DNA of 64,000 bases from Mantamonas sphyraenae STR306 (taxonomy: Eukaryota; Protista; CRuMs): assembly GCA_026936335.1 (NCBI GenBank), contig JAPMXV010000068.1:1-64000 (forward strand), in the 5' to 3' direction. The notes beneath the pieces are model-generated. The model was given only the letters and a program-made list of their open reading frames with translations, did no database searches and was not told where the DNA came from. Position numbers and translations under genes: made by a program. Of this stretch, positions 1-64,000 are shown piece by piece. Every line of letters begins with the position of its first letter. Position 1 is the stretch's first letter.

Positions 1-163
1 ACCCTAACCCTAACCCTAACCCTAACCCTAACCCTACCCTAACCCTAACCCTAACCCTAACCCTAACCCTAACCCTAACCCTAACCCTAACCCTAACCCT
101 AACCCTAACCCTAACCCTAACCCTAACCCTAACCCTAACCCTAACCCTAACCCTAGCCCTAAC
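1..163 (+). repeat. Telomeric repeat (CCCTAA)n, TTAGGG type, left chromosome end
   Basis: About 27 tandem CCCTAA units from base 1; one CCCTA variant near 32-36 and one CCCTAG variant at 151-156. Confidence 0.99.
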
Positions 164-437
164 TCGAATTGATAACCGGTAGTGGGATGTTATGCGTCCG
201 GTCTATGTCGCGTGAGTTGTGCTTGTGTCTGATGTGTGAGTGGCTGAGTTGGGTTGTGACATGGGGCAGTGGGCAACGGGTGGTGGTGGAAATGTTGCTG
301 GCGAGTGGTCGCCGTGCTGCAACGCCGCGCAGTCAGCACTGCCCGTCCGCCTTCAACCAAAGTATCACCAACACCCACCACACCCTCCACCAGTCCAACA
401 CAATCCACATACGCTCCAGTACCACACCACCACCACC

Positions 438-3400
438 ATGGACAACGACTACTCAAGCACTCCGAAGCAACAACACACACCCAACACCTACCCAGCGTGC
501 GTTCTGCCTTCCACTCCGTTTTCTGACTGCCCGCTTCTCCCGCTTCCTTGCCCCCCTCCATGCCTCCGTCGCTTTCACTGCACTCCTCCCCTGCATCTCC
601 ACTTCCCCATCGCCACCGCCGCTGCTTCTCTCCGCTGTTCTCCGATCCCCTCTCCCCTGTCACTGCCCTCCCCGTTGCCAGTTTCCCCGTCTGGCAATCT
701 CCTTCCGTTTTCCCTCTCTGCTCGTTCCAGCTCCCTTCACCCCCTGCTTCTGCTCTGACGGCGTCCATTCCGCCTTCCGCTCACCGTTTCCACCCCGCCC
801 TGCTCCTCCCGTCTCCCCCACAGCTACGCGTTCGTGGTCCCTCCCATGGCTGCCCAGCCGTTTCCGAACATGCTGCCCGTGCCTGGCGTACAAAACCCGT
901 ACCAGCACCCACAACCACTCATCATCTGGGTCCCTGTCACCACCCATCTCCAGCAGCACCACGCGTATGCTCATCAGGGCCATCCATACTACACCTACCC
1001 TCCTCCGCCGCCTCCTCAGCCGCGACAAACCGCGCAGACGCACTTCGCTCAGCCTCCGTCGCACCGTCCGCCTGCTCAACCCACCACAAACCACAACCGC
1101 GTCCCCAAACGCATCAGCTCTGCCTTTGTCGGCATCACACGGATCACGTCAACCACCACATCGTCGTTCTCGTCCCACCAGGCCACACGGCAGACTGGCG
1201 ACAGCGACGACGACGCAGCCCAGGAGAGACACACACATGACACCGGCGACGTGGAAGACCTGATGTCCCTGAACTTTGGTCACCGTGAACCACGGTCAAT
1301 CTCCAGCAACTCAGAGTGGATGACCAGCTCATGGATGGAGGCGTACGAAGAAGACGGCGAGGCAAACGACGTAATCCAGCAGCACGTGGACGACGAGTTG
1401 GAAATTCTGGGCACATTCAGCTTTGCAGACACTGGTGACGCCATGGATGAAGAGTACATGCCGCAAGATGACAGCGACGGCGACGCAGACGACATGGAGC
1501 AGGAGGACAGGGACGAATGGCAGCCGAGACGCACAAGTGGAGGCCACAGACGAGGCAGAGACCACAACAGCCGCCGTATTGTTTCACAACAGATGACAGG
1601 CAGCGGACAGCGCAGGCTCAGGGTCACGGCTGGCAGTGGCACAGAGACAGGAACGTCGAGCACACGGGCAAGAAGGGCCAAGAACGGAGACACGGGCGCA
1701 CAGAAGAAATCAAGCGAAGACAAGACGAACAAGTTTCCAGATGGTGTTGTGCGCAAAGGGTGGACAAAGGGAATCAGTGACGAGCTCACCCACAGCAACA
1801 AGAAGGAGCACTCCGCACTGCTGAGGCACATGCACACTCTGGCCAACGAGCATCCCATCGATGACATCCCGGAACTTATGATCCTGCAGGCGCGTGTTCT
1901 GGTCTGCCATGGCACCCTGTTGACGCTTGCCCGACAGATTCAGCTCGCTCTGGGCAACATTCCCCTATCCCAGGGCGACGTGGCCTTCTTCCTCACCCTC
2001 CTCGGCCGTGATATGGATCAAAATACGTGCAGCCATGCCATCCTCCACGCTGGTCTGGCCGTGGGTGTAACAAAGGCTGGGTTGAAGGTATGCTGGCTGG
2101 AGGAGCCACATGACCACGGCGACCCCAACTACGCCCTCCTCCACCTGCTCATGACAGAGATGGACACCCTCGGCGACAGGCCCCATCCCACCACCTGGAA
2201 GGAGCACAAGCAGACCCAGCTGTGGCTGCAGCAAGCACGACGCCCTGCTGACAACGACAGCGACCCACACTGGACACAATGCGACTACGACCACCACCTC
2301 ATCACCACCGAGGTTGAAAAGTGGCATCCTGAGTCTGTGCGCAGCGGCTGGAGCACCAACCCGTACAACGACGAGCGTGGCAGCTGTACGGCGCGGGAGT
2401 TCCAGACGCTGCTGGCACACATGAAGGCACGGGCAGCCAAGTACCCTCTCCATCAGCACGCACACGAGCACCATGCACTGCGTGAGCTGATCAACAACTG
2501 CAGCCTGCAGTCCCTGCTGCGACACATCATCCTGGCGCTGGGCAACGTTGGCGTGCCGCCTGTCGACCTGGCCTTCTTTGTTCGCCTCCTCCGTCCACAT
2601 CTCACCTACCAGCATGTGCAACATGCCATCTGCAACACTCTCACCCGTGGCGTCACCTCCCTCTCCCTCAAGATCGCCTGGCTCGACAAATCCAAACCCA
2701 GCGACGCCACACTGCACACCCTCCTCCACACCCTCATCGACCGCATCACACCCCACATCACCACACGCCCCATCACCGTCGACGCCGTCAACGCCCTCCG
2801 CATTCCCGAGCTTGTTCTTCCAGAGTCCACAAAGGAAGAGACGATGGCCGTGGAGGATGGACTGCCAGATGGCGTTGTGCGCAGTGGCTGGACGCACTGG
2901 CGCAAGAGCGAGCGCATGCACAGCAACAAGAAGGAGCACACGGCACTGCTGAACCACATGCACACCCTGGCCAACCAGTATCCCATCGACGACATCCCAG
3001 ACCTCATGACCCTGCAGGCGCGTGTTGTGGTCTGCCATGGCACTACGACCACGCTTGTCCGACAGATTCAGCTCGCTCTGGGCAACATTCCCCTCTCCCA
3101 GGGCGACATGGCACTCTGCCTCACCCTTCTCGGCCATGATGTGGATCAACACGCGTGTGGCCATGCCGTCCAGAACGCTGGTCTGGCCGTGGGTGTGACC
3201 AAGGCTGGGTTGAAGGTGTGCTGGCTGGAGGAGCCACACGACCACGGCGACCCCAACTACGCCCTCCTCCACCTGCTCATGACAGAGATGGCCACTCTCG
3301 GCGACAGACCCCATCCCACCACCTGGAAGGAGCACAAGCAGACCCAGCTGTGGCTGCAGAAGGCACGACGCCCTGCTGACAACGGCAGCGACCCACACTG

Positions 3401-4004
3401 GACACAATGCGACTACGATCACCAACTCACCACCACCACAGAGGACAAGTGGCATCCTGTGACTGTGCGCAGTGGCTGGAACAAAGCCAACCACGACGAG
3501 CGTGGCAGCTGCACGGCGCGGGAGTTCCGGACGCTGCTGGCACACATGAAGGCACGCGCAGTCAAGCACCCTCGCCATCAGCACGTACACGAGCTCCAGG
3601 CACTGCGTGAGCTCATCAACAACAGCAGCAAGCTGTACCTGGTGCGACACACCATCCTTGCGCTGGGCAACGTTGGCGTGCCGCCTGTCGACCTGGCCTT
3701 CTTTGTCCGCCTCCTCAGGCCAAACCTCACCTACCAGCAGGTTCAACCTGCTATCAGCATAACCCTCACCCGCGGCGTCACCTCCCTCTCCCTCAAGATC
3801 GCCTGGCTCGACAACCCCCAACCCAACGACGCCACACTGCACACCCTCCTCCACACCCTCATCGATCGCATCACACCCCACATCACCACCCGCCCCACTA
3901 CCCCCGCACTCGTCAACGCCTACCCCATCCCTCCATTCACCCTGCCCAAGCGCAAAGACCCTTCCTCCTCCTCCTCCTCCTCCAAACGCCAGCGCCTCGA
4001 ATGA
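438..4004 (+). CDS. Subtelomeric orphan protein (~1079 aa): Pro/Gln/His-rich and acidic N-terminus, four ~190-aa repeat domains (ABAB), C-terminal bipartite NLS-like motif
   Basis: Exon 1 438-496 (MDNDYSS...), GTGCGT...CACAG intron 497-823 joins in frame to ORF 834..4004; internal duplication; ends KRKDPSSSSSSSKRQRLE. Confidence 0.75.
1737..3940 (+). repeat. Intragenic tandem duplication, period 1128 nt
   Basis: PDGVVR starts at 1737 and 2865; KWHP starts at 2319 and 3447; long near-identical nucleotide blocks between copies. Confidence 0.95.
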
Positions 4005-4013
4005 ACCACCCCT

Positions 4014-5467
4014 TCATTCCGCACCCCTCCCCATCCACTCCACCACCCTCTTCATCACCTCATCCGGCAGTGTCACCCACCCTTCCCACCCTCTCTCCTC
4101 CACATACTCCTCCATCCCCCCACACCCAAACATCACCTCCCTCTCCTCCCCATTCATCACCAACGCCACCTCCATCGCCTCATCCACCTCCCAGCCCCAT
4201 CCAATCCAATGCCACGCCTTCCTCCACCCCTCCTTCCTCACCATGACCACCGTTCTCCTTCTCGGTTTCGCGCCCCACCCCCGCAACACCTCAACCACCC
4301 TCTCATCGCCCCCTCTCACCCCCCTCTCCAGCGCAATCTCCATCCCCTCATTCGCTGCAAACGTGTCCACAGGCACACCCCACTCCCTCAGCTCTCTCAT
4401 CTTCTCCACGTCCCCACACTCCACAAACTCCACATGCTTCTCCTTGTTCCTCTCCACGAGCGGCTGCAGCAAACCGCTCTCAAGCCCCCATATCCTCCAG
4501 CACGCACGGTTGTTTGCCAATGACCTGCTCATTGCCGCTGCTCCTTCGTCACCAATGCCGTTTTCGCTGAGTTCCAGTCTCTGCAAGCTGCTGTTCTCGC
4601 TCAGAGCCTCCGCCAGCGCAATTGCTCCTTTGTCACCAACCCCGTTGCCGTTGAGGTTCAACGTCTGCAAGCTGCTGTTCTCACCCAGCCCCTCCGCCAG
4701 CGCTCTTGCTCCTTCTTCCCCAATGCTGTTGTCCCAGAGGTGCAGCGTCTGCAAGCTGCTGTTCTCACTCAGTAACTGCGCCAGTGCTGCTGCTCCTTCA
4801 TCCCCGATGCCGTTGCTTGTGAGGTCCAGCGTCTGCAAGCTGCTGTTCTCAGCAAGACCCTTGGCCAGTGCGACCGCTCCTTCTGCCCCGATGCTGTTGC
4901 CGCCAAGGCCCAGTACCTGCAGGCATCTGTTCTCACTCAACGCTTGACCCAGTGCTGCTGCTCCTTCTGCTCCGATGCTGTTGCTGCCGAGGCCCAGCGT
5001 CTGCAAGCTGCAGTTCTCACGCAGCGCCTTTGCCAACACCGCCACTCCACCATCCCCAACGCTGTTGCTGCTCAGAGTCAACGTTTGCAATGTACTGGTC
5101 ACCCTCACTGCCTGCGCCAGTGCGCCGGCTCCTTCCTCTCCGATGCTGTTCCTCGAGAGGTGGAGCATTCCAACTCTGCACGGCCCCTCCAGCCAACGAG
5201 CCAACGCTGCTGCTCCTACGTCCCCGATGCTGTTGTTCGCGAGGTCCACATTCTGCACTATGCAATTCACCTGCTCAACCAGTCCCTGTGCCAGCACCAC
5301 AGCCTCGCTGTCTCCCATCTTCGCCCTGACCCTCAACGTCTTCACCAATCGTCAGCCATGGCTCTCCCTCGGCACACCCCAGCCCAACCCACCTTTCCCT
5401 GTGCCTCCAAAGCCCCGCAGATCCTCCCATGGTCGCCATCCCGCAACAACTCTGTCCACTTGTTCAT
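4014..5467 (-). CDS. Ribonuclease-inhibitor-type (NLRC3/RanGAP-like) LRR protein with ankyrin-like C-terminus
   Basis: About nine 28-aa repeats LQTLxLxxNxIGxEGAxALAxxLxENSS; tail with GDVEKMREL..GVPV and GDERVVEVL..WGA resembles ANK. The start is uncertain: 5467 with a 53-nt intron at 5392-5340, or 5318 without. Confidence 0.85.
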
Positions 5468-5496
5468 TTGCCCGCGCCTGAGCGCCCAACCTCCCA

Positions 5497-6411
5497 ATGT
5501 TCCCCACGAGCCCGGACCTCTGCCTCGTGGACGACCCACCCGACCATCTGACCTGTTCCGTTTGCCTGGATGCCTTTACGGACCCGGTCTCTCTTGCCTG
5601 CGGTCATTCTTTCTGTGCCTCCTGCATCGACACCCTTGCCACCTGCCCGCTTTGCCGCGCCACCAAAACCTCTGTGCACCCCAATCTCATGGCCAAGCAG
5701 CTTGTCGGCCAGCTTCTCTGCCGCTGTGCATACGGTTTCCACTGGGACCAAGACCAAGGCCAATTCCTCGCCGTCGACGACGACACAGACGATTCCGCCT
5801 GTTCCACAGTCGTCGCATGGGACTCCTGGCACGACCACGTGTCCGCCTGCACACAAAAGCCCGTCTCCTGCCACTGGGACGGCTGTGACGCCCTTGTTCC
5901 GGCCAAAGCCCTCCCGGAGCACATCGAGGCCTGCCTCCACCGCCCGTCTGGAGCAGAAACCCTCTCAATCCTCCGCCAAAACATCCAACTTTCTCGCCAG
6001 CTCGAGGATCTCGATTCCACCAACCGAGAACTCTCTCTCCGCGTCGTTGAGCTCGAGGAAACTCTCGTGTCGCTCCAGCGTGCCCTCAACACAGCCGACA
6101 CGCCCTCCTCTCCCGCCTTTGACTCTTTCCACACACCCAACCCGTCGCCCAAACCACGCACCACCATAATCTCCTCCTCCTCCTCCTCCTCATCCTCATC
6201 TTCCCCCTCCTCCACCTTCTCCTCCAAATCCTCCAAAACCTGCCTCCCTGGCGCACAATCCACCCACCTGCGCCGCTGCAACATCTGCACTGTCATCATC
6301 TGCGACAATTGCTACTCAGCATGTCACGCCGGCCACTCCACAGGCCGCCGCTTCCACTCGCGCGCTGCAGAATGCGATTGCAGCTTGCACGGTACCTGCT
6401 CGCTCAGGTAA
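5497..6411 (+). CDS. RING (C3HC4) - TRAF-type Zn finger - coiled coil - poly-Ser - UBR-box-like Zn finger E3 ligase
   Basis: CSVC..CGHSFCASC..CPLC; H..AC..KPVSCHWDGC..HIEAC; CNIC..ICDNC...CHAGH...CDC. Confidence 0.85.
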   Translation: MFPTSPDLCLVDDPPDHLTCSVCLDAFTDPVSLACGHSFCASCIDTLATCPLCRATKTSVHPNLMAKQLVGQLLCRCAYGFHWDQDQGQFLAVDDDTDDSACSTVVAWDSWHDHVSACTQKPVSCHWDGCDALVPAKALPEHIEACLHRPSGAETLSILRQNIQLSRQLEDLDSTNRELSLRVVELEETLVSLQRALNTADTPSSPAFDSFHTPNPSPKPRTTIISSSSSSSSSSSPSSTFSSKSSKTCLPGAQSTHLRRCNICTVIICDNCYSACHAGHSTGRRFHSRAAECDCSLHGTCSLR

Positions 6412-6457
6412 AAACACAAATCACCCAATCCTACATTCCGATCAGTCTTCTCCCCTG

Positions 6458-7896
6458 TCACTCATCCAATCGCGCGCTCAAATCCTCGTTCCTGCGTTCC
6501 AGCTCGGCAATCTTGCGCAGCAGCCGGCTCTCACGGTTCTCAATCTCCCGCAGCTGGTCCCCTCCGCTGCTTCCCACACTCCCCACGCTCGTGTCCGACA
6601 CCTGCGCCCCAAAGCTCACGTTGCTCACACGCGATCCCGACCCCGCATACAAGTCCAACCCGCTCACCTTGGCCGACAGCTGCCCAATGTGCGTTTCCAT
6701 CAGCTTCAGCTGCGATTGAAGCATCCGCACGTCGTTCGACGCATACTGCAGCGCCTCACTCATGCTTCCGTGCATCATCTGCTGCTGTTCTTGGATTGAA
6801 CGAAGTCCTTCCTGCAACGTCTGCCCATACCGCCTGTTCGTTGCCTCCACCGTCTCGCTCTGTGCCTCCAACTCCCTCAAGCGTCGTTCGTTCTCCTTCA
6901 GCTTCTCCTGCACCTCCTGCGTCGCCTTGGCCGCGGCCAATTCTGCGCTGATGCTCTTTTCCCGCAGGCTCGCCATGTTTTCTGTCAAGTACGCCACCTT
7001 TTGGCCCACTTTGACGTTCTCCGCTCGGTTCTCTTGGCTCACTGTGCTCACCTGTGTAAGCACCCCCTCCATCTTGTTCACAATCTGGTCGTTTGCGTTG
7101 GCCTGCATCTTCACCACCGCCAGCTCGTCCGCCAAGAATTGCCGTGTCTGTTCCCTGTGTGTCAGCTTCCACCTCCCATCTCTCACAGCTCCCACTCACA
7201 CCACGTACGTAGGTCACATCTTCCTGGCAGTTGCCCACAACCTCGCTCAGCGCCTGCATCCTGCTCACCAGCGCCTCCTGGCTCGTCTTTTGCTCCCGAA
7301 ACAGTGCGTCGTGGTCTGCCCGCAGATCTGCTGCAAATGCCTTGAGTGTTTCCAGATGCTCCAGCACCCCCTCCTCCTGCACAGCCAGCTTCTTGGCCAG
7401 TTCCCGATGCACCAGCTGCACCTTTTTCGCAACCCGCTGCTCGAAGTCCGCCTGTCCATCCTGCCATTCGCCACGCAGGTTATCTACACATGCCGTTGTG
7501 TCCACCCATGTGTGTGTCAGACCCGCACCTTGCTCCACTCCGCGTCCCTGGGCCTGCTGCCTTGCGCTGCAATTTTTTGACGACCGTTTGACACGCCCTC
7601 CTTCCACGTCGTCCCTGACCCTTTCCTCTTCACGCCACCCTCGACACTCCCCGCCCTCTGTACCACCTACCCAGCTCCTCAATCATCACCTCACTCAGTG
7701 TGGCAAACGCCTGACGCAGCATCCGCACCTGGTGCGAAAAGTACTCAAAGGACTTTTGGCTCTCCATCTCCAAGTCCAGCTGCGCATCCGCGTCCCGCTG
7801 CAGCAGCTTCACTGCCTCTGCCAGTTCCCGAATGTCCTTTTCGTGGACACTCGTCCCACTCATGCTACCCTTGTTGCGTTTGCCGTGGCTGCTCAT
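6458..7896 (-). CDS. Coiled-coil protein of unknown function, 3 exons
   Basis: Exon 1 MSSHGKRNK...IEEL (7896-7671), intron 7670-7484, then heptad-rich exons from ORFs 6756..7682 and 6458..7195. Confidence 0.7.
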
Positions 7897-7977
7897 GATG
7901 GGAAACAAAACGGGTTGGCGCACGCCACGCGCTCCCTCCACCATCCCGTCCCGCCTGCCCGCTTCCACCTCTCGCCC

Positions 7978-8718
7978 ATGGCCCACTTGTACGACGCCCT
8001 CAAGCACAAGAAGGAGTACGTGGACAACTGGTTCCAGGGCTCCCGCGAAGAGTGGGCCGCCCTCAAGCAAGAGTCCTGCACCGTCTATGTGGGCAAGATG
8101 AGCCACTACACACGCGAAGAACAGATCTACGAGCTCTTTAGCAAGTGTGGTCCCGTCAAGCGCGTCATCATGGGCCTCGACCGTATCCAGCGCACGCCAT
8201 GCGGATTCGCCTTTGTTGAGTTTTACGCCCGAGAGGACGCCGAGCATTGTGTCGCCGCCCTCTCTGGCACAAAGCTCGACGACCAGGTCATCCAGTGCGA
8301 CTTTGACGCGGGTTTCCGCGAGGGCCGCCAGTTTGGCCGTGGCAAGCACGGCGGCCAAAAGCGCGACCAGTTCCGCCTTGAATACGCCAACGCTGCCCCC
8401 ACACCTGCATCTCCGACCCGCCAACACTCTTGGAAGCGTGGCGAGCGCGACGAAGATGCCAATGACGACCTTGACGACCCGCAAGACCCTCCCATGGACC
8501 ACCGCGACCCCTCCGATTCCCCGTCTGCCTCCGACCGCGGCACAAAACGCAGGAGAGACGAACTGCAAGACGACGACGACACAGACAACATCAACAACAA
8601 CAACACAGCAGAGCAGGACCAAGCCTCGGACAACCTCGACGACTCGCTCAGCGATCTGCGCGACGACAAGCGCGGCCGCCTCGGCTCCCCCTCCGAGGGT
8701 AATTTCACCCATCAATGA
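7978..8718 (+). CDS. NCBP2: Nuclear cap-binding protein subunit 2 (CBP20) with acidic C-terminal extension
   Basis: TVYVGKMSHYTREEQIYELFSKCGPVKRVIMGLDR..TPCGFAFVEFY...DAGFREGRQFGRGKHGGQ signature. Confidence 0.95.
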   Translation: MAHLYDALKHKKEYVDNWFQGSREEWAALKQESCTVYVGKMSHYTREEQIYELFSKCGPVKRVIMGLDRIQRTPCGFAFVEFYAREDAEHCVAALSGTKLDDQVIQCDFDAGFREGRQFGRGKHGGQKRDQFRLEYANAAPTPASPTRQHSWKRGERDEDANDDLDDPQDPPMDHRDPSDSPSASDRGTKRRRDELQDDDDTDNINNNNTAEQDQASDNLDDSLSDLRDDKRGRLGSPSEGNFTHQ

Positions 8719-8726
8719 ACACCCGC

Positions 8727-9257
8727 TCAATAGAACCTTTGATTCGTAGTCGTAAAGTGCGACGCCGTCGCCTCCTCTGCCCACAGCGACTGCAGCTTGT
8801 ACGTCTTGTCCCGCTTTTGCTCTCGCGGGTCGACCTCGTTCGACAGCACCTGGTCCAGCGACAGCCCCCGGTCGATCGACAACTGCTTCGTCGTCACAAA
8901 CACAGTGCTATCATCGCTCTCATTTCCGTGCGAGAACAGCAGCCGTCGCCCTTTGTCCTTTACGGGCGGATTGTACACCCGCTGCGCGTGCGACCCCTCG
9001 TCGTACGACTGGTAGGAACTGCGTGCCTCTGTCACAAACCGCTCCTCATCCGAATACGCCTGTAAACCCCCCCCCAACGCTTCCCGTGTCAGTTTCCTTC
9101 TTCGCCCCTTGGCCACCGCCACTGCCCCTTTTCTTTGCACCCCAATTCCGCCCCAACGTACAAATTTCTCTGCCGCCTCCTCGGCATCCTGTGCCAGCAG
9201 ATCTTCCACCCAATTGCCCTCCCGCACGCCGTTTGAGTACTTCTTTTCGCTCGTCAT
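8727..9257 (-). CDS. Ciliary microtubule-inner-protein candidate, NWE-motif family (CFAP107/CFAP68-like)
   Basis: N-terminal KYSNGVREGNWVED, FVTEARSSY, LLFSHG, and C-terminal FTTTNQRFY motifs. Confidence 0.65.
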   Translation of the reverse strand: MTSEKKYSNGVREGNWVEDLLAQDAEEAAEKFVRWGGIGVQRKGAVAVAKGRRRKLTREALGGGLQAYSDEERFVTEARSSYQSYDEGSHAQRVYNPPVKDKGRRLLFSHGNESDDSTVFVTTKQLSIDRGLSLDQVLSNEVDPREQKRDKTYKLQSLWAEEATASHFTTTNQRFY

Positions 9258-9332
9258 CGCCACGTGCGCTCAATCCCACTCCCTGATGCTCTTTTGGCGG
9301 CCCCCGCGCGCCACCCGCAAACCCAAACGGTC

Positions 9333-11045
9333 ATGTCCTCCAGCAGTCGCATGCTGGATCGTCAGATCAACTCCCCGACCCTTGCCGCCCTTGGAGACGA
9401 TGTTGTCCAAGACGATGACCTCGACGGGGCCCTTGTCCTCGACTTTGACGACCAGGCCGACGCCGCCCAGCTGCAGCGAATGATGGACGACTCGTCCCTT
9501 TTGCGCAGTACGCTCGCTCCCTTGAAGCCCCGTCACATGCCCCATCTCCCAGGTCCCACGCTAACCCACCTCTCCTCCACACAGTGCCAAAGTACAACAA
9601 GGACCTCTTTCACTTTAAGGAAGACGAGGAGATCGACACACGCCCGCCCCTCGAACAACTCGAAGCCCTTCGTTCAGAATGCGAGCAGCTCCTCGCCCAG
9701 AACAACTATTCAGACCTCATCCAGCACAGGATAACCATGCTGGCCCTCACAAAGGTCGTCACCATGGACGAGGACGCCACCAGCCTGCCCCAGGCCTACT
9801 ACGACCTCGCCTACGCCTACTATCTGGACCGCATGTACATCCAAGCCCTTGAGCACGCACGCGTGGCACGCGACCTCAACGTCAAGCTCCAGATGCAGAC
9901 CTCCCGTGCCTTCCACCCCACCATACTCGTCCTTGTTGGCCGCTGCCTTCTCGAGCTCGGCAAGTACGCTCCTTCATTCGTGTCTCTTCCCTTTTTGCCC
10001 TCTCGTCTTGCCACTCACACAGCCCTCCAACCCTTCCCTCAGGAAACACGAGGCCCTTACCGTCACCGAAAAGGCCCTGCGCTTCAACCTCAAAATCCAC
10101 AGCAGCAAGACACACGCCTCACACGCTGCCATTCACCTGCTCCTCGGACGCATCCAACTCGCTGAAGAGAACCTGCGCGAGGCTGCCACCTACCTTGAGC
10201 AGGCCAAAGACGTGTACGCCGGTGGCGACAGCGTCGAGCTCGCCGAGATCTACCTCAACCTTGGCCACGTCTACCTCCAGATGGAACGCCGACAAGACCA
10301 GGCCGAACAGTGCTACATGAGCGCCCTCGAGTCCTACGAGGCCCTCCTCGGCCAGGAGTGCGTCGAGATTGCACAGGTCTACCGCCAGCTCGGCAAGATC
10401 TCCTACAAGCGCGGCGACTACATCGAAAGCGAGGACCGCTTCGAGCGCACCATCTCCATGTACGAAAACCTCTTTGGCATGACCGACGAGCGCACCATCA
10501 CCGTATGCCGCGAGCTCGGCATCATGCTCATCAAGGCCCGACGCTATCAGAGCGCCCTCATCCTCCTCCGCCGCGTCATCGCCGAGGAGAAGCGCCTGTA
10601 CGGCGGCGATTCCCTCAAGCTTGCCGACACCTACAAGCTCGCCGGCTCCGCATACATGGCCGACAACAACCTCAAGAGCGCCCTCGGCATGTTCCAAAAG
10701 TCCCACGCCGTGTTCCGCCGCAAGTTTGGCGACGACCACGAAAAGACACAAAAGATCAAGGCCACCATTGCCAGCCTCAAAACAAGTCTCAAGACAGGCA
10801 CACCCACGACCACCGGGACCGAGCACGGCGGCCAGGAATCCACACGCAGCACCTCCTACTCCGGCCTCGGCGGCCTCGCTGGCATGAGCCCGTCCACAAA
10901 CGGCTCGAGCAGCCGTCTCGGCTCCTCCTCCGCATCGGGGCTCCCTTCTGCCGCCGCCTCCTCCTCCTCGTCTGCCCGCAAGGTCATCTACGACGACGAT
11001 TGGGACGACGACGACCTGAGCGACAGCAGCAGCGACGAAGACTGA
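9333..11045 (+). CDS. TPR-repeat protein (kinesin-light-chain/TTC23-like), 3 exons
   Basis: Introns 9508-9584 and 9964-10042 join three ORFs in frame; 42-aa-type TPRs such as AEIYLNLGHVY, AQVYRQLGKISY, ADTYKLAGSAY. Confidence 0.85.
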
Positions 11046-11080
11046 AGCCCTCCCGCCCTTCCCACACCAACCCATTCCCA

Positions 11081-12589
11081 ATGAACAGGGGTGCGTGGAA
11101 ACGTGCCGCACACACCACGTCCACCTGCATAACCGTCCACGGCGCCCGCAGTGGAGGCCCACGCCTTCAGGTCGGCCGATTTTCAACACTCCACCCTGCT
11201 TTCCTGCGCACAGCACACACGCACACACGCCACATTCCCGCCGCCACACACACATCCACACCCGTCCGCACCCGCAGCGACGCGCTGCGCCCTGCTGTGG
11301 GCCTCGCCGAGCTTCACTCGCACCAAGCTACGTGGAGGCGGACACAACTCGGCATCCTGCACCGCTGTGCACACGCAGACTCTGCCAACACATCTCTTTA
11401 CGCAAATATGGCCACCGACGCGCAGCAAGAGGCACCTGTTGAACAGGAGCCCAAGAAGAGGCCCTTTAGCCTGCGCATTCCGCGCGACGGCGTCTTCTCC
11501 GTCTACCACGGCGACATCCAGGGCATCACCAAGGCAGGACGTGCCGAAGACGACTCGGACGCTGTCAATGCCTCCAAGCGTGCTGTCTACACGGCTATCG
11601 GCTCAAACATGCTTGTCACAGCCGCCAAGTTTTCTGCCTTTGCCGTCACCCAGTCGGGCTCCATGTTTGCCGAGTCCATCCACAGCATGGCCGACGTCTT
11701 CAACCAGATGCTTCTTGCTCTGGGTATCCATCGCAGCGAGCAGCCCGCCAACGAGCGTCATCCCTACGGCCGCGCCCCCGAGCAGTTTGCCTGGGCCCTT
11801 GTCTCCGGTGTCGGCATCTTCTTCCTCGGCTGTGGTGTCAGCGTCTACCACGGCATCGACGGCATCCTCAACCCGTCCACTGTCGAGTCCATCCCCATTG
11901 CCCTCGGCGTCCTCGGCCTCAGCGCCCTCGCCGACGGCTACTCCATGTGGGCCGCCATCCGCGCCATCCGCATCGGCGCTGCACGCCACAAGATGACCAT
12001 GAAGGAGTATGTTGTGCGTGGTCCGGACCCCATGGCTGTCGGCGTCCTCATGGAGGATGCCGTCGCTCTCGCAGGCGTCACCGTCGCTGCAACCTGCCTC
12101 GGGCTCACCTACTGGACAGGCAACAGCATCTACGACGCTGCAGGCAGCGTGGTTGTTGGTGGCCTCCTTGGCGCCGTTGCCGTCTTTCTCATCCGCAAGA
12201 ACATCGACTCCCTTGCAGGCCGCGCCATCGAGCGCCACCAGCAGGTCCTCCTGCAGCAAAAGCTCAACAGCGATCCCGTCGTCAAGTATGTCCACTCCAT
12301 CAAGGCAGTCACCATGGGTCCCAGTGCCGTCCGCCTCAACGCAGAGATTGCCATCGACAGCTGGCCCCTTGCCAGCGCCTTTGTCCACACAAACAAGCGC
12401 CAGCTGCTCCAGCAGCTCGAGCAGTGTGACACCGAAGAGAAAAAGGCCCTTTTCCTCAAGCAGTACGGCAGTGCGCTCGTCGACAGCCTCGGCTACGAGG
12501 TCGACCGCCTCGAAAAGATCATCCAGGACACCATCCCAGAGGTCAAGTATGTCGACCTCGAATTCCACGGCGAAGAGAAGCGACGATGA
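11081..12589 (+). CDS. SLC30A9: Cation diffusion facilitator, ZnT9/MTP7 type, probable mitochondrial presequence
   Basis: AESIHSMAD, HPYG, GVGIFFLGCGVSVYHG, VLMED, E.DRLEK.I....PEVKYVDLE; Arg/His/Ala-rich N-terminus; start uncertain. Confidence 0.85.
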   Translation: MNRGAWKRAAHTTSTCITVHGARSGGPRLQVGRFSTLHPAFLRTAHTHTRHIPAATHTSTPVRTRSDALRPAVGLAELHSHQATWRRTQLGILHRCAHADSANTSLYANMATDAQQEAPVEQEPKKRPFSLRIPRDGVFSVYHGDIQGITKAGRAEDDSDAVNASKRAVYTAIGSNMLVTAAKFSAFAVTQSGSMFAESIHSMADVFNQMLLALGIHRSEQPANERHPYGRAPEQFAWALVSGVGIFFLGCGVSVYHGIDGILNPSTVESIPIALGVLGLSALADGYSMWAAIRAIRIGAARHKMTMKEYVVRGPDPMAVGVLMEDAVALAGVTVAATCLGLTYWTGNSIYDAAGSVVVGGLLGAVAVFLIRKNIDSLAGRAIERHQQVLLQQKLNSDPVVKYVHSIKAVTMGPSAVRLNAEIAIDSWPLASAFVHTNKRQLLQQLEQCDTEEKKALFLKQYGSALVDSLGYEVDRLEKIIQDTIPEVKYVDLEFHGEEKRR

Positions 12590-12671
12590 ACCTGTAAACT
12601 GTAAACACCCAGCACCCCACCCTACCATCCAACTCCCAGCACCCTCCAGGCCAAACCAAACGCGTGAATCG

Positions 12672-13769
12672 ATGGACTCGCCAACACCCACGCTCGGCGA
12701 CTGTCTCCTCGAGGAGGACAGCGACCTCACGTGCGCCATCTGTCTTGATGTCTTTTCCGATGCGGTCTCTCTGCAGTGTGGCCATTCCTTCTGCGAGGAG
12801 TGCGTCAAGAGCGTTTCAAATTGCCCACTTTGCCGTGAACGCAAACAGGCTGCCTTTCCAAACCACATCGTGCGCAGAATGGTTTCCCAGCTCCAAGTCC
12901 ACTGCATGTACGGCGTCCAATGGGACAGTTCCCAACAGGCATGGGTTGTTCCCGACGACGACGCACAAACCCTTTGCCCCAAAATCCTTGCTGCCGAGGC
13001 CTGGGCTTCCCACGCTGCCTCCTGCCCGCACCGCCCGGTCACCTGCGCCTGGCCAGACTGCTCCGAAACATTTCCTGCCACAGAGATCGATGACCACCAC
13101 CACCAGTGTGCCCACCGCCTGGATGTGGACGCAACGCTTGCCCTTCTCCGCCGAGTCGAGGCCCTCGAGAAGGACAAGAAGGAGCTGCAAGAGACCCTCA
13201 TGGAGATGGGAAAGGGGATGAGCAGTACCTCTTCTTCCTCCTCCTCCTCCTCCTCCTCCTCCTCCTCCTCCACATCCTCCTCCACATCCTCCTACTCCCT
13301 CAATTCCTCCACCACCACCACCACCTCCTCCTCCTCCCTCGACAAACTCTGCACACGACACCTCACCGGCACAACCTTTATGCCCATGCGAGTCTTTCAA
13401 TGCGCTACGTGCGACTTTCGCCAGGGAGAAGTGGTCTGTGTCGAGTGTGCTGCCGTTTGCCACCGAGGCCACGCAGGTCGCACCTACACAAGCCAGAGCG
13501 CCTACTGCGACTGTAGAGACATCGGAGGCTGTTGTCTTACAAGCAACGACGAGCTGTGCACCCGCTCTGTCCTTGGCTCCTCCCTTGTGCCGCAGTACGC
13601 GGTCCGCTGCAACACCTGCGGAATCACCGACGGCATGTGCGTTTGCCTCGCCTGCTCCCGCAAATGCCACCACGGCCATTCCCTCACCCTCACCCTCTCC
13701 AAAGCCGCCTTTTGCGACTGCCGCGATGTCGGCTCCTGCCTGTGTGTCGACCACAAGGCCTCCTCGTGA
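12672..13769 (+). CDS. RING - TRAF Zn finger - coiled coil - poly-Ser - two UBR-box-like Zn fingers; paralogue of 5497..6411
   Basis: Same domain order and a shared C.YG..WD..Q insert; two CT....C..C....C..CA..CH.GH....CDC units. Confidence 0.88.
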   Translation: MDSPTPTLGDCLLEEDSDLTCAICLDVFSDAVSLQCGHSFCEECVKSVSNCPLCRERKQAAFPNHIVRRMVSQLQVHCMYGVQWDSSQQAWVVPDDDAQTLCPKILAAEAWASHAASCPHRPVTCAWPDCSETFPATEIDDHHHQCAHRLDVDATLALLRRVEALEKDKKELQETLMEMGKGMSSTSSSSSSSSSSSSSSTSSSTSSYSLNSSTTTTTSSSSLDKLCTRHLTGTTFMPMRVFQCATCDFRQGEVVCVECAAVCHRGHAGRTYTSQSAYCDCRDIGGCCLTSNDELCTRSVLGSSLVPQYAVRCNTCGITDGMCVCLACSRKCHHGHSLTLTLSKAAFCDCRDVGSCLCVDHKASS

Positions 13770-13801
13770 CAACCCAACAAAATCCCCCCCCACCGTTCCC
13801 A

Positions 13802-16302
13802 ATGTCCAAAAAGCATCGCAGCACGCCTTCCCCAGCGTCCGAACTAGCCGCTGTGGACGACTCCTCCGACAAAGTGCTCGCAATTCCGGAGACCGACTCC
13901 GGACACTCCGGACCGCACCTCGAACGCATCGAATCTTCCCTTTCCACCACCAGTGTGCGCTCCACCACAAACCTCCTCGAGATGACGCAGTCCGAAAACA
14001 ACGCCAGCGAACGCCACAGATCCTCCAAGCACCGTGGTTCCATCCTCGGCCGTGATGGCAGCGCCGGCTCCCTTCTTTCCAAGATGAAGCGAAGCAAGTC
14101 CTCCATTTTCCGCCGAAACCACGACAACGACGCCGACAACGACGACAACGACGCCCAAGAAGAGCACGAAGAGGGCAATGACTCCCCCACGGGTCCCTAC
14201 CTGACCCGCGGGGGCCCCAAGGCTGCCCAAGGCTCCTCCTCCTCCTCCTCCAGCCACGGACTCAAAAAGTTTCGCCTGCCCAAGAGCATGAGCATCAACA
14301 AGATCCAGCTCCACAGCAAAAAGGCACGCATGCAGCGCCAGGGCGTTCGTGGTGACGACGCACCGCCCTCTGCAGAGAGCAGTGGCCGTCCACGCAGAGG
14401 CACAAAGACCCGCTCCAACAAACCCGGCCGCAGTGCCAAGAAGAAGAACTCCAACAAGTCACGCCTCACCTCCCGCGACCGTCCTCTCGACTCGGTCGAC
14501 ACAGACAACACCAACGACACGCCGTCCGCCTCCCAGGACGAGGGCGGAGAGCCGTCCCCGCCCCTCGAGAATGCAGATCCGAGCGAGGCCTCAGTCTCCA
14601 CCTCCGGTGACACCGAACGCCTCAACGACGACGACGAGCAACCCGTACGCCGCACGGGCGGTCCCACTGTCGTTGGTGTTCGCGAGGTCAACCCCAACCT
14701 CACCTCCCGGAACCTGCGCCGCGACTCGGCCGATTCCTCAGCCTCTGACGCCTCTGGTTCCTCCTACTCTGGTTCCGTCTCTGGCTCCTCCTACTCCTCC
14801 TACACTGGTTCCTACTCCGAATCTTACTTTTCTGGCAGCGAGTACGACGACACCATCCCCCCTCCCGAGCGAATCCAGGTAAGCCCTGATGCACTGCGCC
14901 CGCCTCCTCCCCCCACCCCCTACCCTTCTCCCTACTCACTCCTCCTCCCCCCCCCCACCCCTCCCCCCCCCACCCCCACTCCTCACAGCAAACCGCGTCG
15001 GGCTTCACCGACTTTTGCGTTCAAAACCTCAACCTGGCCGAGGCCGGCCGTGCTCTCATCACCACCGCCGAAACCTCCATGCCGGGCCTCATGCACCTTC
15101 GCCAGCTCCACAGCCACAAGGCTCCCCTCAAGGGCGCCATGATTGCAGGATGCCTCCACCTGACCAAGGAAACCGCCGTGCTCATCGAAACCCTGGTCGC
15201 CCTGGGCGCTCAGTGCCGCTGGGCCTCTTCCAACATCTACTCTACCCAGGACGAAAGTGCCGCCGCTCTTGCCGACGCTGGCGTTTCCGTCTTTGGTTGG
15301 CGTGGCGAGAACGAGGAGCAGTTTTGGTGGTGCCTGCGCCAGACCCTTGTCAGCCAGGATGGCTCCTTCAAAGCAAACATGATCCTTGACGATGGCGGCG
15401 ACCTCACCCAGCTCTGCCACGAAGAGTTTCCGGGCCTCCTCGAAAACATGAAGGGCATCACAGAAGCCACCACAAACGGCGTCCACCGCATGTACCAGCT
15501 CGCACAGAACTCGGAGCTCCGCTGCCCCGTCATGAATGTCAACGACAGCGTCACAAAGTCCAAGTTTGACAACTACTACGGATGCCGCGAGAGTGTCGTC
15601 GAGAGCGTCAAGATCGCCACAAACACCATGATGAGCGGCAAGACCGTCGTCATTGCTGGCTACGGCGAGGTGGGCAAGGCCTGTGCCCATGCCTTCTCCT
15701 CTGTCGCCTCTCTCATCTATATCGTCGAGGTCGACCCCATCTGTGCCCTCCAGGCCTGCATGGAGGGCTACCGCGTCGTCAAGATGGACAAGGTCGTCCA
15801 CATGGGCGACATCTTTGTCACTGCCACGGGCAACAAGGACGTCATTACCGTCGAGCACATGGAGGCCATGAAGGACGGTGCCATTCTCTGTAACATGGGC
15901 CATTTCGACACGGAAATCGCCATCCACGATCTCAAGGAGGACCCCAGCCTCTCCTGGCAGCAGATGAAGCCCCAGGTCCACCGCGTCGTCTGGCCCAACG
16001 GCCACTTTCTCGTCGTCCTTGCAGAAGGGCGTCTCGTCAACCTTTCCTGTGGCGCCGGCCACCCTTCCTTTGCCATGTCCATCAGTTTCACCAGCCAGGT
16101 CCTCGCACAGATCGAGCTCTACGAACATGCCGCAAAGTACGACAAGGAGGTTTACGTCCTGCCCAAGCTCCTCGACGAAGAGGTAGCCCGGTTGCATCTC
16201 AAGCGCTTTGAGGCTGAGTTGACCGAGCTCACCGACGAACAGGCTCAGTACATCGGTGTCCGCACCACAGGCCCCTACAAAGCCGACACCTACCGCTACT
16301 GA
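13802..16302 (+). CDS. AHCYL1: IRBIT/AHCYL-type S-adenosylhomocysteine hydrolase-like protein (~796 aa) with disordered, Ser-rich N-terminus
   Basis: Intron 14879-14988 joins a 359-aa N-terminal exon to the AHCY fold; AHCYL-type residues GAQCRW, NIYSTQ, FWWC, GYGEVGK, DPICALQACM, CNMGH, NLSC. Confidence 0.85.
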
Positions 16303-16471
16303 TCGACCCTGTCGTCACCCATCACCCCACCAACAAATGCTTTTCCTCTCTGTTCACACAATCATGCAAGACGTCAATACATCGGCGTCCGCACCATCGT
16401 CACCCATCACCCCACCAACAAACAATTGTTTTTCCTCTCTGTTCACAGCGCCCAACTCATGCAAGACGTCA
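16249..16471 (+). repeat. Imperfect local tandem duplication containing a 35-nt match to 21188-21222
   Basis: TACATCGGYGTCCGCACCA at 16249 and 16378; TCGTCACCCATCACCCCACCAACAAA twice; 16433-16467 matches 21188-21222 at 34 of 35 nt. Confidence 0.9.
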
Positions 16472-16527
16472 GGACGTCGTCAACCCTTCCATCCCTCTGC
16501 CCCATCCAACCAAACTCCCCCCGAGAG

Positions 16528-19434
16528 ATGCGCTTTCTTCTTCTCGCCTTGCTTCTCCTCAGCATGGCCGCCCTCTGCCGTGCCGCTGTCATCGGCATCG
16601 ACTTTGGTTCCCAAAACGTAAAGGTTGCCCTCATCAAGCCGGGCAAGCCTGTCACGGTCGTCCTCAACGACCAGTCCAAACGCAAGACCCCCAACGCCGT
16701 CGCCTTCCACAAGGTCTCGGACGAGCGCTTCGTCGGTGCAGATGCCCTTGCCCTTGTACGTGCCTTTCACACGCCACCACACCATTCCGTCTACCCACGT
16801 GCACAACCCTGCTTCTCCTCCCGTCACCGTCCTTTGTGCGACCCGGGGCCCCCAATGCGCCGCCGCACGTGACGTCACTTTCCGTCCGCCGCCCCACCCC
16901 CGCCATGCCACACCCTTCCTCCACCATCCTCCCACCCACCATCGTGCATGCCCTTCTCCTAGCCCACCCACTGCACTGTCCACCCTCCTCTCGCACTCTC
17001 TATGCCGTGCACCTCGCTTCACGTGCCCCTCTCACACATTCGGCCTCACTCCTTTTCGCTCCCGCAGAACGGCCGTCAGCCCCAGCTCGTCTTCCAGAAC
17101 ATCAAGTACCTGCTGGGCAAGAAGTACTCTCCGTCTTTGGACGCCTACTTCCGCTCCCTCAACCTGCCCTACACGCTCAAGCCCACCGAAGACGGCGCAC
17201 GCGTTCGCATCCAGAAGAAGGACACCTCCTTCAGCCCCGAGGAGATCCTGGCCCAGGTCTTCCAGTACATCCGCAAGATTGCCATCAAGCATGCCGGGGC
17301 AGACGTCCGCGACGCCGTCATCACCGTGCCCAACTACTTCACCGCCGCCGAGCGCCGCGCCCTCACCGACGCCGCCGAACTCGCAGGCCTCAAGGTTCTT
17401 TCCCTCCTCGGCGACACCACCGCCGTCGCCATGGGTTTTGGCATCGAGCGACGCTTCGAGCAGCCCCAGTCCTACATCTTTTACGACATGGGCGCCCAAG
17501 GTGTCAAGGTCTCTCTCGTCCACTTTAGCAAGCGGCCCACAAAGACCACCCCGGGCACTGTCGTCGTGCGCAACACCCAGTGGGACCGCACTGTTGGTGG
17601 CGACCAGTTTGACGCACGTCTCGTCGAGTACTTTGCCCAGGAGTTTGCCAAACAGCCCGGAGTCGACATCGACCCGCGCTCCAAGCCCCGCATCATGGCC
17701 AAGCTCGCCAAGGTGGCCACCAAGGCCAAGGAGGTCCTCAGTGCAAACACAGAAACAGTCGCTTCCATCGAGAGCCTCTACAACGACGCAGACTTTCGCG
17801 TGCATCTCACGCGCAGCCAGTTTGAGGAGCTCTGCGCAGACCTGCTTCAGGACGCCGTCGAGCCTCTGCGCCGCTTGCAAAAGGAGGCCAACGTCAACTT
17901 TGACGACATTGTCGACCTGGAAATGTTTGGCAGTGGCGCACGCATCCCGCGCCTGCAACAGATGCTTGCCGACGTGTTTGGCCGCCCGCTTGCCAAGCAC
18001 GTCAACGCAGACGAGGCCGCCGTCGTCGGTGCCACCTACCAGGCTGCCAAGCTCAGCGCAAGCTTCCATGTCCGCTTCGAGGCTGTCGACGTAGCCGCCC
18101 ACCAGATCCAGGTGGGCAAGCTCGGCCACCGTGCAACCACCCTCTACGCTGCCACAAACAAGTGCAACACGAAAAAGATGCTCACCTTCAACAAGATCGA
18201 AGACGTCACCCTGGAGACTCGCTACCTCCTCGACGACGCCGAGCAGCTGCTCCTCGAGCCCGTCATCAGCCAGACCGAGGTCACCGGCGTCCAGGCAAAC
18301 TTTGTCGACAAATTCAACGACACGGGCCTCAACATCACCGGCGCCCCCAAGATCCAGGTCACCTTTAACCTGGACGGCAACGGTTACTTCCGCGTACGCA
18401 AGGCCGACGTCACCGTCACCGAGAGCTACCCGGTGCAGGTCGAGGTCAAGCCCACCAAGGAGGAGCTGGCTGCTCGAAAGAAGGCTGCCAAGGCCGCCAA
18501 GGGCGACGACGACGACGAAGACGACGAGCCCCTCGTCGACCCGGAGCCCGTGTACACAACCGTGTTCAAGAAGCGCAGCCACAAGTATGCCCTGGACGTG
18601 GCCACACGCAACGACCAGGCCGCAGGCATCGACGCAAAGGCCCGTGCCATTTCCTTGGCCGTCCTGCGCACCATCGACACCCTCGAGGCCGAGCGCCAGC
18701 AGACCGCCGTGGCCAAAAACTCTCTCGAGAGCTACATCTACACCACCAAGGACAAGCTGTCCGACGAGGGCGTGGAGAGCGTGAGCACACCCGAGCAACG
18801 CGAGCGTGTGGGCAAGGCTCTGGACGACGCCGGCGAATGGCTGTACGACGAGGGCGAGGACACCACCGCCAGCGCCTACTTGGCCAAGCTGCAGGAGTGC
18901 AAGGACACAGGCGCCGAAGCCATCTTCTTGCGCCATGCAGAGCTCAGCAAGCGCCCGCGCGCAGCCGCTGCTCTGCGCAAGGCCAGCGAACTCGCAGCCA
19001 AGAAGCTGGCCGAGTGGCGTGCAGACAAGTACGCAGGCCCCTCCAAATCCGAGCTCGACATGCTCGAGGAGCTTATCGACTCGGCCGAGCAGTGGCTCTC
19101 CAAGAAGCTCGCTGAGCAGGACAAGCGCAAGGGCCATGAAGAACTCGTTGTCCTCAGTGCAGACATCCAGGCCCGCGCAAAGGACATCGGCCGTCGCCTC
19201 ACCACCCTCAGCAAGAAGCCGCGCAAGCCCACGCCTACGCCCACACCCACCCCCAAGCCCAAGAAGGCCAGCAAGAAGGCCCAGCAAGACATAGCCGACG
19301 CCGACGCTGAGCCCGAACCCCAACCCGACGCAGACGCAAACGCTGACGCAAACGCTGACGACGACGAAGAGGCAGACGCAGACGCAGACGCCCAACCCCA
19401 GCAGGACGTCGACGAAGAGGAGCACGAAGATTAG
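16528..19434 (+). CDS. HYOU1: ER Hsp70-family nucleotide exchange factor GRP170/HYOU1/Lhs1
   Basis: Signal peptide, VIGIDFGSQNVKVALIKPG, SKRKTP, YDMGA, KAKEVLSAN, NADEAA, AKNSLESYIY, WLYDEG; intron 16756-17067. Confidence 0.93.
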
Positions 19435-19495
19435 AAAACAACCCCCAATGCATTCAATTCCACACTCCCCCCCCCCCGCCGCAACCCATTCCCAC

Positions 19496-20815
19496 ATGCT
19501 TGGTGCAAAGAAACCCAAACGACACCAATTCCAGGTCGTTCAGGTGTGCACATATCTCAAAGTCCTGTACCAGGGCGCACACTACCTGGTCGACTACACC
19601 TCTCGCGAGGTCTTTCGCCTGGACAACCTCAAGGAACCATGCGGCAGACTCACAAGCGGCTCGGCGATGCTCGAAGGCCAAATCCACTTTTTCCCCAGTG
19701 GCAGCGGCCGTGTCCGCCTGGCCAGCCGCATGAGTGTCTCTTCCCGCGACAGCCACGAGTCCGACGACGACGATGACGACGACAACGACCAAGATCGAAA
19801 CTCCACTGCCTCCTCCGCAGACTCTGCCGACGAAAACGACCACGACGACAACAACGACCACGACGACGAAGCTGCCTCCTCCTCCGCCGCCTCTCCGACC
19901 CATCTCATCTCCCACTGGGCAAAGTCGCCCGGAAGCTCCTCTCTCACCTCTGCCTCCAACATCCCCGCCATGGACCAGCCCCTGGCCAGACCCGCCGCCA
20001 AGGCACCGGGTCCAAGCACCAACGTGCTCTTTGCCGGCGTCGACCTCACTGCCCTTCGCAACAAGAAGCAACAGGACGCCGCTGCAGCTGCCTCCAACTC
20101 CAACACCAACGATGCACAAGACTCGCCAGGCTACATGGCAGACGTCTCCACAACCACCATCGAACGTGCAGGCAGCGCCGCCAGCGACGCCTCGTCTCCA
20201 GGCTCTGGGTACACCTTTGGCTACGGCAAGTTCCACTCCGCCGGCGTCGCCTACACAAACAGCGAAGACGACCACGACTACGATTACGGCCGCATGATCC
20301 CCAGCAAGGCCACAAAAGGCCGCTATGCAGGCTGGAAAACCACAGCCGCTCGCCAAGGCGCAATCCAACGCACCCTCAACGCAAAGGGCCTTGGCCCACA
20401 CCTCAGCGGCGACGACTTTGCCAGCGACGAAGAGGATCCCGAGGACGATGACCACGACGACAATCCCGTCACCTTTGACCTCGCCGACCTCGACGACGAC
20501 GACAACTCTTCCCACTCCACCTCCCATTCCTCAACCGCCAGCAGCCCTCGTCTCACCTCTGATGCCGCAGACTGTGTCGAATGCTCCTTTCTCGAAGATC
20601 TCTCAGGCGCAGACATCCACGCCTGCAGCGAATGCCACCTCGGCGCCTGCGACACCCACGGCGAAGCCTGCCCAAACTGCGGCACCTTTTACTGCTCCAC
20701 CTGCGGCGACGACGAAATCCACTCCTGTACAGAACAACACTGCGACGTACGTGCATGTGCCTGCACCATGCACGAAGTCGACTTTGAGTGGCTATGCCCA
20801 GACCACACCCCGTAG
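19496..20815 (+). CDS. Unknown protein: small N-terminal beta domain, acidic disordered middle, C-terminal multi-CxxC Zn-binding region
   Basis: Open frame with genome-typical codon usage; C-terminus CVEC..CSEC..C..H..CPNC..CSTC..C...HC..C.C..H..CPDH. Confidence 0.75.
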   Translation: MLGAKKPKRHQFQVVQVCTYLKVLYQGAHYLVDYTSREVFRLDNLKEPCGRLTSGSAMLEGQIHFFPSGSGRVRLASRMSVSSRDSHESDDDDDDDNDQDRNSTASSADSADENDHDDNNDHDDEAASSSAASPTHLISHWAKSPGSSSLTSASNIPAMDQPLARPAAKAPGPSTNVLFAGVDLTALRNKKQQDAAAAASNSNTNDAQDSPGYMADVSTTTIERAGSAASDASSPGSGYTFGYGKFHSAGVAYTNSEDDHDYDYGRMIPSKATKGRYAGWKTTAARQGAIQRTLNAKGLGPHLSGDDFASDEEDPEDDDHDDNPVTFDLADLDDDDNSSHSTSHSSTASSPRLTSDAADCVECSFLEDLSGADIHACSECHLGACDTHGEACPNCGTFYCSTCGDDEIHSCTEQHCDVRACACTMHEVDFEWLCPDHTP

Positions 20816-20839
20816 TCCCGTCCAACGAAAACACACACA

Positions 20840-23800
20840 ATGCTTCCCACACGACACTTGTTCGTCTTGGCAACTATCATTGCCGCATGCATTGTGCCCG
20901 TCTGTTCGCAGACGCCGGTCATTTCTGGCACCTCGCCACCCAACGTGGCCATCACAGGAACCTCGTTCCTCGTCCGTTTCACAACACCTCTCACGATGCA
21001 AACCGTCCCCACCCTCGGCGACCGCATCATCCAGATCGAGTACAGGGATTCAGCCCAGGACTCCGACCAGCATTCCGCCTACTGCGCCACAAAGGTACGT
21101 TTCGTCCGCCCTGCCCGCTTTCACCTTGGCCCTCTCTGAAAGGCTTGCTCACACCACGCGCACGCACACCGCCACAGGGAGGAACCCTCCTCTCTGTTCA
21201 CAGTGCCCAACTCATGCAAGACATCGTCAACGCACGAAACACAATTTGCAGCGCAAGCACTGTATTTTGGCTCGGCCTCAACGACAAGGCCAACGAAGGT
21301 ACGTCGCCGAAATCTCTCCCTTCACAACTCCACGAAACCTTCCGCTAACCTCCGGGCCCTCTCGTTTCCCGCTCCCTCTCCACATCCCTCCCATCCTTCC
21401 CTTCCACACACACCCGCCCCACCCCTAACCCCGCACGCAACCATCCTCCCCTCGACGCATCCTCCTAGGCACCTTTGTCTTTGACGACGGCAGCCCCGTC
21501 ACCTACACCGCCTGGAACAACAACGAGCCCAACGACTGGAACAACGGCAACCCGGGTGAAGATTGCACAGAAGTGCGCAGGTACGCCACCATATCCATCC
21601 ATTCCCACCCCGCCCCAAGCCCATGGCCCTCTCCTTCCCCAGCCTTGGCCCCGCCAAAGTCCTCCCGCTCCTCACCTCCTCACCTCCTCGACCTTTCTTC
21701 TCCTCCGCCACGCCCCCTGCCCTTGCCCCTCCTCCCACAGTACGTCCAGCGCCGCAACTTCTTGGAACGACCAGCGATGCGACAGCACCCGCAGGTGCAC
21801 CGTCTGCCAGTTCCCTCCTGCCGTCAAGTGCCGAATCAACGGCGTTGTTTCCGCGGGCACCTTTGTTAACAACACCTTCGTCCAGTGCACCGCTCCTGCC
21901 GTCGACGACCTCGCTGTGGATTATACTCTCGCAGTCTCTGTCGACAACGGCATCAGCTACACTGCCGATGCCACCCTTAACCTGCGCGAGCCTCTTTGTT
22001 ACGACCTCGACACAGGCAAGTGCATCAACACCCGCCATTTTTTTTCGCCCCGCCAAACCCCGGCCCTAACTCGCCACCCCCCACACCCACCCACAGGTGC
22101 CGCTGTTGATTCCCAGTCCAACGCCACCTCCATTACCGTGACTGCTGGTGCTCCCCACCAACACACCATCCACACCTGTACCAAGAACGCACAATTCACA
22201 GCCGACCTTGTCACAAACATCGCCGCCGGCACGGGCCTCTCCTCCCTTCCGGCCTCCATGCCCAACCGTGCCCTTCCTGTCCGCGACCTCCTCGGCGGCG
22301 CCATCATCAACGCCCAAAACACAAACGAGCAGGTCTCCATCACCTCCCGCATCCCGGAAATTGCAGACGACTACTCCGTCTCCTTCTGGGCCAGCATCAA
22401 CGGCTTCACAAACACCCTCACCTGCATCCTCCGCCGTTCAAACGTAGAGAATGGCATCAATCCGCACTCTCCATCCCTCTTCTTTGGCGCTGGTGCCTAC
22501 TCCGCCACCCTCTACACAAGTGTCACCGGTGAGGATTTCCTGCAAGTCGTCTCGGGCTTCACCGGAAACACCTGGCACCATTGGGCTCTTGTCCGCAAGC
22601 GCTACACAGGCACCTGTCTCTACATCGACGGAACCGCCGCAGCCTGCACAACCTCCTTCAAAGACGACGAGGCAACCCTCAAAACAGGCGCTACCTACTA
22701 CCGCCTCGGCAAATGTGCAGACACTCTTGCCTCCACTCCTGCCCTCATGGAGGACGTCATCCACTTTGGCAACACCGGCCTTACCACTGCAGAGGTCCAG
22801 ACCATCTACAACTACGGCCGCCCCTCCCAGAAGCCCATCACCTTTTCCACGGCCCGCCTCGGCGAGTCCACCTCCCGCCTCACCATCACAGGAATCGCCT
22901 CAGGCACTTATGTCCTTGTCAGCGCAAAGGCGGGCGCCTCTTACAACACAACCGTCACCGTCAACCCGGCTGCCTTTGACGGCACCCAGACCTCCCACTC
23001 CCTCCCTGCCTCCGTTGTCGGTGGCACAAACCAGGTCGTCGACATCGTCTCTCGCGACGCCTACGGCAACCTCCGCTCAACCGCCGCAGACGATGCCTTC
23101 CGCCTTACCCTCACTGGCTCAAACGGGGCCTCCACCTCTTGGGACGCCGTCAACGTCGCCCCCGCAACCTACCGCATCACCTACCTTGCCTACGCAGACA
23201 CCTACACGGCACGATTCTACTACACGGCCGCAGGGTCCACCCTCTTCAACACCTCCTCCCTCACCGTCACCAGCGTCGCAAACACCTCCATTCCAAACTC
23301 CTTTGTCCTCGCCCAAGGCAGCCCTTACACAGCCGACGCAACCCCTGCCCCGAAGCTCGCCTTCAAGCCCGTCGACCCGCTCCTCAACAACCGCACCTAC
23401 GCCTCCTTCGACTGCAACCTCGCCACTCCCGCCGGCAGCGCCGTCGTCGTACGCGACCCTACCATGCCAACCACAAACCTGGTCCTCGGCTTCTGGATCA
23501 AGACCACCACCGCCTCGGGTGCCCTTCTCCATTACTCCTCGGGCGACTACGCAAACGACATCCGCCTTAACAACCCGTCCTCCCTCGTCGTCGTACGTGC
23601 AAACGCAGACCACTCTTCCGGTGCCTCCTTCAACGACGGCGCCTGGCACCACCTCCTCCTTTCCTGGACCCATGCCACGGGTGCGGGCCAGCTCATGCGC
23701 GACGGTGTACAGGTCTCCACCTTTACCCTCGCCCAGGGCAACAACATCGGCGCCACAAACGCCGTCCTCGTCATCGGCGGAGGTCTCACCGCAAACCGCG

Positions 23801-26800
23801 CTCTCGACACAGCTCCCGTCGACGCACACTTTGCCTACGTCACCTTTTCCACATCCATCCCTTCGGGCCACCTCGACAACTTTATGCGCGCCATCCCGGC
23901 CACCACCAACGAGCTCGTCCAGGGCTACACCTTTGCCGAGTGTGCTTCTGCTGGCCTCACTTTTAGCAGTCCTTTCAAGGTCCAGCCCACAGACCCGCCT
24001 GCCGACCCTTGGTCGGGTCTCATCCGCTTTTGGAATTTCAACTCCGACAGCTCCGCAGGCACCGCCGTCTCCTCCTCTCTTTGCCCCGACCGTGCCATCA
24101 CCGGCACCAGCGCAACCGCCACCATGGTAAACACTGACCAGTGGGTCGCCGGTGTCGATGGCACACAGGGTGCACAGGTCACCAGCGACACCGTCTACAT
24201 CAATCTAGCCGAGGGTGTCGGCCAGTTTCTCGGCGGTGACATCGGTATCATGGCCTGGATGAAGACAACCATGAGCACAACCGGAGGCTCCAACTGGCAA
24301 TGGCCGGGTATCTTTGCCCGTGACCAGAGCGGCGGCAGCAACGACGTCTTCCTCGCACAAGTCTCCAACGACGGCAAGAGCGCCTTTTCTCGCGGCAACA
24401 GCAACGTCAAGAGTGCCACAACCATCAACACAGGCGCCTGGATTCATGTTGCACAAAGCTACACCGTCTCCAACGGCAACGTCGTCATCTGGATCAACTT
24501 TGCACAAGATGCCACCGGCTCCGTTGGCGTACGTTCCTCTCTGCCCCCAGCCCCTTTCCAAACCCCACCCCCACCCCACCCCTCCCTCACACTCACCCAC
24601 CAACCCACTCACACATCCTCCCCCCCCCCCCCCCCCCCAGTCCGGATCATTCACCGTCGGCCCTGCCCTCGACAGAATCGGCTACAAAACAGGCGGCTCC
24701 AGCTCCCTCAACGCTGCCCTCGACGACATCATGCTCTTCAACACACCCATCTCCACCACCCAGCTCAACGCATACAACCAGTTCCGCACCACCCTCTGCC
24801 GCGCAAAGGGTGCGGAACTCCTCCTCAGCGCCTCCATCGTCAATTCCGCTCCGCCCCCGGGTCTCGTCGCCACGGATCTCGTCGACTATACCATCGCCCA
24901 TACTACCCTCCCTGTGCCCTCCCAGTCCGGTTCCTTCACACGCAACGGCAACCCAGACGTCACCGGACTTCTCAACGCAAACAACATCACCCTCACCGTG
25001 GCTGGCACCTACTCCGTCACTGCCAGCGCACGATACCCGTCCGACAACATCCCGGGTACCGTCCAGTCCGTCACTGTCACCCCGGCCGCCTTTGCCCCGA
25101 CAAAGAGTCTCTGGACCGGAGGCGACGGCAACGCGGGCGTCCAGGCAACCATCACCCTCCGCCTCTTTGATGCCTTTGACAACAACGTCACAGACGTCAC
25201 AGGCTTCGTGGTCACCCTCACCCACAAGACAACCCCTGCCCAAACAGCGCAGGCCACCCTTGTCCCACAGGCTGACCACATCCTTGTCCGCTACACCTTC
25301 ACCCTCGCCGGTGACTACGAGGTCACTGCCACTGGCCATGCCGGTGTCCAGCGCACCGTCACCATCCAGGCAAACACAACCCCAGACGTCGCAAAGTCCA
25401 CCCTCACCTCCCTCCCCGGCGCGCCCGTCCCGGCAAACACGCAGGTCGCCTTTACCATCCAGGAGCGCGACACCTACAACAATCCGCGCACCACCACAAC
25501 ACTCACCTGGACTGCCGCTTGGACTCACCCGACCCTGCCAAACGTCGTGGCCGCCGTCAATCCCACCACAAACGGCCAGTACACTGTCACCGCAACCACA
25601 ACCGTCGCCGCAACCTACACCCTCTCCCTCGTTGCCAGCGCCACCTCTCCCACAGCTGCCGCAGGTGTCTCTCTCACCGTCCTTCCCCTCGCCGCCCAAG
25701 CCGCCCAAAGCGTTGCCCACCCGTGGCAGGTCTCTTCCCCGCGCATCGTCGACACCTCTGTCGTCATGTTCCTCCAACTCAAGGACCAGTACAGCAACAA
25801 CCGCACAGACTACTCTGACGCTGCACAGGTCTCCGGTACTGCCACCGCACACCCAGGCCTCAACGTCGCCGCATCCGTCGCAAACGCTCCCGGATACCCA
25901 GGCGCCTATCTCCTCACCTACAAGCCCACCATCGTCGGCCAATACTCCCTCAACACCTTGTTCTCCTCCTCCCCGACCCAGGGCTCTGCCGAACAGGTCT
26001 CCTATCTCCCTGAGCCTATCCAGCCCAGCAACTGCCAGATCCTCGGCACCCAGATTGCAGGTGAAACCGCTGGCGTCCAGTCCCAGCTCGTTCTCCAGCT
26101 TCGCGACCGCTTTGGCAACAACCGAACCTCAGTCGGCGAGCTCCCGGTCTCCGTCACTCTTGTAGGAGGTGCCACAAACGTACCCGTCGCCCTCAACCCA
26201 GTCGCCGCACAGGGTCGCTATCTCGTCACCTACACCGCCAACATCGCAAAGACCTACACCCTCACCGCGACCGTCGACGGCACAAATGTCATCGGCTCCA
26301 CCGCCACCACCGTCATTGTGCCCGCCGCACCCAGCACCCGCTCAAACCTCTTTGGCGCCTACGACCAGTACGGCATCGCAGGCCTCACCACTCCCTACAC
26401 CATCCAGACGCGTGACGCCTTTGACAACGCCGTCACCACAGGCGCCGGTGCACTCACCTACGACGTCTCGGTGCGCACACCCGCCGGCGATCTCCACTCC
26501 TCCTCCGTCGTCTCTACTCCCACACACATCGGCAACGGACGCTACTCCTTCACCGTAAACGTCACTCAGGCACGCGTCGCCCTCAAGGTCTGGATGCGCT
26601 TCGGGGGCGCACACATTCAGGCCTCCCCGTTTGACTTTTACGCACACGCAGACCTCCCCTCCTACGACCACTCTGCCATCTACGGCTCCGTTTTCGACGC
26701 ACAGGCTGGTCAGACCTCCTCCATTGTCCTCCAGCCGCGTGACAAGTTCAACAACACCATCAACACCTGCGCCGGCAACTTTGGGCCCGACAGCAACTAC

Positions 26801-29800
26801 GTCACAGATGGTGGCTACTGGCCCGAAAACGACTGGACCTGGATGGGTTGGTGGTACATCCCCTCAAACTATCCCAGCTCCCTCAACGACATGGTCTTTG
26901 TCAGTGTTAGCAAAGGCGCAGGCAACCAGATCATCAACGTACGCAACCCGACAAACCTCAGGCAGCGCCAGCAGTTTGGATCAGGCGCCAAAGACACCAC
27001 TACAGGCATCAACCCGCCCAAGGACCAGTGGTTCCACATGAGCCAGGTCCGCGTGGCCTCCACGGGTCTGTCCACCTTGCGTGTCGACGATCAGTCAGGC
27101 ACCCTGAACGGAATCACTGGCGCTTGGCCAAACAGCGCTTCCGTAGGCATCACTTGGGGTCAGGAGCAGGACGCCTACCTCGGCAGCTACTCTTCCAACC
27201 AGCGCGCGTTTTGGTATCTCGACCAGTTTGTTGGTTTTGACGTCGCTCTCTCCGCCGCTCAGGTCCAGGAACTCCGCTACCAGCGTATCTACACAGACGT
27301 ATCCAACATTTTCATTCTCCTCACCCTCGACGAGTGTGTCGGCAACATGATCATGGACTACTCTGGCCGCGGCAACCATGCCCGCAGGGACCCGGGCAAG
27401 AACGACATTGCCTGGATGCCCGCCACCTCTGCCCCCATGACCGCCCCCGTGCGGCCCATCTCTCAGCCAGGCGTTGCTGACGTGACCCCCACCCTGTTGG
27501 CACACACCCCCCGCACCTACGCCTCCCCCAGCGTCAATGTCACCCAGGCCGGCGTATTCTCTCTCGCCCTCAACTCTGTCACCACAAATTCCCCGTGGGC
27601 TTCCACTCCCCGCAACGTCCTCGTACGTTCTGCGCCCCCCTACACCCGAAACACCCTTGCCTATGGCCCAGCCCTCTCTGCACCCTGCACCGCAGGCGAG
27701 CCTTGCTCCTTCACGCTTAAAATGCGCGACGCCTTTGGAAACAACCGCAGCGACACCTCCCTCGGCCTTTCGTTCTCCGTCCGCTTCGCAGCCTCCCCGG
27801 CTCTCGTCCAGGCAAACCCGGCCAATGATGGAACCTACTCCGCCTCTCTCGCCTACAACATTTCCAGCGCACCGGTCTCCCTCGCTGTCGATGTCGCCGG
27901 CGTCCACATTGCGGGCTCTCCATTCACTGTCACGGTCCTCGCTGCGCCCATTTCCGTGCCCAACTGTGTCGCCTCCGCCTTTACCGATTCGGTCAACGGC
28001 GCCTCCGTCGACATTGCCATCCGCGACCGCTTCGACAACGTGCAGAGCACCCAGTCCACAGCATTCACCGTCACTGCAACTGGCCCAGGCGGCGTCGTCG
28101 CATCCGCCACGTCCCAGAGCGTCTCTGCAGCACTGCATCGAGCGACCTACAACGCAACCGTCGCCGGCGCCTATTCTGTTCGTGTCCACATTGGCGCACA
28201 GGACACCGTAAACAGCCCCACAGCGGTGACTCTTCGCGCCATCGCCACCCACCCTCCCCAGTGTCGTCTCTTTGACTACTCCTCTGCCCCTCAGTCCCAG
28301 ATCGTCGACCAAAACTATTTCGTACGCCTTCAGGCACGCGACTCCTTTGGCAACAACCGCACCTTGACGACAGACTCCTTTACCGCAACCGCAGTCACCA
28401 CGACCCTCGCCGGCACCTCCCATTCCGTACCGGCCCCGGTCCAGGCCTCCACCCCCAGCACCCTCGGCCAGTACCTTGTCCGAGTCAAGACGACCATTGC
28501 TGGCTCCTACACACTCACCGTGTCTGCCAACGGCCTCGACGTACCCCCTCGCACTTTCTCCATGCTGCCTACCACTCCCGCCGCCGCAAACAGCGTTGTC
28601 TACGGCCCTGGCATCGCAAACGCCATCGCCGGTTCCTCCAACCACGTCTTTGTCCAACTCCGCGATCAGTTCAACAACAACCAGACCACAGGCGGCCAAA
28701 CCATCGCCTACTTCCTCGGCTCAGCTTTCAACGCCACCGTCGCCGCCGCAGACTCCCCTTCCGCCGGCATCTACAGGCTGCCGTACCTCCTCACCCTTGC
28801 CCAAACCTACACGCTCAGTGCAACTCTCCAGGGCGACCTTATCTCCTCCGCCACCTACTCCGTCACCGTTGCCCCGGCGCCGATCGCTGCAAACGGCACC
28901 ACCGTCTCCTCCACCGTCCTCGCCTCCTCCCTCGTCGGCACCTTCTCCACCATCCAGTTTACCGTCGTCGCGCGTGACGCCTTTGGCAACCTGCGACCGG
29001 CCGCCACGGACACCATCGCCCTGTCCACGTCCACCCCGGGCCTCGTCACCATCGAGTCGCCTACGCTCGTCTACTCCGTTGGCCAGACTGCCTATGTCGG
29101 TTCCTTCACCACAAAAGGCACCGTGGGAGCCGCAGACATCCAGCTTCGCGTCCCATCCGACGGATCGCGACACGTCCAGGGCAGCCCCTTTTCTCTGGCC
29201 ATCTTGCCCACCGCAAACGTCACCTCATTCAACCCTGAGTTTGGCCCCGTCACCGGGGGCACGCGAGTCACCGTCCAAGGCAACAACTTTGTCGACTATG
29301 CCGCCCTGCTGCGGGTCACCCTCGGCACTGTCCCTTGCGCCTCCACCCAGTTTGTGTCCACCTCCACCCTTGTGTGCACCACCGCCGCCGCACTCAATCT
29401 CAACAACGTCACCCTGACCGTCACAAACAATGGCGGTGTCAACACCAGCGCCCCCAGCGCGAGCGAGTTCCAGTTCCTGCCCAAGGAGACCGTCACCTCG
29501 TTCTCCCCAAACAACGCTCCCATCTACGGACGCGTCCAGGTCACCGTCATCGGCACAAACTTTGCCGCGAGGCCGCAGCTCGCCTGCAAGTTTGGCACCA
29601 CCATCAACACCGTCGCCCCCATCTTTCTCACCTCCACCTCCATCATCTGCGATGCCCCCGCCGTCGACGTCGGCAAGGTCTCGCTTGCTGTCGCAAACAA
29701 CGGCGAAACCTTTGCCGCAGACCCCGTCAACCTTTTCACCTACATCGAGCCCTTCTCTCCGCTCTGTAGGACTCCCAGTGAACTCAGCGTCGGTGTGCCA

Positions 29801-32800
29801 GAGCGTGAACGTCTCGGCATCAAGTACTACCCCAACCTCGCCGTCGGCGCCTCCACAAACGGTTCCGACACGGGACGCGCAAACGGCGTCACACCAGACT
29901 ATGTCGTCGACGGCGATCGCTGCTGCAAAAAGACCCCGGCTACAGAAGGCTTCAAGTGTGGCGTCGCCTTTCCCCAGATGCTCTACAACGACACCCAGCT
30001 CGTGCAGTTTCAGATCCACCTGCAAAAGCCGGCGTTCATCAACCAGTTTGTCACCTCATGGTACCAGCCCTGCCGCAATCAGCCCCCGTTCTACTACATC
30101 GATTACAAGAGCCTGCAGACCGGCAACTGGGTCCAGGTCCTCCAGCGCGTCACAAAGTCCGATGCCACCGCCCTCGGTTCCCAACAGAGTTGTTTCTTTG
30201 TCCCGTCCGATCAGAATGACGCTTCCCTCTGCCTCGACTTTCTCTCCACCGAGCTCCGCGCAAAGGACTTTCGCATCCGCTTCAACAACACCCAAATTTG
30301 GATGGGTGTCCTCGACGTCACCACCGATGGCGGCTGGATTTACGAATTCCAGGCCCATGGCGTTTACACCGACGTCGCCGAGACCATCCAGGTGCAGCAG
30401 AACGCCATCAATGGCTCCACCGTGTTTAGCTCCCACAACACTGCCCTCGGCTCTCTCACCATGGCCACCCTCAATCACCAGAACGAGCTCCTCCTCACAA
30501 ACGACTCGAGCAGCACGAATTTCACCATGACCCTCTACAAGGACGGCGTCGACGTAACCTCCACCTACCTTGTGGGCACACGCTCGCGCAACCTTGTCGA
30601 CGGCCGCGCAACCTTTGCCGACCTTGCCCTTGTGCGTCCAAAGATTGGTGTCTACACCTTTGTGCTCAACAGCGTCGCCGACCACCTCGTTCCCACCGTT
30701 TCCTTCAACTTTACCGTGTCCCAGGGTCCCGCCTCGTACTTGCGCGTCGTTTCGGCCACCTCCATGACCGCCCAGTCCCTGCGCAACGTCTCCCTCATCC
30801 CGTGGTCCCTTCAGGCCTATGATGTCGCCGACAACTTTGTCGCCTCCACAGATTCGTCCCGCACTGTGTACGCCCAGTTGGCCTCCTCAAACGCAACCAG
30901 CATCCTTACTGGCACCGTTGCCGCCACCATGGTCAACGGCGCAGTCACCTTTGGTTCGCTCGCCCTCACCAGGCCTCTCGTCGGCTCGCACATCATCCGC
31001 TTCCTCGCCGCCGGTCTTACAAACACCTCGGTCACGGTTTACATCACCAGCGGCCCGCCCGATGAACTCACCGTCGAGACGGCACAGGTGTCCTATGCCT
31101 CTGCCACCCTGGTGCCGCTGCAGGATTTCGTGCTTACTGTGCGCGACGCCGGCCGCCTGCAGACCCCGCTTGCAGACGCCGCCTTCCAGACTGTGCTCAC
31201 CTTTGCAAACCAGAGCACACACACGCTCACGGGCTCCTATGTGGCCACAGCCACCGCCGGTCGCGTCGTCTTCTCTGGTCTCAGGCTGCACAGTCCTCCC
31301 GTGGGCCAGCTGCTGTTCACATTTGGCTCCAGCGACGTGCTCGTCAACGTGTCCCAGACCATCACTGTGGTCACCGGCGCCCCGCTGACGCTGCTGCTCG
31401 CAAACAACCCGCGCACCAGCTATCGAAGCGCCGTCACCACGCACCTCGACACGTTTGTCGTCCTTGCGTACGACGCTGGCAATACATTTGTCGGGGCCAC
31501 GGACGCTGCCTCACGCCAGGTGACTCTCACCATGGTCAACGCCACGGACAACTCGGTGTTTGTCAACCACAACACCGCCTTTCAGATGACATCGGGCAAC
31601 GCAACCATCGCCACCTTGCAGTTTGCTAGCCCCAAGGTCGGCACCTACGTCCTCAAGATTGACAGTGCTGGCCTCACGGGGTTCCAGCGCCAGATCACAA
31701 TCACCATTGGCGAAGCTCACCGTTTGGTGCGCACCACTGCCGCTTTGCTCCAGGCAAACACCACGGCCACCACGCAGCTGCCCGCCGTGTCCCTCATTGT
31801 GCACGATGCAGGAGGCTCTTTTGTCGGCGATCTTGACACGCTCAACCGCACCATCACTGTTTCCTGCAACGTCTCCTCTGTCCTGGCTTCCTCTGGCGCA
31901 ACTGCTTACATGGTCAACGGCACCGTGACCCTAGATGCCATTGCTCTCCTCAGCCCGCCGCAGGCTGGCTACAAGCTCACCTTTGCCTCTGCAGGCCTCC
32001 TTTCCACGTTTGTCGACGTCGCCGTTCGTTCGGGACCTCCCGTCTACCTCCAGGCATCTGTCGATGCGGCCACTTACCGTTCCGAGGCCTCTGTTTCTGT
32101 CAACACCGTCACGGTGCGCGCTCTCGACGCCGCCCAGGTCCAGGTCGATCCTCACTACACCGCAGGTCTCGTCGTCACCGCAACGTCTCTCAATGGCTCT
32201 GCCAGTCTGTTTGACGGCACAAAGGCCATTGCTTTCCCGCAATCTGCCAGTGCCCTGCAGTTTAGCAACCTGACCTTCCTTGCGCCGCCTGCACAGGTGT
32301 TCAAGATCGAATTCTCCACCGCCCAGCTCACAAGCACATACATTGACGTCGACATCCTTGTGGGCGACCCCTACAAGCTTCAGGTGTCGCCGTGGGGGCG
32401 CACGTCGTATCCAACCAACCTCGATGTCGCCCTGGACGACTTTTACGTCGTGGCCCTCGATATTGGCGGCACCCTCACCTCCACACTCGACGGTGCTGAC
32501 ATCGCCGTCGCCGGCACAGGTCTCACCCTTGCAGGCACGTTGACCTTTTCCATGGCTGCCAGTCGTGTCAACGCCACCGGGATGCGCGTGGTTCGCCCGG
32601 CCAACAACTCGTACACGCTGGTCTTCTCCACACCCAACATCGTGTCGGCCTCCATCGGTATCACCATCACCGAAGGTCCGGCTGTGGGTTTGCGCTTCAT
32701 TGGTGCAAACGCGGGCAGCTACCGTGCAGAGGCTTTGGTCCACCTGGCCACACAGGAACTGATTACCATCGACGCCGTCGGCAACCATGTGCCTCTGGCT

Positions 32801-35800
32801 CTCGCTGCTGAGCACAATGTCTCTGTACATATGCTCAATGCCTCGGTTGCGTCCAAGTTTGGTGGCATTGTCTCCCTTGTCATGAACAACACGCGCGTGC
32901 GTTTTGCAAACCTGACGTTTGCGAGTCCCAAGTTTGGCCACTATGCGCTTCAGTTTAGTGCGCCGGGACTCGATTCTGTCAGTGCGACGTTTGAAATCAC
33001 CATCGGAGAGCCCGTGTTCATGCGTGTCGTCTCGGGCGCAGCCATCTCTGCGGCTACATCGGACAACACTCTGTTGCCCGCGGTCCAGCTTCGTGCCTTT
33101 GACGTTGCCGATTCGTTTGTCGGCAGTTTGGACACATTCAACCGCACCGTCTCTGTGTACATGGAGCCCTCCTCTGGCAGCCAGCTCAACACATGGCAAG
33201 CGACCATGGTTGACTCGAGCGTCACGGTCGACGCGCTTCGCTTGGCCAACGCTCGTCGTGGCACCTACACCCTTGTGTTTGCCACGCCGGGGCTCACCAA
33301 CGCCACAGCCACGCTCACGGTGCAGCCGGGCAAAGCCTTTGCGCTCAGCGTGCAGCCTGCGCTCGTGGTGTCCAGGTCCGACTACAACGCGCCCTGCCCA
33401 CCATCAACGTCACCGTACTCGACGCAGGCGGAGACCGCACTTCCTTGCCTCCCCTCAACTCGGCCTGCTCCTACCCGGTCAGCACCCACGTGTCCATCAA
33501 CCAAACCGTGGCCAGTGCCCTCGTCGGCGACTCGGTCAACACGTTTATCAGCTCCGGGTTTGCTTCGCTCGATGCACTTGTCTTGCGCAACCTCACCACG
33601 GCCTACTATCAGCTCGATGTGCGCTCCTGTGGTCTCCTCAACGTCTCGCTGCAGGTGCGCGTCGATATTGGTCCCGCGAAATCGCTCCAGGTACAGTCCC
33701 CGCTCGCGGGCGCCTCCATCGAGAGTGTTGCCGTCGCGCGTGTGCCCGCGATCAACTTGGTGGCACTCGACGCCGGTGGCTCGTTTGTCGGCGCCACGGA
33801 CCCTGTTTTGCGGTCCGTCACCGTGTCCCAACTCAAACTCGGCTCCGAGCCCACTCTCGACCTTGCCGGTGCCCTCAGCGCAAACATGTCCCAGGCGAAT
33901 GTCACCTTGGATGCCATTGATGTGCGTGCTCCCAAGGTCGGTGCGTTCACCCTCCAGCTCCAGTCGCCGGGTCTCGTGGGCACACGCGTCTCGCTCGCCG
34001 TTAGCCAGGGTCCGCCCGCGAGCATGCTCGTGGGCACCGTGGCCCAGATCCGCTCCGACGCACTCGTCAACGTGTCTGCCTTCAGTGTGCGCCTTGTCGA
34101 CGCCGGTGCAAACACAATCACGCTGGCCCAGTATGCCTCATACAACGTGTCTGTGCGCTCGTGGCTGCCATCAACCCTTCTCTTTGGTAACTTTGCCTAC
34201 ACCACCACCAACGCTTCCGTCTCCATCGACGGACTCACCATGCGCCAGCCCAAGGTCGGTACATACACGGTCGAGGTGGCCACAGACGCACCGGGCGTGC
34301 CTGCACGCAACGTCAGTTGGTACGTCAACCCCGGTGTGCCCGCATCGGTTGTGTTCTTCCAGGAGCCTGTCACCACGTTCAAGAGTGCCCCCGTGGTGGA
34401 GTTGCCCTCCATGCGCATCTCCGTCCTCGACGCCGCCGAGAACCCGGTGCAGGATCCGTCTGCAGGCTTCGACGTCAAGACATCCGTGCAGGGTCTCACA
34501 GTCCTCGGTTCCACCTCTTATCTCATCGACTACGGCGATGGCTTTGTCAACGACATGCGCTTGCCCACGCCCAGGCAGGGCAACTACACTCTGCTCATCC
34601 AGGTGATCGGGCTGCAGAACCTCACGCGCACCATCACCATCGTCGAGGGCGATCCCCTTTCCCTCAAGGTCACCACGCCGTCTGCTCTCACGCGCCCTGC
34701 ACAGATCAACACCACCTTGTCTGCCATTGCAATCGAGACACGAGACGCAGGCGACGTGCGCACACGCTTGGGCAACTCCACCGTGCAGGTGGCCATGTCC
34801 CCTTCCCCGCAGCTGCTCACAGGCACCACTCTGCTCCAGGTCGTTGACGGCCACGTGCTTTTTGCCAACCTTGCGCTCACGCGACCCTCGGCAACAGTGG
34901 CCACCTACACTCTGACGTTTACTTCCTCGCTCCCGACCATCAATGGCACCACGGTTGTGGTCACCATCACCCGTGGCCAGCCCGAGCGACTCGTCGTCAT
35001 CGACCGTGGCTTCTCCGCCTACAAGAGCCAGCAACGCACACCCGTGTCCTCAGTGCTCCTCCACGCCCTTGATGCAGGCTCTGTGTTTGTCGGTGACGCA
35101 GACCTGGTCCAGCGCAACGTCCTCGTCCGTTCCACCACGCCCAATAACATGACCCTGAGCACAAACGGTGTCACCCACACCATGATCAACGGCAGCGTGC
35201 GCGTCGGCCAGATCGAAATCCTGGCACCCAAGGTCGGCGCCTTTGCCTTTGAGCTCGAGGTGGCCGGACTGCCGCCCATCCAGGTGCCCTTCACCATTGC
35301 TGTCGGTACGGCCGTGTATCTCGAGAGGTACGTGCCTGTGTGGCCTGCCAACATCACACTTGTGTCGCAGCAGGTCACACCGGTGTCCGTCATCAAGGTG
35401 CGCACACTTGACGCCGGCCGCAACATCAACGGTGCGTTTGATGCACAACAGCGTGTCATCACCGCCACCGTGGTCCAGAGTGCAGGAAGCAAGGGCGACG
35501 CAAACACGCCTGCGCCTCTGTTGCCCCTTGCCACGCCCATCATCATGACTGATGGCGACGTGACCATCACAACGCTGCGTTTGGGTTCGCCTCGCCAAGG
35601 TATGCACACTCTGGAGTTGTCTACGTCCAATATGCAGCCCGTGCGCGTCTATGTGTACGTCACGCCCGGTGCCGCAGTGGCCATGCGCTCCGACTCTGCG
35701 ACCACCCAACTACCGGCAACCTACCAAGGGGGCTCCACAGGCCGCGTCACGCTGCCCACGGTCACTCTGCGCGCTGTCGACGCGTCGCTCAACCCACAGA

Positions 35801-38800
35801 CAAACCTGACCACCCAAACAATCCAAGCTCGTGCCACACTTGTCCGCGCTGCTTCCAAGCCGGGCGTGGACGATGTTGTGTCCCTATCCACCGCTGCCGC
35901 CATTCGCACGCGAGCTCCCGTGCAAGTCCTGGCCCAACCGGGCGACTCGGTGCCCTTGTATGGCACTACGTCTCGCGGCACCGATGCTCAAGGCGAAGTT
36001 GTTTTCGCCGATCTGCAGCTCAACGCGCTCGCAGGCGAATACCGCATCGAATTTGTGGCCACCGGTGGCTTGCAAGCAGGCACGCAGGACGTGCGTGTGC
36101 TGCCAGGTCCCGCACGCGCACTGGAAATCATGCGCAACGCCACGCGTGTGTACCGCAACGACCTCGCACCCTTGCCTGAGCAGCCGCTGCTGCGCATGGT
36201 GGACGATCAGGGCAACTTTATCAACACGACCAACACCAACCGTGTGCAAGTGGACATTTCGCCTTCTGTGCAGCGTGTCACAGGTGAGGTCGTCTCGGTT
36301 GTCTCTGGCCTTGCCTCCTTCACTTCCATCAGCTTCCTCGGGCGCTACGGCGTGTCGTACACCCTGACGTACACACTCCTCGACGCCTCGGGCACAAAGG
36401 TGGCCGGCTCCACAGAGATTGTGCTGCCCGGAGGCTTGTCGGTGCGCACATGCGACGAGGCGCGCGCCGGATCCCAGCCGGACACCGTCACAGGCACCAC
36501 CTGCCAGTGCCGTCCTGGATTTGTTGCTTCGGACCCAACTGTGGCCTGCCAGCCGTGTCGCTCGGGCGAGTACCAGCCCGATGCCAACCAACTGCAGTGC
36601 TTCTCCTGCCCACCCAACATGGACACCAGCGGCATCATCGGCGCCGCATCCCTCGACCAGTGCACATGCATTGACGGCTACTTTGAGCCCGGTGCACTGC
36701 GTGGTGCCACAACCACCGGTGCACGCACTTGCCAGCGCTGCACAGAGGGCGGTGTCTGTGTCCAGGGCCAAGAAATCCGAGCCGCACCGGGCTACTTCTC
36801 CTTCAAGAGTAGCACCTCGCAGTTCTACCAATGCTTCAACTCCGAAGCTTGTCAGGGAGGCGTGAACAACACCTGTGCCCAGGGTTACAAGGGCCCGCTG
36901 TGCAGTGTGTGCATCGACGGCTACGGTAGCTTTGGCAACGTGTGCACCCCATGTGGCACACCCGAGAGCTCATGGCTGCTCATGCTCCTCCTCCTCCTCT
37001 CCTTTGTGGTCATGCTCTCGTTCCTCGTGCGCACCGCCGCCGGCCGCAAGAGTGCCGCGTCCATCATTCTCAAGATCTTCCTCAATTATCTCCAGGTGCT
37101 CGCCTTTGTCGGTGATTTCCGCCTGGACTGGACCACAGAGACCACAAGCCTGTTCCAGGTCTCCTCCCTGGCCCTCCTCTCCCTCAAGTTCCACCCCATC
37201 GAATGTGCCGTCGAGCCAGACTTTTATCAACGATTCGACGCCTACCTCACCTTTGTGTTCCTACTCATTGGAGTGCCCGCATTGATCTTTGGTATCCGCT
37301 ACCTGTGGGCTGTCCGCTGGAGCAAGCGCTTTGGCATCGAGGTCAAGCGCCCCGACCTGGAGATCGAGCGGTCCGACCTGCACCTCACCAACGAGGTGGA
37401 ACGCCGCAAGTTCCTGGACAAGCTGGCCAGTGGCCTCAGTGACAAAGAGATTGAGATGCAGATGGCAAGCAAGCCCAAGATGTCATACCAGCAGGCGTGG
37501 CTGTACCAGACCAAGAATCTGTACGCCCTGTCGCTGTTTGTCACCCTGTTCCTGTTCCACCCCATCATCAGCAAGGTCATCCTGCAGACGTTCAACTGCC
37601 AAGAATTCGAAGACGGTAGCTCATACCTGGTGGAAGACATGAGCGTGTCGTGCAAGGACCCGCGATACGTCATCTACCGCGACACGTACGGCGTGATCAT
37701 GCTACTCAGCTACTGCGTGGGCGTGCCTGCCATTGGTCTGTACGTGCTCATGAAGAACCGCAAGCAGCTGATGGCTCCCACTGTCATTGCCCGCTACCGA
37801 TTCTTGTACGACGGCTACAAGAAGAAGCGCTTCTTCTGGGAGATTGTCATCATCTTCCGAAAGCTGTTTGTCGTGGCCATCACAGTGTACTTCCGCCGTG
37901 AGGCCCTGACACAGCTGTACACGGGGTTGTGGTTGAGCATGGGCGGACTGGTGGCCCACCTGTACATGCGTCCGTTTGCAGACGCTCAGGCCACCAACCT
38001 CGAAACTCTGTCGCTGGGCAGCACAACTGTGACCATGCTCACTGGTCTGCTCTTCTTCTCCTCCGAAACTACGAGCAACGAGCGCGTCATGCTCTCCATC
38101 CTGCTCATGGTCATCAACTTTGTGGCTGTCGGTGTGTTTGTCTTTATCATTGCTCGCGAGTTTATCCGCCTCGCGCGCAACCAGCGCCTCGTCCTGGAGA
38201 TGGAGGCACGCGTTGCCCGCGAGCTGGAGGAGCGCAAGCGGCTTAACAAGGCAACCAACGAACGCATGCTCCTGCTCAAGAGCTTCGACTCGGAGAAGGA
38301 CAAGCGCTCGGGCACCATCATGCAGGTGGAAGCCTCGCCTCTCAAACGCCAAAACTCCGCCGCCTCCATCCGCTCCTCTATGGTCATGGAGTCCTTGCTG
38401 CAACGACGTGACTCGCAGCAGCTGCTGGATGCCGTGGCTGCTGTGCACACGATGCTCAAGGCCTCGTCCGCGTGGATTGGTGTCCAAGAGTACATGGAGC
38501 AGCAGGCTGAGAAGCTGGCCAATGTGGAGCCGCGCTGGCACATGTGGCGCATGTACGCAGCGCGCAAGACATGGGAACTGGAACACGAGAACGATGAAAG
38601 CCCCGCGGTTGACGAAACATGGCCAGACACTGTGCTGGAGATGCAGGAGCGCTTCATGGATGACGATAGCAACGAAGTGATCAGCGGCGTGGACTATGGC
38701 ATGCTGATGTCCGTGAGCAAGACGATCGACCGCAAGGGATCCGAGGTCCAGGCGTCCGATTTGGAGGAGTTGATCACAGCCGTGTTCCGCAAGGAACTGG

Positions 38801-39366
38801 ACACATACGCAGGCAGGTTCAACGAGCGCATGAACACGCCCACGGTGCTGTCGCAGGTCAAGTCGCTCAAGCAGGTGCTCATGGATCCCGTCCTGTACGA
38901 CTTTTTGGATCAGCACGTCGAGTCGGAGGGTGGCCTGGGCCAACCAGCCCACGTGGCCAACTTTTGCAGGGATGTGGCCGCCTTCCGTCACAGCTTCTAC
39001 GGCATGGGAGATGGCGAGCGCGATGACGTGGCCAACGAGATCCTGTGCACGTACTTTGACGACGAAACCGACGAGTACGTCGTGCCCGTAGACGACGACG
39101 TATGGGAAGACAAGGCCCACCAGTTGGGTCTGCTGGTCAACGACCGTCTGTTTGAACCGGACATGTTTGACGAGTTTGTCGCCCATTTCATGCAGTCGTC
39201 CTTTGACGCGTGGGTTGCCTCGATGAAGGTGCAGCCCGAGCTTGTGCGCACACGCATGCCCAAGAACGCAGGCAAGAGCAAGCGGTCCAGCAAGCGCTGG
39301 ACGTGGCGCAAGAGCGGCGGAGGCAAGCGCAACAGCAGCAACGGATCGTCGGAAAACTTGTTGTAG
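20840..39366 (+). CDS. Giant multipass surface receptor (~5,970 aa): signal peptide, IPT with inserted C-type lectin, 4 LamG/pentraxin, ~12 filamin-type Ig, 2 IPT, galactose-binding-like domain, ~18 Ig-like repeats, Cys-rich region, ~9 TM, RGS-like tail
   Basis: Exons 20840-21094, 21178-21298, 21469-21580, 21741-22015, 22097-24528, 24641-39366 join in frame if 1 nt is restored near 33389; total 17,922 nt. Confidence 0.85.
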
Positions 39367-39371
39367 TCATC

Positions 39372-42300
39372 TTACAAAAACTCAATGTACACCTCGTCGT
39401 CATCACTGTCCTCTTCCCCTGCTCCTGCGCGTCTCGCGGACAACAGCGAGCCGAGAATGGCTTGTTGGAATGCTCGTGAAAGATCCAGCGTCTGTTGTCC
39501 ATCTGCGTCTTCTTCGCCCTCCAGCATCATGCCCATATCTGTCTCAATCGGCATGGCGTCCATGGTGCGAGCGGCCTCTTGCGCTGTGATGCGTGCCTGC
39601 TGGTTGCCGTTTTCATCGTGGACAATCACCTGGCCATCATCGTCCTCAGGCTCCTCCTCGTCGTTGTCGCCATCCTCCTCCGAATCATCGTCGTCTTCAT
39701 CTTGCACGTCCACGCGCTGACCATCGGCACCTTGCAATTGCATCCGTCCTGTGCGCGCGTCGAGAACCAGCACCGGCCCGTCATCGTCATCTTCGTCGTC
39801 ATCGTCGTCGGCCATCATCCCATCCTCCATTTCCATCCCATCCATGTCCTCCTCATCACCTTCGTCACCATCCATGTCGCCAATGGTGATCCAGGCGGGC
39901 ATCTGGCCTTGGCCAGCGGCTCCGGCGCCCTGCTGCCCGAAAATGAAATTCATCAGTTCGGGAAACTCTTGGTCAAAGGTGAATCCCTGGTGCTGCAGGT
40001 CGTCCCCATCCTCGTCGTCCTCCCCGTCGCTGTCGTCGTCTTCGTCGTCGCTGTCGTCGTCCTGCATGCGACGACCCACAGAGTACATACGCACAAACGA
40101 CGGCCGCTCCGTGTCATCAGGCATCTCCAGGACAGCCACGCGATCGTCGCGTTCGTCCACAGAGAGGTCGATGACCGAGCGGTCGAGATTGATGCTGGAA
40201 ATGAGGGAAAAGTCGGTTGTGTCCACGGTTTTGAAGCCCTTTTCAAAGGGCACCCTGTTGCGCGCACGCACCTTGACGGCGTAGCCCACCTGTCCGCTGT
40301 GGTTGAACACACACTTGGCTTCGTCCAGCGCGGCGCATGTGGTGCGCAGCTTCCAGGTGCGTGCGTCCCACACGGTGTTGTTGATGATGACCTCCTGGCC
40401 CGACGGGGTGAACGTGTGAAATGCAAAGTCGGTAAGCTTGTCAAAGCGAAAGACAATCTGTGCACTGCGGATGTCCCACAGCATGCCATCACTGAGTACC
40501 AGGGTGTCGTCTGGGCTGAAGCAGGCCACGTTGTTGCGGTAGTAGTGCAGCTCGCGAGGTCCGCGCTTGGGATCGACAAAGGTGTTGAGCAACGACCCCG
40601 TGTGTGCATCGTACAGCATTGCCTCGCTTCGTGTGGTGCCAAGCACCCACTCGTCGCTAAGGTTGGAGAACACCGACCGATGGCAGCCGGAAAACTGCAA
40701 CAGGCTGTTGCTCATGTTTCCCACTTCCCACAGACGTGAGCCTTCGGCGTGTGACGGACAGCTGGTGAGAAAGCGAGAAGAGGTGGCGTTGGGGGTCACT
40801 GTGGATACCAGGGTGCTGTGGCACTGCCAGTCACCCTGGATTTCGCCCGAGTTGAGGTTGAACACCTTGACACGTCCGTGGTGGGTTCCTGTGATCAGCG
40901 CGCTGCCCTGGTCACCCCAGAAACTGAGGGCGGACAAGCCCACACCCTCGTCGTCGCGGATGTTGCGCGCAAATCGGAAGCGGGAGTACACATACTGTTT
41001 GGACGCCTTGTCCTGTGGACGAAAGGCACGCGTGCCGTCGACGCTGCGAGCAAGCAGACGCCGTGTGGTGTGACGTGCGTGCTGGCCACTGCGCCGAGGC
41101 GGGCAGCGGTGTGGACGAAACAGCGATTGCGGAGGCAGCACGGAAATCGGGTGTTTGCACTGCTTGTGCTGGTCGTGCAGGAACTGCGTCACCATCCCAT
41201 GCAGAGTGACATGCTGGGAATGCTGGGAATGCTGGGAATGCGGCTGCGCCGCGTGCACGGTTGTTGTGTTGTTGGCAGCTGTCCAGGACGGTGTGGACAG
41301 ATGCAAAGAGGAGGAAGATGAGGAGGACGAAGAGGCGGCGGCTTGGTCGGCGGCAGCGGCGACCCCTCCAGAAGGATGCGCTTCGTCGATGCTCATGCCA
41401 GCGCCACGCAAACCAGGAATGGGTACCATGGGCAGAGTGCGTGTGAGCATGGGAGTGGCAGGCGATATGCCAGGTCCCAAAGCGGCAATGTCCTGCAGAT
41501 TGTTCATCGAGGGCGAAGGTTGCACACGGCCACCGTTGTTGTCAAGCATGAAGCGCACCCTGTCGGCGGATTCGGCAATGGAGGAGGAGCCACTGTTGCG
41601 CGATGTCGTTGTCTCTTGGCTGACCTCCGAGCCCTCTTCAGTCAGTGAGGCCATGCTGTGTGCAGACAGGGATCGTACAACCGAAGAGCCGGTGCGTCCA
41701 CGTGACGGTGTGCCACGCAACCTCGGGGTTTTTGTGTCGTTCCCATGGGCCACGTCTGCACTGCTGCCTGACACGAGTTTGGCTGGCGAAGGACCAAGGT
41801 TGTCGACGCGCCGACGTTTCTGATCCGAGCCACCCACGCGTGCTCCCGAGTCTCGCTTCTTGCTGCTGCTGAACGAGGCCTTCTTGGCCTTTGCTTTTGC
41901 TTTTGCATGTTTGAGGTTCTTGAGCGCACTACTGCTGAGCTTGGCAGGGCTGGAATGCGTTGCCGCCGACGAGCCACTCAGCACCACGCTGCGCGTCCCT
42001 TTGATGGGCCGTCCGGGTGTACCTGTGTTGATTGCGGCGCCCACGCCCGTGTTTGAGTCGGCTGCGTCGCCGATGGACCCGGACGAGTCGATAGCTGTCG
42101 CATCGGCTGCGCCGCCCTCGCTGTTGATGTTGGCAAGGCCTGCCTCGATGCCAAGCGTCTGTGCAGTTGTGTGCAGGCCCAGAGCGTGCAGGTGCTGCTG
42201 GATAAGCATGAGCAAATCCCCTTGCTGGTACTCCAGGCGTGTGTTGTCGACCACATCGGCCTTGTGGATCTTGGCAATGGGTGCGTCGCGTGTTTCCAGG

Positions 42301-44708
42301 CGCACCGACGTGCGCGACTTGCCAATGGTGGCTGCAATGAGATCCATTGCGTGTGATCGGAAGCAAGCGTGGTATTCGGCCTGATCCTCTTGCACAGGGT
42401 GCACCACAAGCTCAGAGAGCAGCGACGAGACATTGAGCTGGCCAAGAAGATGCCCAATCATACGGTTGCCCGTCGCCAATCCGAGCAGCGCACGGCAAGC
42501 GAGCGTGCGCACCTTGTCGGCCCTGGACGACGGTTCGGTTCGCCTCAGCAGCTTGATCATGGTTTTGATGACGTCGTTCTTGCGCATGGCGTCGACCACA
42601 GTGTCGCTGAGGGTGGTCGAGTCCTCTGCGTACAAGGAGCAGAGGTTGGCCACGACGTAGACAGCGTTCAGCTGTGCCATTTGCTCTTCTTGGGCGCTGT
42701 CGTTGCGCAAATCCTTGCTGGCCATGTCCATGAGCACCTGCAGCGCCTCCTGCGGCGGATCGGTGAGAGTGGTGGCTTGGCACAGGCCGTTGTGCACGTA
42801 CGGGGACAGGGACATCAGCGACAGCGTGTTGAGGGCGTACATGGATAGCTCTGTGGGCAGGCGTTCCTGTTGCATCTCGACCACAGTAAAGAGCAGATCG
42901 GCTGCGCCGAGTGAGAGCAGGGTGTCGACGCAAGGCCAGCGGTTGCGCAACAGAAAGGCCATGACAATGGGCATCTTGCCCATGATGAGCGCTTTGAACA
43001 ACTGGTGGCACAGAGTGTCCACAGGGATGCTGCGTGTGGCCGACGGCGCGGCCGAGCGCTGGGTGTTGTGCTTCTGCTGGTTGGCGGCAAGCTTGGCGCG
43101 CAGTACGACGGTAAAATGGACGAGATGGGCACGGAGATAGGAACGCACGGCAACCAAGGCCTCTGTGAGCTGATCGGCGACCAGACCCAAGTCCATGGCG
43201 TCAGAGACGGTGGCGCGTAGAAGAGCGACGAGTTTGCTGGGACCGTCGAGCTGGTCAAACAGCTCGAGCAGGCAGCGATGGTTGAAGAGGTCGCTGATGT
43301 GTGCAGAAGCAAAGGAACGCACGTAGGGGTCCTCAAAGGCGGTAAACCACATGGAGACTTGAACGAGAGGCTGGCGGTGGGCGCCGTCTTCGGCGGTGCA
43401 CACAGCCTCGAGGACAGATGTGTGGGAGCAGAGCGTGGCCACACACTTGCACAGAGACGGCCCCAGATAGTGGAGGCGAGGCAAGCCGAGGAGGATGTGC
43501 ATGCCATTCAACTGGAGCACAGTGTTGGCGACCTTTTTGTGGACGGCGAGGGCAGAAAGCATGAAGAGGAGGTCGGCCTGGAGAAAGACGTTGTTCGCCG
43601 TGTGTATGAGAGGCACGGCCCAGTCGAGTACGCCGGTGGTAAACACAGGGGTGAGAATTTCCTGAGTACTGTTGATTCGGCCGATGCACCTGCACATGGC
43701 ACACAGTGCGTCGAGCTCGTCGTCGGTGAGCAAAGAAACACCTGTTTGGGGGGAGGTGGACGTGGAGTCGTCCTTGGTGACGTCTGCATTGGGAGTGGAT
43801 GGAGTCATCTTGGCAGCAAGAAGCTGCATCGTTTCCAGGACGCGTGTGCTGACAGCAAGGGTGTCTGTGAACGTCGTGACGAGGCGTGCGTTGAGCATCT
43901 GTTCAAATAGACACACAGAGGCGTTGAAGATGGGCGACAGGGGCGTAGAATTGAGCACGAGGGCGCCGACAACGCCAATGTCGTTTGCCCGGTCGAGCTG
44001 TTCAAGGACGACGTTGTCGAGGACTGGGAACACATGTGCGAGCAGAGTGAGTGCGGCAGTCTTTGCGCGCGGACTGTTGGACTGTAGACATTGGTGGACC
44101 TGATGAAAAGGCAATGGGGGGCGGAAGAAGGTGTCAGTCCATGCAAGAGATCTGTGAGGACGCGTACGCGTGGAAACGACGTGTTGGACGCACCAGCTCA
44201 GTGTCAAGGAGGCCTCGCCTGTAGATTTGATCGCAAATGGACACGTAAAGGTGATCGTGGTGTTCTGTAGGCAAGGGGCGCGGAACATTCGGGGTGTGAG
44301 TGAGGCCGGTGGTTTGGGGACGGAACACAAAGGGCAGGGACTACCTTCAGAGTCGTCAATGAGGACAACGTGGTGATAGTAGTACATGAAGCGGTGGTCA
44401 AAGTTGCGGTGCCATTCGCTCAGAATTGCATTGAGGGCTTCGAGGTTCTCGGTAATGCGGGTGAGCCAGTTCCGGCCAGCGCCGCGACCATTCTGGCCCT
44501 GACTAGAGTCGTAGGAAAGTTCTGTGAGTTTGGCCACGACTTGGCGCATGACATCGTCATGCTCCTCCTGCTCTCGTGCAGTCCTCTGCAGTCTGCCGGG
44601 TGTGCGGTCGGACGCCGACGCGGATGAGGAAGACGACGCGGACGACGACGAGGACGACGAGGACGAGGCAGCGGAGTTGTTGCCATTGCGGTGCAGGCGA
44701 GGCAGCAT
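39372..44708 (-). CDS. DCAF1: DDB1-CUL4-associated factor 1 (VprBP): ARM-like, LisH, WD40, acidic tail
   Basis: LisH YQQGDLLMLIQQHLHALGLHTTAQTL..EA; TLHGMVTQFLHDQHKQCKHP..VLPP.SL..PH.CP; LWDIR and VWDAR WDxR motifs; two introns between about 44344 and 44100. Confidence 0.93.
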   Translation of the reverse strand: MLPRLHRNGNNSAASSSSSSSSSASSSSSASASDRTPGRLQRTAREQEEHDDVMRQVVAKLTELSYDSSQGQNGRGAGRNWLTRITENLEALNAILSEWHRNFDHRFMYYYHHVVLIDDSEGSPCPLCSVPKPPASLTPRMFRAPCLQNTTITFTCPFAIKSTGEASLTLSWCVQHVVSTRTRPHRSLAWTDTFFRPPLPFHQVHQCLQSNSPRAKTAALTLLAHVFPVLDNVVLEQLDRANDIGVVGALVLNSTPLSPIFNASVCLFEQMLNARLVTTFTDTLAVSTRVLETMQLLAAKMTPSTPNADVTKDDSTSTSPQTGVSLLTDDELDALCAMCRCIGRINSTQEILTPVFTTGVLDWAVPLIHTANNVFLQADLLFMLSALAVHKKVANTVLQLNGMHILLGLPRLHYLGPSLCKCVATLCSHTSVLEAVCTAEDGAHRQPLVQVSMWFTAFEDPYVRSFASAHISDLFNHRCLLELFDQLDGPSKLVALLRATVSDAMDLGLVADQLTEALVAVRSYLRAHLVHFTVVLRAKLAANQQKHNTQRSAAPSATRSIPVDTLCHQLFKALIMGKMPIVMAFLLRNRWPCVDTLLSLGAADLLFTVVEMQQERLPTELSMYALNTLSLMSLSPYVHNGLCQATTLTDPPQEALQVLMDMASKDLRNDSAQEEQMAQLNAVYVVANLCSLYAEDSTTLSDTVVDAMRKNDVIKTMIKLLRRTEPSSRADKVRTLACRALLGLATGNRMIGHLLGQLNVSSLLSELVVHPVQEDQAEYHACFRSHAMDLIAATIGKSRTSVRLETRDAPIAKIHKADVVDNTRLEYQQGDLLMLIQQHLHALGLHTTAQTLGIEAGLANINSEGGAADATAIDSSGSIGDAADSNTGVGAAINTGTPGRPIKGTRSVVLSGSSAATHSSPAKLSSSALKNLKHAKAKAKAKKASFSSSKKRDSGARVGGSDQKRRRVDNLGPSPAKLVSGSSADVAHGNDTKTPRLRGTPSRGRTGSSVVRSLSAHSMASLTEEGSEVSQETTTSRNSGSSSIAESADRVRFMLDNNGGRVQPSPSMNNLQDIAALGPGISPATPMLTRTLPMVPIPGLRGAGMSIDEAHPSGGVAAAADQAAASSSSSSSSSLHLSTPSWTAANNTTTVHAAQPHSQHSQHSQHVTLHGMVTQFLHDQHKQCKHPISVLPPQSLFRPHRCPPRRSGQHARHTTRRLLARSVDGTRAFRPQDKASKQYVYSRFRFARNIRDDEGVGLSALSFWGDQGSALITGTHHGRVKVFNLNSGEIQGDWQCHSTLVSTVTPNATSSRFLTSCPSHAEGSRLWEVGNMSNSLLQFSGCHRSVFSNLSDEWVLGTTRSEAMLYDAHTGSLLNTFVDPKRGPRELHYYRNNVACFSPDDTLVLSDGMLWDIRSAQIVFRFDKLTDFAFHTFTPSGQEVIINNTVWDARTWKLRTTCAALDEAKCVFNHSGQVGYAVKVRARNRVPFEKGFKTVDTTDFSLISSINLDRSVIDLSVDERDDRVAVLEMPDDTERPSFVRMYSVGRRMQDDDSDDEDDDSDGEDDEDGDDLQHQGFTFDQEFPELMNFIFGQQGAGAAGQGQMPAWITIGDMDGDEGDEEDMDGMEMEDGMMADDDDDEDDDDGPVLVLDARTGRMQLQGADGQRVDVQDEDDDDSEEDGDNDEEEPEDDDGQVIVHDENGNQQARITAQEAARTMDAMPIETDMGMMLEGEEDADGQQTLDLSRAFQQAILGSLLSARRAGAGEEDSDDDEVYIEFL

Positions 44709-45074
44709 GGCAAAGTGGGCGTGTGTTGGGACGGGTGTGTTGCTGATTGTTTGCCTCCCACTGCGACTGCCTCGCCAACACGAACAGCATGTCGTCGCAC
44801 AGAGCCCCGCTTCTCGTTAGGGTGTTCCTCTCAAGGCATTTGCACAGGCAAAGGTTTGGCGTTTTCGCACGGAGTCGTCGCCGCTTCTCGGGAGGGGATT
44901 CTGCACAAAGATCACTGACACGCAGATGTTGCTGTCCACAGAATGGCCAGAGGCGGACGAAAATGGCCACCCGGTGGTGAAACGTGACGGATGTAGCGTT
45001 TGGATGGAGGTTTTTGAACGTATGTTGGGCTGGGTGGTTGGCCGAGGTGGCGAGCGAGCTGTTGTTTGATGTCT

Positions 45075-45766
45075 TCATTCGTTGTCCTCCAAAATCTGCA
45101 ACGACGAGTCAACCATGGCGTCCGAGACGGCCTTTTGCAGGAATTGTACCAACTTGTTTTGGTGAGAGTTGAGGGTGACACCCTTCCAGTCGTACTCGGA
45201 GCCCGGGAAGCGAGCCACGGCAATGGGCAGCACCTGACGGGAGGTGGAAGTGAGAAAGGCAGCGTCCCACTGATAAACGTCGGAGGAGTTTGGACACTCG
45301 TAGTAGAGTGGGATGTCGTTGTCAGCACAGACGTGAACGACAATGCGCTGCATGGTGCCCACGAGTGTTCCGGACGGCGCCGTGTACAGGCTGCCATCGC
45401 GGACGCAGAAAAAGTTGCTGGAGAGACCTTCGAGGACATCGCCGTCTGCGGTTTGCATGAGCACTTCATGGACGTCGTCCTTCTTTTGCAGCTCGAGAGC
45501 GCGTCGTTGGCGCACCCATTCCGAGTCCTTTGCCTGCGCGTTATCCCTTGCTGCTGTGCGCACTTCGACAATGATGGGCTGTTCAGGCACGGGCGGCATC
45601 TCTTCAATGACCACGTGCACCGTACGCTTCTGCAGTGCAGCCGGGGTGGTCGAGTTGTCTTTGGCGCTGTCGTTCTCTTCTTCTGGCGTCTCTGTGTCTC
45701 CTTCCTTGGGGTGTTTGTCCGTTGTCGCTTCCTCATGTGTTTCATCGTCACTTGTGGCTGCATTGG

Positions 45767-45811
<45 letters not shown>

Positions 45812-46440
45812 CAACGACCTGGTCGTCGGCGTCTGTGTCGAGCTTCTTGTGCGTTTCCTCAAGCTCGATGAGCATGGTGATCTGTGCGATGGGGAGCAAG
45901 GTCGCAACAGAGAAAGTGGGAGGGTGTGGGCAGCAGCAGAAAGAGGTGTCAGGACGCGGCGAGCGCAGGAGCGGCAGGGGTTGGGAAAACCCGCCGGTGG
46001 AGACGACTCTCGAACGCACGAACGCACACGCATGTCTGTGGTTGTGCCATTGTCTGCACGAAACTGCTTCATGGCCTCTTTGACGTTGTAGGTGACGACT
46101 GGGCGGAGTAGGTCAGGCTCGTAAGGCCAGTCGTACTCTGTGTCTGCGTCGTCGGACACCGAGCCTTCCGCTTCGTTCTCCTTACGCTGCATGAGCGTGA
46201 GAGAGCGAGCTGGGTACACACACACAAACAAGAGGGTCAGTAAGCGTATGATTTCTGGGGCATCCGTGCTCCCGAAAACGCACCCATTCGGCTGACATGT
46301 GCGTCAAACTCGACAATGTTTCGACCGCCATTGATGGTGCGGCAGGTGGTGTACGCCCCGCGTGGGGCTTCCAAGAGAAAGTCCTTTGCAGACACCGGGC
46401 CTTGCTCTGAAAGAAGGCGGCGTGTGTTGCGAAAAAGCAT
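45075..46440 (-). CDS. Class-IV (BCAT/D-amino-acid aminotransferase fold) PLP-dependent enzyme-like protein, 3 exons
   Basis: GAYTTCRT, FDAHVSRM, RDNAQAKDSEWV (candidate PLP lysine), EGLSSNFF, LVGTMQ, AFLTSTSR; contains an (AGC)n poly-Ser tract near 45768-45810. Confidence 0.85.
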
Positions 46441-46511
46441 GTTGTGAGGATTCGGGACGAGTGTTTTCACTTGATTGTTTGGGGAGGATGGCGGGCGGTG
46501 GGCATCATGCT

Positions 46512-48123
46512 TCAATCTTCGATGATGACGTCACTGCCACCCATGGTGGTGGTGCCGCTGCTGTTGCCCTGTTCGTCAGACAGTTTGAACTTGTCCGGGG
46601 TCAGCTTGTTGATGAGTTCCTCGCCGTAGAGGTCGTGCTCCTGCTCGGTCCAGGTGAACAGGTCAGGCAGCGGGTTGCCGTTGGGAAGGGAGTTGCTCTC
46701 AAAGGTGCGCAGCTCGTCAAAGAAGGGATGCATCATGATTTCGTCGGCGGTGAGGCGGCTGTTGGGAGAGTAGGTGAGGACTTTGCTGACGAGGTCGATG
46801 GCGTCCTCCGGTGTGCCCGAGGCAAACACCTGGCTCCAGTCGTGCGGCTGGATCTTGGGAAACTTAAACTCTGTGTAGGATTCGTTCATGTCGCGGATCT
46901 GGCTGCGCGTGGGTGTGCCAAGAACCTTGATGATTTCCACAAGCTGATCGACACCCGAGTCGCCCGGGAAGAGAGGCGGGCCAAGGAGAAGCTCTGCAAG
47001 CACACAGCCAAAAGACCAAATGTCAATGTTGGTTGTGTAGTTGGTGGAGCCGAAAATGAGCTCCGGGGCACGGTAGTACCGCGAGCAAATGTACGAGACG
47101 TTCGGCTCGCCCGGAACGAGGACCTTGGCACTGCAGAAGAGGCGGGAAGAGGGGGAGAAAGGGAGGGAGGGTCAGCGAAACATGCATGCATGTACATGTC
47201 CTCACGGGTGTGGGCAGGGTGTGGGCAGGGTGGGTCGGGTGGACGGCGCAGTATGGTGTACGTACCTGCCAAAGTCGCAAAGCTGCAGGATGCCAGCCTC
47301 CGGGTCGACGAGGAGGTTCTGCGGCTTGATGTCTCTGTGGCAAATGTTGCGGGAGTGGATGTAGAGCATGGCGCGCGCGAGTTGATACATGTACAGTTTG
47401 ACGTCGAGGATGGGCATCATTTGCTTGTTCTTTGTGTAGTGGCGGCTGACACGGTACACAGTTTCAGGCACGTAGCCCAGGACCAGGTTCAGGTAGACCT
47501 CGTCCTTCTGCGTGCGGATGTGATGGCCACGGTGGACAACAGAGAGGTGAGCTCGAAGCGATGGAACCATGGCCTGGGGATGTCGAGCTGGCTGTGGGAA
47601 GGCGCGGCGCACGTTTTTCTACGGCGCGTGGAAAGAAAAGTCGGGGGTCGGACCGAGAGGGAAGGAAAGGAACGAACGCACCTTGTCGCCCGTGGAATAG
47701 AAGCAGTGCTTGAGATGCACGACGTTGGGATGCGACAACATCTTCATGATGGACAGTTCGCGGTTCTGTGCACGCGGAAGAGTGTGAGCACGCAACAGGC
47801 AGGTGGAAGCACGCGGCCGTTGACGGGCCTCGGTCTGGATGTTCTTTTCGTGCGTGGAAGAAATGGGCCGCGCGTGCCCAAAAAAAAAACACGCGTGGAG
47901 CAAATGTTGGACACAGATGACAACACGGGTGCACACGTGCAGATGGTGACGACGCGGCCGCAACACATACCTTGTATCGCTTGTCCTGCAACACCTTTTT
48001 GATAGCGACCAGCTCGTCGGATCCGACGGCTCGTGCCAAGAACACCACACCGAACGAACCGCTGCCGATCACCTTTTCGGCACTGTAGGAGATTGTCTGC
48101 GACGACTTTTTCTTTGAGGACAT
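46512..48123 (-). CDS. GSK3: Glycogen synthase kinase 3 / shaggy, 4 exons
   Basis: [85 protein letters not shown]. Confidence 0.97.
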
Positions 48124-48347
48124 GGAGTTGTTTGGGAGTGTGTTGGTGGCGATGGGGCACGACGACCAAGACACACGTTTTTTGTTGTTGGTTTTCTCTC
48201 AAAACGATCACGTTTGGCGAGTCACACGGACACGAGATCAAGAGCTAGGGGAGCGGTGGAGGCAGCGTGTGGGCGACAATGATGATGGTGATGATGATGG
48301 GTGTTGCAGAACAGCAAATTGATTGATCGGTTCCAAAGCCAAGGCGA

Positions 48348-49532
<1,185 letters not shown>

Positions 49533-49602
49533 TTCGGTTGTTGTTTTTGGCTGGCTGGCCGTGCGCTTGCGCCGCCGGTGCCAGTTTCTCCTCGTCCCCG
49601 CA

Positions 49603-50360
49603 ATGGTCAACATCCGCCGAGCAACTCCTGCAGACATGCGGGAGATCCAGAACTGCAACCTGACCTGCCTGCCCGAGAACTACCAGCTCAAGTACTACCT
49701 GTACCATATCATGAGCTGGCCCGGGATCACCTGGGTGGCCGAAGACCACAAGGGCAAGATCGTCGGCTACGTCCTTGCCAAGATGTAAGCACGACTTTAC
49801 CCACACGTCACCCAGTGCGCACGGGAGCCACTATTTCATGTCCACACGTGCCCCGCACACACACACAGACACACACAAGCACACAAGCCACGCGTTTCCG
49901 AAACACGGCCCATGCTGACCCTCCCGCGCTGGCGCGCCGCACTGTGCTCAGGGACGACGAGTCGAACGACGAGATCAACGGCCACGGCCACCTGACGTCG
50001 GTTGCCACCTTTCGCACCCACCGAAAGCTGGGCATCAGCACGCGCCTGATGGACAACGTCCACAGCAGCATGCTCGACCTCCACAACGCCGAAAAGGTCT
50101 CCCTGCACGTGCGCGAGAGCAACGAGGCTGCCAAGCATCTGTACCGCGACAAAAACAACTATGAACTCAGCGAGATTGAGCACGGCTACTATGCCGACGG
50201 CGAGGACGCACACGCCATGACAAAGACCTTCCCCGACGACCAACGCTTCACCACAGGCCTCTACGTCGACTACAAACCCACTCCTGCCGCCGCAGATCCG
50301 CCACAGGACTCGGGCGACGGCGGCACACAAGACGCCCAATCGTCAGGAGGGGCAGGATAG
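49603..50360 (+). CDS. NAA10: N-alpha-acetyltransferase 10 (NatA catalytic subunit, ARD1)
   Basis: [64 protein letters not shown]; intron 49785-49951. Confidence 0.96.
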
Positions 50361-50390
50361 CACCAGCCCAGCTGAGCAGCAATCAATCAA

Positions 50391-50996
50391 TCACAGAAAC
50401 CCGGCTTCTTCTTCCTCGTCCTCGTTGTCGTCTCTCTCGGTTTCCCCCGTGCTCGTTGCGCCCTCTTGGCTGCCTTGGTTATCCAACGCACCTGCTTCGC
50501 GGGCTTCCTGCTCGCCATGGCCATCCTGACCGAGTTGCAGCGCCTCGAGAACTGCCAGCATCTCTTCTGCGTGTTGCCTGCTTGCCACCACGTCGTTGCG
50601 CACACGCTGCACCTTGTCAGCAGTGCCCTCCAGTGCTCGCGCACATTCGAGGTATGCCTGTGCGTTTTCGTGCACTCTGTGTCGCAGGGCCTCTTGCTGA
50701 ACTTCGTGGTCTCCCTGCTGCCGCCCCAATTCCCTCTGCGCCGTAAACTCGTTCAGCCTTTCGTACTCCTGTCCAATGCTGTCGCCTCCCTTTACAGTCA
50801 CATGCGCCTCTGTGCTCGCTGTCCCCGATGCGCCTGCCTCCTCCACGCCCTCCTGCCTCCCGTCCTGCCAGTTCTTTTGCCACGTCCCTGCCTGCACAGG
50901 CGGCAGATCCCCACCCTCACTGCTTAGCCGCTCAATGTCCTGCACCATGTTGGCCACCAACTCGTCGTCCACCGCCATCTCCTTCAGCACCTCCAT
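50391..50996 (-). CDS. Small coiled-coil protein of unknown function
   Basis: Acidic and heptad-rich ORF filling the gap between NAA10 and the next gene; start MEVLKEM chosen from context. Confidence 0.6.
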   Translation of the reverse strand: MEVLKEMAVDDELVANMVQDIERLSSEGGDLPPVQAGTWQKNWQDGRQEGVEEAGASGTASTEAHVTVKGGDSIGQEYERLNEFTAQRELGRQQGDHEVQQEALRHRVHENAQAYLECARALEGTADKVQRVRNDVVASRQHAEEMLAVLEALQLGQDGHGEQEAREAGALDNQGSQEGATSTGETERDDNEDEEEEAGFL

Positions 50997-51066
50997 CACT
51001 GCTGTGCGTGCCTTGTGTACGCCTGCGCCCTTGCACCCAAAACGTACCCACAAAGAACTGCCCAAC

Positions 51067-52425
51067 ATGGCAACTGCACTTCTCAACTGTGTCAATCACA
51101 TGCAGGACATCTGCGACACGGTGCGTCACAACAACAGACACCGTCTACACCCTCGACCAACCGCTCGCTCACACCCGACCCACCCGAATCCGCCCTTGCT
51201 CCCGTTTTACCACGCAGCTGTCCCGCATCAACAAGGACTTTGGACGTGCCACACACGACCACCCGCGCCTCGCACGCGTCCTCCACATGCAGCAGGTGAG
51301 TCCCCTCGAACAGCAGCCCGCCGTCCCTGTGTGCAGAAACAAGAAAAAAATCCGCCCGCCTGACACCTCGCCGTTGGAAAGCGCGCGCAACTCCTCACCG
51401 AGCAGGAGGTGGCCACTGCCAAGCAGGCACGCATTGCCGAGCGCAAGCGTGAGTTCAATGGACTGGCTGAGAGCATGGAGGACCATCTGGAGGAGATGCG
51501 TCGCGAGAAGAGCCGCCTGGAAGGCGAGACGTCGCGATTGAACTCGGCCATCAGCCAACAGGCCGACGCCGAGGCCGCACGCCTGCGCGCAGAGCACGAG
51601 AGTGCCATGAACGATCTGGCCACCCAACAACAGGTGGCAAACACACGCCTCAAGGAGCTCAACCAAACCATCGAGGCCAAGCAGGCCCTGCTCGAGCAGT
51701 TGGAAGCTCAGGCCGAGGCCGAATTTAGTGTTGAACACCACGGCAGCGACCTGATCGATGCCATTCGCCAGCACCAGGCCGACCTCAAGGCGGCCAACAG
51801 CCAGCTGGCCACCCTCCATGCTCAGCATGAGCAGCAGGAGCGCGGCATTGCCGCCCTCAACGCCGAACTGGACGCATTGAAGGCTGCCAAGGAGGCGCGT
51901 GCACAGGGGCTCCAGAAGGAGGCCATGGAACAGGCCGAGCTCAGCCAGGAGCTCCAGGCCCAGCTTGACGCCTATGTCCAGCAGAGCGAACGCCTGCAGG
52001 CTCAGATTAGCCTCCTCCACAGCGAACTCCAGCAGCGCCTGCCTGCCAACGCAGACGACATGTTCTCTGCCCTCATGGCCGAAAAGGAGGCCGAGATTGC
52101 TGCCGTCCAAGAGCAGCAGCGCACCGTGCGCACGTCCACCCTTCCTGCCGCAGAGCGCACCTTTGCCGAAAAGATCGGCCACCTCAACCTGCTTCTGCGC
52201 AACTTTGCCCCGTCCTCCCGCATTGGCGATGGCATGCTCAAGATGTTTATGATCGTTTTCGCCAGCAAGGAGCTCCAGGTCAGCAAGGAGAAGCTCGCCG
52301 CAGACTTCAACAGTGCCGACGACGCAGCCACCTGCTTCGACCTCCTCCTCAACCAATTTCACCTCTTTGCCGAGGATGAAGAGGGCTGGGTGCGTCTTGC
52401 CGACAACCTGCTGCCTGTGCAGTGA
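51067..52425 (+). CDS. SPC19: Spc19-like (Dam1/DASH kinetochore complex) protein with long coiled coil and winged-helix-like C-terminus, 3 exons
   Basis: Exons 51067-51120, 51218-51295, 51382-52425 give LLNCVNHM...DHPRLARVLHMQQRAQLLTEQEV, matching the L..CV / D.PRL..VL / LL.E pattern I recall for Spc19. Confidence 0.65.
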
Positions 52426-52482
52426 TCCCATGCAACCGCAGTCTCCACCCATCCGAAATGAACCCATCTTCTTCTGCAGTCG

Positions 52483-53631
52483 TCACCCACCCTCGTTCCA
52501 CACCCACATCGTCCGAGGAAACTCGTCACCCATTCCACGCCGTCCAAACACAGCCCACATTTGGCCTGCAGACGTGTGCACCAACGCATGGCCAACCAGC
52601 TCCATCTCCGTGTCCTCGCCCCACTCCACCCCTTGCCGCGTCCATGTGCGCGCCTCAGGCTCAAACAAAACCACATCCGGGTGCACATCCATTCCGCCAA
52701 ACACACACACTGCCCCTGCCCCTGTGGCTACCATGCGGTGGCCAAACCGGGGCAACGGTGCGTGGTCCAGTTCGATCTGCGTCCACGCCATCGCCTCCTC
52801 CCCCAGCTGCAGTTGCCAAAGGTCCCCAAACACTCGTTCGCTGTCCAGGTCCTCGTACTTGCCTCCAAACACCCACATGCGGTCACCCAACACACACGCC
52901 GCGTGGCCGAACCGAGCGCTCGGTTGCGGCCCTGCAGACGCTAGTTCAGAGTCGACGTCAAACCAGTCGGAGCTCAGCACGTCAAACATGCATGTGTGCG
53001 CCAGCACTTGCTCCTCCTCCTCCTCCCCCTCCTCTTCCGTGGCGTTCACCATCCCGCCAAAGATCACCAGTTTCGACGTGCCCCACATGCACGCCGTGTG
53101 GCTGTGCCGGCCCACCACCTTGGGTGCATCATACATCTCGTCACACACCTCCCATTCCACATTGCCCTTCCCGTCCACCTGGCCAAGGAACACAGCGTGG
53201 TTCACCATGTCGTTTGCATCCTGCCCTCCGTGCAACACCACACGCGTGCCCTGTGCGAATGCTCCCATCTGCGCACCACTCACTGCAGGCGGCACAGAGC
53301 CTGTTTGGCCCACCGCAAAGCACCCTCCGTCCTCCTTCACCAGCAGAAGTGTGTCGAAACACTCTGTGCGCACCTGTCCCTCCATCTGCACCACATACCC
53401 GCCGTACACAAGCACTCCCTGGGCCACTTGTGCATACGCTGCGTCACACCGGCCCTCGCTGATCCCCTTGAGTTCCACCTGCTCCAGCTCCACCGTCTTC
53501 CCGCCCTCTTCCACTCCGCCGTCCTCCTCCTTCCTCAGCCGATTGTTGTGGTCCTCCACCAGCTTGTCCAACACGTCTCCGTCCTCCTCCACCTCCAATG
53601 ACTCCCAAGCCTCCTCCTCAGTTGTGCTCAT
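52483..53631 (-). CDS. Kelch-repeat beta-propeller protein
   Basis: Repeated GG blades: LVYGG, VLHGG, RHSHT..VIFGG, ARFGHA..WVFGG, PRFGH..VFGG. Confidence 0.88.
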   Translation of the reverse strand: MSTTEEEAWESLEVEEDGDVLDKLVEDHNNRLRKEEDGGVEEGGKTVELEQVELKGISEGRCDAAYAQVAQGVLVYGGYVVQMEGQVRTECFDTLLLVKEDGGCFAVGQTGSVPPAVSGAQMGAFAQGTRVVLHGGQDANDMVNHAVFLGQVDGKGNVEWEVCDEMYDAPKVVGRHSHTACMWGTSKLVIFGGMVNATEEEGEEEEEQVLAHTCMFDVLSSDWFDVDSELASAGPQPSARFGHAACVLGDRMWVFGGKYEDLDSERVFGDLWQLQLGEEAMAWTQIELDHAPLPRFGHRMVATGAGAVCVFGGMDVHPDVVLFEPEARTWTRQGVEWGEDTEMELVGHALVHTSAGQMWAVFGRRGMGDEFPRTMWVWNEGG

Positions 53632-53708
53632 GTGTGCCTGTGCCCTGTACTGTGTGCTTGCTGGGTTGCCTGCCTGGCCGCACTGCGCGCCTCTCCACCC
53701 AACCCCAA

Positions 53709-55018
53709 ATGCACCGCCCGCCACGGAACAAGTCCTTTGGCAACCTCCGCTTTGCGGCATCACGCCGTTCCATCGACCTCTCTGCCGTGTCCGAGGCCAG
53801 TGCAGCCGATGCTGCTCTCCTTGCCAGCATCAAGGGCAACACTCAACCCGAACCCAGCACCTCCCCGTCCCGAACCGTGGACTCCTCTCCCGAGAACCAC
53901 CTCCTCGACACAGACCAAGCAGACTCTTCCCTGGGCTCCATCCACTCCAGTGGAAGCTCTGGTGAGGCCACAGCGCCCTCCACTGCCGCTTCGGGCGCCT
54001 CCACAGCGACAGCTTCCCGTGGCCTCCTTCGCAGCAACCGCGTCTCCTTCCACTCCCTCACCTCCCTGGCTGCCCACCGTGAGTCTGCCGCCATGTCCAG
54101 GGATGCGTTTGAGCGTGCCTACACAGGTGCACACCCGTCCGACTCCCATGGTGTGCGCACCGTCGCCGAAGGTGCTTCCTCGTTGTCCTCCACCGCAGCC
54201 TCCACTGCCCCGTCCGCCATGCCCGACACAAAAACTGCCGGTCCCACCATTCGCCTGCAGCCTGCCACCCCTGCCTCCAGCGCATTGGCCTCCTCCACCG
54301 CTTCCTCTGCCTCAGCCCACGACGCCGGCAACGCCTCCGCAGCTGGAATTTCCACCTCCATTCCTGCGTCCCTGTACACGTCCGCCGCCTTTGCCGGTGC
54401 ACACTCCCACCCGTCGGTGTCCTCCAACGAACTGCATCTTCCCAATAGCAGCGAGATGTTTGGCTTTGCCACGTGGATCCTCTCTGCCGTCGCCTATGGT
54501 GAGTCACGCTGCCGCTGGAGAAGATCCCCCCCCCGCAGGCCTCCTTTTTGTCAGCCGCGAACTAACAATCCCTCACGTGCACTCTGTCCACAGCTCTGTA
54601 CATTCTCTGGGCCTACTTGCCCACAGACACCCTCAACAGCCTCTCTATTCATTATTATCCGGACAAGTGGTGGGCCATTGCCTTTCCGTGCTACCTCTGC
54701 GTCTGCTACCTCTTCAGCACCATCTTCTACATAGGCATCTGCATGCTCACCACGGAGCCCCTCGATTCCATCCACTCCATCACCGACGAGTACGCGCGCG
54801 CAGGCGTCGCCGAACCCGCTCTGAAAACAGAAAAGCGCATCAAACCCATCGCCGATCTGCCCATCGCAACCATCAACGAAGTCCTCTACCTCAAGAAGCG
54901 CAAAAAGCGCCGCCCCACAAAGTTTGCCCTCAGTGCTGCCTCTTCGGGAACCGCCACTCCTGCGGCCGGCATGTCCCGTTCCGTTTCTTTGCAGACAATC
55001 AGCGCCCACCTGCGATGA
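53709..55018 (+). CDS. PIGP: GPI-GlcNAc transferase subunit PIG-P/Gpi19 with long Ser/Ala-rich N-terminal extension
   Basis: EMFGFATWI..^LYILWAYLP...YYPDKWWAIAFP...ITDEYA...IADLPIATINEVLY; intron 54499-54593. Confidence 0.9.
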
Positions 55019-55112
55019 CGAGCAGCTGCACCAGCCAACATGAAACGCCACCTCGTTTGCTTTCTCATGCGCTCATCGTTTGCTTTCATTCATTGCGTCA
55101 TTCAGCTATTGA

Positions 55113-56269
55113 TTACTTGATGATGGTGTCGTTCTCTGCGGCCACACTCACGGGCCCAGCACTGGTCACCAAATCAAACTGCTTGTTGTAGTTGGCATGG
55201 CCGTTCTGTACCGTCAGCAGAGGCAACACCTTTTCCCAGTGCTTCTTGGACAGCGTCTTGTTCGGCGACTCGGACGCGCTCTTGCCCTCCAGAAACACGC
55301 GCTCGCCAATGGCCGACCCTGCAGCAGGACGCAGCACCGCAACCTCCTTGTTGTTCTCGTCCACTGCCTTCTCCGATGCCATGATCATGGCCTGCGAGTC
55401 CACACCGCGCAGCTTCAGCGCCTTCAGGTTTGTGATCACCACCACGCTCGTCTCCAGCAGCTCCTCCACAGCCACAAACTTGCGCAGTCCAGCGCACACC
55501 TGGCGTGTCTCGTCGTTGCCCACGTCCACTTGGCACACGTACAAAAACTCGCTCTCCGGGTGCTCCTTCACCTCCTTCACAAAGCCCACCTGGATCTTTG
55601 CCTTGTCGAAAAACTCCACCGGCTCAAACTCGCCTCCACCGCCACCTCCACCACCTCCCTTCTTGCTCTTCTTCTCCCCCTTGTCCTTCTTGCCCTCGCC
55701 ACCCTTCTTTCCCTGTCCCTTGCCCTCTCCATCGCCGCCGTTGCTGCTGCTCTTGCTGCTGCTGCTTCCTCCGTCCTTCTTGGCAAAGATCAGCTGCGAC
55801 ACGTCCAGCTCGATGGGAATCTTTTGCTGGCCGTCCTTAAACTCACACAACGGGCAGTACTGCTCAAACGGCTTTGTCATCTTGTACGTGCAGCCCTCTG
55901 TCACATTGCATCGCACCTGAGCACACGCCACAAAGAAAAAACATGGAGGCCGTGATTCGCCGAATGCGCATCTGCCGCGTCAGCCTCTGCCTGCACCTCT
56001 CCACACACGCAGCACCACACACGCCGCCCCAATGCCCTACTTTGTACACGTTGGACGACTTTTGAAAGTCTCGTCCCGCCCAAAAGTCGTCTGCGTCCAC
56101 GTTGGACGGCTGAACGCCAAGCTCCGCTTCCGTCTTTGCCACCAGCGCATCCAGTGCCGTTGAGGTCGATTCTGTGCCACGCGAACGTGTGTCAGCACAC
56201 ACGCAGCACCGCACACGTCCCCTTTCCCATCTTCCTGCCCTCCGTCTGCAACCCACCAAACTGCGCCAT
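55113..56269 (-). CDS. EMAPII/Arc1p/AIMP1-type tRNA-binding OB-fold protein with N-terminal C4 Zn-ribbon-like motif, 3 exons
   Basis: [33 protein letters not shown]...[16 protein letters not shown]; inferred introns 56256-56172 and 56040-55917. Confidence 0.85.
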
Positions 56270-56339
56270 GTTGTTCCTGTTTCTGTGCATCCAACTGCGC
56301 AACCGCCTGCTCGCTGCGCTCGCCCAGCCACACACCACC

Positions 56340-57013
56340 ATGCAGAACGCCAAAGGATCCCTGCTGCCCCTGGGTACGTGCACCTGCGACAACCACACCT
56401 CTGTGTTTCTCTTGCTACCCATCACCCCGTGTCATGCCCACTCACTGTGCCGCTGTTTGCCGCCGTTGTGCTCACCCTCCGCGCGTTCCCACGCACCCGT
56501 CCGCTCCGCCCCCCGCTCTCCCCACACCCTGCCCGTGGCCAACACACCCACAGAACTCGTGGACAAGTGCATTGGCTCCTCCGTGTGGGTCATCATGAAG
56601 GATGACGTCGAATTCGCAGGCACCCTCCTCGGCTTCGACAACTACGTCAGTGCGTTGCTTCCATGCATTCCCTTTGGCCTGCCCCTCCTGCCTCTGCTCA
56701 CCTCCACGCCTCTGTGACCCACGTATCATCTCCCACCATGCCCCAGATGTTGTCCTCGAGAATGTCACCGAGTTGTACGTGTCCACATGCCCCTGGCTGT
56801 ACCGACCGAATCCTCCCCACCCTACCACCCTCCTCCCTCTCTAACCCGCCCCCTTTGCCCTCCCCCTTTCACAGCGTCCGCGGTCTTGATGGCGAACAAA
56901 AGACAAACAAGCTCGACAGCATCCTGCTCAACGGCAACAACATCGCTGTCCTCGTCCCGGGAAGCGAGGGCCCGCAGACCCAGCAGACAGACCTCTCCAA
57001 CAGTGACGAATGA
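56340..57013 (+). CDS. LSM5: U6 snRNA-associated Sm-like protein LSm5, 4 exons
   Basis: LLPL^[27 protein letters not shown]^[10 protein letters not shown]^...[17 protein letters not shown]. Confidence 0.95.
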
Positions 57014-57067
57014 GTCATCCCCCACCCCATTGATAGCACACATACAACCAACACATTCTCTGCATTT

Positions 57068-60000
57068 TCATCCTCGCATCTCGTCTTCCAGTTCACGCAT
57101 CAACGCTCGCCAATCCGCAAACCCGTCTGCCACATCCTGGATCTGCCTAATCAGCTTGGCGATGTCACTGCCCGAGCTGCGGTCTGCCACGCTAGCTGCG
57201 CCACGCACACGTGCCACCTCCACCCGCAGTTGTTCCAGCGTGCTCCCTGCCTCCTGAACCTTCCGCGCCGTCTGCTGAAGCCACACCCTGCTTGCTCCCT
57301 GTTCTCCCATCACCACAACCATCTCCTGCACCTCCTCCAGCTGGTTCTCGCTCTGTTCTTCCGATGTCGCCAGCGACTGCAACAGGAAGCCCACGTTCGA
57401 CGCCACCTCTGGCGACCACGCACTCACACGGCTTCCGCTTCCGCTCCCGCCCCCGCCCCTGCTTCCACTTCCACTTCCTCGGCTTCCTCCGCTCGCCAGT
57501 GACGTCCCACTCACATCCAGATGCGACATGCTGCTTTCCACCTCCACCTTTTCACGCAGCACCTCCGCACGCAGTCGATCCAGCTCCAGCTCCTTCTTCT
57601 CGTACGCATTAGCCATCCGTGTCGTCTTCAGTTCCATCTCCTCCTCCAGCAGCGCCTTGCGTCGCTCAAATTCCTCCTCCAGCTCCTTCCTGCGTCGACG
57701 CAAGTCGCTCTGCAGTGCCTGCGACGCCGCCGTTTCCCGCGTCGCCTCTGCCCTGCTCCGTGCCAGCGACTCTTCCAACTCCGTCTTCTTGCCCTTCACC
57801 TCCCGGTACTCCATTTCCAGTCGGTTGCGCTGACGCTCCAGTTCTGCCATCAGCGCACGCACCTCCTCCTTTTTCGCCTCTGGGATGCTGCTGCTCCGTT
57901 CCACCTCCAGCTGCAATGCCTGCTTCGCGTTCTCCAGCTTGACCCATTCCAGCTGCGAGCTCTTTTCCCGTTCCTCCACCGCCGCCAGCCGCTTCTCCAC
58001 CGCCGATCGCGTCAGCTCCATGGCTCGCTTTTCCTCCGCAAGCTCCCGTTCCAGCTGCCTGTTCTTTGCGTACACCTCCTCCACACGCGCCGCCTCCTTC
58101 TTCAGCTCATTTTCCCGTGTGCTCACGTATGCATACGACTCCCGCTTGCTCGTGTCCAGCTCAGACATCGTTTCCGACACCGTCTCCTCCATCGTTCGCA
58201 GGTGCGCCTCACGTTCATCAAACTCGGCCTGTTTCTCCCGGAACTGCCGTGTCATCTCTTCGCGCATCTTGCTCAGTTCCACCACCTGTGCCTGGTTCTC
58301 CTCCCGAGTCGCACGCACCTCCTCCAGCGCCGCCTCGGCTTCCTTCACGCGCGCTGCCGACTTGGCTTTGGTCTCCTCCATTTCCGCCTTCATCGCCTTC
58401 TCCTTCGCCTGGAGCGCACGTCGCATGTTGGCTTCCTCCTCCCGCAGCTCCGCTTGACGCCGCTCCACCGCCGCTTCCAGTCGCCTCACGCGTTCCTCCA
58501 CTCCTGTCGCCTCTTCCAGCTTTGTCTCATGCGTTCGCTTCTGTTGGTCCACCGCACGTTCCTCGTCAGCCACCTTGCGCAAGCGTTCCTTTACCTCCGC
58601 CTCACGCGCAGCCAACACTTGCCTTTGCTGTTCCATGCCCTCTTTCCACTCCGCCACCTGCGTCTGCGCAGTCTTGGCCTTCTCTTCGCGCTCAGACAGC
58701 TCGTCTTCCCACTTTTGCAGGTCGGCATACCGCACCTCGTACTTGGCCATCGCATCTGCCAGCGCCTGCTGTGCCTTTTCCAGCCTCACGTCCCGTTGGT
58801 ACATCTCCTCTTTCAGCTGCATCAGCTGCCTCTCCTTCTCCAGCACCGCGCTTTCCGACTGACGGCATGCGCTCACCTGCTTGTCGTACGCTTCCTGAAG
58901 CAGAGAGATCTGCACCAGCTTTTCGCTGTGGGTCCGCAGCAGGCTTTCGTGTTCTTCCGCCACACGCTCCGTCTCTGCGTGCGATCGCTCGAGCGCCGCC
59001 TGCAGCTCCTGTGTGCCCACGTCCGCCCCCTGCTGCTGATGCGATAGATTCGCCTCCCACTGTTCCAGTTTTGCCACGCGCTCGCTGTACTCCCGCTCCT
59101 GCTGGTTGCGCTTGTGCTCCCATGCCTCCTTGTCCAACGTAAATTGTTGCCCTTCACGAGCCGCACGATGCTCCGCGCGCTCCACGCTCTCTGCTCGCTC
59201 GTTCAACTCCCTGTTCTTGCTCATGTACTCGCTCTGGAACTGCTGCATCGCGTTCTTCTCTGCACGGAACTCGCTCGTCTGCTTGTCGATGCTCTCCTGC
59301 TGCGCTTGCAACTCCTTACGCAGCATATCCAACCCTCGCTTCTCCTCCTTCAACTCCACTTGCATCTCCTTCAGGTTGCCCTCTTGCTCTGCCACCGCGG
59401 CCAGGCGCACCGTCGCCTGTTCTTCCCTCCGTATCAGATCGCTCTCCCGCACGCTCATCTCCGACGTCGTGTTCATCAGTTGGCTCATCTGTGCGTTCTG
59501 TGCGTTCTTCACCTCCTCCTCACGCATGCTCACCTGACTCACGAGCTCCGACGCCTGCTGCTCACGCATTCGCAATTCCATCTCCCGTTCCGCGAGCGCA
59601 CGCGCCTGTTCCTCCACCTCCGCCCGCTCCATTTGCATTGCCGCCACCCACCGCTGCATCCCTTCCTTGTCCTCCGCCAGTTCCTTTTGCGCACGCTCCA
59701 GCGTCGCACGCTCCTCTCGCACAGCCGCCCGTTCCCGTTCCACCTCGGCGTGCACGCGTCGCTGCACACTTTGCATCTTTTCGCCCAGCTCCTGTCTCTC
59801 CCGCAGCGCCTCCTCCTGCACACGGGTCACACGCTCCTCCATCTCCGCAACCTCGGCCCGTCTCTTTTCCAGCATACTCAGCTCCTTGCGCTCCAACTCC
59901 ACCGCGTGCTTTGCCTCACGCACCTCTTCCTCACGCGCCTGCACAGCCGCTTCCAGCGCTTCGGCCTTTTCCGCTTGCGCCGCCGTCTCCTCGGCTTTGG

Positions 60001-63000
60001 CCGCGTGCATCTGCTTCTGCAGCTCCAGCGCGTTGCGTTCCCCTTGCAGCTGCTTGCGCATCCGTTCCGCAGCCTCCTGCGCCTCTTGCACCTGCTGTGC
60101 ACGTTCGTCAGCCTCGCGCACCTTCTTTTCCAGCTCCTTTTGGGCCGCCTGAACTGCCTCCTCACGCAGCGCCACATCCGTGCTCTTCGCCTCCAGCTCC
60201 TCTTCCCGCTGTCGCAGCGCTTCCGCTTCGGCCACCACACCTGCATGCTTGCTTTCCAGCTTGCGGCTCGACGCCTCCAGATCCGTTTGCAACGCGGCCA
60301 TCTTCGTTTCAAATTCGTCCTGTTGCGCCTGCCTCGCCGACAGCATCTTTTCCCACTTGCCGATCTTTTCGATCTGCTGCATCGATTCGCTGCTCGCCTG
60401 CGCCACCTTGGCCCTCTCCTGCGCAAGCTCTTCCTGCGCCGCCTTGAGCGCCTTGGCTTCCTTTGCCACACGTACTTTTTCCTCGTCCACACCTCCAGCT
60501 GCCTCTTGCACGATTTTCTTTTGCTTCATCACCTCTCGGATCTGCTCCTCCACACGCTCCAGCTCCGAGCGTCGTCGCTCTTCCAACGCTGCGATTTCAT
60601 CCGCTCGCTTCTGCAGCTCCTTGCGCTGCCGTGCCAGTTCGTTCTCCACGGCCGCCGAGGCCTCTGCCCGCTCCTCCAGCTCCTGGCGCAGCTTGCGCGA
60701 CGCTTCGTTTGCCTTTGCACGCTCCTCCACCACTGCGTGGTGCTCTTCTTCCATCTGTCGCTGCTGTGCCTCCAGCGTCGCTTGTGCCTGCCGGTACTCC
60801 TGCTCACGCGTGCGCTTCAGTTCATCCAGGTGTTCCCGCTCTTCGCTGGCCTTGCGTGCCAGTTCGCTGCGACCCCTATCCAGCTCCTGCCTGTCCTTTG
60901 CCAACTCCTCCTGCATCGCTTCCACCTCTGACCGCAGCACCGTCAGCTCTCGCTTCTCTCGCGCGCTCGTCGACTCCCATCGCACCTTGCCCTCTGCAAA
61001 CTTGCGCATCTCCTCGTCAAGGGTGCGCATTTCGTTGTCCAGCTCTGCAATGCGAGCTCTCTCCGATGCCACAGCTGCTTCCCGCCTGTCCAACTCCTCC
61101 GCCCTCTCTTGCAGCAGCCGACGCTCCTTGTCAAACTGCTTCGCTCGCTGTGCCAGGTCCTTCATCTCGTTTTCCCGTCTGTCCACCGCCGCCTCCCGCT
61201 CATCCAATGCCGCTTCCTTGCTTGCCACTGTTTCCTCGCGCTGTGCCACCTGCGCTGTCCTCTTTTCCAGATCACCCTGCTGCAAGTTGATCTGACCCGC
61301 CTGGATTTCCACTTCCCGCGCCTGGCTGCTTACCAGCGCGCTCTGTGCCTCCAGGTCACTTTGTCGCTTCTCCAACGTGCGCTGTGCATCCTTGAGCTCC
61401 TCCTGGCGCAACGCATACTCTTTCTCCAGGTTTGCGCTGCTGGCCAGCTGCACCTGCAACTCTGCCTCCTGCGCGGTCAACTCGGCTTCCTTGTCGCGCA
61501 GCCGCTGCTCCCACTGTTTCGTTTCGCTGTAGTACGACTGCATCGAGCCACGGCTCACCTCCATGGCACTCTCCGCGCTGGCCAGCTCGTCTTCCTTGCT
61601 CTTCAGATTGGTCAATTCCCGCTTCAGTTCGTCTTTCAGCTTGACCAGCTGCTCCTCTCGCTCGTCCAGGGCCGCCTTCCACTTTTCGTTCTGTGCCCGG
61701 TTGCGTTCCACCGTCTCCTTCTCCCTGCCCAGATGCTTCAACTCCGCCTCCTCTGCCCTCAGTCTCGCTTCGTCGGCCACTACCCGTTGCTCTCGCACGC
61801 TCAGCTCTGCCTCCAGCTCCATCACAGCCTGGCGTCGCTCCTTCAACAATGTCTCGGATGTTGCATACTCTGTGCGCAGCTCGGCCAGTTCCTGGCGCGT
61901 CTTGTTGAGCGCCTGCTTGCACTGGCGCTCTTCAGCCTCTGCCGCCTCGCGTGCACTCGTCTGCTCGCGGAGTTCCTCTCGCAGCTTCGCCACCTGTGTC
62001 TGAGCCTGGCTCAGGTCGCTCCGCACCTGTTCGTACTGACCCACCGCGCTTGTCTGGGCCTTGGCTGACAACAACGCCTGTTTCTCCAGCAGCGCCTCTT
62101 CACGCTGCTGCATGTCTCCCGCCTGCTTTTCCATGGCACGCTGCTTTTCCTCCACTTGCTTCTGCCACGTCATTTGCTGCCGCTCAAAGTCCACCTTGGC
62201 ACGCAGCAGCTCGTTTTCTCGAGCTTCGATGGCGGCTTCTTGACGAGCCACCTGTGCTTTCAGCGTTGCTTCACGCACCTGTGCTTCTCGTCTGCGCACA
62301 CTCGCCGCGCGTGCACTTTGTGCATCTCTTGCATCGTCCTGTTCCTCTCGCAGCCGCTCTGCGACCGTCTGCTGTGTCGTGTGCGCCGTGTTGTGTGAGA
62401 CACCAAACGGTCTGCGCGCCGTCGACTTTGCTGCCCCACCCGCTCTGCCCTCGCTTACCTTGACGCCACCACGTGGGCCAGGTGTGTACAAATGCGACTC
62501 TGATGCACCCTGGCTGCTCCTGCGTTCTGCCCGTGTGTCTGTCTCGGCTGTGTTGCGGCCCGCGTCGCTTTGCTCCTCGCGCGCATTTCCAGAAGCGCCG
62601 AAACTCGCCTGCAGCCGGTTCAGATGTTCTTCCAGCTGCCGCACCGCGTTGGATCGGTTGGGTACATACACATTGGTCCCTGCCCCGCCGCCTGACGACG
62701 GGCTGCTTGCCTGCAGGTCTTGCCACTGCACACCCAGCTCGCCGCGTGTCAATGCCGAGTCGTAGCGCAGCTCAAACCCGCTCCCTGCATCGCCATGGCT
62801 CGTGCCGCTGTCACTCTCGGCATTCTCCTGTGTCTCTGCCTCCCCCTGCGTCTCGGAGGAGGAGGTCGTTGTGCTTGTGCTCACGCCCATGCTCTGCAGA
62901 AGCTCTTCCAGCTTGCTGGTGTCAAATCGGCCCCCGCCTCCACCCAAGCTCGAGCTGAAGGGCGCCGTGCCTCGCGCAGGCGATCGCGACGCAGTCACAG

Positions 63001-63112
63001 ATCCGCCCAGGGTGTTGTTTGTGCCTGTCACGGGCGTCGACATGGCCATATCGCTTCCGCTGCTACCGTACATGCCTCGTCGAGGAGGTTTGCGTGTCAC
63101 CGAACGCTGCAT
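57068..63112 (-). CDS. Giant intronless coiled-coil protein (~2010 aa) with disordered head and helical tail
   Basis: About 1,600 aa of E/K/Q/R/A heptads; start MQRSVTRK assumed, although the ORF extends upstream to 63247. Confidence 0.85.
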   Translation of the reverse strand: MQRSVTRKPPRRGMYGSSGSDMAMSTPVTGTNNTLGGSVTASRSPARGTAPFSSSLGGGGGRFDTSKLEELLQSMGVSTSTTTSSSETQGEAETQENAESDSGTSHGDAGSGFELRYDSALTRGELGVQWQDLQASSPSSGGGAGTNVYVPNRSNAVRQLEEHLNRLQASFGASGNAREEQSDAGRNTAETDTRAERRSSQGASESHLYTPGPRGGVKVSEGRAGGAAKSTARRPFGVSHNTAHTTQQTVAERLREEQDDARDAQSARAASVRRREAQVREATLKAQVARQEAAIEARENELLRAKVDFERQQMTWQKQVEEKQRAMEKQAGDMQQREEALLEKQALLSAKAQTSAVGQYEQVRSDLSQAQTQVAKLREELREQTSAREAAEAEERQCKQALNKTRQELAELRTEYATSETLLKERRQAVMELEAELSVREQRVVADEARLRAEEAELKHLGREKETVERNRAQNEKWKAALDEREEQLVKLKDELKRELTNLKSKEDELASAESAMEVSRGSMQSYYSETKQWEQRLRDKEAELTAQEAELQVQLASSANLEKEYALRQEELKDAQRTLEKRQSDLEAQSALVSSQAREVEIQAGQINLQQGDLEKRTAQVAQREETVASKEAALDEREAAVDRRENEMKDLAQRAKQFDKERRLLQERAEELDRREAAVASERARIAELDNEMRTLDEEMRKFAEGKVRWESTSAREKRELTVLRSEVEAMQEELAKDRQELDRGRSELARKASEEREHLDELKRTREQEYRQAQATLEAQQRQMEEEHHAVVEERAKANEASRKLRQELEERAEASAAVENELARQRKELQKRADEIAALEERRRSELERVEEQIREVMKQKKIVQEAAGGVDEEKVRVAKEAKALKAAQEELAQERAKVAQASSESMQQIEKIGKWEKMLSARQAQQDEFETKMAALQTDLEASSRKLESKHAGVVAEAEALRQREEELEAKSTDVALREEAVQAAQKELEKKVREADERAQQVQEAQEAAERMRKQLQGERNALELQKQMHAAKAEETAAQAEKAEALEAAVQAREEEVREAKHAVELERKELSMLEKRRAEVAEMEERVTRVQEEALRERQELGEKMQSVQRRVHAEVERERAAVREERATLERAQKELAEDKEGMQRWVAAMQMERAEVEEQARALAEREMELRMREQQASELVSQVSMREEEVKNAQNAQMSQLMNTTSEMSVRESDLIRREEQATVRLAAVAEQEGNLKEMQVELKEEKRGLDMLRKELQAQQESIDKQTSEFRAEKNAMQQFQSEYMSKNRELNERAESVERAEHRAAREGQQFTLDKEAWEHKRNQQEREYSERVAKLEQWEANLSHQQQGADVGTQELQAALERSHAETERVAEEHESLLRTHSEKLVQISLLQEAYDKQVSACRQSESAVLEKERQLMQLKEEMYQRDVRLEKAQQALADAMAKYEVRYADLQKWEDELSEREEKAKTAQTQVAEWKEGMEQQRQVLAAREAEVKERLRKVADEERAVDQQKRTHETKLEEATGVEERVRRLEAAVERRQAELREEEANMRRALQAKEKAMKAEMEETKAKSAARVKEAEAALEEVRATREENQAQVVELSKMREEMTRQFREKQAEFDEREAHLRTMEETVSETMSELDTSKRESYAYVSTRENELKKEAARVEEVYAKNRQLERELAEEKRAMELTRSAVEKRLAAVEEREKSSQLEWVKLENAKQALQLEVERSSSIPEAKKEEVRALMAELERQRNRLEMEYREVKGKKTELEESLARSRAEATRETAASQALQSDLRRRRKELEEEFERRKALLEEEMELKTTRMANAYEKKELELDRLRAEVLREKVEVESSMSHLDVSGTSLASGGSRGSGSGSRGGGGSGSGSRVSAWSPEVASNVGFLLQSLATSEEQSENQLEEVQEMVVVMGEQGASRVWLQQTARKVQEAGSTLEQLRVEVARVRGAASVADRSSGSDIAKLIRQIQDVADGFADWRALMRELEDEMRG

Positions 63113-63262
63113 CGTCCTCGTCGTTGTCTTGATCGAAACTGCGCACACAGAAAACAACCATGAGCACACCGTTTGTCTCTTTTGCTGCTCTCCATGTCGA
63201 TGTGAGTGTGTGTGACGAGCGAGCACGTCCCGCCCATGCTCACCCAACCTGGAGAGAAAGCG

Positions 63263-64000
63263 ATGCCCAAGAGCGTTTACAGCGTTTCAGCCTATTCTGC
63301 CATCACCACCGGCGAGGACGAGCACGTGGCGTCCACCGAAATGGGCGTGCGTGTCAAAACCATGTTCCCGCACTCCCGCTTCCCGCTGGTCATCTCCCCG
63401 CTGCCGGGACACGACAACAGCCGCGAGTTTCTCGTCAACTGGATTGAGGAGAACCGCGAGTGGATCAACGGCCAGCACGACAAGCACGGCAAGCTCGTCG
63501 AGCCGGGCATGTTCCACGAACACGGCGCCATCCTCTTCCGCGGCTGGGCCATCGATGAGGCGTCCGATTTCGAGAGCGTATGTTTGCCGCCCGCCTGTGT
63601 CCCGAGGCCCTTTTCCAGTTCCCGCCAAAAATTAGGCCCAATTCTTTTTTTTTGACGTTTCGCCGCCTTTCGCTCACCCTGCCCGCACTGCCCTGGCTGC
63701 CCTTTGCCTCTTGCCGTCCCCGCCCACAGGTTGCCCTCACTCTGGACAGCGGTCTCAAGAACAAGTACCTGGGCACGTCGCCTCGCAACTGCGTCCCGGG
63801 CACAAACTTTGTCTTTACGGCGTCCGAGGTGGGTTCCCTCTTTTCCTCCCTCCACCTTGCCGCGTTTGCGCCTGCACACCTCTGCACAGCATGCACACGC
63901 TACGCGCTACACACACACACACTGTGCGTCTTGCACTCGCTCCACTCGCTGCATCATTGCTCTCGCTGACACTCGCCTCGCCCCTCTGGGCGTGTGTTTA
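63263..64000 (+). CDS. TauD/TfdA-family (SyrP/clavaminate-synthase-like) 2OG-Fe(II) dioxygenase, truncated by window end
   Basis: FPLVISP, HGAILFRGW, YLGTSPR, VFTASE; introns start at 63578 and 63829; true start uncertain. Confidence 0.8.

Follow-up and report, generated by a model that had tools for sequence, protein, structure and literature searches.

A giant Mantamonas protein that joins a lectin-bearing Ig-like stalk and a CRMP-type nine-helix core to RGS-like cytoplasmic domains

A single gene occupies positions 20840-39366 of the 64,000-nucleotide stretch of DNA analyzed here (the window; positions 1 to 64,000 of contig JAPMXV010000068.1, assembly GCA_026936335.1, from Mantamonas sphyraenae STR306). 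It runs on the forward (+) strand, as do all features described below, and its six exons encode a chain of 5,973 amino acids once a base absent from the assembly after position 33391 is included. Mantamonas belongs to CRuMs, near the base of Amorphea. M. sphyraenae is a gliding marine flagellate; the cells of M. vickermani measure about 3 micrometres. The genome carrying the gene comprises 25,061,354 bases, and the published assembly is described as diploid, with 25.06 Mb in 78 contigs and a GC content of 59% (PMC10492846).

The exons (20840-21094, 21178-21298, 21469-21580, 21741-22015, 22097-24528, and 24641-39366) are separated by four GT-AG introns of 83, 170, 160, and 112 nt (introns 1, 2, 3, and 5; 21095-21177, 21299-21468, 21581-21740, and 24529-24640) and by one GC-AG intron of 81 nt (intron 4; 22016-22096). 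The latter is in frame and free of stop codons; its retention in the mRNA was ruled out by the orthologous transcript of M. plastica, which does not contain the segment. In the assembly, the frame of exon 6 shifts near position 33391. An earlier note on this DNA had proposed that five open reading frame fragments splice into one chain of ~5,970 residues; the fragments do join, with the break at 33391 proving to be an absent base rather than an intron. Indeed, contigs from all three short-read runs (X1-X3; depth 38-79) carry one extra C at this site, and the orthologue is continuous across it. Since the runs come from one study and probably from the same strain, the extra C is taken to reveal an assembly error and not an independent occurrence. 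The same contigs differ from the assembly by 5-7 substitutions near 33391. An intron at 33376-33427 was rejected as the cause of the frame change, its phase being wrong and the absent base accounting for the shift. A ciliate genetic code is unnecessary for reading the gene.

The proteins nearest to the window protein are from M. plastica, in which transcript P0162 (5,135 aa) is colinear with exons 2-6 at 34-69% identity (69% in exon 3; 42% overall, on both sides of 33391) and spans all later introns and position 33391 without interruption. P0162 extends from the signal peptide to the Cys-rich region and stops where the membrane domain begins, before the helices; linkage of the tail thus rests on the open frame that the membrane domain and tail share with the Cys-rich region in genomic DNA, and on two M. 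plastica paralogue transcripts in which stalk, membrane domain, and RGS lie within one chain. A real single gene, encoding a single chain, is hereby confirmed.

Domain searches of the spliced model were run exon by exon. The protein opens with a putative signal peptide (20840-20908), a hydrophobic N-terminus read from the sequence and matched by an equivalent stretch at the start of the M. plastica orthologue, followed by an IPT/TIG domain into which a C-type lectin is inserted (20909-21990; exons 1-4). Exon 4 matches TIG (model positions 30-77, E 0.006), and P0162 returns Lectin_C (E 7e-13) followed by TIG. The EPN and WND motifs, which define the mannose/GlcNAc-type Ca2+ site 2 of C-type lectins, are kept in both Mantamonas species, and the four core cysteines are present. 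Judged by these features, the head domain qualifies as a C-type lectin of the mannose type, for which sugar binding is predicted.

About 14 filamin/GEX2-type Ig-like repeats follow (22099-29206; Pfam Filamin E 5e-43, Ig_GEX2_N E 5e-14, and a repeat HMM), 11 of them whole and three split by LamG inserts, with two of the halves recovered by the HMM and the others read from the sequence. LamG-like domain 1 (22330-22830; Laminin_G_3 E 9e-10) is nested in one such repeat, as read from the sequence, whereas domains 2 and 3 lie in tandem inside a single repeat (23380-24770), with a Laminin_G_3 match for domain 2 (E 4e-10) and a Pentaxin match for the exon-5 part of domain 3 (E 0.04). Domain 4 (26800-27420) is pentraxin-like, with a GQEQD motif (Pentaxin E 5e-4), and is likewise nested; immediately before it, the first 45 positions alone of the repeat HMM were matched. 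Laminin_G_3 stretches in Pfam number three. Next come two further IPT/TIG domains (29219-29745; TIG E 1e-20, two stretches) and a weak F5/8 type C (discoidin, galactose-binding-like) domain (29760-30350; E 0.0035, below the Pfam cut-off), with an F5/8 type match at the corresponding place in Rigifila P0006 (E 1e-4, likewise under the cut-off). The signal peptide, C-type lectin, four LamG-like domains, and GEX2-type extracellular repeats described in the earlier note were all recovered; its ~12 filamin-type repeats became about 14, and its two IPT domains were joined by the one split by the lectin, which had been missed, as had the F5/8-type domain. The protein contains 74 N-glycosylation sequons.

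Eighteen tandem Ig-like beta-sandwich repeats of ~110 aa each, unnamed in Pfam and equal in number to those first counted, continue the stalk (30360-36440). The model of one repeat pair consists of two Ig-like beta sandwiches (pLDDT 95.9). In structure these come nearest to GH2 Ig-like, S-layer, and invasin domains, at Z about 8-10, a common fold that carries no functional indication. If extended, the ~35 Ig-like domains would form a stalk estimated at ~140-160 nm, at 4-4.5 nm per domain. A Cys-rich region follows (36440-36960), in which the expected GCC2/GCC3-like character is borne out by an Ephrin_rec_like match (E 1e-7), together with DUF7630 (E 9e-5, below the cut-off).

The membrane module (36961-38160) was assigned to the CRMP/Flc-Pkd2 type from Pfam, predicted structure, and core motifs. 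Its model has nine helices (pLDDT 92.6), in keeping with the ~9 hydrophobic stretches noted earlier, and not the seven of GPCRs and 7TM-RGS proteins or the six-helix voltage-sensor and pore-loop fold of TRP channels and polycystin-2. The Pfam TRP family (PF06011) matches at E 3e-7 to 4e-8 (32.8 bits against a cut-off of 28.5), over model positions 273-402 (~130 of 426), which cover the last membrane helices. Foldseek returned no solved structure for the module at E<=0.001; a wide structure search gave a best Z of 7.5, with TRP channels absent among the best 50 matches of either listing, an absence that is not proof of non-homology. GPCR structures matched at noise level (E>=0.15, TM-score about 0.1). 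The description "TRP-like" therefore survives as a Pfam label that refers to fungal Flc/Pkd2, with no solved TRP channel matched. Many predicted eukaryotic proteins match the module in structure (TM 0.6-0.84), a search with the C-terminal 988 aa matched 12,186 clusters at E 0.001, and Q, W, E, R, and K residues are conserved in at least 90% of 135 family sequences. Pfam yielded no GPS or GAIN domain at E<=0.1, a threshold that leaves room for a divergent copy.

The cytoplasmic tail contains two RGS-like domains, where one had been proposed: domain 1 (38437-38829) is strongly degenerate and acidic, and domain 2 (38860-39234) is devoid of canonical GAP residues. Pfam gave no RGS match for the tail of the window protein itself, the Atlas score of which (0.81) is lead-level. 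A tail-only profile matches EhRGS-RhoGEF (E 1.8e-4), and the tail profile aligns with a profile of the organism's other, non-receptor RGS domains, from which receptor tails were left out (hhalign 97%, E 1e-10). PPR matches of the tail-only profile were dismissed as summed weak repeats. Two M. plastica paralogues match Pfam RGS twice (E 1.5e-15 and 1.6e-12). By these comparisons, the tail is assigned an RGS fold, with the window copies too divergent for Pfam.

The canonical GAP residues, as in RGS4, are the Glu-Asn of the SEEN motif, the catalytic Asn, and the Asp and Arg of helix 8. When G-alpha-contact motifs were placed on the tails via RGS16/RGS4, the Glu-Asn pair was present in none of the 22 tail domains, the catalytic Asn in two, the helix-8 Asp in none, and the Arg in one; the window's two domains have none of these residues. 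Of the organism's seven RGS domains outside these tails, six retain both the Glu and the catalytic Asn. Net charges of the tails range from -8 to -28. The tail domains are probably not GAPs. In classical RGS proteins the lost residues also make the contact with G-alpha, so the partner of the tails may be something else. Thus, of the G-protein-interacting domain that had been postulated, the RGS fold stands and the canonical G-alpha-contact residues are missing. Three G-alpha genes are present in the M. sphyraenae genome, and RGS domains that serve as scaffolds and not as GAPs have been described (PMC3971589).

The membrane module has 111 matches in the genome, which merge into at least 69 loci. 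Many of these paralogues are frames of 3,000-10,900 aa with shared repeats, and the largest frame (C26, 10,900 aa) has a C-type lectin as well. RGS-like tails were found in 16 of the at least 69; the fold is often tandem and is present in both Mantamonas species, with good RGS scores in one paralogue (C12) and its M. plastica orthologue. An RGS-like tail is missing from several close paralogues, indicating that the core functions without one. In a quick tree, the RGS-tailed members form two Mantamonas-only groups, one of them mixed with tail-less members, a pattern that would fit one or two gains of the tail and later losses, between which the tree does not choose. Comparison of 52 long tails of the closest relatives revealed RGS in two M. 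plastica proteins only, and within this set the fusion was seen in Mantamonas alone. Tails of relatives include ones with TIR, START, or WW domains and short ones (median 83 aa). Relatives were named from Rigifila, Fabomonas, Thecamonas, Mesostigma, euglenozoans, Anaeramoeba, and ciliates. The Cys-rich region and nine-helix core are common to those of Rigifila, Fabomonas, Mesostigma, and Thecamonas, none of which has an RGS-like tail. The Rigifila relative contains filamin, IPT, F5/8-like, and 110-aa repeat domains in an order identical to that of the Mantamonas protein, and the 110-aa repeats are also shared by the Fabomonas and Mesostigma relatives.

Taken as a whole, the original interpretation of the gene as a sensor that couples sugar recognition to a G-protein-interacting domain is partly supported, sugar binding and sensing being predictions from sequence. 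The reading that we tentatively prefer is that of a CRMP-type sensor of contact and glycans, with a tail on which G-alpha would dock and not be switched off. It builds on the gene with its domains and folds, its family, the loss of GAP residues, and the three G-alpha genes. The ~35 Ig-like domains would form a long stalk at the cell surface, with the Ca-dependent C-type lectin at its tip and the four LamG/pentraxin domains as side branches inserted in stalk domains. Glycans of prey or substrate would be the ligands; their binding would place a load on the stalk, to be passed through the Cys-rich collar to the nine-helix module. On the cytoplasmic side, the two acidic RGS-fold domains would bind activated G-alpha as docking modules, not as GAPs, and so would connect the receptor with the small system of G proteins in the cell. 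We infer that the cellular outcome would be feeding, adhesion, or secretion. Against this reading weigh the loss of the G-alpha-contact residues, the missing Pfam RGS match of the window protein's tail, the close paralogues that lack such a tail, the end of P0162 ahead of the membrane helices, and the independence of the Toxoplasma CRMP complex from host N-glycans and the sugars tested (PMC13672358).

A possible, if rather unlikely, alternative retains the CRMP/Pkd2-like sensor and has it signal via the membrane module itself, by calcium entry or as a secretion trigger, with the RGS-fold domains serving as scaffolds or as acidic sites at which proteins other than G-alpha dock. Pkd2 of S. pombe, with which the window protein has PF06011 in common, passes calcium under membrane stretch (PMC9727806), and CRMPs trigger exocytosis. 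The charge of the tails and their missing G-alpha-contact residues point the same way, as do the relatives that end in TIR, START, WW, or short tails. However, channel activity goes unreported for CRMPs in the available portions of the literature on them, the PF06011 match spans only ~130 of 426 model positions, and the keeping of an RGS fold, often in tandem, in 16 genes suggests a specific partner.

A mainly structural role in gliding and attachment, as an adhesin or a filament of the surface coat, would reduce the module to an anchor and the tail to a cortex link with little signalling. We consider this improbable: conserved polar residues in the nine-helix module and folded cytoplasmic domains exceed the needs of an anchor, even though the bulk of the protein is a stalk of Ig-like repeats akin to S-layer, invasin, and filamin-rod domains, its sequons are numerous (74), and its family is large and expanded in a gliding cell. 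Quite improbable, too, is a true receptor-GAP like the 7TM-RGS proteins of plants and Naegleria, in which a ligand would control an RGS domain that switches off a self-activating G-alpha. The good RGS scores of C12 and its M. plastica orthologue and the catalytic Asn in two tail domains would suit such a protein, as would the precedent of Naegleria 7TM-RGS proteins, which combine lectin/EGF ectodomains with active RGS domains (PMC9283941). Yet GAP residues are almost absent from the 22 tail domains and entirely so from the window's two, while both Asn and Glu persist in six of the seven Mantamonas RGS domains outside the tails, and the module has nine helices and no GPCR match. That the locus is not one working protein, but two genes or a broken allele, is scarcely credible: the assembly frameshift and its nearby substitutions occur in a diploid genome whose short-read contigs drop rare variants, but three contigs restore the frame, the transcript of the orthologue runs through without a break at 42% identity to either side, nothing resembling a second signal peptide is seen, and paralogues occupy one open frame each, 5,000-10,900 aa long.

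The preferred docking reading has a more far-reaching form, which we regard as unlikely at present: the CRMP/Flc/Pkd2 nine-helix module would be a general receptor core, wired in Mantamonas directly to heterotrimeric G proteins, with the tandem RGS-like domains binding activated G-alpha as effector modules that gate or localise the receptor. If true, such wiring would link a surface receptor to G proteins by a route other than those of GPCRs and 7TM-RGS GAPs, and would provide a handle on the output of parasite CRMPs. The RGS-tailed paralogues offer a concrete candidate pairing, with three G-alpha subunits and two small soluble domains. The finding of at least 69 nine-helix cores in a free-living flagellate near the base of Amorphea, 16 of them fused to a recognisable signalling fold, supports a view of CRMPs as one part of a receptor family that is widespread in eukaryotes and has interchangeable tails, not an alveolate speciality. 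Its weight is limited in that the parts and general logic are known, paralogues of the gene are numerous, and G-alpha binding may have been lost from the tails.

Cysteine repeat modular proteins (CRMPs) appear to be the closest characterised family. As described in the available portions of their literature, these proteins of apicomplexans and ciliates (Plasmodium, Toxoplasma, and Tetrahymena) have nine helices, Cys modules, and sometimes CLECT or Ig-like ectodomains. They act as contact sensors, on which secretion in response to contact depends in both Toxoplasma and Tetrahymena (PMC9670195, PMC9815656); a CRMPa/b heterodimer is a further trait of the family. The window protein resembles them in its signal peptide, its large modular ectodomain, and the ephrin-receptor-like and EGF-like Cys modules directly before the nine helices. 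No named CRMP occurred among the protein-search matches listed. Compared by eye, with no E-value, the PbCRMP1, PbCRMP2, and TgCRMPa cores (PMC9815656 supplement) have the motif order of the window protein and family consensus, and in PbCRMP1 and TgCRMPa the motif spacing also matches by eye. The shared motifs begin with the Cys collar, then S-x-x-x-KI-x-x-NY, a Cys that follows the re-entrant segment, and two loop cysteines, and continue with G-I/V-P, Y-x-F-L-x-x-G-Y/F-x(4)-W-E-x(4)-R-K, and PF; L-E-x-x-S is shared with the two Plasmodium cores. Unlike CRMPs, the window protein has a ~35-Ig-domain stalk with nested lectins and two cytoplasmic RGS-like domains, which the available portions of the CRMP literature do not mention, and no Kringle or MAR domain was found in it. 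The rhoptries and mucocysts of CRMP systems are absent in Mantamonas. The Toxoplasma CRMP complex is independent of host N-glycans and of the sugars tested, and how CRMPs convert host contact to rhoptry discharge is still unknown (PMC13672358).

Likeness to fungal Flc and fission yeast Pkd2 lies in the PF06011 match, above the cut-off and partial; these proteins have a small N-terminal domain, in contrast to the giant ectodomain found here. GEX2 and FUS1, which are single-pass proteins, share the extracellular filamin-type repeats, and the window protein bears no pointer to the mating role of these gamete adhesins. With 7TM-RGS proteins (Arabidopsis RGS1 and Naegleria 7TM RGS1-4), the common ground is a multipass membrane protein with a cytoplasmic RGS fold, whereas the window protein has nine CRMP-type helices, no Pfam GPS motif, and two RGS-like domains without GAP residues. 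The earlier note knew of no described protein with this combination and saw in it an undescribed system. No literature description of a CRMP-type nine-helix core with RGS-like domains was found, but CRMPs and Naegleria 7TM-RGS proteins already join much of the architecture, and the gene belongs to a family of at least 69 paralogues, 16 of which have RGS-like tails. The parts and general logic are thus known from CRMPs and 7TM-RGS proteins, and what appears to be new is the fusion of a CRMP-type core to RGS-like domains.

Genes are packed very closely around the giant receptor gene (20840-39366, plus strand), both upstream (17002-20840) and at its 3' end (39366-39372). A gap of 13 nt separates the Hsp70-family ORF from the ORF that follows it (19448-20815, plus strand), and the stop codon of this 455-aa ORF lies 24 nt from the receptor ATG, on the same strand and in the same frame. 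The central part of the encoded protein is acidic and of low complexity, its C-terminus is rich in Cys and His, and a Pfam search gave no match. Downstream, 5 nt separate the receptor gene from the stop of a convergent gene (39372-44708, minus strand), whose 1,778-aa product returned weak WD40 and ARM-like matches in Pfam and nothing else. The sign of GC skew, moreover, is constant across blocks of tens of kilobases. Together, tight packing and long skew blocks raise the question of where promoters are located and whether transcription is polycistronic; a search of the Mantamonas genome paper (PMC10492846) for terms bearing on this question found no match.

Within the receptor gene, five to seven substitutions relative to the short-read contigs are grouped at 33573-34632, right after the C missing from the assembly at 33391, which suggests a badly polished stretch or the second haplotype. 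Frame changes within the membrane module, called where module matches overlap in different frames, were also seen in paralogues on genome contigs C59 (230028-230103), C34 (53018-53088) and C5 (199583-199619); these may be further assembly indels in long genes.

The RGS-like tail of the C70 receptor, a paralogue, has additional copies in short frames approximately 11-15 kb distant (C70:151835-152536 and 156411-156581), apparently partial duplications. RGS-like domains of the receptor-tail type also occur at C46:193898-194245 and C49:555296-555595, with no adjoining membrane module among the matches listed. Elsewhere on C70 (27106-27456), a well-scoring RGS domain within a 2,904-aa frame also lacks the GAP residues.

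In ESM Atlas clusters, the same nine-helix module is combined with TIR, START or WW domains, and in cnidarian proteins with LRR domains; in one cluster, giant DNA viruses are the most frequent taxon.
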